From contig CM059427.1 of NCBI GenBank assembly GCA_030390025.1, forward strand, positions 48,422,001 through 48,486,000: a DNA stretch of 64,000 nt, written 5' to 3'. How positions within the stretch are numbered: the stretch's first letter is position 1; the number at the start of each line of letters is the position of its first letter. The translations under genes were made by a program, and so were the position numbers. Positions 1 through 64,000 of this stretch are shown piece by piece. The notes beneath the pieces are model-generated. The model was given only the letters and a program-made list of their open reading frames with translations. It had not been told where the DNA came from and searched no databases. This stretch comes from Squalus acanthias. Lineage: Eukaryota.

Positions 1-150
1 GTGCGGCAGCTTCCTGCCCACCACGCTTTTGAAGCAAAACTCTCTCGGATGTCCTATCCAGCAGCAAAGGACCATGAAGCGGTGCTGAAATCTGTTGGCA
101 AACTAACAATATCACAAGTAGCAAAAATCAGCTTTTTCTTCTGCTTTGTG
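1..150 (+). CDS. SLC35F5: SLC35F5 coding exon (5' end outside window)
   Basis: Translates to [20 protein letters not shown]...[11 protein letters not shown], matching vertebrate SLC35F5 as I recall it; donor GTGAGT at 151, phase 0. Confidence 0.93.
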
Positions 151-344
151 GTGAGTGCCTTTTATTATGTCATTAATTCTTGCAACAGATTAAAATAATT
201 TAGCTGTACTAAAAATTTGAAAGGTAAACCATAATTTTTCCAAAGGTGGTGGGGAGTTTCTATATATACAATATATGTTTACTTTTTTTAGTCCTCTTTT
301 GGAAAACGTCGGGTGGATACATTTTTCACTATATTAAACATTTC

Positions 345-455
345 ATAGAAACATAGAATCTAGGAGCAGGAGTAGGCCATTCGGCCCGTCGAGCCTGCTC
401 CGCCATTCAATACGATCATGGCTGATCATCCAAATCCAGTACCCTGTCCCTGCTT
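345..455 (-). mobile_element. CR1 LINE 3' end fragment
   Basis: catagaaacataga...ggagcaggagtaggccattcggccc is the reverse complement of the CR1 tail seen at 59470-59557. Confidence 0.75.
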
Positions 456-460
456 TAATC

Positions 461-724
461 CCCACAGTACACATATCCCACCCTACCCCCGTAACCCCAC
501 GTATTTAATTCCCCCTAACACTAAGGGTCAATTTATCATAGCCAAATCAACCTAACCCACACATTTTTGGACTGTGGGAGGAAACCGGAGCACCCGGAGG
601 AAACCCACGCAGACACGGGGAGAATGTGCAAACTCCACACAGACAGTCACCCGAGGTCAGATTCGAACCCGGGTCTCTGGCGCTGTGAGGCACCAGTGCT
701 AACCACTATGCCACCGTGTTGCCC
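461..724 (-). mobile_element. HE1-like V-SINE (tRNA-derived)
   Basis: Reverse complement of the SINE at 5909-6225; tRNA A/B boxes plus V-core (gtgtggagtttgcacattctccccgtgtctgcgtggg). Confidence 0.85.
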
Positions 725-1049
725 TTTCATTTGCATTAATTATATACCAAAATGTAAAAATATATTGTGATTTGGCTTATGCTCAAAGTAATGTTTAATA
801 TGTGCTTGTAAACAAATAGCACCAGTGCAGTTTAGTTTATTGTGTTAGGGAAAAGTTAAAAGTAAATGCTATTCAGATTAGGATAATATTATCTTTGTAA
901 ATAGGTGCCTCTATTAAAATGTTTAGAATTTGGTTCAGGTACATTGATGTTAAACTGTTGAACAAGTCAAATATTAATACAACAGAAAATAAATTGCATG
1001 CAATTGTATACAAGTATGTTTGTTTTTAACTGTGAAAATAATTTTTCAG

Positions 1050-1131
1050 TGGTTTCTGGCAAACCTTTCCTATCAGGAGGCACTGTCTGATACTCAGGTG
1101 GCTATTGTTAACATTTTGTCCTCTACTTCTG
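1050..1131 (+). CDS. SLC35F5: SLC35F5 coding exon
   Basis: ttttcAG acceptor; [28 protein letters not shown]; GTAAGT donor; 82 nt. Confidence 0.95.
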
Positions 1132-1312
1132 GTAAGTTGAGTGTTAATAGTCTTACTCTTGTCCATTGCATTGTACTGAATAAGAATTGTGCCACTCATT
1201 TCAGCTAATACAAGGGGGAGTTAGGTTTTGCAGAATTAATGATATTTTGTTTTACTGTGTGCTTGCAAAATCTTACCACATCAGAAAAAAAACATGTTGC
1301 TGTAAAACCAGG

Positions 1313-2844
1313 TCATAGGAACAGGGGTAGGCAATTCAGCCCCTCGAGCCTGTTCCGCCATTCAATTCACGACTGATCTGTACCTCAACTCCAGTTACCT
1401 GCCTCAGCTCAATATCCCTTGATACCCTTACCCAACAAAAATCCATCAGTCTTTGTCTTGAAATTTCAATTGACCCAGCCGCACAGCCTTTTGGGGGAGA
1501 GTGTTCCAGATTTCCACTACTCTTTGTGTGAAAAAGTGCTTCCTGATTTCACTCCTAAATGCCCTGGTTCTAATTTTAAGATTATGCATGCCCCCTTTTT
1601 CTGGATTCCCCCACGAGAGGAAATAGTTTCTCTGTATCTAATCTATCGAATCCCTTTATCATTTTAAATACCTTGATTAGATCACCCCTCAACCTTCTAA
1701 ACGCATGGGAACACAAACTAAGACCGCGATTTTATTAATGGAGGCAGGTTGGGTGCGGGTCAAGTGGTTTCCGGCTTCCAGTCCCACCCCCAGCTGCATT
1801 CGGTCCACAGACGTGATTTTGCCTTGATTGACCTTGTTAAGCCCGCCCTATTAACAGGAAGCTGGTCTGATGACGTCATTTGATGACGCGTCATCTGCCG
1901 GTTTTCTTAAAGGGACCACACACAATTTTATTTTGACAGTTGATTTCTCAGTGTTTGACAGCATTGAGGTGCTGCAAGCACTGACAATCACTGTACAAAG
2001 GTGACCTCTTGCACCCAGGCTCTCCAATGACTCCCTCCATAGGCTGGAATAGATGGCAGCTGCAGGTGAAGTGACAGAAGCGATCTGTCACTGGTGAGAG
2101 AGGTTCTCCCAATGAGGTGGCACTGGACATGGATTTAAAAACTTGTAACCTAAAGAAATGTGTAAATGTATTAAAAATTCAGTACCCAAATTTTCTTTCC
2201 TCTGAGACTCACCATGTGCAACATTGGATCCTTCACACCCCTTCTGCAGCTGTCATCATTCCACAAACATTACAGCAGACTCACAACACGCCACACTTAC
2301 CTGGCGTGGTGTCCGGACGTCGGGAAACCCGAGCCAGAAGTGGCAAAATTCAAAAATAGGCTGACAACTACTGGCAAGTACCTGTTAATAGGCAGGTAAT
2401 TGCCTTTAATCCGCTTCCTGCTGCTAGATGTCGGGTCCATTCGCAAATCAGGGACCCGACACTTGGGGAAAGCTGTTTGGAGGCGGGTTGACAGCGGGAT
2501 TGCAACTCGCCGTCAATCAAAACGATTTTAACCTATGACCGCCTCCCTCTGTGCGCCGTCAAAATTGCGGCCTAAGTTTATGTAACCTGTCCTCATAATT
2601 TAACCTTTTAAGCTCTGGTAAAATTCTGGTGAATCTGCACTCTACACCCTCCAAGGGCAATATAATTGAGGGATGTTGCCCAAAACTGAATGCAGTACTC
2701 TAGATGGGGTCTGACCAAGGCTTTGCAGAACTGAAGCATCACTTCCTCACTTTTGAATTCCAACCCCTTGAGATAAATACCAACATTCCATTAGCCTTTT
2801 TCATTATTTGTTATACCTGCGCACAAGCTTTTAATGATGTGTAC
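1313..2844 (-). mobile_element. Degenerate CR1 LINE, 3' part (interrupted by a MITE and by the provirus; continues 15047-~15530)
   Basis: CR1 tail at 1313-1400; sequence joins across the provirus as gatgt-gtac-atggacacctaaatccc; RT remnant FSDDTKLGG in the 15207-15443 ORF. Confidence 0.75.
1722..2572. mobile_element. PIF/Harbinger-type non-autonomous element
   Basis: TIRs gaccgcgatttt / aaaattgcggcc, flanked by TAA on both sides. Confidence 0.7.
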
Positions 2845-2967
2845 TGCAGAGATTCACGTATCTCTGGTAAACAGGATCGAGTGCAAACCAATATGGTGGG
2901 TATATTGTGTTTAATCGGAGTTTAGGACGAAATATAACACACTAGTAATACAGCAAAAACATACGAC

Positions 2968-4592
2968 CATGACGAGCCAATTACCGCCCCATCAGTCTAC
3001 TCTCATTCATCAGCAAAGTGATGGAAGGTGACATGAATCTTGTCATTAATGGGAAATGACTTATGACATAATACTGGGCGGCCTGCTGGTGGCACTGTCC
3101 AGGGAGAGTATAAATACTCGGGCATGGGCCCAGCTTGCTCAGGACATTCTTTAACAGGAACTAGTGAAGGACAACTAGATCTCCATGTTGTAAAACAGTT
3201 GATTAAAGCTTTGTTTAACGCTTAGACCAAGTGCCGAGTAGTTTTCTTACGTCAGAAGGTATCATCGACAGTGCTATCAAGCGGCACTTACTCACCAATA
3301 ACCTGCTCACTGATGCCCAGTTTGGGTTCTTCCAAGACCACTCCACTCCCGACCTCATTACAGCCTTGGTCCAAACATGGACAAAGGAGCTGAATTCCAG
3401 AGGTGAGGTGAGAGTGACTGCCCTTGACATCAAGGAAGCATTTGACCGAGTCTGGCATCAAGGAGCCCTAGTAAAACTGAAGTCAATGGGAATCAGGGGG
3501 AATACGCTCCACTGGCTGGAGTCATACCTAGCACAAAGGAAGATGGCTGTGGTGGTTGAAGGTCAATCATCACAGCCCCAGGACATCGCTGCAGGAGTTC
3601 CTCAGGGCAGTGTCCTAGGCCCAACCATCTTCAGCTGCTTCATCAATGACCTTAACTCCAACATAAGGTCAGAAATGGGGATGTTCGCTGATGACTGCAC
3701 AGTGTTCAGCGCCATTCACAACTCCACAGATAATGAAGCAGTTCATGCCCACATGCAACAAGACCTGGACGACGTTCAGGCTTGGGCTGATAAGTGGCAG
3801 GCAACGTTCGCATTATTCACAGAAGTGCCAGGCAATGACTATCTCCAACAAGCGAGTGTCTAACCACCTCCCCTTGACATTCAATGGCATTATCATCGCC
3901 GAATCCCCCACTATCAACATCCTGGGGGTCACCATTAACCAGAAACTTAACTGGACCAGCCACATAAATACTATGGCAACAAGAGCAGGTCAGAGGCTAG
4001 GTATTCTGCGGCGAGTGTCTCACCTCCTGACTCCCCAAAGCCTTTCCACCATCTACAAGGCACAAGTAAGGAGTGTGATGGAATACTCTCCACATGCCTG
4101 GATGAGTGCAGCTCCAACAACACTCGAGAAGCTTGACACCATCCAGGACAAAGCAGCCCGCTTGATTGGCACCCCATCCACCACCTTAAACATTCACTCC
4201 CTCCACCACCGGCGTACCATGGCTGCAGTGTGTACCATCTACAAGATGCACTGCAGCAACTCGCCAAGGCTTCTTCGGCAGCACCTCCCAAACCCGTGAC
4301 CTCTTTCACCTAGAAGGACAAGGGCAGCAGGTGCATGGGAACTCCACCGCCTCCAAGTTCCCCTCCAAGTCACACACCATCCTGACTTAGAAGTATATCG
4401 CCAATCCTTCGTCGTCGCTGGGTCAAAATCCTGGAACTCCCTACCTAACAGCACTGTGGGAGTACCCTCACCACACGGACTGCAGCAGTTCAAGAAGGCG
4501 GCTCACCACCACCTTCTCGAGGGCAACTAGGGATGGGCAATAAATGCTGGCATTGCCAGTGACGCCCTGATCTCATAAACAAATTTTTTAAA
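2968..4592 (+). mobile_element. 5'-truncated CR1-clade LINE (type sharing its tail with SINE3/DeuSINE-type SINEs) inserted in the 3' LTR
   Basis: NYRPISLL, ALDIKEAFDRVW, GVPQGSVLGP and FADD motifs; tail caccaccttctc...gggcaataaatgctggc; about 6 bp of LTR lost at the site. Confidence 0.9.
3029..3254 (+). mobile_element. 226-bp solo LTR nested in the LINE
   Basis: TGAC...GTCA ends, 5-bp TSD GAAGG (3024-3028 and 3255-3259), internal TATAAAT and ATTAAA. Confidence 0.8.
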
Positions 4593-4670
4593 AAGCAGCT
4601 AGGTACCGGTCCCGATCGGACAGACGGCTGGCATGCGTGAACAGTTCTCTGGCTTCTGGTCCCTCCGCCT

Positions 4671-4713
<43 letters not shown>

Positions 4714-5593
4714 TCCGATGGTGAGCATGAGATCACTCTCAAAAGAGCGTTCGACCAGCCCAACTTCTCTTTGCAACTTCTGTTCGGCTCTCCCCTCCAC
4801 CGTCTGTGGGCAAGCCCTTGGGGTGTCACTTTTTATTCTCTTTTTAGGGGTGGGCCTGAGGCCAAGTTATTGACAAGACCATTTAACCTATAGAGGTTCT
4901 TCTAAAACCTCATCAACCAATGACAGCTCAAGTTCTTTGTCCTGGTTCTTGGATGAAAGCTCTCCCCAAAAGAGGGTCTCATTACTTCATCCAATTTATC
5001 TTTCTTGTTTTTACATTTTGAAGGTTCCTCCATTGGAATCCATCTTATCTCTCTTGACTCTCTCCTCCTTAACCCAGCAAGTACAAGGTCCGGCCCCGGC
5101 CCTGTCCCTCTTAATCATGGCCCCAGCCAGAGCTGTCGCACATTAGCCAGTCACTAGCTCACCTTCATCTAGCAAATGGCCCATTCTAAGATGGATACCT
5201 TAGCCTCCTCAAATTCCTTTCATTCTATGTCTTTTCCTAATTAACTTTTAATTATCTTCACAAGCAGTTCTGCTAAACAAACTCCAAATTCTATCTGTGG
5301 AGATTATAATATGGTTATTAGTAATAATGAAAGAAACATAGGTTGGGCCTTCACTGGCCAAATTAAAGATACATTAACAAAGTCAAAACCCTAACTTACA
5401 AACAACAGATAACTAGCCTGGCAGGGCCATCCTATGGGCCCCGTGTGGAATGTTTATGTTTCACCTAATCTAACTGATTAAAAAGACTGTCTCAAATTCT
5501 AATGCAAGCTTTCCAGGAAAATGAAACTTATCATTTAAACACAGTATTATTCGTGTAGCCATATACATTTTTAGGCACCCCTAGTTTCTGACA

Positions 5594-5604
5594 GTCCCCA
5601 CCTT
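5594..5604 (-). promoter_or_regulatory. Polypurine tract
   Basis: AAGGTGGGGAC immediately before the TGTCAG start of the 3' LTR on the minus strand. Confidence 0.7.
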
Positions 5605-5908
5605 GAGAGGGAGAAAAACTCTATTTCGACCTCTCATTTACGAACCTCTACCAACCGTGCCAACTCTAAATTATTGGTTCGACGGTTCAATCGACGTGTC
5701 AAGCATCTCAAATAACATGACATTATAATTAGAACTATTAAGACCAGACATTGAGCAATTACTAGGGCTGCTGATAGCATTCTTGCCCAGGGATGCTGGC
5801 TGGCATTATAAGCTACTTCCCACCACCTGTGGTCCCCTAACTTGCTTATTGCTTTCTCAATTTAGGCATTGTCTTGCTGCATTTTAACCAAATGTTTCTG
5901 CGAGGTAC

Positions 5909-6225
5909 TACACGGTGGCATAGTGGTTAGCACTGTTGCCTCACAGCGCCAGGGACCCGGGTTCGAATCCGGCCTCGGGTGACTGTCTGTGTGGAGTTTT
6001 CACATTCTCCCCGTGTCTGCGTGGGTTTCCTCCGGGTGCTCCGGTTTCCTCCCACAGTCCAAAGATGTGCGGGTTAGGTTGATTTGGCTATGATAAAAAA
6101 ATTGACCCTTAGTGTTAGAGGGGGATTAAATACGTGGGGTTATGTGGATAGGGTGGGATATGTGTCGGTGCAGGCTCGATGGGCCGAAATGGCCTCTATC
6201 TGCACTGTGGGGATTCTGTGATTCT
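5909..6225 (+). mobile_element. HE1-like V-SINE inserted in env
   Basis: tRNA head (ggtggcatagtggttagcac...ggttcgaatcc), V-core, CR1-derived tail ending gattct repeats. Confidence 0.9.
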
Positions 6226-6829
6226 TTCAATGATAGACTTTAAACTGAGGGATAGTGGTGGAATTGGATGTCCAAATTTTATGGGATTCTTATGGGAATC
6301 AAATGGGCGTTTCCTACTGTAGTCATTTCAAGAGGTCTTAAGCAGAAGGTTGGCCGTCTGACCTGACAGATGTCTAGCCCGTGGGTATATTGGGTAGCAG
6401 AGGTGGTCACACAATAACGTCCCTGGCTTAGATAACTGACCAGAGTGTGGTTATTGCCCCATGTTTGTACTTGGATAGTGCAAGTAGGTGATCCTTCATC
6501 TACAGAGATCCCACATGCTGGTATCCCAGGCTCAAGACTGTCACATCTACACATCCATGATCCTTTATTCTTAGTGCAACAATCCAAATTTTGGTCATGC
6601 CCTACTTAATCAAGTAGTGTGGATATTCTGCATACTGTTTGTGTACCTTCCCTTTCATAGATCCTATTGATTCGACCTTGAACACTTCCCACTTATTTGT
6701 CTTGTTCAATCGGGGCAACCATAGGACTACTGGTATGAGAATGCTTTTGGGGTCTAGATAATAATTATTCTCCCCACCTGGGCATGGTAATTTGGCATTG
6801 TAAGCTAACCCATGTTTCCTAGTAGTACA

Positions 6830-6889
6830 AAATTGAGAGGTCGCACAACACCAGGTTATAGTCCAACAGTTTTATTTGAAATCACAAGC
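6830..6889. mobile_element. Short Penelope-derived fragment in env
   Basis: Matches the arm at 27141-27200; 15-bp duplication tttcctagtagtaca (6815-6829 and 6890-6904). Confidence 0.75.
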
Positions 6890-8262
6890 TTTCCTAGTAG
6901 TACACCATGGTTCAGTCTTGCTAAACCATTTCTCTAAATGTCTGTCATTCACAAAGTTGGGTATCTGATTATTTTCGATGTCCGTCAGACCTTTCTGTAC
7001 CTGATCCAGTAGGAAACTCCCATACATAGCACAAGTGATACCCTTAGAAAACTGGTCCATACTTCCTTCAGATTCTTTGATTATCTCATTAACCTTGTCC
7101 TGAATCTCTTGCATTGTGTACCATTTCTAAGGTTGTTTTTAGTGCTTCTTGCAATTCTTGAACTTGGTCTGAATCTCCCTTATTTATTTTGGTTAAAATT
7201 CCCTTCAATTGTCCCCTCATAGCCTCATCATGTTCCCACATAGATTATGTGTCTATTCTATTTCATGCTGCTGTGCCTGCCATGGCTCCTATTCCTAGCC
7301 ATTCTCCTAACCCTCGCTTCCTTCTCGACTTAGTCGTACCGTTTTCTCCACCTACCACTGGTTCGTACCATTGTCCATCAATTGGGGGCCAAGATTCGTC
7401 ACTGTCTTTTCCCGCATTCCTTTCTACAAAATCCTTAACTATTTGTCTCACCAGATAACTGTAAAATAGCTCATGTGCGTGGTTGCACAGGCCCTTTGGC
7501 ATTTGGACTGCTGAAAGATTAAATATCATTGAGACAATCTCCTATCTAACATCATTATACAGGCTCTCATGGGTTCGTGTTACTACTAAACCATTATCGG
7601 GACCTTCTGTTATTTTGGGACAGTTTTCTTTCTTGTTACTGGTTTTATTTACCGTGATCTCCTCTCTTGTGTTATTACAACTACCCCTCCACTACTAACA
7701 CACCATCCCGCACAGCATTGTGGGTTATTTCCCGTATTATTTTCTTGCCACTTGGCTTTCCACTGGTATTCACCCTCATGTCTCGGCCAAAAGGACGGCC
7801 AATTCAAATCATAGTTCTTAATGTCCCAGTTTTCGCTCTTTACTTCATAGGGTATTCCCATCAGTCCAGTTTTAACCAATGCTGTGGATACCTTCCGGTA
7901 CCATCCTGGGGCTTTGCCTTCCAGTGCCTCTGGGTTGTATCCCTCTGTGCTGCAATGTAGTTGCACCCGAACTCCATTTCCTTCAGGAACCAAAAGGTGG
8001 TACTTCCAAGTGGTAACCGTCGGTAGACGTACCACACATCCCTCGCATATGAATTTTATTTCACGTATTTCCTTCAAAACTCAACATGATATACTCTCGC
8101 CGTTGGTATTGTAGTATTCCACCCAGTTCGTAGAGATTGGAGAGGTGTTCGAGTGTCTTATGAATATGATGACCCCCAGCAGGAGGGTTCGATGACTGAT
8201 GCAGCGTGCGACCTGTTTCATTATCATTCTTAACTGGTTCTGTAAGGCAAAATATGCAATAT

Positions 8263-11200
8263 TTATTCTTTCACAGTTTTCAACTGATTGATATGGTACC
8301 ATTTAGCCATCTTGGCTCTCCCCTTTTTCCCAGGGAATTGCACCAGATAAACCGAAGGACTGGCCCTGTCAATAACCGGGAAGGGACCATTCCACTTTGG
8401 TTCGAAGCAATGTTGCTTCTTCCCATAGTTTAGTACCATTACAACATCTCCCACTTGATACTCAAATGCTCGGACCTTCTTGTCGAAGTATTTCTTTTCC
8501 TGGTTTTTTAATTTGCCTGTTTGTGTAGCTACAAACATGTTCGTTTGTTCTATGTTCTCTACCACCATTTCAAGCCATTTTTGGTTGGCAATTCCCTGTA
8601 CTAAGGGTGTGGCTGAAGGGGTTAACAGATGGGCTGGCACTCGCATTAGTCGCCCGGTCATAGCCTGGTAGGGTGAGATACCCGTTGTGCTATGCGGGGT
8701 GGATCTAATAGCCATTAGACACATTGGCAACATACTGGACCATTTGGTGGGGTGATCTGCACAAAAAATTTTTAACATAGTTTTCAGAGTTCGGTTTCCT
8801 CTTTCCACCACTCCAGATGATTGTGGGTGATGGGAAATGTGAAGTTTATGCGAGATACCCATTATCCGTTGTAATTCGGTAAAAATTTGGGTGGTAAAGT
8901 GTGATCACTATCAACTTGAATTGGCACTCCCCACCTGCAGATCACTTCACCCAATAAAAGGCGAGCTGGTGTCAATGCAGTGTTTGTTTTACATGGAAAA
9001 GCCTCCATCCGTTTAGTAAATTTATCAACTATAACTAGACAATACCGCAAGCCAGAAGGTCCTGCAGGTAGAGGCCCTATGAAGTCAATTTGAAGGTGGG
9101 TCCGCGGCCCATCAGGAGGAGGGGGACTGCGCAACAGTGCCCGATTAGTGTGGGCACTTGGATTGTGCTGTAAACAGGGCAGACAACGATTCACCCTGAG
9201 TGACATCTATGATGCAATCGGGAAACCATGCAAATTTGATTAGTTTCTGAACAGTTGCATCAGCTGAATAGTGTCCTCCTACCAGGTGTGAGTGCAGGAG
9301 ATCAAAAATTTTGGGTGCCATGGATGGGGGAACACAGACAACCGGGAGATCAAACAATAGCCACTGCAAGCGGGGGTTGTACATTAACAGGGGAGCAGTT
9401 TCCCCAGACTGATCCGGAGCCAATTGTGTGTCCACAGCCCATGGAGTGGGCGGAGGTAACGGACATCCATGCTGATGCCATGCAATAACAACTGCATAGG
9501 GGGAATAACTGGACTGGAGGGAAGGGAGGTCGATGTCCCCACTTGGATACTCGAGACTGATCTTAAGGGAGGGGTAGGGGCTTGCCAGAGGTCACCGTTA
9601 ACAGCGGCATCCTTGGCAGCACGATCTGCCTGTGAGTTACCCTGGGTATGTACATCTGAAGAACGTGAGTGGGACTTTACCTTGCCAACATCGACAGGGG
9701 CTGATCGTGAATTTAAAGAGTCCCAAAGGGAAGCAAAGAGGTCTGCATGGAGCAGGGTCTTACCAGCGACCGTACAAAAATTATTCCTAGCCTACAGCGG
9801 TAAAGATAACAAAGTGTTAATCGCATAGGCACGATCTGACCAGACATTAACCAGTATTTCATGAGTAACTTGGATTCCTGTCACCAGGGCTGCAACTTCA
9901 GCATATTGGGCAGAGTGGGGAATGCATTTATACTTAAGTTCTCGGTCAGGCATGACTACTGCAAATCCAGTAAGGGGCTTTCCGTCCCTGTGATAGGATG
10001 ACCCATCAATGTAGACGTTCTGGGTGTCACTTAGCGGAGTAAGAGAGACGGGGTAACGGTCGAACTCCAGTGGTGGAAAGGGGCACTCATGGCTTCCCCC
10101 CTCGTACAGTAGGAGCTGAGGTAGTAGAGTTGTCTGCCTTGGCGTTATTTCCAAATCTCTGAGTTAACAGAAGTGTCCAGTGACTGAGTCAGGCAGAGGA
10201 GACCAAAGTGTCCCCTGGTTTAAGTAGAAGATTCAAAGGGGAGTGGGGGCTATGTATGATTGTTTTGTTCAGCCCAGTAATAAATGTGAAGTGTTTGACT
10301 GTCCAAAAAGTGGCTAGCAGATGTCGCTCAAACACAGTGAAATTCTTTTCCACGCCATTCAAAATACGGGAGGCGAATGCGATTGGCATAAGTTTACCCT
10401 GTACCTCTTGGCACAGAACAGCAGCAAGACTCTGATCGGTGGATCCCACCTCCAGGTAGAAAGGCTTATCTCGGTCAGAGCTTGTCAGGCATGTGGCTTG
10501 CATAACAGCAGTTTTAAGGAGGGATACAGCCGTTGTATGTTCGGTGGTCCAGTCACAGGCCACAGCGTCCTCTTCAACCTTTAACAGTTCATATAATGGT
10601 TTGGCTAGCTCCGCAAATCTGGGAATAAATGAGCGCTGGTATCCCACTCGGCCCAGGAAGGAGCGAAGTGCGGTTTTGGATGCGGGCAGTGGTAAACACT
10701 GAATCACCTCAATCTTATGCTGGTCAGGGCTGAGTCCCTTTTGTCCCACAGAAACCCCTAAAAATGTCACTTCTGGCTGTAACAGTTGTACCTTTTTGGG
10801 GTTAATTTTCAGCCCAGCTTTTAGAAGAAGGTCTAATAGCTCTTCCATTAATTTAATATGAGTCTTTTTGTCAGGCGTTGCAAGCAAAAGGTCATCAACA
10901 TACTGCAGCAGGCAGTCGGGTCTCGAAAAAGGTTTCAGTGACTGAGCCATCCGTTTGTGGAATATAGTTGGGGCGTTGTGAAAGCCTTGAGGTAAACATG
11001 TCCAAGTATAACGATAGCAAAATACTGCGGATGCTGGAAATCCGAAATAACAACAGAAAACGCTGGAAAAACTCAGCAGGCCAGGCAGCATCCGTGGAGA
11101 GAGAAACAGAGTTAACGTTTCAGGTCGAAAGGTCTTCGACCTGAAACGTTAACTCTGTTTCTCTCTCCACAGATGCTGCCTGGCCTGCTGAGGGTTTCCA

Positions 11201-12144
11201 GCGTTTTCTGTTATGTCCAAGTATAACTTTGATCTTCAAAAGTGAAGGCAAATTTGTACTGATCCTCTGACTTAACAGGGATACTCCAGAAGCCGTTTGA
11301 AATGTCAAAGGTGGAGAAGTAGCAGCTACCTGGTGGAATCTGGGACAGGAGAGTGGGGGTCTCCCGAACAACAGGGGCGCAAGCTGGGGTTACCGAATTA
11401 AGCTTGCGATAATCAATTGTTAGACGCCAGCTATCGTCTAGTTTCTTAACTGGCCAGGTTGGAGAATTAGTGGTAAAAGTGCCAGTGCGGATAACACCCT
11501 GCTTTAACAATGAATCGATAGTAGACCGAACATAAGGTTTACTCTCAGCTGGAATGGAATACTGCTTAACAGGAGGGTGGGAGGGTCCATTAATCTCCTC
11601 ATCTCCCGACATCCTACCACAATCATGTTTGGACTTAGCAAAAACCTCTGAAAATTAATGTATTAACCATGGGGGTCTTCAATCCCGGGAAGGGCGAAAT
11701 CCTCGATTTTTTAATTGCATATACCGAATGGGCATCTGAAATAGGTGTCGATGGTCCATCATTAAAGTGCCACCAAAGACAATCATTAGCGTAGTCGAGG
11801 ACAGCACAGTGTTTATGAAGCGTGTCACTTCCGAGGATACCTTTCTGGTCATGGGTGGCCATATATATAGGAGAGGGGTTATCGACGGAATTCCCATCGA
11901 TGGACAAGACTGTGGAGCTCAATCCCTGATTAACTATCTGAGTAGAAGCATTAAAGCCAGAGAGGTTTAGGGCGGTGCCAGAATGGGAAAAGGGAGCAGG
12001 GTCATGTAAAATAGTCACGGCAGAACCAGAATCCACAAGCATAACATGGCGGCGGCCTCCATGATCAGTGGCCCGGACAAAGGGTCGTCCGTCCTCCCCG
12101 TACCAGACAGGAGAAGACGTGGTCACCGTGGAGGCCTCTGACCG
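8263..12144 (-). pseudogene. pol: Proviral pol: protease, RT, RNase H-like tether, RNase H, integrase (frameshifted)
   Basis: LVDSGS...ILGSD (PR); DISNGFW, LPQGF, YVDD (RT); PIAFASR (tether); VYIDGSS...SAQYAE...WSD (RH); H-H-CxxC, QIDF, DSD, VERGN, GPF (IN). Confidence 0.93.
11013..11212. mobile_element. Palindromic Penelope-derived insertion in RT
   Basis: About 78-bp inverted arms (11052-11129 and 11135-11212); 15-bp TSD atgtccaagtataac. Confidence 0.85.
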
Positions 12145-13826
12145 TCACTGGGGCCGTGAGTCTGGGAGCGCATCTCCACTGCGAGAAACAGCCAAAACGT
12201 TTTGCCCCCCCACCTGACTGTGCTTCATGGCCTCAACTACCGCCGAAAGGTGTTCAAGCTGCTGCTGCACAGCGTTCAAATCAGACCCGTTACCTTCACG
12301 GATTGGGGGTTGGTAGCATAGGCCATTATTTGGACGTTGACTATCGCTTATAACAGATTACGTGGTGTTTGTCTCCCGACTGGGGAGGGGTTTGTGGAGT
12401 CAGAGGACCCTCCACCGCCGACACTTTGGACTCAGTAGGGGTGAGGGACGATTTAACTTGGTCCCAAGCTCGAATGCAAGCATCCTTCAGATCAGCCCAC
12501 GGGGTTCCCTGATGAACAGTAATACCAAGAGTGTCCCTTACGGGGGGTAAGAGAGCATCAATGAATGTCAGCTTAAATCCCTCCGTGTCGCAAAACTCTT
12601 GACCATTACAGTTTTTCTGGGACTGGTTGTACAAATCATACAATCGATTTGCAAAGGCCAGAGGATGCTCGTCAGCCTTTTGTCGGGTGTCCCCAGCCGC
12701 ACGGGTGAAATTAACTGCGTCCATGCCCAAACGGGAACAAACTGAATCCATGACGTCCCACCACCCCTTACTTTTATCAGAGATTTCCCGTGAAAGTGAT
12801 AACTTGAGTTCCCGTGAAATGCATGACAACAGAACTTGTTTTAAGTCTGTCAACTCTAACTCAGGGTGACAGTGACGGAACGTACCCCAATCACTTGTTA
12901 GGGCGACTGGGTTCGTCCCCCAGTTTATTGGCCCCAATTCTTTGGCTATTGCTTTGCACACTGCCGGGGTCAAACTTCTACTGGTAGTAGTAGTTACTTC
13001 CACATTTGGGGGCAGGTTGTAGGCTACAGAGGAGGTATCATTATCGAATTCATCATCCGAGGGTGTAGGGTCACCAAATTGGGTGATAGTAGTGACTATA
13101 TTAACCTGCTTGGTTTCTACCGGGGCAGTTTGTCCTGGATAGGCAGGCGGAGGCGCAGACGGTGAGGGACTATTTTGGCAGATGGGGCTATTATTGCACT
13201 GGGCTTTTCTTGTTCAATCATCCCAGTTAATACCGGGATCCCCTGGTTTAAGGCGACTAATGGCCGCAACAGCAGCCATTTGTCTCCCCAGCTTTCCCTT
13301 CAATTCCATAATTTTTAATTCGCAGTGAGTATGGTCGGTGCTCACCAGAGGGGGTTTCTCAAGTAATTCTCTCAAGGCTCCCCTGGCGTCCTCAAGTTGC
13401 GAGATCAGGGATTAATTTTTTATTTTTAAAGCCTTGTTATCCTCAAACACCTGATGGTGGCGTCTTGAGGCAAGTCATGCCTCATCTGCCAAGGCTTGTT
13501 CTTGATGGAGAAGTGTACAGACTGTGGCATGTCGGCCTTGCCAGTCCTGTAAGTCTCTTTCAAGTTGTGCATTTCTCTCTTTCAGGAGTACAACTTCACC
13601 TCCCAAGCGAACAGCACACAAGTGGGCTGCGTAAGCCAGCCTATTTCTGGCTTCCTTAACTTTGCATTTCTTCGCACCCACCTGCTATCTCTCCCCAAGT
13701 CTCAGAGTAACTCTTCTCACTCTTCTCATCACCCTGCACTATTCCGATTACTGCTTGGGCCCCCGGAGCCCCTAACTTATCCGAAAGACTGTTCGCAACC
13801 TTTTCTCTCAAATACTCATCTGCCAT
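12145..13826 (-). pseudogene. gag: Proviral gag (frameshifted)
   Basis: ATG at 13826 about 100 nt after the PBS; coiled-coil-like N-half; PSAPPPAY; capsid-like ORF 12341-13003 with MHR-like RQKADEHPLAFANRL; TGA at 12145-12147. Confidence 0.82.
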
Positions 13827-13919
13827 TTTGTTTTTACTTTACAACCCGATAAGAACACCTAGTACCATTATAGACCGAACCCATCCTCAACTCGTTTTGG
13901 CCACAACAACCTTGTTGCA

Positions 13920-13938
13920 CTCCTGGCTCGACTCGCCA
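13920..13938 (-). promoter_or_regulatory. Primer-binding site, tRNA-Arg-like
   Basis: TGGCGAGTCGAGCCAGGAG versus TGGCGAGCCAGCCAGGAG expected for tRNA-Arg(ACG); starts 3 nt after the 5' LTR. Confidence 0.75.
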
Positions 13939-13941
13939 ATT

Positions 13942-15042
13942 TGTAGAGATTCACGTATCTCTGGTAAATAGGATCGAGTGCAAACCAATATGGTGGGTGT
14001 ATTGTGTTTAATCGGAGTTTAGGACGGAATATAACACACTAGTAATACAGCAAAAACATACGACTGGGACAAGCAGCTGGTACCGGTCCCGATCGGACAG
14101 ACGGCTGGCATGCGTGAACAGTTCTCTGGCTTCTGGCCTCTCTCTCTCTTTCACTCTGGAACCTCTGATGGTGAGCATGGGATCACTCTCAAAAGAGTGT
14201 TCGACCAGCCCAACTTCTCTTTGCAACTTCTGTTCGGCTCTCCCCTCCACCGTCTGTGGGCAAGCCCTTGGGGTGTCACTTTTATTCTCTTTTTAGGGGT
14301 GGGCCTGAGGCCAAGTTATTGACAAGATCATTTAACCTATAGAGGTTCCTCTAAAACTTCATCAACCAATGACAGCTCAAGTTCTTTGTCCTGGTTCTTG
14401 GATGAAAGCCCTCCCCAAAAGAGGGTCTCATTACTTCATCCAATTTATCTTTCTTGTTTTTACATTTTGAAGGTTCCTCCATTGGAATCCATCTTATTTC
14501 TCTTGACTCTATCCTCCTTAACCCAGCAAGTACAAGGCCCGGCCCTGTCCTGTCCCTCTTAATCATGGCCCCAGCCAGAGCTGTCGCACATTAGCCAGTC
14601 ACTTTCTCACCTTCATCTAGCAAATGGCCCATCCTAAGATGGATACCTTAGCCTCCTCAAATTCCTTTCATTCTATGTCTTTTCCTAATTAACTTTTAAT
14701 TATCTTCACAAGCAGTTCTGCTAAACAAACTCCAAATTCTATCTGTGGCGATTATAATGTGGTTATTAGTAATAATGAAAGAAACATAGGTTGGGCCTTC
14801 ACTGGCCAAATTAAAGATACATTAACAAAGTCAAAAACCTAACTTACAAACAACAGATAACTAGCCTGGCAGGGCCATCCTATGGGCCCCTGTGTGGAAT
14901 GTTTATGTTTCACCTAATCTAACTGATTAAAAAGACTGTCTCAAATTCTAATGCAAGCTTTCCAGGAAAACGAAACTTATCATTTAAACACAGTATTATT
15001 CGTGTAGCCATATACATTTTTAGGCACCCCTAGTTTCTAACA
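13942..15042 (-). repeat. Proviral 5' LTR (1101 bp)
   Basis: Minus strand TGTTAG...TCTACA; AATAAA at 14281-14286 (minus); direct repeat of the 3' LTR. Confidence 0.95.
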
Positions 15043-16724
15043 GTACATGGACACCTAAATCCCTTTGCTCCTCCATATTACCCTTTGCTCCTCCATCTCT
15101 CACCATTAAGAAAATACTCTGATTTAACTTTCTCAGATCCAAAGAGGATGATCTCACAATTCTCACCCCCCACCCATTGAACTCCATCTGCCATATATTT
15201 TCCCACTCACTTAGTCTGTCTTATGGCCCTTTGTAACCTCCTGCTCACACCTACACAACTTACCATGCCTCCTAACTTAGTGTCATCTGAAAACCTGGGT
15301 ATACAACTCTCTTCATTCATCGAAGTCATTAATATATATTCTAAAAAGCTGAGGCCCCTGTACAGACCCCTGGGGAGCACCACTTGACACATCCTGCCAA
15401 TCAGAGAACATTCTCTGTCTCCTACCTCCCAACCAATTACCAACCCATGTCACAAGGCTACCTCCAATTCCGTTCACTCATTTTTACTAATAATCACTTG
15501 TGCATAACCATATCAAATTCCTTCCAGCAGTCCTCCTCCCCTGCTCAGGCCTTGGGTTGAAATTGCAGATTGGGTCCTGATGACATCATCAGAATCAATC
15601 TGCATATTTAAAGTAGAACCCCACTTCCTGCCGTTGTCCTGCTGTCCTGCTCAAAAGAGCAGGTTAATATGTGGACACAGTGGGAAGGAAGCGGGATTGG
15701 AGGGGGTGGGTGACTCGCGTTATTTTAACTGTTTCTGCCAGGTGGGGACAGTTAAAATTGGGCCATTGTTTTAGAAAACTGTCCTGAATACATTCTAGAA
15801 ATTCATTACTTGAGCTGTTCTGCTTCTCTCAGTCTATGTGAAAATTAAAATCTTCCATTATAACCATATTGCTTTTGCTACATGCGCCTCTGATCTCCGT
15901 ATTTATACATTTCCCCCTCCCCCACTACAACACTACTATCGGGAGGTCTGTAGACAACTCCATCAATGTAAAAACTAAAATATCTTTTACCTCTAAGAGG
16001 ATTCAGTCTCTACTCAACTTCTATGCTGTGCAGAGTATTTTGTTTTCTTCTACTGTCAGCGGGTTTGAGGTAGTTACCAGCCCTAGCTGCTTAACTTTAT
16101 CACAATGAAATATATTCATATAGGACACACGGAATGAGTAAAGACCATTTCTTACATCAAGCTGCTCCTTCCACACACACTCTGCAATCTACCCATCATG
16201 GATCCTAGCTAATTCATTAAATCACCCAAGGAAAGGATCTGCAAACACCTGATCCTCCCTCCACCATTACAGAATATGGGTCTAACCTTGCATCCTAATC
16301 TTGTTGTCTTCCTTGGCATGGCATTTCCATCATCCTAACAGTTCAGCAACCATCATGCTCCACACATTTGATCACCTCTACCTGCACTGAACTTTTTAGC
16401 CCTCAAGTACGAGTCTGTGCTGCAAAACCATAATTTTACACAAATCAGACCATGTAGGTATGTAGATTGGCAATGTCACCCTGTAGTAGTACATCAAGCT
16501 ATTCTGAAGTTGGTGTGAAGACACGTGCAGAGACACAATTACACCCAAATCTTTGTTGTATGTGTGATTGATGCTGGTAACTAAAATGAAATATGACAGC
16601 AAAGATGCATATATTTCTTGGGCAACAACACTTGCTAAAGTTACCATAGTTTCTAGTGTAATCACACTAACTTAATAATATGCTGAATTCCTTGGCGATA
16701 AAAGGAAACACTTCAAATTTGAAT

Positions 16725-16940
16725 TAAAAACAGAAAATGTTGGAAATGCACTGCAGATCGATAAGTACCTGAAAATAAGAAAGGAGTTTGACTTTTGACC
16801 TTTACTTTTTCTCCCCTCCCTTTTTTCACTCATAAGAACTCACTTACCTCCCTTTATCAGTTCTGAAAAAAAACTTTAACCTATCTTTTCAGATACGGAT
16901 GGACCTGTTGTGTATTCCCAACATTTCTTATTCTTATTTG
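16725..16940. mobile_element. Degenerate Penelope-derived inverted-repeat remnant
   Basis: aaaacagaaaatgttggaaat ... attcccaacatttctt resembles the family at 11013. Confidence 0.45.
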
Positions 16941-18088
16941 ACCACTATTACGCCTTAATAATTGACATTATAACCACTAACAATTTGTCACATACCGTAT
17001 TTAATTTTTTTAATCATCACTTTAACAGCAATTGTGAAACAGTGCTTTTACTATCCCACAGAACTGCTTTTTGAAATCCTATTTGAAGGAAATTGCAGTT
17101 GTAAGTTCCTGCCCACCTGGTATTTAAACTCTTTCTAATGTTACAGTGACAAATGTAATTGTCTGCTCACGAGAAGGACCAAATGGGTCCAGCTGGGATG
17201 TGGGATCAATTCCTCAATTATATTTTAAATGTACCCTGAGGAGAGATGATGGTACAATTAACAATAAGAATCTATAAAGAAATGCTGTTCTTACTAAAAA
17301 CAAAAAACACTTCTTTATGGTAAAAATGAGTTCAGTGCCAAAAATGAGTTCAGTGCCAAAAATGACTTCTAACAGTGCCACCTAGTGTTATTCAATTATT
17401 GCTACCTGAACAAATTAGTTGGTCATAAAAGTTGTAAAGACATAAATCGTCCAAAGATTAAATACACATTGAAAATGACAAAATTAATCCATAAATGATG
17501 TGAGACTGGTAAAGGATACAAACCAATTCGTAAGATGTGATTTATTTGAAAATTTGTTTCAGAAATAAAATATTGTTGACTCAATTTCAGTATTTTCTAT
17601 CTATATTCATTCCTGTTGCCTGAATAATTTTAGCTGTTAACTATTAATTGAATATTTTTTGTCTAGATACATCTTTTTAGATACCTATAAAAAGAAGTGA
17701 GCATTATAAAACAGCTCAACCACCTGCTAACACCCTCTGCAACTCTAACCACCTAATCCCACTTACCCCCATCCTTCCTGGCTCCCACCTGCTTAACCGG
17801 CCCAGCATGCCTACACTTTCCATGTCCTTGACCCACAAACACCACAATCAGAGATTCACTGGTAATTGTGTGTTAACCTGTAATTATAATTCACATATTG
17901 GCCTTTATAAAAATTGAGTGTTATTCCTACTCTTTTAAATAAGATTCAGACATGTTTAGACTTCTTAATCTAATAACTGATTGATTGTGTTAAAATACAT
18001 TCCCAAGAAATCTATAAACACACACTTCTATCATTTTACATTTCCAAACTAATTTGCTGGTTGGTTGAATATTTTTTTTCTTGTACAG

Positions 18089-18176
18089 GTCTCTTCACCC
18101 TACTTCTAGCTGCAATGTTTCCTAGCAACAGTGGAGACAGATTCACATTATCCAAATTGTTAGCTGTAATTTTAAG
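18089..18176 (+). CDS. SLC35F5: SLC35F5 coding exon
   Basis: tacAG acceptor; (G)[29 protein letters not shown]; GTATGT donor. Confidence 0.95.
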
Positions 18177-18366
18177 GTATGTACTGATGTATCAGTAAAA
18201 TTTGAACCATATAAGTTTTGTTCAGTTACATGATTTGATTGTAGTTAGTGCCTTTTACTCAATGAAAGTGTTTCCAGTATTTTTCCTACAATACGGCTTT
18301 ATTCTCATCTTTATAGGAGTAACCCCGTAACACACAATGAACATACTTTTGTTTTTGTTGTTTTAG

Positions 18367-18428
18367 CATTGGTGGTGTTGCCCTTGTAAGTCTGTCGAGT
18401 AATGATACAGAGGGAAAAGGCACAATAG
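18367..18428 (+). CDS. SLC35F5: SLC35F5 coding exon
   Basis: ttttAG acceptor; (S)IGGVALVSLSSNDTEGKGTI-G; GTAAGG donor; phases match the neighbouring exons. Confidence 0.9.
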
Positions 18429-18650
18429 GTAAGGAATTTTGCTCCCTCCTTTTGTAGATAACACTGCTTTGAAAATAACCATTTTATGGTATTGTTTACC
18501 CTTTGTACACCAATTTGTGCAGTGTTCAAAATGCATTTTTTTTATTCATGTGCATAACCATTACAAAATACAGTGGCAGTTTTAATTAGTTAATCCAGTA
18601 TCTCTAATTCCAGCACTATACATTAACAGACTTGTAAAATAGGTTACAGC

Positions 18651-18790
18651 CAATGTTCCCCCTAAGGTGCGTGACTGTGCACCAATCGGGAGGTCCAATG
18701 CAGGCCGCTTACCAGCCACTGCCGCGGGAAAAGATACCACGCTGCAAATTTAAAGGGACCGCGCACCAAAAAAAGTTAGAGGGAACATTG
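18651..18790. mobile_element. hAT-type MITE (CAATGTTCCC TIR family)
   Basis: TIRs caatgttccc / gggaacattg; 8-bp TSD gttacagc / gttatagc. Confidence 0.8.
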
Positions 18791-19413
18791 GTTATAGCAG
18801 TATGAAGGAAGAGTTTTCACTCCAAACTCTAGTGATAGGCATTCCAGTTATAATGTTAATTATATTTTTTAAATCTATAATCAACATTTTCTAAATCCAC
18901 AAGATGCAGTTAAGTCTTCTTACTTCAAGACACTGACACATGTGTATGGATTATTTAGCCCCACTCTTAACTCCTGAAATGTTCAGTTTCAGTAGTAGTG
19001 CTTATTTTTGTGAAGTAGATATTATTTAATACATTGCTGGGACTAACAGCTTTAAATTGAAGAACTAAAAAAGCATGACCGAAGGAGTGGTTTCATCATG
19101 GTAGTGCCTTGTACGGTGCATTATAAAAGTTGATGCTCAGCAAGCATCGCATCTGTTACAGTACAAACTTCACTTGGTAACCAACAAGGCAGAGAGGTTT
19201 TCAGAACAGACTGTTGCCAATTGTTAGGTGTTATGTTTTTTATGCTAGATATTTTCTCAGGTTCATCATGACTGGCCACTCCCGCAAGTGGAACTCTTAT
19301 CACTTACAATCCACAGCATACCTTTTCTGTCCAATATCTAGGTAAATAATAGTGAGACTCGGGAACTGTAACGGAGAACTCTTGAACTTTTTACTAGCTA
19401 CTTGGAACACATC

Positions 19414-20102
19414 GGGCTTGAATTTGCGGTCGGAGGCTTCCCGCAAACGGATGCCTCCGAACCGCAATAAAACGACGACCCTACCGCTGATGGTCCTAAA
19501 TCCACGGAGACTCATGTTCCTGGGCCTGCAGGCCCACGTATCCCAGGGACGCATGCAGTCCCCGGGATCACGTGGGCCAGCCCAACCAATCAAAAAGGGA
19601 ATTCCCATTATGCTTATGGGGATTCCATTTACGTACGGAATCCCCACAAGCATAATAGGAATCACCCAAAAATACATTTTAACAACACTGAAATAAAAAA
19701 TAAATCATCACCTGTTTAAAATTAATTAAAATACAATTTAATTAAAAATTCAAAACAAAAATGTAATTTTTTGAAAAATAAATTTAAACATTTTTCAAGG
19801 CCAAAAATAACACACTTATTTTACAGGTTTTTGAATATTAAAATGATTTTTAAAATGTTATTTTAATATTTATTTAAACCCTTACGCTGGTAAAAGAAGG
19901 CCTTACGCCTGCTTTTACCAGGCGTAAGAATTTCATGGGCATTCGCTCCCCGCCAGCGAATGTCCATTTCCCGGGGATGGGGAGGATCTGTCAAAAAGAT
20001 TCTTGACAGATCGCAAGTTCCGGGTTTTCGCACATGCACAGCCCATGCGTAAACCCGGAACTTGCAAGGCACTTACGGCCGCGTACACGGAAAATGCGGG
20101 CC
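19414..20102. mobile_element. Harbinger-like MITE (GC-rich ends, AT-rich core)
   Basis: Homologous to 23670-24695; GGGC...GCC termini. Confidence 0.6.
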
Positions 20103-20519
20103 AATATGTTCTGCCACATGGTACTCCATTCCTCAAAAAATGGATTGAATACACACCGACTAGACTGACATTCAGACTGTGAACTAAAAAGTGGTTTTAT
20201 TTACATCAGACAGTTAGATAAACAGTAAAATACAAGTTACTCTATTCTCAGTACGTAAAATAGTAGAGGATAATCACTTTCTGTCTCAACATAGAGTAGA
20301 AGTTTACTTGCCATGGCTTAAATCTGGCCTAGCTGCATTTCTGGCCCAAGACAGAGCTCTTGGGCTGCTTGCTCCAAGACTGAAACACTGACTGTAGATT
20401 GATTATTTAACTACACATGAAGTCCAACATAAAGGCATGATAAGAGACACCTGCCCACTGAGCTGTCCATCAAAAAGGACTAAACCCAATCCATGACCCC
20501 ATTAACTCCTCAAAGGTCT

Positions 20520-21850
20520 CAGATACAGGAATAGGCCATTCAACTGTTCGAGCCTATTCCACTATTCATTGAGATCATGGCTGATCTGTATCCGAGCTCC
20601 ATATCCCCTAGTATCATTGGCTAGCAAAAATCTATTGATCTCAGATTTAAAATTATTAATTGAGCTAGCATCTACTGCTTTTTGTGGGAGAGCGTTCCAC
20701 ACTTACCAGCCTTTGCATGAAGCAGTGTTTCCTAACTTCTCTCCTGAATGGCCTGGCTCTGATTTTAAGGTTCTGTCCCCTTTTCCTAGGCTCCCCCACC
20801 AGCGGAAATAGTTCCTATCTACCCTATTAATTCCTTTCAAAAACCCAAAAACCTCAATCAAGTCACCCCTTAACCTAGTTGAAGTAATCGCTCCTCGTAA
20901 TTTAACTCTTGGAGCCCTGGTAACATTCTGGTGAATCTGTGCTGCTCTCTTTCCAAGGCCAATATATCCTGTACAAGGTACGGTGCCTAGAACTGTGCAC
21001 AGCACTCCTGATATGATCTAACCAGGGCTTTGTATAGCTGTAGCAAAGCCTCCTCCCCTTTATATTCTAGCCCTATAGTTATATTCCATTAGCCTTTTTG
21101 ATTATTTTTTGTATCTAATTACTACATTTTAGTGATCTATGTACATGGGCCCCTCTCTCCTTGGACCTCCACCGTTCCTAGCTTTTCACCATTTAAAAAA
21201 TACTCTGATCTATCCTTTTTTGGTCCACAATGGATGACCTCACACTCACCTGTGTTGAAATCCATCTGCCACAGCTTCACCCACTCACTTAATCGATCAA
21301 TGTCTCTTTGTAATTTTATGCTCCCGTCTACACTACTTACTATGCCACCAATCTTTGTGTCATCAGCAAACTTGGATATATGGCTCTCTATTTTGTTATC
21401 TAAGTCATTAATAAATATAGTGAATAGTTGAGGCCCCATCACTGATCCTTGTGGGACACCACGAGTCACTTCCTTCCAATTCGAGTACATATTCATCATC
21501 CCTACTCTCTTGTCTTCTACCGCTTAACCAGGTCAATAATTTGCCTTTAATTCCATGAGCTTTAATTTTAGCTAACAGTTTCTTAGGTAGAACCTTACCG
21601 AATTCCTTCTGGAAGTCTATATAAACTACATCCATAGACATTCCCCTGTCTTCTACTTGAGTTACTTCTTCAAAAAATTCAATTAGAGTCATAATTAGGT
21701 TCATTAGATATGACCTACCCTTTACAAATTCATGTTGGCTCTCCCTAATTAGCTCAAATTTCTCAATGCTCAGTCACTCTGTCCTTAATCACAGATTCCC
21801 CACAACATATGATAGACTAACAGGTCTATAATTTCTCTCTCTCACCGTTC
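20520..21850 (-). mobile_element. CR1 LINE fragment
   Basis: GVPQGSVMGP and KFADDTKIGG in minus-strand ORFs; CR1 tail near 20520. Confidence 0.85.
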
Positions 21851-23669
21851 TTAATAGCTGTCAGTCAGATCCAATACCCCAGGCTGGTCCTAATTCTTTG
21901 ATCTGTGTCAAGGTGGCTTGAGAACATCACTGCAGACATGCTTACCCATAGAATTATGATCCAAACCCCTTTGAAATTATACTGCAAAAAAAGGTGACTG
22001 CCTCTAAAATAATTACCAAAGATGAACATTCATCTATCAATATTGTTTGAATAGCCAGTCTTTGATAATTGCCAGGATGTTTATGACTGATGTAAAGTCA
22101 GCCTGTATGGTCTGAGCTGATAGCTTTTCTGATGAGAAGTACTTTGTATAACCTTGAATGTTTTTAGCAATACAAAATGCAAATTAAAAATTCAACACAG
22201 CCAAAACGTACATTTTAACACAACAGGAATTGTTAGTCCTTGAAAGACATTACTGAAGTAATTGTGAACCAGAGCTTCCTGATGACTCAGCCTCTAAATT
22301 CGTCACAGTGCGGTACTAAGCCACACAGACCATGAAGGTTCCAGGCCCAATTTCTGGTCTCTGGTGAGTCAGCCTTAGCATCCCTGGCTAAAGAAGGAAA
22401 AGTTAGCAGTGCTGCCTACTGTTGAAGTAAGTGATTACTATCCAACAACCCATGTTAAAAGTACACATGTACAGATGCCAAATGAGAATTGGCTATGATG
22501 CAGTTTCCACATAAGCTTCCTCACCCATGCTACCTGTAGTCAAATAGCATCTGGCACTCTGTATCTAACCTCACTGTCCAAGAATGGTTACTTGGGTGAG
22601 GTAGTGGCAGGCTGCAGCTATGTGTGGTTTTATACACCAGCATAAATATTGCCATCAGAACAAGACACAAACATTTATTATGAAAAGATCTTGCCCTTTG
22701 GCCTTGTCTTAAATTTAAAAAAAATTGATTTAATTCTGCAAAGCAAAATATAACTGAATATGAGCATCAATTGCACAAGCACTTGCAGGTGTTTTGCTTC
22801 TGGCATGCCACCTAAACACACATGTACAAGGAAGATAAGATCTGATAACAGTTCTTTGTCTGATAGAAGTAATATTAAAAATGGACCTTGATTTGTTGGC
22901 GTTGGTAGCATAATATAAGCAAGAACGTGTACAACTGGGATCAGCAATTCTTTTCAAGTCACTTCCCTTGAAACCTTTTTATTTTAAACGAGTTGAAGTC
23001 TTTGCTAAAATAGCTGACAGGCATGTCATGTGATTGGATTAAGTGTTAATACAGTATCACCGACAGCAATTTCTAGGTTTATATTTTGTGTTTGCTTATC
23101 AATGAAAGAATAATTCCATCTTGTACTTTGTCTGGGAATTCTGTGTTAAACAGCAGTGCAGATTTTCAGTTTTCAGATCAAGTTCTGTTTTACATTTGTT
23201 GCCTATATTATTCATGCTGGCTTTGCTATTTGTGAGTATGTAAAATAACATGCACGTGGAGCAACTTTGGACCACATGAAATAAAAGACATTGAAGTACT
23301 ACAACTAAATTATTTTGACGATTTCACTATCCAAATTTGTGTCTGTTGCAGTAATTATTAACAGTTTTTATATGTCTTTTTTTTTAAATACTGTGACAGG
23401 AACTTTGTGTTGTGGTTGTTGCACAGAACAACCTTGGCTGAGGTTTTAATACGGCTAGTGACGGTCATAATTTTCAGACACAGCACAAAAATTGTGCCAT
23501 GAATTTAGGTTGATAATTGAGCACTTAATTAAAATGTTAAAATGAGGTACAGGCTCACAAAGTGCATTTTCTAGCAGCGAGATCCTTCACACCACCACAG
23601 AACTAGCAAGCAAGGGCACAGAAATTGAGCAGAAATCCATATCGCCAGATTCCAGCTCAAATCACATCA

Positions 23670-24695
23670 GCCCTGAATTTGCAGTCGGAGGCTTCCCGCG
23701 GGGAAATGCCTCCGATCCGCAAATAAAACAGAAACATAGAAAAATAGGAGCAGGAATAGGCCATTCGGCCCTTCGAGCCTGCTCCGCCATTCAATATGAT
23801 CATGGCTGATCATCTATCTCAATACCATATTCCCGCTCTCTCCCCATACCCCTTGACGCCTTTTGCGTCTAGATATCTATCTATCTCCTTCTTAAATATA
23901 TTCATGATGTGGAGATGCCGGCGTTGGACAGTGACTTGGCCTCCACAGCCTTCTGTGATAGAGAATTCCACAGGTTCACCACCCTCTGAGTGAAGAAATT
24001 TCTCCTCATCTCAGTCCGCGTCTACCTGGTGGTCCGGGAGGTACGGAGACTCGCGGCCCTGGGCCTCCCCGGGTACCCGCCGGCAGAGGCCCACGTATCT
24101 CAGGGGCGCAGACGGTTCGCAAGCGCCCCTGGGATCACATGGGCTGGACCAACGAATGACGAGGGAATCCCCATTCATTCTTAACGGGATTCCGTATGTA
24201 CGGAACCCCATAAGTATAAATGGAAATACCCCAAAAAATACACCTAGACATCAAATAAATTTAAAAAACACCATCACATATTTCAGATTAATTTAAATGG
24301 CATTTAATTAAATATTTAAAACAAAATTTTAATTTTTTGTAAAATAAATTTACATTTTAAAGGGACTAAAAATAAACTTACCTTACAGTAAGTTTTTAAA
24401 TGTATAAATTATTGATAACATTTTATTTTTCTGTTTTTTAAAACTATTGCGCGTAAGGCCTGCTTTTACCAGGCGTAAGAATTTCGCTGGGCAGAAGTTG
24501 GGCAAATAGCCCAACTCTCCGCCCGCAGATGCCCTTTTCCCGGGGATGCGGATGATCTGTCAAAAAAATTCTTGACAGATCGCAAGGTACGGGTTTTAGC
24601 ACATGCGCAGCGCATGCCTAAACACTGAACTTGCGCGGCCCCTATGGGCACGTGCACACCTCGTACGCACCCGTAGGGACCGCACATTACAGCCC
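23670..24695. mobile_element. Harbinger-like MITE with a nested CR1 3' fragment (~23730-24013, minus)
   Basis: gccctgaatttgcagtc ... gaccgcacattacagccc termini; homologous to 19414-20102; CR1 tail inside. Confidence 0.65.
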
Positions 24696-25184
24696 ACCAT
24701 GTTTAAAATTTTAGACCAGCCTAAGGTGCATGCTGTGTAAGCTTCTTTTTAGTAATTAAATTAATGAAAATTGTACTTAATGAAACTGCATACAATTCCC
24801 TGATTTCCTTGTGGCGAGTAGCCACCTTGGCCATAGAAAATGGTCATTGAAGTTGAGGCAATTTCCACCCTTTGAGGAAATTACTTGTTAAAATGTGAAC
24901 TGTAAAAATTCTGATGGGTAGGATTTTTCATAGTGTAATTTTTCATTGGGTTTTTCCTTGCTGAATTTTCATTTGCCAAAGTTTTTAGTCCGAGCAAACC
25001 ATAGCAGATGTTAGATTAATGAAGTCCAATGTAATGGCTCCCTCCATCCGATTCCCTAGCATATTGAAGCAGGATAAGATAGTCTCTTGGAGATTGCAGT
25101 CATAGGCCTCCATAGCAGCAGCGTGAGCATTGACAAGATATTCTCACTGTTTGCAATATCTCTGCTGCTGGGACTCTGCTGTAG

Positions 25185-25860
25185 ATCCCTGAAGGCAGCA
25201 GGACAGGTAGATAAGGTGGTTAAAAAGACATATGGGATACTTGCCTTCATTAGCCGAGGCATAGAATATAAGAGCAGGGAGGTTATGATGGAGCTGTACA
25301 AAACGCTTGTTAGGCCACAGCTGGAATACTGTGTGCAGTTCTGGTCGCCACACTATAGGAAGGATGTGATTGCATTGAAGAGGGTGCAGAGGAGATTCAC
25401 CAGGATGTTACCTGGGCTGGAGCGCTTCAGCTATGAAGAGAGACTGGACAGGCTGGGGTTGTTTTCCTTAGAGCGGAGAAGGCTGAGGGGGGACCTGATT
25501 GAGGTGTACAAAATTATGAGGGGCATAGATAGGGTAGATAGAAAGGAACTTTTCCCCTTAGTAGAGGGGTCAATAACCAGGGGGCATCATTTCAAGGTAA
25601 GGGGCAGGAGGTTTAGAGGGGATTTGAGGAAAAACTTTTTCACCCAGGGGGTGGTTGGAATCTGGAACTCACTGCCTGAAAGGGTGGTAGAGGCAGGAAC
25701 CCTCACAACATTCAAGAAGCATTTAGATGAGCACTTGAAATGCCATTGCATACAAGGCTACGGACCAAGTGCTGGAAAATGGGATTAGAATAGACAGGGC
25801 TTGATGGCCGGCGCGGACACGATGGGCTGAAGGGCCTCTTTCTGTGCTGTATAAATCTAT
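25185..25860 (+). mobile_element. CR1 LINE 3' end (young)
   Basis: Open frame LYKTLVRPQLEYCVQFWSP...RRLRGDLIEVYKI followed by the CR1 3' UTR. Confidence 0.9.
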
Positions 25861-27141
25861 GACTCACCATCACCTTCTCAAGGGCAACTAGGGATGGGCA
25901 ATAAATGCTGGCCTTGCCAGCGATGCCCACATCCCATAAGCAAATAAAAAAAAACATATCTCCAGCTTTTTCTTCTCAAGTCCTTGAATGTCTCTGCCAT
26001 CCAGCTCCATGTGTTCTCACCCATCACTCCCTCTTCAACTTCCTTCAGTCCAGCTTCCGCCCAGCTCATTGTTTCAAGACTGCCCTAATCATAGTCACCA
26101 GTGACATTCTTTGTGACTGTGACCATAATGCACTATCCCTTCTTGTACTTTTCCGACAGTCGCCAGCAGGTGTTGCAGGATATTTCGCACACTCTTAAGT
26201 GACCAAATAAACCATTGATAATTAGATAGGAGCCTTCTTTTAAATGCAGGCCTCATGAGGTTCAAATCCAAGGACTGTTCAGCTGAGGAGGACTCAGACA
26301 GCCTTCCAGCCTACAGGTTGCTGCTCCTCCACTGCCTTCATCATGCATTCCTACTAACATATGCTCTGTGATTCAAACAGTGCACCCTCCTCAAACCCCC
26401 AGAGTGCTGCGAGCTACTGAATTAATTATGTGGTACAGGGACATGTTCTTGGGGAGTACTTTCCGCATATGTTGAAGGCTGCAAGACACTCCTTCAAACA
26501 TTATTGATGTGACTAGTCACTCAATTCAAAGTTACTTAATTCCATTTATCTGATAATTCAATTTTTAGCTCCAAATTTCCACTTTTCTGTGTTATTTGGA
26601 TTGTTTATTTAAAATTATTATATTGTTCATTTTTCGTGCAAAGATTGGCTGAAATATTGGGAGTAGACTATATAACCTTTTGGCCTGGAAAAATCCTCTG
26701 GCGGAAATTCTACAGAACTGCAGCAGGGTGGCTTCCAACGCTGACCCCAGTATGTTTTTCAAGGGCTTCTGGTCATATTTCTGCCAGTGCCAGAAAGCCT
26801 ACCAAAGGTGGGGAGGAGAAGGAATATTGCATTGCAAACCTTGAGCGCCTTCAGCAGTAGAACCTGGTTGACTGCTTTCTGGGGCTGCTAAAGAAGTAAA
26901 GGAGTTTTTTTAAATTGGTGTGTTGGCTAAGTCCAGTTATTTCCCTGGTTTAAAATTAAATCCTCTACCCCCATAGCAATTTTGGACACCAGGAACTCAT
27001 CAGTCTTCAGGTGTTCAACATTGCTATTGTATTCAGGACAGAAAATACAGAACGTGATGTTTCCCGCTATTAACATGTAATTTCCATATGGCCTCCCAGT
27101 TTGGGCAGGCATTTTCAATATCCACTGTCACTTCTGAAGGT

Positions 27142-27331
27142 GAGAAGTCGCACAACACCAGGTTATAGTCCAACAGCTTTATTTGAAATCACAAGCTTTC
27201 GGAGCGCTGCTCCTTCGTCAGGTCACCTGACGAAGGAGCAGCGCTCCGAAAGCTTGTGATTTCAAATAAAGCTGTTGGACTATAACCTGGTGTTGTGCGA
27301 CTTCTCACATTTGTCCACCCCAGTCCAACTG
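27142..27331. mobile_element. Penelope-derived perfect palindrome with hammerhead cores
   Basis: 83-bp perfect arms (27141-27223 and 27225-27307); 12-bp duplication acttctgaaggt; CTGACGA...GAAA core. Confidence 0.85.
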
Positions 27332-29419
27332 ACTTCTGAAGGTAGCAGAGGGGAAGCAATGGAAAGGCTCTCCACCTGACATCCTGTGCTCCCCACAGTT
27401 CTACTACCTGAAATCTTCATGTGCTAAAGTGTATGAATGATTAAATGAGTAAAGGGTAAAAAGACTAACAGTAAAAGAATGAATGGTACTAGTCCTGAAC
27501 TTGAGGGAGGTCTTTGACTTCATTCTGCCCCACTACCTCTATGCTTTTGCAGAGCAGCTTCTTCAGAAGTACTTAAGGGCTTAGAGTTGCAGAACTCGCC
27601 TCCTGTGCAGGTTTGATTTTATGTGCTGCCTTGGTCTGCAAGTTAGTGAAGTAAGTGTTGACATGTTGGAAGTTTGAAGAGGACATATAGTGACACCCAG
27701 TGAAAAGGAGATGGATGAAAGGAATGGGCAAATCAGCCTATCCAGAAATGATACTTTAGTTCCATTACTTGAACTAGTTTGACATAAATTCCAATTTTAG
27801 TGAAGTGAGAGTGAATAGAATGAAATTCTATTGTCTGCTCGTAGCACTTCATTGGAGGTCAGTCACAATCTTTGAATCACTCCTACACATATACACAGGA
27901 TCTGGATATCATAATGATATGTGCATTATGAGGTAATTCTGAATTAAAGTTACATCGGCTCCATTGTAACTGTTTTTGACGCAGTTATGTGAAACCAAAG
28001 CAGTATGAGGAGCGTAGCTGCAATATAAATTATAAATCAAGACTTCAAGATATTTTCTGCTTGGGGTCTACTGGAGTCTTTAAAGTAAAAGAGAGGCGAT
28101 GAACAAGAGACACAAAGTAGGAAATGGTTTCCTGTGCCTTATTATTGAAGCTAGGTGTTTAAACCATCTCATACCATGATCTGTTTTTTTTATTTATGTA
28201 ACCTTTCTCTCACTGCCAATCCTTTACCCTTGTTAGTTATGTTTCTGCCACCACCCCCTTCCCCCCACAACCTCCTTGCCATTCTAGGCTTTTCCTGCAT
28301 CCAAAAGGGCATCTAGTCCACAATCAGTGCTGCTCTTGTAGCTTGCTATGAGATGCACTTCCCTTTAAGGAATTTCCCTTAATTTGCCTTGGCTCTTTTC
28401 TGCAGCAGCACGACTGAGATTGGGAGCTGTAGTTTGGGACCACCTGCAGCCCACCACTTTGTTGTGTTGCACTTTAGCACTCTAGCTTGCTGAACCATGC
28501 TGTTTATTCTTACTTCAATAAAGTATTTCAACAAAGTTTCATTTTTTTAAAGAAAACTTGTGCATATCCAAGCAGTTATCAAGCTATGCAAATAATCAAC
28601 GTGGTCTAATGGCACACAAATCACGTCTAAAAATTTATAATCAAATCAAGTATGTATAAAACTGCAATTAATTTAATTAAGCAATTTGGATTTTGGGAGC
28701 TGTAAAAATATTTCACATACATTGGCTGGAAACTTGCAAGTTATCTAATCAAGGCTTATTTGAACGCTGATGGAGTGCGTTTAACTAATACTGTTTGCTG
28801 TGAGAATTATTTCACTCCATACAACTGGAGAAAGTGCTTTTCCCTGCAATTTCCATTTTGCCACAGATAAATGGCAATCATTTGAGAGTTTTGGACTTGT
28901 CTAGATAGTACCTTCGCCAGTTTAACTGTTTACAAATTAATAAATTTGATTGAAATAAATTTACAATAATTATTAGTCAAATCTCCTGTGGGATTGTACA
29001 TGGGCAGGCAAGGCTAGAAGGTGAGAGATAATTGAACCAGTGTGGCAGAGCAGAGAGAGGCAAGGGAGTGGAGGTGGAGCAGAGGAGGGGAAGAAGAAGG
29101 CAATGAGAGGAATGTTAAAGTGGGGTGGGGGGGAAGAAGAGAGGGACTGAGGAAGGAGGCTAGTGGGATTGAGGCATAGTACTGCCAGCATTGGGGAAGG
29201 GGAAAACTTGCTCAGTGGGAAAGTTAAAGGTCAAAAAAATTTTTGGTCTGAGGGGTGGCAGGGAGGAGGAGGTTGAGTGCTGATATCTTGCTTGATTTAA
29301 GGAAAATTTGACCAGAAAAAAAAGAGTAGTGGTTTTCTGTAAACCAACCCTAATTACGCTAGACTTCTGGAGTATCTTAAACATTTTAAAAAGAATTCTA
29401 AAATTGTTCATGGCACCAC

Positions 29420-29760
29420 TCTTAGGGTGAGTTGAAGCCCACTCCAGAAGTTGAGCACACCACCTAGGCTGTTCAGTGCCGTACCAACTACTGCATTGTC
29501 AGAGGTGCTGACTTTCTGATCAGATGTTATAGCAAGGTCCCAGCTGCCTATTCAGGTATATGTAAAAGATCCCATGGCACTGTTTGAAGAAGAGCAGGCC
29601 AACATTTATCCCCCAACCTACATCAGCAAAAACTAATTAATCTCAGTCGCTGTTTTTGCATAGAATTGCTGCCATGTTTGCCGACATAGCAGTAGATTTC
29701 AAAAGTAATTAATTGGCTGTGAAATACCCTGAGGTCATGAAAGGCACTGTATAAATGCCG
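29420..29760 (+). mobile_element. DeuSINE-like element (degenerate)
   Basis: Deu-domain-like gtaaaagatcccatggcactgtttgaagaagagcagg; homologous to 48826-49270. Confidence 0.65.
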
Positions 29761-29799
29761 GTTCTTAATTTATATTTGGATTCACTTATCCAACACTTC

Positions 29800-31030
29800 A
29801 ACCCCTTTTGGATACTCATTCCCAGAAAAGCTATTGAATCATCAGTGAGCAGCACCCACTCCTGATCTTCTAACAGAAGGAAGGTCATTGATGAAGCAGC
29901 TAAAGATGGATCGGCCAAAGACGCTGTCCTGAGCAACTCCTGCAGCAATGTCTTAGGGCTGTAATGATTGGCCTCTGATAACCACGACCAAGTATGATTC
30001 CACTACTGGGGGTTTTCTCTTTAACCCCCACTGACCACAGCCTTGTAGGGCTCATTGGTGCAATACTCAGTGAAATACTGTTTTGATGTTGAGGGCAGTT
30101 ATTCTCGCCTCTCCATATTCATTCAGCTCTTGTGTCCATGTCTGGATCAATGCTGTGGTATGGTCTGGCACAAAGTAGTTCTAGAAAAACCCAAACTGAG
30201 CGTCAGTGAGCAGGTTATTGATGGATGCGTATTGCTTGATGGCCATATTGATGACTTCTTCAGTTACTTTGTTGATATTTGGGAGGAGGCTGATAGGGTG
30301 GTAACTGGTTGTTCTAGATTTGTCCTACATTTTGTACATCGCATATATGTGGGCAATTTTCCATTGTTGGGTAGATACTAGTGTCATAGCTGCACTGGAA
30401 AGGCTTGAAGAGAGAGGGTGGCTAGATCAGGTGCACAGATCTTCAGCATTACAGCTGGGATGTTGTCATGCCCATAGCCTTCACTGTGTCCAGTGTACCC
30501 TCTTTTCTTAAAGTCTTGTAGAGTAAACCAAATTGGCTGGATAGCAGCATTTATGATGGTGAGGACCTCCAGAGGAGGCTGAATAGGATCATCCATTTGG
30601 CACTTTTGCCTGAAGATGCTTGAAAACCCCTTCAACCTTGTCTCTTACACTCATGCTGAGCTCTGATGTGGTTGAGGATAGGAATGTTCATGGAGCCTTC
30701 TGCTCCTGTTATTTGTCTGATTGTCCACCATCTTTTTCAACTAGATGTGGTCGGGGCCATGTAGCTTTGCTTTGTTTGTTGGTTATGGAACCATTTAGTT
30801 CTGTAGCCATCTGCTTTTGGTATTGAGCCTGCAGGTAGCCCTGTGTTGTAGCCTCGCTAGGTTGCTAACTCATTCTAATGTATGCATGGTGCTGCTCCTA
30901 GCACACCCTTCAACAATCCCCATTAAAACAGGGTTTATCTCTCAGCTTGATGGTGATTTAAGGGGCATGTCCAACCATAAGGTTACAGATTGAGGTGGTT
31001 ACAATTCTGCTGTTGATGGCCCAAGGCCCT
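29800..31030 (-). mobile_element. Degenerate CR1-clade LINE (family of 2968-4592)
   Basis: Minus-strand remnant DNIPAVMLKICAPDLA; similarity to the RT region of that family. Confidence 0.6.
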
Positions 31031-34000
31031 CATAGATACCCACATTTGGCATACTAACTAGATGGTTGAAAAATAAACACATCTGGTTATGATGTTTTAG
31101 GAGAGTTAGAATAGGTAAGAAAGGAGGCGTGGCAATAATTGGTGAATGATGGAATGCATGCAGTATAGAGGACTGAAAAAAAGAGGTTCAGACAAAGTCA
31201 GTATGGTTAGAGATCAAAAATTTTAAAAGGATTTTTTACATTAGTAGGCTTGTACCACAGTCCCTTAACTGTTGGTGGAAAATGGAAGTGGAAATCTGTG
31301 GACAGATCAGGGAAATTAGTAGGAATATTGTGCTGGAGATTTTAGTTACCTATTTGTTGATTGGGACAGGGAGGGAGTAAATGGAGAAAAGAGAATTGAA
31401 TTCCTAAAAGGTCTGCAGTATTCCTTCCTCAAGCAGTATATTTGTATATGTATGCAGAACTACCTCGAGCAGTACATTGGATGGATAGTTTAGATGTCCA
31501 TCACCGGATCTAGCTAGACCACAACGAGCACTATCAGGCATCACTCTCTTCTGCCAAGGCCACTTCAGGATCATCCCAGAGAACAAATATAACCCCCGGC
31601 TTCTTTTCTCCTTAAACCCCTGTCCTCTTCGACTTTCACCTCTAACAATGTGTGAGGAGCTCATAGACCTCTTTCTCACTAAGATTGAGACTATCCAGCT
31701 GCTTGTGCTCCTTGTCCTTGCTCACCAAGCCAAACTGTTCCCCAGACTCTCTCCTGCCCTAGCCCTGAAATTTCTCTTCTATCTCCCCTCATGCAGTCTC
31801 CCACCTCATTAACATGCTAGTCACCAGACCTTCCTTCCTGGCCCCCATGCTAGTTGGCATTGTAAATGGTTTCCTCTGCTCAGGTACTGTCTCCTTCCCT
31901 TTCAAAACTGAATCTTTTTGAAACTGTAATATTGCAGTCGTGGTGTACTTCATGGCTGCCATCATTCTATTCAGGAACCTAACTCACAATAACAATGTTT
32001 TTTCAATGTGCAATGACTACCAATTTTTTCCAAATTTTGCTTAGTGAAGTTTTGTCATTTTTATATACTAATCTACTCACTGTCATGGAATTCCAAAACA
32101 ATAATGCATTTCCTGTTTATTTCTGCGCTACTTATAACATTTGATATTGTAATACAACCCATTTAATGTCCTAATTTTTCAGGGTTAAAGTAACTTGACG
32201 AAACTAAACCAAATTTATATGCTAATACATGAGAACTATTTCCCCAGCTAATCAAGGCATGATTGGCACTGTAATTGATTGTGTGATTTCATCATGAATA
32301 TGCCAGAATATGATCAGCCCTCAACTTTAAATTAAGCTTGTAATCACTGTTGATTGTAATCAGCTGTTGTGCCTTCTTTTCTACAACGATCTGTGCTTCA
32401 TCTTTTGATGCTCCTTTTTCATTTTTTTATATTTCATTTCTAGTGCTGTTTGTACTTTTATTTTTATGAGCACAGGCTGATACTAATAAACAATATACAG
32501 CTACCTTCTCTAAGCTTCTATGAAGCTGCAGACTGCCAGTTCTTAATAAACTTTCAGCAGAACACCTACATGCTTGAATGTTTTGACTTTGCAGGGTATT
32601 CACAAACTTCAGTACTGCGACAATGCAATAAAGTACTGTAAGTGAAGAATACTGTGCTGCGATAACACAAATAAAGGTGCAAAACTATACATTTAGCTGA
32701 ATACCCAAATTAACTGATGTGGTGATGACCTGGATATACAGAATCGGGTGCCATTCACTAAACTTTGATCTTCAGTGATGCTTTGCATGGATTTGAATTG
32801 CAGGAGCTGCATCCTTGAGGTGTTGACCCATGTCCATATTAGCACCACACTGCATTAGTATTTGCCACATTTCTAACAACCTGGTTCTTCTTTCCTTAAT
32901 GCCCACATGACAGCAAGGTGGGACATATCGTCAACCATCCTAGGAGAGTGTATTGCATCCCTAGGTAAGTTTCCAGGATCAGATAAACACCATCGTTATC
33001 AGGAGGTTAAAGGTTAATAGACATTCAAAGATGGACTTACCCCTGAGCTCAATAGACTCATGGGTCCAGTGCTGTTGGAAGTCCTGTTCTGTCTGAATCT
33101 CAAATGCCCCTTGTTGAGCATCATTGGTATGTGGTAGTCTGTGCTGATCTGACATGGTATACTGCCTTTTCCTGTATGCTCTGTTTTGGGCCTCACCACC
33201 TTTGCTTGGTGTCTAATATAGACCTCTTTACTTGGGTAACCAACTTTTTAATTTGGACAGATCTATTGCCCTATTTATAGCCTGCTTCCTGGACACCAGA
33301 GGTCAGTGCTGCTAAAGAGAAAGTTCTCGTGTTAAAACTCATAAATGTAGATTTCCTATTTTGAAACTGTATATTGTTTTATTACCATTCTGTTCTGATT
33401 TACTACCCTTTATGTTGTGTTTATGTATAGTGTACATGATATCAGGGTTTTTATTTAAAATTACTGTTTAAACATTGAAGATTCTTTTCCTGAATGCGGG
33501 ATCAGTAGAGGAAATTTTGATTTCATCAAAGCCATTGTAACTTACTTTGAAATCTTTGTAGACTCACCATTTGGGGATTATTCTCCATCCAGTAATAATT
33601 CTGTTACAATGTAGATATTTCTGAAATGGTTCGAGACAAACTAAACTGAAGAAGAAAGCATACGGGCGGGGTGGGGGGAGGGGCTGCCATAGGTATGGTT
33701 AAAAATAAGAGCAAATGCGGGAAGAAGTTACGACCAGGATAAGGAAAGCGAGGAAGCAGTACGAGGAGAGAATTTCAAAAAAATCGTAAAACAAACAGTG
33801 AATAATTCTACAAATAATTCTTTCAAAGATCCAGCACAGGCACGATGGGCCGAATTATTCTGACTTGTATTATTCTATGATTCTACATATATCAGTAAAA
33901 AGAGAATTGTTAAGTGTGAGGTGAGACCTCTGAGAGGACAGGAGAGGATTGTGAGTTAGTAGATGATAAATAGAAACTGGATGAATACCAGCAAGGACTG

Positions 34001-35019
34001 GTTGGGTTGAACGGCCTTTTTCCGTGTTGCAATTTCTATGTTATTTTGTGTTTAGTGAATAGGATCTGGACAGTATTCTGCAAAGTAACAGCAATCTAAA
34101 CTATGTTTATGGAAATCTCAAAGGAGATTCTCTATCAGTACTCCTCTCAAGTCAATTAAAATAGTCTTGATTAATCTTTTTGTTTAAAAACTGCTGAAGA
34201 CATATTCAGAGGAACTGACGGAAATTTTGATGCCTAAACATGTACAAGAGTTGAATCACCATAAACTACTGAAGTGACAAGATTGCTGTCGTACCTTGGG
34301 TTGATGGTTGTTTTTGTAGAATCTTTAACTTAGCTCCCCTCCACTGTCACGCTTTCTAACTCTCTCTGCCAGATTTATACAGAGTTAGTGCAAACTGTTT
34401 AATCAAAACTGATCTGGGAATCACCAGAATTAGAACTTTAAAGATTCATGATTCTAATTTTTAAAGCTATTAATGAGGAGATGTCATTTTTAAATATCAG
34501 TGAATGGAAGCTGTTCTGTAAAAAATCAGTTAATTTTTAAACTTTTTTTTAGCAAAACCACTTTAGAGCTATATATTTCAACCTCAATAAATTTTAGATT
34601 GTGTAATTTTAAATGAGTGAAATTGGGTATTAGTTAAAAATATTGTTTTAATATGTTACATTAAAATGTATACCTATAAGATGCATGGAATGTGGTTGTG
34701 TTAATTTGCCCAATTATGTAAATTTCTAAAAAATATATGTCCATGTGTAAACGAGCTGAAAGTAATTGTTTAAGTGAAATGCTAATGAGTTGCGCAATAA
34801 GAAAAGTTAACTGTTTTCATTTCAAGTCTGGCATAAAATTCTGAAAGCCACTGGTATAAGTACTTAACCATAGCTTTAGTCTTCTTGTAACACCTCTGTT
34901 ACATAGCACTTCGATATAGAGCAATACCCTTATATAAAATGCTACACTGTAAACTCTCAGTATTCAGTTGAGCATTTTTTAATTTATTCTCAGAAATGCA
35001 AGGCCTCATTAATTTCCTT

Positions 35020-36553
35020 TCCCTATTTGCTGAGAAGGAGCTAATCGGCTTGCCGCGGGGGTAAGGATCACGCGCGCGCTTACCTACCGCGCCTGCCGTT
35101 GACCTCTGGGCCCACGGGAACTTCAGCTCCTGGGCCTGCTCCAAGTGCCGGCGCGCAGTGCTTGCGTGTCCCGGGGCGCAGTTAGTGCGATGCGTCCCCT
35201 GAGATCACATGGGCTATGGAGAGCCAATGGCAGCAGACCATCTTTCATTCATAGATTTGACAGGAAGAGCTGTCAAATCTGTGAATTGAAATCGGCCCCA
35301 AAAGAACAGCTAAACTTATTGGCCCAGAAATTCGCCTCTCCGGCTTGCCGCCAGGGTAAGGATCGCGCGCGCACTTACCTACCACGCCTGCCGTTGTGTT
35401 TTGGGCCCACGGGAACTTCAGCTCCTGGTCCTGCTCCAAGAGCCGGCGCGCACTGCTTGCGTGTCCCAGGGGCGCAGTTAGTGCGATGCGTCCCCTGGGA
35501 TCACGTGGGCCATGGAGAGCCAATGGCAGCAGACCATCTTTCATTCATAGATTTGACAGGAAGAGCTGTCAAATCTGTGAATTGAAATCGGCCCCAAAAG
35601 AACAGCTATACTTAAAATAAATTTTTTAAAAACCATCACATTTATAAAATAACTATAGTTAAATAAATTAACCACTTTAAACAAAAATTTAAATTTTTGA
35701 AAAAATTAAAATACTTTTTAAAAGTGATAAAAAAAATAAACTTACCTTTCTTTAAAGTATCTAAAAAAGATAAACCTGTGGAAAAAAAATTTAAATTATA
35801 CTTAATTAACCACTTACCTTGTTGAAAACAGCTCCTGCGCCTCCTTTTTATTAGCGCAGGTTCTTCACTACTTACCCTCCCGTAGAAACCTGAAAAAAAA
35901 TCTAAGTTCGCTGCGTGCGCGCAGCCTCTACCGCGCATGCAGTTCACCTAGGAACCGCCCCCTTCACCAGACCGGAAGTTCCGCTTTCCCGCGCATGCGC
36001 AGTGCATGCAGGAAACCGGCACTTCGGGACGCATTATGGGTGAGTACGCACTGTGTACTCACCCAGGAAGGGCCGAATTTTTGGGCCAAAATAAATTTTT
36101 TAAGAAACCATCACATTTATAAAATAACTAAGTTAAATAAATTAACTACTTTAAACAAAAATTTAAATTTTTGAAAAAATTAAAAAACTTTTTAACAGTG
36201 CTAAAAATAAACTTACCTTTCTTTAAAGTATCTAAAAAAGATAAACCTGTTGAAAAAAATTTCAAATTATAATTAATTAACCACTTGTTGAAAACGGGTC
36301 CTGCGCCTCCTTTTTAAAAGCGTAGGTTCTTCAATACTTACCCTCCTGTAGAAACCTGAAAAAAAAACTAAGTTTGCTGCGTGCGCGCAGCCTCTACCGC
36401 GCACGCGGTTCACCTATGAACCGCCCCCTTCACCAGACCGGAAGTTCCGGTTTCCCGCGCATGCGCAGTGCATGCAGGAAACCGGCACTTCAGGACGCCT
36501 TACGGGTGAGTACGCACTGTGTACTCACCCGGGAAGGGCCGAATTTTTGGCCC
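35020..36553. mobile_element. Harbinger-like MITE with internal tandem duplications
   Basis: ~35045-35310 repeats at ~35340-35608; ~35615-36087 repeats at ~36088-36553; ggcccagaaattcg / cgaatttttggccc termini. Confidence 0.7.
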
Positions 36554-36559
36554 AATGAA

Positions 36560-37290
36560 CTTTCTCCTTTTACTGCTGCACTCTTTGCACTGATAGCATT
36601 GCCACAGTGGTATTGGCTAGGGGCTTCCAGGATATTGACCCAGCAATGATGAAAGAAAAGTGCTATGTGTCCAAATAAGGATGTAGTTTGACTTACAGGG
36701 GAATTTAGAGGTAATGGTGTTCCCACAACATTGCTGCTCTTGTTCTTCTTGGTGGTAGAGGTCGCTGGGCTTGGGAAGTGCTCTCGACATTGTCTTGGTC
36801 AGCTACTGCAGTGCATCTTGTAGATCATACATACAGCAACTATATTGCAATGGTGATGGAGAGGGTGGATATTGAGTCTATTGGTAGGAGAGCTGATCAG
36901 ACAAACTGCTCTGTCCTAGAGAGTGTCAAGCTTCTCAAGTGTTGTTGCAGCTGCACTCATCCAGGCAAATAGTGAGTATTCCGTCACACCTCTGACTTGA
37001 ACCTTGTAAATGGTGGAAAGGCTTTTAGGGATCAGGTCACAGAGTACTTTACCTCTGCCCTGCCCTTGATATGGCAGTCCAGTAACGATTCTGGTCAGTG
37101 GTGACCCCAAAGATGCTGATAGTGAGGGACTTGGCAATCATGATTTTATTGAAGGACAAGGGGATCTAGTTGGGTCTTCTCACGTTCGAGATGGTCATTA
37201 CCTGGCACTTGTGCCGCGAATGACACCTGACGCTTTTCAGCCCAAGTCTGGATGTTGTCCAGGTTCTGCAGTAGGCTGCCATGGACTGCT
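36560..37290 (-). mobile_element. Degenerate CR1-clade LINE (family of 2968-4592)
   Basis: LSTIYKVQVRGVTEYSLFAWMSAAATTLEKLD on the minus strand. Confidence 0.75.
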
Positions 37291-37349
37291 TCAATATCTG
37301 TGCAATAATTGCCAAGCAATCCTACCTGTACAGCATTATTGACCAGTTA

Positions 37350-40300
37350 GAATCATAGAAACTTACAGCACAGAAGAAGCCATTCAGCCCGTCGTGCCTG
37401 TGCTGGCTCTTTGAAAGAGTAGTCGTGCTTGGTCCCACATCCCCACTTTTTGTCCGTAACCCAGTAAGTTCCTCATCCTCAAGTACCTGCCCAACTCCCT
37501 TTTAAAATTATTGATAGAATCAGTTTCCACCACCTTTTCAGGTAGTGTTCCAGATCCCGACAACTCTGAGTGAAAAAAATTCTTATCATCTCCCCTCAAG
37601 ATATTTTGCTAATGATTTTGAATCTATGACCTCTTGTTATTAACCCACTCACCAGAGGGAATAATTTTCCTCTATATCTACTCTATCAAAACCTCTCATC
37701 ATCTTGAAAACCTCTATTAGGTCACCTCATAATCTTCTTTATTCCAAGAAGAAAAGTCCAAACTTTTCCAACCTCTCCTCATAATTGAAGTCCCTTATCC
37801 CTGGTAACATCCTAGTAAACCTCATCTGTACCCTTTCTAAGGCCTTTACATCTTTCCTGAAGTGTGGTGCCCAGAATTGTCCACAGTACTCCAGCTGAGG
37901 TCTAACCAGTCATTTATAAAGTTATAGCACAATCTCTTTGCATTTTATAAACCCAAGTAACCCATATGCTTTTTAAGCACATTATCAGCTTGCCGTGCCT
38001 CAGTCTTAAATGGTTGACCCCATATCCTGAGACTATGCCCCCTAGTTCTAGACTCTCCAACCAGGGGAAACAACTTCTCAGGGTCTACCCCCTCAGAATC
38101 TTATCACCTCTTCTTCTTCTAAATTCCAGACAGTATAGGCCCAATCTAATCAATCTCTCCTCATAGGACAACCCTCTCTTCCCAGGAATCAATCATGTGA
38201 ACCTTCAGATAAGGAAACCAAAACTGTGTACAGTATTCCAGGTGTGGTCCCACCAAAACCCTGTACAATTGTAGCAAGACTTCCTTACTTGTACTCCAAC
38301 CCCTTGCAATAAAGGCCAACATGCCATTTGCCTTCCAAATTACTTGCTGTACCTGCATGCTAACTCTGTTTCCTGTACGAGGATACCTAAATCCCTCTGA
38401 ACACCAACATTTAATAGTTTCTCACCATTTAAAAAATATTCTGTTTTTCTATCATTCCTACTAAAGTGAATAACTTCACATTTCCCCACATTATACTTCA
38501 TCTGCCACCTTATTGCCCTCTCACTTAACCTGTCTATATCCCTTTGCAGGCTCTTTGTGTCCTCCTCACAGCTTACTTTCCCACCTAGCCAAGCACTGAT
38601 CCTTGCTGCACCCCACTAGTTACAGCCTGCCAACCTGAAAATAACCTGTTTATCCCTATTCTCTGTTTTCTGTCTGTTAATCAATCTACTATCCATGCTA
38701 ATATATTACCCCCAACCCCATGAGCCCTAATCTTGTGTAACAACCTCTTGTGTGGCACCTTATCGAATGCCTTTTGAAAATCCAAATATACTACATCCAC
38801 TGGTTCCCCTTTAGCTACCATGCTAGTTATATCCTCAAAAAACTCAAATTTATTAAACTTGATTGCCCTTTCATAAAACCATGTTGACTCTGCCTAATCA
38901 TATTATGATTTTCTAAGTGCCCTGTTATCACTTCCTTAATAATGGATTCCAGCATTTTTCGATGGCTGCTATCAGGCTAACTGGCCTGTAGTTCCCTGTT
39001 TTCTCCCTCGCTCCTTTCTTGAATAGCGGGGCTCCATTTGCTACCTTCCAATCCACTGGGACTGTTCTAGAATCTAGGGAATTTTGGAAGATCACAACCA
39101 ATGGATCCACTATCTCTACAGCCACCTCTTTTAGAACCCTAGGATGTAGGTCATCAGGTCCAGGGGATTTGTTGGCTTTTAGTCCCATTAGTTTCTCAAG
39201 TACTTTTTCTCTGCTAATATTAATTACTTTAAGTTCCTCACTCTCATTAGCCCCTTGGTTCCCCACTATTTTTGGTATGCTTTTTGTGTCTTCCACTGTG
39301 AAAACATACAGAATCTTTGTTTAAAGTCTGTGCCATTTCTTATTCCCCATTATAATTTCACCTGTCTCAGCCTCTAAGGGGCAAACACTTACTTTTGATA
39401 CTCTCTTCCTTTTTGCTTGCTTGTAGGAGCTCTTACAGTCTTTTTATATTTCTTGCTAGTTTACACTCCCTTTTTTATCAACGTTTTGGTCATCCTTTGC
39501 TAGTTTCTAAAGCTCTCCAAATCCTCAGGCTTACTACTATTCTTTGCACTATTATAAGCCTCTTCTTTTCATCTAATGCTATCCTTAACTTCTTTAGTTA
39601 GCCACAGATGGATCACTTTTCCTGTGGAGTTTTTATTTCTCAGTGGAATGTATATTCGTTGAGAATTTTGGAATTTTTAAAAAATGTTTGCCACTGCTTA
39701 TCTACCATCATACCTTTTAATTTCCCAATCTATCTTAGTCAACTCACCCCTCGTACCTTTATTTAAGTTTAAGACTCTAGTTTCGGACTTAGGCAAGTCA
39801 TTCTCAAACTTAACGTGAAATTCTATCATGTTATGATCACTCTTCCCCAGAGTATCCTTACTATGCGATTATTAATTAACCCTGTCTCATTACACAATAC
39901 AAGATCTAAAATAGCCTTTTCCCTGGTTGGTTCCAGGGCGTATTGTTCTAGGAAACTGTCTCGAATGCATTCCATGAAGTCGTCCTCCAGACTACCTTTG
40001 CCAATTTGATTTACCCAGTCTATATAAAGATTAAAGTCCCCCACGATTATTGCATTATCTTTGTTACAAACTTCTATTATTTCTTGATTAATACTCAGTC
40101 CAACGGTATAGCTACTGTCTGGGGGCCTATAAACTACTCCCACCAGTGTTTTCTGCCTATTATTTTTTTTATCTCTACCCATACTGATTCTACTTCCTGA
40201 TTTTCGGAGCCAAGATCATTTCTTACTACTGTCCTTAGGTCATCCTTTAGTAACCCCTTTCCATTCTGCCAGTCTTTTCGAAACGTCAAGTAACCTGGAA

Positions 40301-41050
40301 TATTTAGTTCCCAACCTTGGTCACCATTGCAACCACGTCTCTGTAATGGCTATTAGATCAAAGCCATTTATCTCTATTCGTGTCACTAATTTGTCTATCT
40401 TGTTATAAGTGCTTTGTGCATTCAGATAAAGAGCTTTTAATTTTAACTTTTTACCGATATATTCTCTGCTTTCACCTAATACGCTGATGCACTATTACCA
40501 TTAAACTCTCTGTCCCTCCCTGTCATACTCTGCTTGTATCTACCCAAATTGCTACACTGCTTCATTTCCTTGACTTTTCTCTTTAGATTTCTAAATTTCC
40601 CCTCACCTGACCCCTCCTTCCCTTTAGTTTATTGAAGTCCATCTGCTATGCATCTGCCCATTTCACCATCCTGTCTATGTCATCCTAAAGCCTATATCTA
40701 TCTTCATCACTATCTACTAGGCCAAGTTTTGTATCAGCTGCAAACTTTATACTACTGCTCCCTACACACGAGTCTAGGTCGTTTATGAAAATTGAAAAGA
40801 GTAATGGACCCAAAACTGACTCTTGGGGAACACCACTGCAAACCACCTCCCAGTCTGAAAAACATCCATCCACCACCGCCCTTTGCTTCCTGTCACTGAG
40901 CCAATTTTGTATCCATACCGCCATTTAATTCCATGGGCTTCCATCTTCTTAATAAGCTTTCTGTGTGGCACTTTATCGAATGCCTTCCAAAAGTCCATAT
41001 ATACATCTGCTGCACTACCTTGATCAACCTTCTCTGTTACATCATCAAAG
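37350..41050 (-). mobile_element. Cluster of CR1 LINE fragments including endonuclease and RT regions
   Basis: GVVYRPP and VGDFN (APE), KSPGPDDLHPRVLKE, NYRPVSL, DFWKAFDKVPH, KFAADTKL in minus-strand ORFs. Confidence 0.85.
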
Positions 41051-41646
41051 TTAAATGCTTTTCAGAGACATTGAGTGTGAAATTGGACATGGACGGAGCT
41101 GCAGAACAGGCGGATTCACATTTGCCAACCGTTGTATGACACACTCGATATTCAGTTCTATTGACATCAATGGAACTGAATATCTGGCGGAGCGTATAAC
41201 AGGTAACCAATGTGATAACGCCTGTTTTGCCTCCCCACCCATTTCCAATTTCACCCCCATGATCTGGTAGGTGGTTGTTGATGCCATTGATGAGAATCAT
41301 CTTATTTTTCACAAATTTTATCACGAGAATTTTGTTGTATTTGTGAAAGAACTACATAAATTTAAAGCCAGGTCTGGGGGATGAAGGGAAATTTGAATGG
41401 CCAGTCAATTAGTGGGGGGGGGGGGGGTGTCTTGCACCTATAATGGTCACATATAAAATTGCATTGGCAAAGGTTTGGGAACAGGGTGCCTGGGGGTTAG
41501 ATGGAGACTGATCTCTGGTGTGGGAATGCACTTCAAAAACAAAAATATGTAAATAGGCCTCCAAGGTCAGAATGAATGGAGACCCTCTTTAAAACCCAAA
41601 TTTCTTCTAGTACTGTCTACAGCCTTAATTTTTTATTTTATTGCAG

Positions 41647-41751
41647 GCTCATTGTGGTCATTAACAGGAGCAGTGTTGTATGCTGTCTACATAGTCATGA
41701 TTAAAAGAAAAGTTGACCGAGAAGACAAACTTGACATACCCATGTTTTTTG
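41647..41751 (+). CDS. SLC35F5: SLC35F5 coding exon
   Basis: ttgcAG acceptor; (G)[35 protein letters not shown]; GTAAGG donor. Confidence 0.95.
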
Positions 41752-42484
41752 GTAAGGTTGACGGTCACACAGTATACTGTATAATTCTTTTGAATAATAA
41801 AACCAGCTAAGGTTGCCTGTTCTGTCATAACTGCAGTTTACTCTTGCAAGGTTTTGCTATAGTCCCATTTGTGGTTACATATGTCATGTTTATAACTATA
41901 TTCAGATTAAAATAATGGGAACCTTAAAATTTGTGGACTTCTGAGAGGGTTTGAACAATCTCGGTTATTTTTTTTAATTCAAGGTTATGTTATGTAAAAT
42001 ATATGGCGCTATTCATGTGATCTCAATCTGATACTGTTAGATCTACCAGCATTCTCTAATTTCAATAATAAACTGCATTTCTGAGCAATCAAACATGCAC
42101 TGTCATCTGCATGAACTGACACATTGATAACCATACCATAGTCTTTCAAATGATTGAGAATATGCAATATACACATGTGCACATGATTATATGGAAATCC
42201 CGGTGAGTTGGAAAGTCCATCATTAGAATTGGTGTGCATTTTGAAATCTTTAAACTTTTCAAATCCCAAGTATGGTATGTAATGCAAAATTTAATTTAGT
42301 CCAATCTACTCTACAATTACATTATGTGCAATAAGAAACATTCATAGCAGAGTCGTTTCAGTTTATTTTCAATAGTTTAATTATGTATTAAAATATTGCA
42401 TGTATAATTGCAGAGGTGAATTAAGTGAAATAGATTGATATACTATTTGCTGTATTAATTGTTACCACACAGAGTACTGTCAAC

Positions 42485-42609
42485 CAATGTTCCCGTTAAT
42501 TTTTTTTTTGAGTACGCGGCCCCTTTAATGGGCTGTGCGGCCCATTCAAAGCCAGCGAGTTGGCTACGCAGGAGGTCCTGAGTGCCGCGCAGCTTAAAGG
42601 GAGCATTAC
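42485..42609. mobile_element. hAT-type MITE (CAATGTTCCC family, diverged)
   Basis: caatgttccc ... gggagcatta termini; interior similar to 60293-60469. Confidence 0.65.
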
Positions 42610-44684
42610 TGTAAGCAGGATTTAGTACTCCTACTCTCTGGGGTATCTTGTCAAGTGATTTTGCAAATGTGAGCTTGTAAAAGATGTTAAGATTTGGCAC
42701 AGTCAATAATGACCTGACGTGGTTTCTAATGACGCGACCATGTCAAACTTTATGTTCAGTTCCCAGTTTGGCCGGAAACAATCTTTGGAACCAGTTTTCA
42801 GTCAGTCAGGGTGCAATTTGGGGAGGGGGCAAAGGAGAAAAGGTAGGTTTTAGATTTTTGACATAGAATATGACAATTTAAATAAACAGGATAATTTAGA
42901 AATACAAATTAAAGTAGTGAATGCAGAAGAGCTGAAAGCTAAGAAAAACTGGTAACATTCAAAGGGTCGTGAACCAATTAAATGAATGGGCTAAAAGAAC
43001 TGCAGATGAATTTCAACGTGGATTTACCTAATAATTATGCATATTTGAGCAGGAAACATTAACAAAGGTAAAAAAAGAAAAGATTTGGATGTGATTATTG
43101 ACTTCTTATTGAACAAAGTCAGTATAAATCAAGAATGCTAATTAAATACTGAGATACAGCTGAAAGCATTTGATTGGGGAAATAAGAGCCTAGATTTAAC
43201 AATTAATTATTTTAATGTCATGCTGATCCATTGAAAATGAATGGTATTAAAATAACACCATTTGGAAAATCTAGGTTTTAATACGCTAATTTTATATAGA
43301 TCAGTGGTGAGATTATATTTATATATTGCGTGACATTTTTGGAAAACCTGCCTCCAAATGTTCAGAGGAGAGCAGCAAAGATCATTTGAATTCAACTGTA
43401 ATGAGCGACTCCAATTGAGCTTGTTTTCATTGGAGGAAAAGGAAAATTCGGGATGATGTGGTCCATTATTTAAAATGCTGAGAGGAATAGATAATGTAGA
43501 TTCAAGCAGGTTACTTAACATGGAGTCTAAGCATAGAACAAGAGGACATGAGTATAATAACTGCCCTCAGACAAGATTTGAAATTAGAAAGCGTTTCCCC
43601 ACAAAACGGAATATGTGGAATATGTTCCCAGGAAAGCAGCTAATACTGTAAGATGAATATCTGGTTAGAAGTTAAATTGAGGATTATATGGATAGATATA
43701 GATGGCTAAACGCTCTGTGGAAAACAATACTTACTGAGCTGCAGGGCGAATAGAAATGTCATGCCAAAGAATAGAAACCATCAGAGGTGAATAATTTAGA
43801 ATAATCTCGAGTTTCACCCATTTTAATCTCCGTCAGGTTGCGTAGAATCCGTGATGAGAGAAATTATGCATGGTCTATGGAATAAATGGCTTTGACACAA
43901 AGGCTTTTCTTCTGTGCTTTCTTGCATTCTTAAAATAATTGATCCTTATGTCTTAAGAAGTGAACTGGAAGGAAGTTGAGATTGTCTAAATCTGAAGCAT
44001 TTCTAAATCATGCTGTTCACTCTCAAGAGTATAGTGGATAGTCAATTTTTTTTATATTTATTATCTATGGTACTGCATATAAAGTAGGCTGCATCAGAAA
44101 GAGCTGTTTTTTAGTTTTGGTATTAGGAATGTTTAATGCAGCATTATTAACTTAGATGCAATATTCACTACACTGGTAATCATAGAATAATAAACCTCCC
44201 TGTTTTACAGAATAATAAAGCAGATCAGAAGTCCCATTTTTAAAATTAGAATTCAGAACTGTATGCTTAAAATGAATAATTGCCTTGTAGAACAGACAGA
44301 CTTATAAATTAAACAATTTAGATTATTAAATAATTATATACTTGTAGATTAAACTTCAACATTGTTGACATTTCTGGATTTGTGAACAAATTTAGCAGTG
44401 TTGTCTGCTACTTGTCAGCCCTGCAGACTGAATCCGATGCAATTAAGAGTGAGTGAACTACTCACAGTGGAACAGGAGTATTCAGTTTAAAGTTGCATTG
44501 TATAGGTTTCTATTCAATAGAAGGAAGCCGGGGGGGGGGAGGGGTGAACTAAGTAAATACAGCACCCTTCACATTATTATTGTGATACCACTTCTTTACC
44601 AGCAAATATGAAGACTTTGATCCGTGCATCCTTCAAAAATAAATCACTTGCTTTATTGGACTACAGTAGACAACACTACTAAAT

Positions 44685-45910
44685 TTGTACCTAGCACAAA
44701 GGAGGATGGTTGTGGTGGTTGAAGGTCAATCATCACAGCCCCAGGACATCGCTGCAGGAGTTCCTCAGGGCAGTGTCCTAGGCCCAACCATCTTCAGCTG
44801 CTTCATCAATAACCTTCCCTCCAACATAAGGTCAGAAATGGGATGTTCGCTGATGACTGCACAGTGTTCAGCGCCATTCACAACTCCTCAGATAATGAAG
44901 CAGTCCATGCCCGCATGCAACAAGACCAGGACGACATTCAGGCTTGGGCTGATAAGCCGCACAAGTGCCAGGCAATGACTATCTCTAACAAGCGAGAGTC
45001 TAACCACCGCCCCTTGACATTCAACGGCATTGCCATCGCCGAATTCTCCCACCATCAACATCCTGGGGGTCACCACTGACCAGAAACTTAACTGGACCAG
45101 CCATATAAATACTGTGGCAATAAGAGCGGGTCAGAGGCTAGGTATTCTGCGACGAGTGTCTCACCTCCCGACTCCCCAAAGCCTTTCCACCATCTACAAG
45201 GCACAAGTAAGGAGTGTGATGGAATACTCTCCACTTGCCTGGACGAGTGCAGCTCCAACAACACTCAAGAAGCTTGACACCATCCAGGACAAAGCAGCCC
45301 GCTTGATTGGCACCCCATCCACCACCTTAAACATTCACTCCCTCCACCACTGGCATACTGTGGCTGCAGTGTGTACCATCTACAAGATGCACTGCAGCAA
45401 CTCGCCAAGGCTTCTTCGGCAGCACCTCCCAAACCTGCGACCTCTTCCACCTAGAAGGACAAGGGCAGCAGGTGCATGGGATCACCACCACCTCCAAGTT
45501 CCCCTCCAAGTCACACACCATCCCGACTTAGAAGTATATCGCCGATCCTTCATCATCGCTGGGTCAAAATCCTGGAACTCCCTCCCTAACAGCACTGTGG
45601 GAGCGCACGTCAACCCAAGCACCCCACCCACCCGCCCCTTCATCTACCGTCTGCCCCACCTGTGACAGAGACTGTAGGTCCCGCATTGGACTCATCAGTC
45701 ACCTGCGAACTCATTTTTAATGAGGAAGCTTGTCATCCTCGGTTCCGAGGGACTGCCTAAGAAGAAGGAAGAAGAGAGTACCTTCACCACACGGACTGCA
45801 GCAGTTCAAGAAGGCGGCTCACCACCACCTTCTCAAGGGCAACTAGGGATGGGCAATAAATGCTGGCCTTGCCAGCGACGTCCACATTCCCATAAATGAA
45901 TTAAAAAAAA
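44685..45910 (+). mobile_element. 5'-truncated CR1-clade LINE (family of 2968-4592) with a nested RTE 3' fragment (~45605-45775)
   Basis: Closely similar to 3525-4590; insert encodes CPTCDRDCRSRIGLISHLRTH and ends in (gaa)n. Confidence 0.88.
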
Positions 45911-46864
45911 ACAGTGCCAATGACCTCACTAGCATGAAATCACTAGTTTATGCATATGAAATAGCTATTTTTATTTCTCTGTTAAGAGATGACTGTTTTA
46001 GCTTGTGGCATTTGCAAATGAAAAATGTTACCAAACTGTTCAGAAGACTTCCCCACCACCCCGCTTTCCCAAAATGCATAGGTTCAATCAGCAGAACAAA
46101 TATTTTTTTCTTTCTGCAAGGAGATGTATTAAAACAGTATTCCTAGCGATGTATTATAAACTTCTCCTGCTATATATAAATTAAGTTTTGACAATGAAAG
46201 CAATAACATGCATCACTGAATCCTTTTATGCAGTATTGCTACTAAAATCTATTTCCCAATTTCGTACCAGTTATATTTGATTTGAAAGAAAATGCTTTTC
46301 TATCCACATAGCCTAGAATCAGTCTTAGACCATATTAATCTTCATTTCTTGCATTCACATTATTTTTGATAACATTTCTTTTTGTTTGGCTTTTTATTTG
46401 AAACCCACCACATCTTTCATAAGCTTCTTACAAGCTTTAATAACTTTTTCTACACTATCATTCTGTAATGTAAAGATTTCCCCTGCAGCTTCATTCAACA
46501 GACCTAAATATAAAATGTTCGATGACTCTACTCTAGTTTGCAGGAACACATAGCTAGCACCACATAGGAACACCTGTGTAAAGATAAGAACCATGAAATT
46601 AAAAATGTTTTCACATGGGCACTACATTGCCTCATGAGTTAGGTTTCATGAGTTGCAAACAGAAAAGACTGATGTGCACAAAAATTCTATCTATTTGAAA
46701 GGTAGTAAAATTACTGTATTTTAAGAATAAGCTTATAATCAATTTTTAAACACTTGGAATTTGTCATTCTTGGAATGTTTCTTTGATGGCTCAAATGAGT
46801 GTTTAAGTCTATAGTAATGTAACAAATCCTTATTTTGTAATAAATCTATTTGATTTCCGGCTCT

Positions 46865-46975
46865 TCACAGTTCTGATGAAAGGTCATCGACCTGAAACGT
46901 CAACTCTCCATCTCTCTCCACGGATGCTGCCTGGCCTGCTGAGTTTTTCCAGCGTTTTCTGTTGTTATTCCTTAT
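46865..46975 (+). mobile_element. Penelope pLTR-derived fragment
   Basis: Same family as the right arm of 11013-11212. Confidence 0.8.
46869..46905 (+). ncRNA. Minimal type I hammerhead ribozyme motif
   Basis: agtt-CTGATGA-a-aggtc-atc-gacct-GAAAC-GTC-aact: stems I and II pair, palindromic ACGT stem III, GUC triplet. Confidence 0.7.
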
Positions 46976-47386
46976 TTTGTAATGTCTGATTATTGTGCAG
47001 GAAGATTCAGTGTTCTCAAGCATCCAGCATTGTGCTGTGCTCAAAAGGAGCACAGGTCAGATATGGCAGCATTTTAAATACTGTACAACATCATCCCTTA
47101 TTTTCCTTTTCCTCTAATGATACAGGCTCAATGCTGAGTCTCTCATCAAGGCTGAATCAGAATTATCCTTGCTTCTGTCCTCTGAACACGCTCCCTTCAG
47201 GTGCAGCTCAACACTGGGAACGTGGGATCACTGAATTTACCCTATGAGATATAAAATCTAAAGAAAATGCTAAGACATTAAAGGGAATAATAAGTATCTT
47301 CACTTTGTACCATTTGTTGATTAGTTTAAACTAGAAATATTTGCTCTGGATTTCACTTTTTCTTTATTTTGCCTTTCTTTATACAG

Positions 47387-47546
47387 GGTTTGTGGGATTG
47401 TTTAATCTCCTGCTGCTATGGCCTGGGTTTTTCTTGCTTCACTATACAGGATTTGAGGCTTTCGAATTTCCAACCAAAACTGTATGGATGTACATCCTTA
47501 TTAACGGCCTTATAGGGACAGTGCTGTCTGAATTTCTCTGGTTGTG
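47387..47546 (+). CDS. SLC35F5: SLC35F5 coding exon
   Basis: atacAG acceptor; (G)[23 protein letters not shown]...[11 protein letters not shown]; GTATGA donor. Confidence 0.95.
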
Positions 47547-48825
47547 GTATGATTTTGTTATAATTTATTTTTGAAATGTAAAGGCATGCTCACTTAAAGG
47601 AAAACCGCAGATAAATTCTACAAAATCTGTCAAATTGCTAATTTACTAATTACTCAAGTGTTTTCAAACATCTCCACAAAAAGCTCATTTATTTAAGTAT
47701 GAATAAAATAGTCATGTTTAAAATACAATACAAAGACAATCACTATTTGTAATGCAGTTGATATATTTTACATAATTGTACAGTGAGCCATTATTGTTGA
47801 ACTGGCATCAGATTGTCAAAATCATTGTTTTAAATTTGGGAATTTAAAATAAAATTTCTATGAAAAGTAAGCTATGATCAATGTTTAATTAAGATATAGC
47901 TAGAGATCTCTCTGCTATCCTGCAGTTCATTGATAAAATCTCAGATTATACAAATTCAATCTATGCATCTGTTCAATGACAAATCACCAATTCAATTAGC
48001 CACAACTGCACAAAGAATACTGCTTGTCAGTCTCCAAATTGTATTCATCTTCATATTCATCAAAGTATCCCTCTGGAAAATGTAATTATAGGTATGTGGT
48101 GCAAATTTATCTACTTCAACTCATGCCCCTTTCATATTACAGCACTGCCTCCAATGGCAGCCCAAGTTTCAGCAGTATTGCTGTAATATAAATGAAATAG
48201 CACTCCTGCCTCCACTGCTGGCAGCAAATGTCAGTGACTGCCACAAGCAGTTCCGGGCACCATTCCTACTTACTGCAGGTGGTTGAGCACTCAGCGTTCC
48301 CATGTAGGCCAGCAATATAAGCGTTACATTGTTGGCATATGAAGGTCTGTGGCCAGAAACTGAAAGTAATTTTCACATCTTTTAATCTTGCTTATGCATG
48401 GTTGTTTCTCCATTGCTGCCAAAGCTCTGAAATCTGCACCAGTGTAGATGGTTCTGCAATGCGAAGGCTGTATCAATCGACTGCACTGTTTAACATTTTT
48501 CTTCATCAGCGTCATTGTCACTCCTATTTCCATTTTCCCTCCCAGCCTCTCACCAGGAACCCTAGATTCCCTTTTGTGACCTGAGATTTTCTGCAACTAC
48601 CCAAACCTCTCTCTCGCATTCCTCTAATCTTTAACAAACAAGTAATTTGCTTCTTAACTTTTGAAGAGTTGTTCAGGTAAAGCTGCGAGTATGATACTTC
48701 TTTCAGAAACTTTGTAGATTTTCTATTGTGTTCTTTTGTGCTCTATTTTATTAGTTTAACCTGACAGTTTTTCAGAAATTATGACTCTCCAAAGCTAGCT
48801 TTCTTATGACATTTGCTGCTGATCA

Positions 48826-49270
48826 GTTAGCTTGGCTAAATGGGTAGCGCACTCCCCTCTGACGCAGAAGGTTGTGGGTTCAAGCCCTGTTCCAGGACTT
48901 GAGCACATAATCTAGTCTGACACTTCAGTGCAGTACTGAGGAGATGCTATATTGTTGGAAATCCCATCATTCAAATTAATAAATCAAGGCCCAGTCTGCC
49001 TGTCTCACTAGTTCAGGTGAACGTTAAAGATCCGATGACAGTATTCCAAGAAAAGCAGCAAGTTCTCCTGGCGTCTTGGCCAACATTCATATCTTAACAA
49101 ACACCAGAGAAACATAAACTAACTGGTCATTCATCTCATTGCAGTTTGTGGGACTGTCCTGTGCCCAAAATAGCTACTGTGTTTGCCTACATAACAACAA
49201 TAACTGTCCTTCAGAATAATAGATTATATGTGGAACACTTTGGGATGTTTGAAAGAGTTGATAAAACATT
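48826..49270 (+). mobile_element. DeuSINE-like element with tRNA head
   Basis: tRNA-like head (tggctaaatgggtagc...gggttcaagccc) followed by a Deu-domain-like core. Confidence 0.7.
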
Positions 49271-49482
49271 ATTGCTTTTGATTTGTTTTCAATACTCCTT
49301 GCATTTTATCTGTATAGTGTAGTTTAGGCCATTAATTTAGAATATTCCATTATATGGAGCGTTGGCAGCGTAGTGGGTTAGAGCACTAGTCTATGATTTC
49401 AAGGACTAATTCAGAGTATAACTTGAATTCAGCTAGCTCAAATTTTTATTTTTATGGATTCAAAATGAATTTTATATTTCAG

Positions 49483-49573
49483 GGGCTGTTTTCTTACATC
49501 ATCACTGATTGGTACACTTGCATTAAGCCTCACAATACCTCTTTCCATGATAGCAGACATCTATATGAAAAAG
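49483..49573 (+). CDS. SLC35F5: SLC35F5 coding exon
   Basis: tttcAG acceptor; (W)[30 protein letters not shown]; GTAATT donor. Confidence 0.95.
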
Positions 49574-49825
49574 GTAATTCAGTCAGTTTTTGAAAACAGT
49601 ATGATCAATGCTCGGACATTTATTACAAAAGTTACTGCATGGTGACTAGAACATTAGTCATCATATTTCTGTATTTTATAATCTTGATTTATTGGTATGT
49701 TATTTCTGTTGCTGTACACTAACAAATATTTGCTGTAAAGAAAACACTGCTTTCTTTTGGTAGTTCCTCTAGTTAGGACAATGGTCCCTGTGTATGTGTC
49801 AATATTGGCAGGAAGCCCTTGGGAG

Positions 49826-49988
49826 CAATGTTCCTGATAAACTGTGCAGCCATGCAGTGATCTGGAAGTCCCGCGCAGGCTACTCACAGCTTTATAATAG
49901 AAAAAAACGTGCACAGGCGATAATTTGAATGGGCCACGCAGCCCCTTAAAGGGGCCGTGCACCCAAAAAAAAATTAGCGGGAACATTG
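49826..49988. mobile_element. hAT-type MITE (CAATGTTCCC family)
   Basis: TIRs plus perfect 8-bp TSD cttgggag. Confidence 0.85.
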
Positions 49989-51769
49989 CTTGGGAGTGTG
50001 TCATTATTATAGGAGGGTCCCTCACACAGAAACATTTGAGAACCAGTAGACTAGGACTTTCCAAAGCTCATCTAATTATCTTGTCACTTGCCAAAACTTG
50101 CTTTGAAATTACTGTGAAAAAGGAAGCATGAAGCCTAATAAAAGAGTAATTGGGCGAAGGAGGAATGCACTGCAACAGACCATTAGAGAATCAGGTCTCT
50201 GGAAAGGTTGGAAATAGTGAGATAAGTACAGTAGTGCATGGCTTTTCAACTCATTAAAACTGGAAATTAATACACCAGCTGGTGAGTAGAATTTTCTTGC
50301 CTGAATATGATGTACATTAAGAAAAAGGAGAAAAAAAGATGAATAAAAACAGAAAATGTTGTAAATTCATTGCAGGTCAGATGCTGACTGAGCGGCCGTG
50401 TGTCTCCAGCATTTTCTGTTTTATTTATGATATATATTTCTTGACTTATGTATTTGTAAGTTTAAAGCAAGAACATCTTTATTTTAACATGGCATTTTCT
50501 GATAGGTTTGTTATAGATGTAATCTTGATAAGGTTCTTCGTGGGAGATTTATAACTAAAGTAAAAGCCCATGGGATCCAAGATTAAAATGGAAATTGGAT
50601 TATTAACCAGCTAGATAATTGAAAACTGAGGAGAGTTCTGAATGATCTAGTTCTAATTGGACAGCTGTGACCAGTGGAGTTTCTGGAACTCCTGCTGCTC
50701 ATAGGTATTAATGATCCTAATTAGGATGTTATAAATAGAATGTCTAGGTTGTGCAGGAAAGGAGGATATTAAGTGATTCCACTTTTAATAGGTAGAGCTG
50801 TTGTCACTTTGTAGAAGAAACTTAACATTGAGAAATTAAAGAATGCATTTCAGTTCAAAAATAGAAAAGTGAAAGAAATCCAGCCTAAATAATGTAGATT
50901 AAAAAGTAAATTTGGGCGTGCCATTTGTCTAAAACAATGAAAAAGTTGGTGATTTTTCTTCCCCTCTGATCTTAAATACAACAATCTTGCTTCCAGCAAG
51001 CAGTGTGTTCAGGCTGGGAATTCCTTTTGGTTTTCCAGTGGCACTCCCAAGATTTGGAGGAGAAAGATCAGTTCACAAAGGGACAAAAAGATAGCTACTT
51101 GGACCAATTGGAATTAATACAAGAACATAACATAAGAATTAGGAGTAGGAGTAGGCCATATGGCCCCTCGAGCCTGCTCCGCCATTCAATAAGATCATGG
51201 CTGATCTTCGACCTCAACTCCACTTTCCTGCCCAATCCCCATATTCCTTGATTCCCCTAGAGTCCAAAAATCTATCTACAGGTTCTCCCTGTATAGTCTA
51301 ACAAGAGTCTCCAAAATCATCATCTGCTGCATAACAAGTTGTTGTTGCATGTTGCACAACTTTGCATTACAAAGAGGAGTTACCATGTAGCAGGAGGAAG
51401 AGATCTATCAATTGCCAAAAGAGGATGATGAGAACTGATGCAGCTGTCAGTCATAGACAGCTCTTTCAATTAACCCCATAATCGAGCCTCTATACAGTAA
51501 TTCCTGTACAAGACAGTAGCCTGATGAACAGCTTGCTCTCTGTTTTTATCTACTGTACCCTAATGTAGCATATATGCCCATCCTTTCATCTGCTGCTACT
51601 TTAATAGGACTCTTGTCAAAGAACCTCTCTGGACTAAGGTGAAATAAAGTGCAATAATTTTATTTCCCTGAAATTAAAAATCATATGTGAATTTAATTTT
51701 TATCATCCTGGTATTTTCTTTGGTGATCATGTTTGGAATGTCATCTGGAACCAAATCTGCTCCTTCGGT

Positions 51770-54350
51770 TTTCATAATCATGGGGGATTTCAGCTACCCC
51801 GAAATAAAGTAGCAGGGAAAGGGAGTGAAGGGGGAGATACGGATGGAGCTTTTATGGTGTGTTCAAAACTCCTTTCTGACCCAATGTACGAGAAGCCCAA
51901 CAAGGGAAGAAACACTGCTAAACCTAGTAATGGGAGCAGATAAGGGAAATAAGCATGGGATAACATCTAGGAAGAAGTGATCACAATATAATAATGATTA
52001 ATGGGGATATAGATAGTACAAAGACTAATGTAATAAATTGGGAAAAATGCAACTATGAGGGAATGACGGAGCTAAGGAAGGTAAACTGAAGAATAACATT
52101 GACAGACAAAGAAGTAGAACAATGGGCAATATTTAAAGGGGCTATCAATGGAGTTTAGGAAAAATATATTCCACTAAAAAAAATAAGATCAAACTAGGCA
52201 AGAATGAGATGCCATGAATAAATAAAGAGCTGTGATGATAAAGAAAAAGGTATACGCAAAGTGCATAAACAATAAAGAAGAGGATGGCAAAAAGGAATAT
52301 GATGAGCTTAGGACAGAGCTTAAAAAGACAATTAGGAAGGCAAAAAGGAAATATAAAATTAAAATAGTAAAGAATATAAAACAAAATACTAAAGTATTCT
52401 ATAGGCACATAAGTAACAAAAGGAAAATTAAGATAGGGATACGGCCATTAAGGGATGAACAAGATAAACTCATAGAAAATTATACTGAAATGGCAGAGAT
52501 ACTTAAAAGATACTTTGCCTTAGTTTTCAACAAAGAGTCTACCGGAGGTAATGACAACAGTAGAAGTCAAGAGGGATATTACAACAGTTAAGATAGAAAG
52601 AAAGGAGATATTATACAAACTAGCCAAACTTAAGGAGGACAAAACCCCGGGACCAGATGGACTGCACCCACGGATACTCAAAAGAAACTAGGGATACATA
52701 GCAGTGACATATATAAAGATTCAATAGAAAAAGTAATAGTGCCAGAGGACTGGCGAATGTAATTACTATCATCAAAGAGGGAGATAGAACTAATCCAGGG
52801 AACTATAGACAATGTACCCTCTAATTTTTTTTCTGTGCACGGTCCCTTTAACTCGTTGTGTGGCCCATTCAAATTTTCGCGCATGCGCGATTTATTCCAT
52901 GCTAAAGCCGGTGAGCGGCCTGCGCGGGACCTCCATGGCCATGCAGCTTAGCGGGAACGTTGACTATAGACCAGTTAGCTTAACATCAGTGGTAGGAAAG
53001 ATACTAGAATCTTTGCTAAAAGATCAGATAATAAAACATCTGGAGACGGAGAATATAATTTACAAAATATCAGCATGGATTTCGAAAAGGAACGTCATGT
53101 TTAACCAACCTTATTGAATTCTTTGAAGAATTAACAAAGACTAGACAAGGGCAATACAGTTGTTGTGGTATACATGGACTTTAAGAAGGCCTTCAATAGC
53201 GTTGCCACATAATAACTCATAACAAAAGCCAGGGTGTATGTAGTCAGGAGCCAGGTAGCAGAATGGATTGAAAGATGGCTAGAAAACAGATGGTACGATT
53301 TAAGGAAAGTTTCTTGGATTGGCAGTAAGTGGAAAGTGTTGCCACACAGGGAATCGTGCTGGGACCACTGTTGTTCACCATATACATAAATGATTGGAAC
53401 GCGGAAATTGGGGGTATGGTGTCAAAATTTGCAGTTAATACCAAATTGGGGAGTCTGGGTGGTGGGTAATAATGTGAAGAGCTACATCAAAATACAGGAA
53501 GACATAAACAGACTTGTAGAGTGAACGGTTTAATAGAAAATTAAATTCAATATAACAAAGTGTGCAGTAGTTGATTTTGGTAGGAGGAATAAGGAGGCCA
53601 TTTACACCTTGGAAGGTAAGACACTAAATGGGGTAGAGGAGCAAAGAGTGCTGGGAATACAAATACATAAATCATTAAAAGGAGCAACACAAGTTGATAA
53701 GTCCATAAAGAGTGCCAACTATGTTCATTACTAGAGGAATAGAATACAAATCAGGCAGTAATAAATTTTATATAGGACTTTGGTTACACCACACTTGGAG
53801 TACTGTATGCAGTTCTAGTCTCCATACTACAGAAAGGATATAGAAGCACTGAAGAAAGTGCAGAAAAAATTTACAAGGATGTTACCAGAATTGAGAGGCT
53901 CTAACTATTGGGAAAGATTAAGCAAGCTGGGGCTCTTATTCTCTGGAAAAGAGACTAAAAGGAGACCTAATTATAGGTGTTTCAAATTATGAATGGGTTT
54001 GATAGAGTGGATGCGAAGAAATTGTTTCCGCTTGTTCGAGTTCAGAACAAGGGGCATGAATATAAGGTAGCCACTGGCAGATGAAGTAAAGAATTTAGGA
54101 AGAATTTCTTTATACAGGGTGGTTAGAATGTGGAGCTAGCTGCCACATGGAGTGGTTGAAGCAGAGAGCACTGATGCATTTAAGAGAGGCTTAATGCGTA
54201 CATGACTGAGAAGGGAATAGAGGGATACAAGGGCATGGTGAAAAGAGGTCATTAGAGTGGGAGGAGGCTCGTGTGGAGTATAAACACTTGCATAGACCAT
54301 TTCGGCCAAATGGCTTGTTTCTGTGCTGTAGCTTCAATGTAATTCTATGA
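51770..54350 (+). mobile_element. Long degenerate CR1 LINE
   Basis: GDF endonuclease remnant, KTPGPDGLHPRIL, YRPVSLTSVVGK, CR1 3' tail. Confidence 0.8.
52810..52962. mobile_element. hAT-type MITE nested in CR1
   Basis: TIRs plus perfect 8-bp TSD actataga. Confidence 0.85.
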
Positions 54351-54662
54351 GAATTGCTAACACTTGACGTTATCCCTCAGCAGTCGAGGCCAAATGCTTT
54401 ATTGTAATAAATGATGTTACACCAGAACTTTTTTTTCTCTATAAAACAACATAATACTATATGTATAATAGTGTATGTATAATACTGTAAAAATGTATCT
54501 TCGCAACATCTGTTAAAACCAGTTTAACTTAAAAATAGAGTAAAATGAGGATGAGGAAGAAGTGCTTTTATAAATCAAATTATCTTTTAAAATTTTATAA
54601 ATAAACTTGGGTGAAAAGATTGCATCCTTTCATAAATTCTAATTTTTATTTTTATTTTCTAG

Positions 54663-54817
54663 GTGGAGTTTTCATGGTTATTATTTGCAGGATCAGTTCC
54701 AGTTTTTCTCTCTTTTTTCATTGTAACTCTTTTATGCCACTATAATAACTGGGATCCAGTAATGGTTGGCCTTAGGCGGATATTTGCATTTATATGCAGG
54801 AAGCATCGCATTCAGAG
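54663..54817 (+). CDS. SLC35F5: SLC35F5 coding exon
   Basis: tttctAG acceptor; [15 protein letters not shown]...[27 protein letters not shown]; GTACTG donor. Confidence 0.95.
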
Positions 54818-56150
54818 GTACTGCCTTTTTTATGGTCATGTATAGTGCAGATACTGATTTAAAATTGGAACTTGCTTAGAGCAATGTGGAGCCAGAAATG
54901 CTAAGTTATACTGTTGCAGTAGTCTTTCTATTTATACATGTTTTAGCTGTTAATGCTAGTAAAAAGTCAACAAATATGCTTTTTATTAACAATTAAAAAT
55001 GAAGTTACAAAGTTCTTGAGACACTTGGGAACTATTTAAAATTCACTTCATGCTACTACCAGGCGAGCAAGAAGTTTGGAGAAATTTCTTTACTCAAGAG
55101 GTTTGTTGGAGCATGGAATGCTTTGCCATAGAGAGTGGTGACACAGACTGCACTGCATTTTCTAAGGGTAAATTGGATACTTATTTGAAGCAGAGGAAGA
55201 TACAGAACTATGGGGAGAGTGCAAGGCAGTGGGATTGATTTTTGATTGCTCTAGCAAAGAGTCAGCACAGACATGATGGACTGAAGGGCATTTTTCTGTG
55301 CTGTAAACTTTTACGATTTTAAATTCCATTACGTTGCACCCGGTATGAAGCTTGCACTGCTTCTGCTAAATAAGATCCAGGCTCAGCAGTTAGCTTCATG
55401 ATCAGTAGGTACTGGATTCAGGCTGCTCAAACTCCTTTCATTTAGGGCCCTTACAGCCAGCAGACAGATGAAATTCTCATGAAATTTAAGTCCAAGCCTG
55501 GAAGGTTAACAGCCATTGTCTTATCCACAGCACCATCCAATCCCGTTATAACTACCCTCTTATCAGAAGCACTTGAGACGCATCCCTGATTAGTCACGTT
55601 GGTAACATAGGCTGGAAATTTTCAGTGAATAGTCCATAACTGCGCCCATACCTTCGTCTCATTTCACCTTTAAATTTAAAAGAAAAAGTCGCATATCAGT
55701 CAGTTATATCCACGTCCTCAGGCTGCCTGTTACTTTTCATATTTGGGATAATACTAAACTATTTTCAGCTAGGCCACTAGGTGGTGTATTTTTACTGGGG
55801 GTTGGAAGAACAAAATGAGATGGTTCGCTCGCTGTATTACAGTTATTCTTCTGTAAACTAAAAAGGTAGTGGAAATCATAGTGAAGTCATTCATCTAGAC
55901 CATCCTCTAGATGAAGGAAAAATGTGTAAAGTCCTGTGTCTCGAGATGGGATTGTGAATAGTTTTACTTTTCGAAATAATATAACCGGCAATGCATTTAT
56001 TAAACTACACATTGCTCCAGAGTGGATTAAGGAAGTGTTGTTTAATAAAATGTTATGTTTAGACCGTTGAAGGAAAAGATAACTGTAAGGTTAAGTGCAC
56101 TTGCACCTAGATCTATAATTTTTTTCCTCCCAAACATTAATCGCACAATT

Positions 56151-56155
<5 letters not shown>

Positions 56156-56184
<29 letters not shown>
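56156..56184. repeat. (TA)n microsatellite
   Basis: Uninterrupted TA run. Confidence 0.9.
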
Positions 56185-56188
<4 letters not shown>

Positions 56189-56546
56189 AAATAAATCAAT
56201 AAAGGGAATGTATTCCCATGATGTCAGCCAGAGGGTTTGTTACCATTGCTGTAGATGTGTTTGGTCTATTTGCAGCATGATTTTGAATTTTTTTAAATTT
56301 AAACTATCTCCTCTAAAGTAAAAACCTTGCTGGAAGTGTTAATTTCTCTACTTCTGCCAGCAAAGTCCTTGAAGGGATACATGGAAGAGCTTTAAAATAT
56401 GATTATATTTAGATTAAATCATCAAATAAGAAAAACTGTATATTTTTACAGCTCCCCTAATAGTGTGTAAAGGCATCACCTGGTTTAGTATGAAGCCATA
56501 AAGGCTGGAACATTCCAGATTTCATTCCTGCCTTGTACTGATTTTA

Positions 56547-56998
56547 GGGTTGCCAACAATGTTCCCTGTAAGCTGTGCTTTGTTCTGTTTCTTTTAGTGT
56601 GCGGTCCCTTTAAATTTCTGCAGTATTTACAATGTAAAAGCCGGTGAGCGGCCTGCACAGGACCTTGCAGAAGACTGTGCGGCTGCCAGAACATTGGTTG
56701 CCAACCCTCCAGGATTGTCCTGGAGTTTCCAGGAATTGTAGATTAATCTCCAGGACACTGCTGCAAGCATCCCGGGCAAACAAAATCATAGGAGCATTAT
56801 AAAAAATGTGTATTTAAAAAAAAAAAAAAAAATGTTTTGAATACTTTAATATATTCGTTATAAAAATATTGGAAATGAGAAAAAAGTCTAACAGTCAAGA
56901 ATCAGGTAATAGAGTCTGTTCACTTTCTAATTGGTGTGGAAAGTCAGGAGGTCAAGTGATTAAACTCCAGGAATAAGTCACACAAGAGTTGGCAACCT
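56547..56998. mobile_element. Non-autonomous DNA transposon (GGGTTGCCAAC TIR) with a hAT MITE (56557-56696) inserted in its left TIR
   Basis: gggttgccaac / gttggcaacc termini; inner MITE flanked by the 8-bp TSD gttgccaa. Confidence 0.7.
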
Positions 56999-57900
56999 TA
57001 ACTGATTTATCTGGAATAGCAACTAGTTGCTACATTTGGCCTGGGATAGAGAGAGGATAAACTAGCCAGCAAGAGCTCTTTCTCCCTTTTGCTATCCAGT
57101 GACCTTGTAACAACGTGTGCATGTGGATGTTGGGTAATTGGGTTTGGCTGTGATGCCCTCCATAGTCAAATAGTTTATTGACACTCACTATCTAGGCTCA
57201 GACATGAAGAAATGTTGGAGAGCTGCCAGTGGAAGCATATCCCAGCAAAGGTCGGTGCCTTCAAAAGAAAGAGAATTAAAAGGAATTGTGGAAAATCCTA
57301 AATATCATAAGGAGAGACAACCGTATACTTAGTCACTTATGTTGCTCTCTTTTATGCCTTAGAACTGCTGGTTAGAGGCAACATAGAAGCAGGTATACTC
57401 CAGGATGGGCCATCAAATTTTAGACCGAGCTGTCTCTTCATGATGATGTCAATAGAGAAAAACCTCATAATGATACAGAAGGGAGTAGTTCTGTACTGAA
57501 CATCTGCCTCTAAATAACTGTTCTAAAGTATAAAATGGGGTGACTAAGAGACACCAATAAGTGTAGTTTTCTTCTTTTAGCATTTAGGTTTGTGGGGCAA
57601 TTCAGTAAAATGTATTTTCCTTTGAAGTAATTTAAAATTGCAATACTTCTAGAGTTAGCTTCATAAGCAAATGTTCCATCACTAATCATAACCTGAAACT
57701 GCAAATATATAAAGGTGTATTTTAGTGCCTAATATGCCATTGTAATTCAAGATTGAATTTATTTTCTTTTTATGCCTACCATAGAACCAAACATCATTTT
57801 TATTTTGTCACTGCTGTGTTTCAAATTTCAAATGTCTTTCTCATATTCTGTTCCACAAGGAGTAATCAACTAATGAATAAATGAGTATAACCTCTTTCAG

Positions 57901-57985
57901 AACTCCAGAGGACAGCGAGCAGTGTGAAAGCCTGATTCCTATGCATGGTGTATCTCAGGAGGAAGGAACTAATTGCTGTTCATGA
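57901..57985 (+). CDS. SLC35F5: SLC35F5 last coding exon
   Basis: ctttcAG acceptor; (R)[27 protein letters not shown]-stop; probable donor AG/GTATAA at 57993. Confidence 0.93.
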
Positions 57986-58122
57986 AGAACAGGTATAAGA
58001 TTGTTGTGTGTTAATGGGGATTTACCATTTGCAAGATTGGTAACTAGCTGCATGTATGAAAATCCATTACATTTTCTGTGCAAAACCCCACATTGTGTAA
58101 CCATGAAAGATGTGTAACCATA

Positions 58123-59557
58123 ACCACTATTCAAAAAAGGTGGTAGAGAGAAAACAGGGAATTATAAGCCTGACATCGGTAGTGGGGAAAATGCTAGAGT
58201 CCATTATAAAAGATGTAATAGCAGAGCACTTGGAAAACAGTGACAGGATCGGACAGAGTCAACATGGATTTACAAAAGGTAAATCATGCTTGACTAATCT
58301 ACTGGAATTTTTTGAGGATGTAACTGGTAGAATAGATAAGGGAGAACCAGTGGATGTGGTGTATTTGGACTTTCAGAAGGCTTTCGATAAGGTCCCGCAT
58401 AAGAGATTAGCGTGTAAAGTTAAGGCACATGGGATTGGGGGCAAGGTATTGACTTGGATAAAGAACTGGTTGACAGACAGAAAGCAAAGAGTTGGAATAA
58501 ATGGGTCTTTTTCCAAGTGGCAGGCAGTGACTAGTGGTGTACCGCAGGGATCGGTCCTAGGACCCCAGCTATTCACAATATATATTAATGATCTAGACGA
58601 GGGAATTGGATGTAATATCTCCAAGTTTGCAGACGACACAAAGCTGGGTGGGAGTGTGTGCCGTGAGGAGGATGCCAAGAAACTCCAGTATGATTTGGAC
58701 AGGTTGGGTGATTGGGCAGAAGCATGGCAGATGCAATATAATGTGGATAAATGCGAGGTTATCCACTTTGGTGTCAAAAACAGGAAGGCAGATTATTATC
58801 TGAATAGCAATAGATTGGGAGAAGGGAAAGTGCAATGAGACCTGGGTGTCCTTGTGCACCAGTCACTGAAGGTAAGCATGCAGGTGCAGCAGGCGGTTAA
58901 GAAGGCAAATGGTATGTTGGCCTTCGTAGCGAAAGGGTTCGAGTACAGGAACAAGGATGTCTTGCTGCAGTTGTACAGGGCCTTGGTGAGACCACATCTT
59001 GAGTATTGTGTGCAGTTTTGGTCGCCTTATCTGAGGAAAGATGTTCTTGCCATGGAGGGAGTGCAGCAAAGATTCACCAGGCTGATACCTGGGATGGCAG
59101 GAATGACATATGAGGAGAGATTGGGTCGATTGGGCTTATACTCGCTGGAGTTTAGAAGAATGAGAGGGGATCTCATTGAAACTTATAAAATTCTAACAGG
59201 ACTGGACAGACTAGATGCAGGAAGGATGTTCCCGATGGCCGGGGAGTCCAGAACCAGGGGTCACAGTCTAAGGATAAGGGGTAAGCCATTTAGGACTGAG
59301 ATGAGGAGGAATTTCTTCACCCAGAGAGTGGTGAACCTGTGGAATTCTCTACCACAGAAGGCAGTAGAGGCCAATTTATTAAATATGTTCAAGAAGGAGT
59401 TAGATATATTTCTTAAAGCTAAAGGGATCAAGGGATATGGAGCGAAGGCAGGGACAGAGTACTGAATTTGGATGATCAGCCATGATCTCATTGAATGGCG
59501 GAGCAGGCTCGAGGGGCTGAATGGCCTGCTCCTGCTCCTATCTTCTATGTTTCTATG
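58123..59557 (+). mobile_element. Young 5'-truncated CR1 LINE
   Basis: Long RT frames (YLDFQKAFDKVPH, KFADDTKLGG) and tail ending tctatgtttctatg. Confidence 0.92.
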
Positions 59558-59979
59558 TTACCTCAGGCAGATTAGCCCCATCCACTTTAAAACTGAAAAT
59601 CTCCTGGTTGAATGCATATTGATGTTTTTGAACTTGCTTTCTTCTACACATTTGTGCAGACGTGAAGCTGCATTTTAAAATGACAATAGCTGTTAGAAGA
59701 GGCTTAAGACAGCTGTGGATTTCACCTATCTCTGATGCTCTTTGTAGTGTAGTCAGATTTAAACCACGATAAATATGTCACTTTAAAAGTAATTATATTT
59801 TAAGCCAGCTGTAATTCTGGTCAATCAGTGTTTTGGAATGTTATGAATATATTACAGCCATTAAAGAAATACACTGTAGCATTGTTGTATATTATATACC
59901 ATACTTCATATCAGTTAACCTATCCACTCATTTGCTGATAATTCAACACTACATTCGTCAACTTCCTTCAGATCCAATG

Positions 59980-60900
59980 TCCTCGGTGTACACAACCCCA
60001 GCCCTCTAAATCACTGCATCTTGATTTCCTCCATGCCCTTCAATAGGGCAATAAAAATCTTTCAGTCCCTTCCTTCTAGTTTACAGTTTCTTCATGCTTC
60101 TTGAAAGTTTGCTGAGCCATGCCTCAGCTCACCTGCTGCTGAAACCCTCATCCATGCCTTTGTTAGCTCTAAACTCGACTATTCCAACGCTCTCCTGGCC
60201 AACTTCCCACCTTGCGCCCTCCGCAAACTTGAGCTCATCCAAAACTCTGCTGCCCGTATCCTAACTCGCACCAAGATCCATTCATCCAGCACCAACGTTC
60301 CCTTTAAGCTGCGCAGCACTCTGCAGCTCCCACACCGCGCTCTACAGCTCCCGCGCAGCCAGCTCGCCGGCTTTTAAATAGGAAAAACCCGCGCATGCGC
60401 GGTATTTTGAATGGGCTGCACAGCCCCTTAAAGGGGCCGTGCACCCCAAAAAAATTAAAGGGAACATTGCCCATCACCCCTGTCTTCTCTGACCTACGTT
60501 TGTAACACCTGGATTTTTAAATTCTTTATCCTTGTTTTCAGATCCCTCCATGGCCTCTCTCCTCCCTATCTCTGTAACCTCCTCCAGCCCTACAACCCTC
60601 CGAGATCTCTGCGCTCCTCCAATTCTGGCCTCTTGCGCATCCCTGATTTTAATCGCTCTACCATATGTGACCGTGCTTTCAGCTGCCTAGGCCCTAAGCT
60701 CTGGAATTCCCTCCCTAATCCTCTCGGCCTCTCCTCCTCCTTTAAGACGCTCCTTATAACCTACTGCTGTGACCAAGCTCCTGTCCTAGTATAGAGATAT
60801 CCTTATGTGGCTCGGTGTCAAATTTTATTTGATAACGCTGCTGTGGAACACCTTGGGACATTTTACCACGTTAAAGGTGTGTTATAAATGCAAGTTGTTG
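59980..60900 (+). mobile_element. L2 LINE 3' fragment with a nested hAT MITE (60293-60469)
   Basis: AETLIHAFVSSKLDYSNALL and L2-type tail ataaatgcaagttgttgttg; MITE TIRs caacgttccc / gggaacattg. Confidence 0.8.
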
Positions 60901-61117
60901 TTGCCTAGTCACCTTTAATTGCGTCACCTTTAGTTCTCCTTCACCTATTGACATTTTTGCAACACTAACTCAAATGGAAATAGTACATCTCCTCTGTTGC
61001 TGCAGCTTCCTTAGAGAAGCTCAGTTTTCTCTGCCAAATACTTGTTTTCCCCACAGTAATGTTAAATTCTCAATAAAGCCCTATTACTTCCATATCTAGA
61101 GAGGCATTTTTAATATA

Positions 61118-61449
61118 CAGGAAACTTTCGTTTATCCGGCACCGACGGGACCGGCGTGGTGCCGGTTGATCGAAAGTGCCGGATTACAGAGAGGTATACT
61201 TACCAAGGTACGAGAGCCCCGTACACGGCCACAGGCTTAACAATTGGGACCCGGAGAGGGAAAGTAAACGAGATTCCGGCTTTTTCCTCCGTGGCGGCGA
61301 CAGGTCCGAGTCGGAAGAACGTTGACCCCCCTTTCGTGGGGGCGAAAGGTCAGAATCGGGGTCTTGTCTGTATAATAAAACTTACCTCATTTTTGCCGGT
61401 TAAGCGAGAATTCCGGATATTTGGGTGCCAGATAAACGAAAGTTTCCTG
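61118..61449. mobile_element. Tc1/mariner-pogo type MITE
   Basis: About 26-bp TIRs caggaaactttcgtttatccggcacc; TA TSD. Confidence 0.85.
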
Positions 61450-61539
61450 TATCTCTCACAGTCTTGGACAAAGTGAAATGAAAGGTTTGCAATGTTATAG
61501 GCAATCACTCCTTCACTTTCAGCCTCCTCCCACACAATT

Positions 61540-62025
61540 CATAGACTAGTACAGCACAGAAGGAGGCCCATCGAGTCTGCGCCGGCTCTTTCGAAGAGCA
61601 ATCCAGTTAGTCCCACTCCCCCGCTCTTTCCCCATTTTCCTGCAATTTTTTTCTCCTTCAAGTATTTATCCAATTCCCTTTTGAAGGCTAGTGTTGAATC
61701 TGTATCCACCACCCTATCAGACAGTGCATTCCAAATCCTAACCACTCGTTGTATAAAAAAGCTTTTCCTCATGTCGCCTCTGGTTCTTTTACTAATCACC
61801 TTAAATCTGTGCCCTCTCATTATCGAACCTTCAGCCATTAGAAACAGTTTCTCTTTATTTACTCTATCTAAATCCTTCATGATTTTAAAAACCTCCATCA
61901 AATCTCCTCTTAGCTTTCTCTGCTCCAAGGAGAACAACCCCAGCTTCTCTAGTCTATCCACGTAACTGAAGCCCCTCATCCCTGGAACCATTCTTGTAAA
62001 TCTCTTCTGTACTCTCTCCAAAGCA
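61540..62025 (-). mobile_element. CR1 LINE 3' end
   Basis: ERVQKRFTRMVPG...RGDLMEVFKIM on the minus strand. Confidence 0.88.
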
Positions 62026-62863
62026 ATTATATCCTCTCTCTCTCTTTGATTGACAATAGTATGGTCAGTGTTCCTTTGAAGTTTCTTTTCTTATTTCATC
62101 TCTTACCCTGCCTGCACTAGCTCCTTCCAGCATTTAAAATGATGAGTCATTGTAAAGCCTCTACTCTAACTTATTCTTTCTTAAAACCTCAGAATTGGAA
62201 ATCCTTCTCGTCGTCACTCTTCCTTCTAACTACTGTCTTCAACGTATTAACAACTGAGCTTGACATTGTCTTACTAGTACTTCCTGATTTACCTCAATTT
62301 TCTCCTCTACCCTTTTGAACCTTGGTGATGCCCTCCACTATGAGTCTTGGCCTTCGCCTTGGTTTCTCAGTAATATTTTTAAAGTCCTTGTATTGCTGTG
62401 ATGACAACACAACACATTTTGTGATTATTGCAGCACATAGCACTGAGATACTGAAATCACTCACAAGATAGAAATGGAACATATAACTTATTATTTTTGG
62501 GACAGTTCTATGTAAGTGATAAGTCAACCTATCCTAATTTACACTTGCACAGCTCACTGTATTTGTATCTGCTTGTTTTGTTCAAGCACCATTTTCAAGA
62601 CCTTCTGTTGGCCTCTGTTCCATTACAAGCTGATAATGCATATTAAAAGCCCCCAAAATCTGAAGCCTCTATACTAATATGTTTTGAGCTGGTGCTGATC
62701 TGTTTTAATTGCAAGATACTTATGGTGTGTATTTACGGTTCTTCAAAGTACTGTGCAAAAATTATTGATATACTATGAATATAAATTAGCATGAGCATCT
62801 GATTTTTAAGGTTCGAGAAAAGAAATTCAACTGATGAGTTTTTTTTTTTGGTTTTGTCCCCAG

Positions 62864-64000
62864 ACCGAAGATGAATCCGTAGAGTACTTTTGCGCTCAGA
62901 CAATCTCCTGAAGTTCTGACGAACCCTTATTCTTTCAGTGCCTGTTCAAATGTCTTATCCACAAAGTTTCAAATCACTTAAGACCCTGCATACATTTATA
63001 AACACCATATGTTGGAAACATCTGTGGATTACAAAAAATAGCAGAATGACTTTCATATCACTAAAGATTGTTGTGGAAAACTCAGCTTTCAATACAACCT
63101 ATCTGCCTTACTGAATGTATCGAACCTTCAAACACAACTTGAAAATTGAACACTATTTTGTGAATGTGAGGATAAACTTGATTCTGTTTCTGGATCATAG
63201 TTCTGTCTAGGTTTTTGGAACATGCTAGCCAATGTCAAGACTGAAGAGGTGTATCTAAAGTAGGACATGTTGAATCAGTAATACTATATTGACTCTTCTA
63301 AGAAAAAAAGGGAAAATCATTTTGAATGAGAACCAGTCCAATTTTAGTATTGTGTATGCATCATATTAATCTAACCAGGAGGAAAAATCAAATGAGTGTT
63401 CAGAGAAGCAAATGGAACTTACGGCTTTGAAACACAGTTCAAAGGACAATGTTGCTAAGGTATTTTGAATTACCTGGTTAAACAGTGGACACACTACATA
63501 ATCTGTGTTTTCTTTAAAGACTGATTCAGATTTCAGTATTCTTAGTACTATAAGTTTCAAAGTGAATATATCTCTGATTTCTATTAAAACTTCTGTTAAG
63601 ATGAATTGGAATAAATAAGATTTTTCCATACATGTTTAATTCCAGGAGTTGGTGGTTTCAAAACGTGTACAGAAACCGCATTTTTATTGTCCATGAGAAG
63701 TTATAGTTTCTGCGTTCTTGTACCAGTCATATACATTTCAATAATGTATTTTTATTATGGTGCTTCTACAATTATGTACACCATATGTGTCCGTGATTCT
63801 CAGGAACCCAGTACAGTCAAATCAGCAGTCCCATTTTTCTACCAGATCATGTAAATTTACTGATGTACTGAGAGGCTGTTTTTTTAAAAAAATCTGTCAG
63901 TCCTCCATTTTTGGTTGGAGTGTTGTACTTAATTACTAGAAGATCAGATTTTTATAGCCTGCTTTAAAAAGAAATCAGGCAATCAAATGATACTGTATTT
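62864..64000 (+). other. SLC35F5: Probable SLC35F5 non-coding terminal exon (3' UTR)
   Basis: Strong acceptor ttttttttttggttttgtccccAG; repeat-free AT-rich sequence; AATAAA near 63610. Confidence 0.5.

Follow-up and report, generated by a model that had tools for sequence, protein, structure and literature searches.

A broken endogenous retrovirus of Squalus acanthias: probable membership of a deep Retroviridae group and a predicted F-type envelope

The window, a stretch of 64,000 nucleotides from Squalus acanthias, contains an endogenous retrovirus in which all parts are present and which is dead. Very probably it represents a deep group of Retroviridae that likely includes CmiERV lineage I (CmiERV-I), with an Env predicted to be F-type rather than gamma-type. 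The group comprises shark, frog and coelacanth elements and is distinct from the lokiretroviruses (Loki). New here is the predicted F-type Env on the Pol of an already described CmiERV-I-type lineage, for which the published envelope is gamma-type. Otherwise, the window copy is an ordinary dead provirus.

Structure and integration site of the provirus

The element lies on the minus strand at 2845-15042, with the gene order gag-pro-pol-env between two LTRs (Table 1). The first-pass annotation had described a complete provirus with an LTR pair, a 4-bp TSD, PBS, PPT and gag-pol-env, and this layout was confirmed by LTR alignment, the GTAC repeats and Pfam domains. "Complete" applies in that every part is present; it does not imply intactness, as every gene is broken, with pol falling into seven tblastn pieces with changing frames and env into six with several stops. 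The matching segments of the 5' and 3' LTRs agree at 96.7% and 94.3% including gaps, a divergence of ~3%, and the insertion is roughly 7-70 My old, depending on the rate. The family numbers at least 40 internal copies in the genome, besides many solo LTRs, and 16 of 18 solo LTRs have a 4-bp TSD. Apart from one mismatch and one extra base, the PBS is complementary to tRNA-Arg(ACG) genes of the same genome at their 3' end; its exact form was found in 4 of 30 gag loci. No accessory ORFs were seen in the provirus.

Table 1 Features of the provirus and its surroundings in the window
Feature	Position	Strand	Remarks
Host exon before provirus	1050..1135	+	SLC35F5 presumed from motifs; ends approximate
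TSD GTAC, downstream copy	2841..2844	.	
3' LTR	2845..5593	-	split by ~1.6-kb LINE-derived insert (about 2968-4592)
LINE-derived insert in 3' LTR	2968..4592	+	RT fragment 3219-4299; 92% to copy at 44688-45603
PPT	5594..5604	-	just inside 5593
env, broken	5637..8302	-	furin site RRKR, fusion peptide, heptad repeats, TM; F-like fold predicted from unbroken paralog
SINE-like insert in env	5900..6221	+	second copy at 469-719
60-bp insert in env	6830..6889	.	15-bp duplication
pro-pol, broken	8263..12144	-	protease, RT (LPQG, YVDD), tether, RNase H, integrase with GPF
Palindromic ~200-bp insert in RT	11013..11212	.	15-bp flanking duplication
gag-pol TGA	12145..12147	-	next codon CGG, protease in frame behind it; read-through likely
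gag, broken	12145..13826	-	ends in in-frame TGA; start codon inferred
PBS	13920..13938	-	tRNA-Arg(ACG)-like, slightly degenerate
5' LTR	13942..15042	-	1101 bp, TG...CA
TSD GTAC, upstream copy	15043..15046	.	
Host exon after provirus	18088..18178	+	SLC35F5 presumed from motifs; ends approximate

Four later inserts are found in the window copy. The SINE-like insert in env is missing from all 18 other loci spanning the site and the 60-bp insert from all 15, with some loci overlapping in both counts, while the palindromic insert in RT is missing from 27 of 27.

A CCHC zinc knuckle is present in the gag paralogs and in the aligned stretch of the window gag. TGA stands at the gag-pol junction in all 29 paralogous loci, and the stem downstream of it is weak (z = -1.64). 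Judged by its sequence, the UGA-CGG at this junction is a likely read-through stop. The Pfam domains of pol follow in the order RVT_1, RT_RNaseH (tether), RNase_H, Integrase_H2C2, rve and integrase C-terminal domain. Motif reading recovered DISNGFW, LPQGF, YVDD and GPF, so that the RT motifs, the tether plus RNase H and the GPF integrase tail named in the earlier annotation were all found.

Since host exons flank the provirus on the plus strand, its intronic and antisense position, as first annotated, holds. The name given to the host gene, SLC35F5, is our assumption from gene motifs, 5 of 10 of which matched exon-like stretches; a transporter gene is likely. An Atlas lookup returned EamA-family leads only, all under 0.9, and the Pfam SLC35F profile had no match in the window. 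Regarding sharing of the insertion among related organisms, contigs from four runs were mostly repeats and none bridged the junction.

Phylogenetic placement

Of 160 proteins, 20 with partial RT were dropped, and RT trees were calculated from hand-picked subsets of 53, 36 and 39. Groups were labelled from motifs or source names; the Loki references were four to seven teleost-type database proteins labelled by motif, and the trees were built without ERV-L, fish foamy-like ERVs, Odin, amphibian and coelacanth Loki, and alpha, beta and lenti rows. The SnRV row was recognised among database matches by motifs fitting the published row, and a search among longer proteins gave Gypsy and Loki only. 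The query was a paralog, with which the unbroken RT piece of the window groups (93% identical). The Loki clade received 100/100 support and the query fell on the Retroviridae side at 100/99, with Pol of X. tropicalis as its sister (99-100/99). This position and the LTR-gag-pol-env-LTR organisation place the provirus in Retroviridae outside Loki. Ty3/Gypsy (Metaviridae) is ruled out by the RT tree position and the tether plus RNase H.

The PBS of CmiERV-I is presumably tRNA-Ser-like, in contrast to tRNA-Arg in the provirus family. CmiERV-I of the elephant shark has been labelled "SnRV-like" (Han 2015, PMC4422223). By a hand count by eye, outside the trees, the RT is identical at 94 of 138 positions (~68%) to the supplement row of CmiERV scaffold 2. 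As described in the same paper, CmiERV-I resembles the provirus family in its LTR start, a near-identical PPT-LTR junction, the PQ-stop gag end and a CCHC Gag, and resembles the provirus in its RNase H and integrase ends and in LTR divergence (0.033 versus about 0.03). Its Env, in contrast to the predicted F-type Env of the provirus family, is gamma-type with ISD and CX6CC (PMC4422223). The first-pass annotation had named two placements that would speak against its reading: nesting in Ty3/Gypsy did not appear, whereas placement with an already described shark lineage largely did, as the provirus belongs with CmiERV-I, although it forms a family of its own whose envelope differs.

The PBS of SnRV corresponds to tRNA-Arg, as in the provirus. 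SnRV and clade Huo, whose hosts are fish, amphibians and reptiles, share the RT motifs DISNGFW, LPQGFH and LQYVDD (PMC12193657, PMC6001957). However, RT identity to SnRV is only 33-50% and integrase identity 29%, SnRV was not the sister in our trees, and the provirus shows no accessory ORFs. SnRV forms a long branch, a grouping of query, Xenopus and SnRV alone received AU p = 0.015, and Han's SnRV grouping was not recovered.

The envelope

Fold prediction and Env motif tests were run on an unbroken paralog rather than on the window copy. This paralog has a furin site, and neither ISD nor CX6CC was found in it. With the Env model, of middling quality (mean pLDDT 59, pTM 0.42), the best Foldseek match was hPIV3 F (E 7e-8), and only F proteins were among the 40 matches listed. 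The VIA Z score was 9.4 against RSV F (277 aligned, rmsd 5.6), only slightly over the helical background of 8.2, and 7.7 against foamy Env (250 aligned, rmsd 6.8). The model also matched predicted Envs of walleye epsilonretroviruses. Pfam Fusion_gly stayed below the cut-off (E 0.036; 4 of 44 members) and a PDB sequence search gave coiled-coil matches only. The N-terminal region of ~230 residues did not fold in the model (pLDDT 29), and an Atlas search with it gave no usable match; a UniRef name and one V-set match (E 0.045) hint at an Ig-like head. The modelling predicts a paramyxo/pneumovirus-F-type fusogen, not a gamma-type one.

Sixteen related proviruses were selected solely by their RT. 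Downstream, 15 of them have F-type env homology (9 long and 6 as short 3' remnants), and a gamma TM or ISD was found in none of the 16, one protein serving as gamma-type bait. F-type Env stands behind two distant RT subgroups of the same genome. Judged by Env matches alone, homologs are present in coelacanth, in several sharks and a ray and in frogs of five genera, and none of 18 named or looked-up Env matches carried the label of a Loki host teleost.

Discussion

The provirus was first read as a lokiretrovirus-like element that might extend the Loki host range to cartilaginous fish. Such a chondrichthyan lokiretrovirus is now highly improbable. Its appeal lies in an F-related Env with an RXKR site, in the tether plus RNase H and in the integrase, which scores 142-144 bits with Loki versus 55-82 bits with SnRV, foamy or gamma; these features and gag-pol-env between LTRs are likewise described for lokiretroviruses (Wang and Han 2021, PMC7947760). 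The integrase of a lokiretrovirus would be expected to group with Loki and CGIN1; in a quick integrase tree, which had no CGIN1 row, Loki and Gypsy were split from the query at SH-aLRT 96, leaving it outside the Loki clade. The tether and new RNase H are common to all retroviruses and not diagnostic, and the F-like fold does not define Loki because it is also found in foamy Env (PMC11468914) and in the predicted walleye epsilonretrovirus Envs. Membership, which would put the RT inside the Loki clade, the sister of all other retroviruses, is ruled out by the RT trees, by the AU test (p = 0.0001 for query plus Loki) and by the RT motif: the provirus has LPQG, whereas the published Loki rows examined and seven Loki-type database proteins have PFG; PFG as a Loki mark is our observation from the published supplement rows, not a stated criterion. 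Unlike lokiretroviruses as described in PMC7947760, the provirus has a short protease-RT spacer and no smc gene was seen.

A search of this genome with Loki RT gave 16,814 candidates, and of the 149 that were scored none exceeded 43%; PFG was absent from the best 30 loci, 29 of which carried LPQG. A scan of viral contigs for relatives had no match. The Loki host range is thus not extended, since the provirus is not Loki and no Loki-type RT was found among the genome loci scored. The statement in the first-pass annotation that Loki is unreported from cartilaginous fish was correct (0 of 6 genomes), and its view of a deep-branching element unlike gamma- or betaretroviruses stands; Env and integrase do resemble those of Loki.

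Foamy viruses have a 4-bp TSD, as does the provirus, a Pol made independently of Gag and accessory genes after env; they are not known to have a CCHC Gag or a tRNA-Arg PBS. A close relationship of the group to foamy viruses is conceivable, if rather doubtful: it would then be their sister or stem lineage, evolving slowly, simple in genome and still equipped with the ancestral F-type Env, and might correspond to the CmiFLERV/XtrFLERV cluster. In the RT trees, the group falls with foamy viruses at 86/76 and 86/96, but the foamy branch is very long (2.7 changes per site) and the support is not starred. Foamy Pol was the best PDB sequence match, Env aligns to foamy Env, whose fusogen core is class Ib (F-like; PMC11468914), and the pairing of shark and X. 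tropicalis recalls CmiFLERV/XtrFLERV (PMC5512871). Against this, the provirus has a CCHC knuckle, an in-frame, likely read-through gag-pol stop and a tRNA-Arg PBS; env ends ~40 bp from the PPT, with no room for bel genes before the 3' LTR and no accessory genes, and the additional part of Env precedes the F core on its N-terminal side, whereas in foamy Env it sits between subunits (PMC11468914).

Within the deep Retroviridae group, the F-type Env is likely original, because it was found in 15 of the 16 RT-picked related proviruses as in the window family; the gamma-type Env of CmiERV-I would then be a later replacement. The converse, a gamma-type original with the F-type Env acquired by the shark clade from Loki or another virus, is unlikely. 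It would fit the gamma-type Env of CmiERV-I and the frequent env swaps in anamniote ERVs (bioRxiv 2021.11.23.469661), but it accords poorly with the F-type Env of two distant RT subgroups, with the spread of Env homologs from sharks and a ray to coelacanth and frogs and with the lack of Loki host teleosts among the named or looked-up matches.

In the life cycle that we propose for the progenitor, tRNA-Arg primes reverse transcription, likely read-through of the UGA-CGG stop yields Gag-Pol, one CCHC knuckle serves to package the RNA, and integration leaves a 4-bp duplication. Cell entry would have used a furin-cleaved class I fusogen, whose additional N-terminal region may bind the receptor. 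After spread through the genome, the window copy would have landed antisense in the intron and decayed.

Wang and Han (PMC7947760) left open four scenarios for the origin of retroviral Env. The predicted F-type Env accompanies a Pol that belongs to Retroviridae proper and, beside the F-like Envs of foamy viruses and Loki, speaks for an ancestral envelope of F-like type; an F-like env is no marker of lokiretroviruses. We tentatively speculate that sharks, frogs, coelacanth and turtles harbour simple retroviruses, widespread but under-described, which are basal in Retroviridae, are possibly sister to foamy viruses and keep the ancestral F-type Env. On this view, retroviral Env would have been F-like at first, the gamma-type replacing it later, and one env, domesticated in galeomorph sharks, could be the first F-type captured envelope. 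Screens for shark env genes that demand a gamma-type ISD (10.64898/2026.05.06.723177) would miss the F-type class, including a conserved intact shark gene. This intact related env, a candidate domesticated gene by its sequence conservation, is 85-88% identical across three shark orders (XP_072333160.1, XP_067889054.1, GCC29952.1).

Structure, copy number and age of the provirus

The first-pass annotation had described a complete provirus antisense within an intron, and on both points our analysis agrees. Running along the minus strand, the element has plus-strand host exons on either side; by short motifs, the host gene is probably SLC35F5. It carries two LTRs, a GTAC target-site duplication at either end, a primer site matching tRNA-Arg(ACG), for which two genes were found in the Squalus acanthias genome, a pol with the Pfam domain order RT, tether, RNase H and integrase, and an env. 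Every gene is broken (pol into seven pieces, env into six), the 3' LTR is interrupted by a 1.6-kb LINE-derived insert, and three internal inserts are specific to this copy in comparison to other family loci. Integration with a 4-bp duplication is also seen at 16 of 18 solo LTRs of the family (30 LTR loci examined) and, as an exact duplication, in three of four other two-LTR copies.

Features of the window, with position or length
Feature	Position or length	Strand	Basis or remark
Provirus	15042 to 2845	minus	LTR-flanked element
5' LTR of provirus	1101 bp	minus	LTR comparison
Insert	6830-6889		60 bp, 15-bp duplication; matches inverted pair at 27141-27314; probably a truncated retroposon end
Palindromic non-autonomous element	11013-11212		78-nt arms, 96% complementary, 15-bp duplication; related pieces at 46878-46977
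LINE RT fragments	25078-25788, 45018-45665, 58107-59465, 61539-62090		in other introns

With a pol probe, at least 40 family loci of 91-100% identity were found (40 scored out of 206 candidates), and an LTR probe gave 2,589 candidates, of which 40 were scored; both counts are lower bounds. Near-identical copies occur in clusters of three to four at C5:52.22-52.27 Mb and C4:65.39-65.55 Mb, which are probably tandem or segmental duplicates. The LTRs of the provirus differ by 0.027 (971 sites) and 0.057 (129 sites), ~3% overall, and those of four other copies by 0.017-0.031. At the rates of 2.2e-9 and 2.2e-10 per site per year used in PMC4422223, the insertion would be about 7 to 70 My old.

The family Gag carries one CCHC knuckle. 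In 29/29 paralogs gag ends in a TGA in frame with the protease, mostly followed by CGG, a conserved arrangement that points to gag-pol read-through as a putative mode of expression; the stem downstream of the TGA is weak.

Phylogenetic position

Lokiretroviruses are defined by RT position in PMC7947760. Because the RT in the window is interrupted, it was represented in the trees by L008, a naturally occurring paralog whose reading frame is uninterrupted; the downstream RT piece of the provirus is 93% identical to L008 and groups with it. Lokiretrovirus and snakehead retrovirus (SnRV) references were picked among protein matches by motifs agreeing with published rows, and the trees were built without ERV-L, FLERV and Odin rows. 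In careful RT trees lokiretroviruses were monophyletic (100/100), while our family was placed on the retrovirus side (100/99) as sister to a Xenopus protein. Constraining it together with lokiretroviruses was rejected by the AU test (p = 0.0001), and its RT motif is LPQG versus PFG in the published lokiretrovirus rows compared. A quick integrase tree agrees in outline. Thus, the proposed deep-branching retrovirus stands, but its lokiretrovirus-like identity does not. That impression can be explained by the integrase, whose top scores after its close group go to lokiretroviruses. A lokiretrovirus RT probe gave no match above 43% in the S. acanthias genome (149 scored of 16,814 candidates), and 29 of its 30 top loci were of the LPQG type. 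The first-pass view that lokiretroviruses are unreported from cartilaginous fish is consistent with the screen in PMC7947760 (six cartilaginous fish, none positive); likewise, no report from sharks was found in the literature searched, whose coverage was incomplete.

The closest database proteins to the L008 RT are from Xenopus tropicalis (64%), followed by other frogs and coelacanth (50-53%). SnRV did not come out as sister of the family in the trees, and a grouping of the family with Xenopus and SnRV alone was disfavoured (p = 0.015). This deep group of shark, frog and coelacanth retroviruses joins foamy viruses tentatively in the RT tree, at only 86/96 on a long branch, and several further families of it in S. 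acanthias (L137-L198) have RTs 44-80% identical to ours. CmiERV lineage I from elephant shark, called SnRV-related in PMC4422223 (Han 2015), is likely a member. As far as its scaffold-2 copy could be compared, it has in common with our family the PPT-LTR junction, a gag ending in PQ-stop and 94 of 138 RT residues (hand count); therefore, the lineage has already been described. The reservation that the element might belong to a described shark ERV family applies to the lineage but not to the envelope: CmiERV-I has a plain gamma-type Env (with ISD and CX6CC), whereas our family has a predicted F-type Env, resembling paramyxo- and pneumovirus F. We conclude that the provirus represents a new form of a described deep shark retrovirus lineage, set apart by its predicted F-type Env and its tRNA-Arg primer site.

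Envelope structure and history

An unbroken paralogous env encodes 784 aa with a furin site, a fusion peptide, long helices and a TM; ISD and CX6CC were looked for in this protein and neither was found. The Env model, built from 44 sequences (pLDDT 59, core better than N-terminus), matched paramyxo- and pneumovirus F proteins (Foldseek E 7e-8), with a VIA Z of 9.4 for F (277 aligned, rmsd 5.6) versus 7.7 for foamy Env (250 aligned, rmsd 6.8). We predict an F fold for the family Env. Entry of the progenitor virus would have been furin-activated, and the N-terminal region may have bound the receptor; its 230 residues gave no usable Atlas match and a fold prediction of pLDDT 29. The predicted walleye epsilonretrovirus Envs Q9WHI8 and A4GTG3 in BFVD also match the model (E 2.5e-10 and 3e-8), a hint that these may be F-like too.

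What draws attention to the provirus is how its envelope evolved, together with a related env, shared by three shark orders, that is a candidate for domestication. As to which envelope is original, 16 related proviruses were picked by RT alone. F-type env homology lay downstream in 15 of them and a gamma TM, with one gamma-type protein as bait, in none; six had only a short 3' env remnant directly after integrase, as expected for env-deleted amplifying copies. An Env profile search gave 52 homologs, and the named ones among 18 looked up were from frogs, coelacanth, a ray, sharks and owls. Given this distribution and spread, the F-type Env is likely the group's own envelope; the gamma-type Env of CmiERV-I would then be a later replacement. 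The literature searched, with incomplete coverage, gave no report of an F-type Env in this group, and 10.64898/2026.05.06.723177 and bioRxiv 2021.11.23.469661 are, in the parts covered, confined to gamma- or beta-type Env. The Strix owl proteins (P0201, P0247-P0250) are weak F-type Env homologs (E 1.3e-6), several per genome.

An intact env of the F-type class (739-754 aa), 85-88% identical across three shark orders, is present in Scyliorhinus torazame (P0122), Heterodontus francisci (P0253) and Chiloscyllium punctatum (P0123). Judged by its sequence, it is a candidate domesticated gene. No earlier description was found in the literature searched, which did not cover a 2020 survey of vertebrate gene co-option. 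Its S. acanthias relatives, in a stricter search with 61 candidates scored, are all broken, multi-copy and ~55-80% identical.
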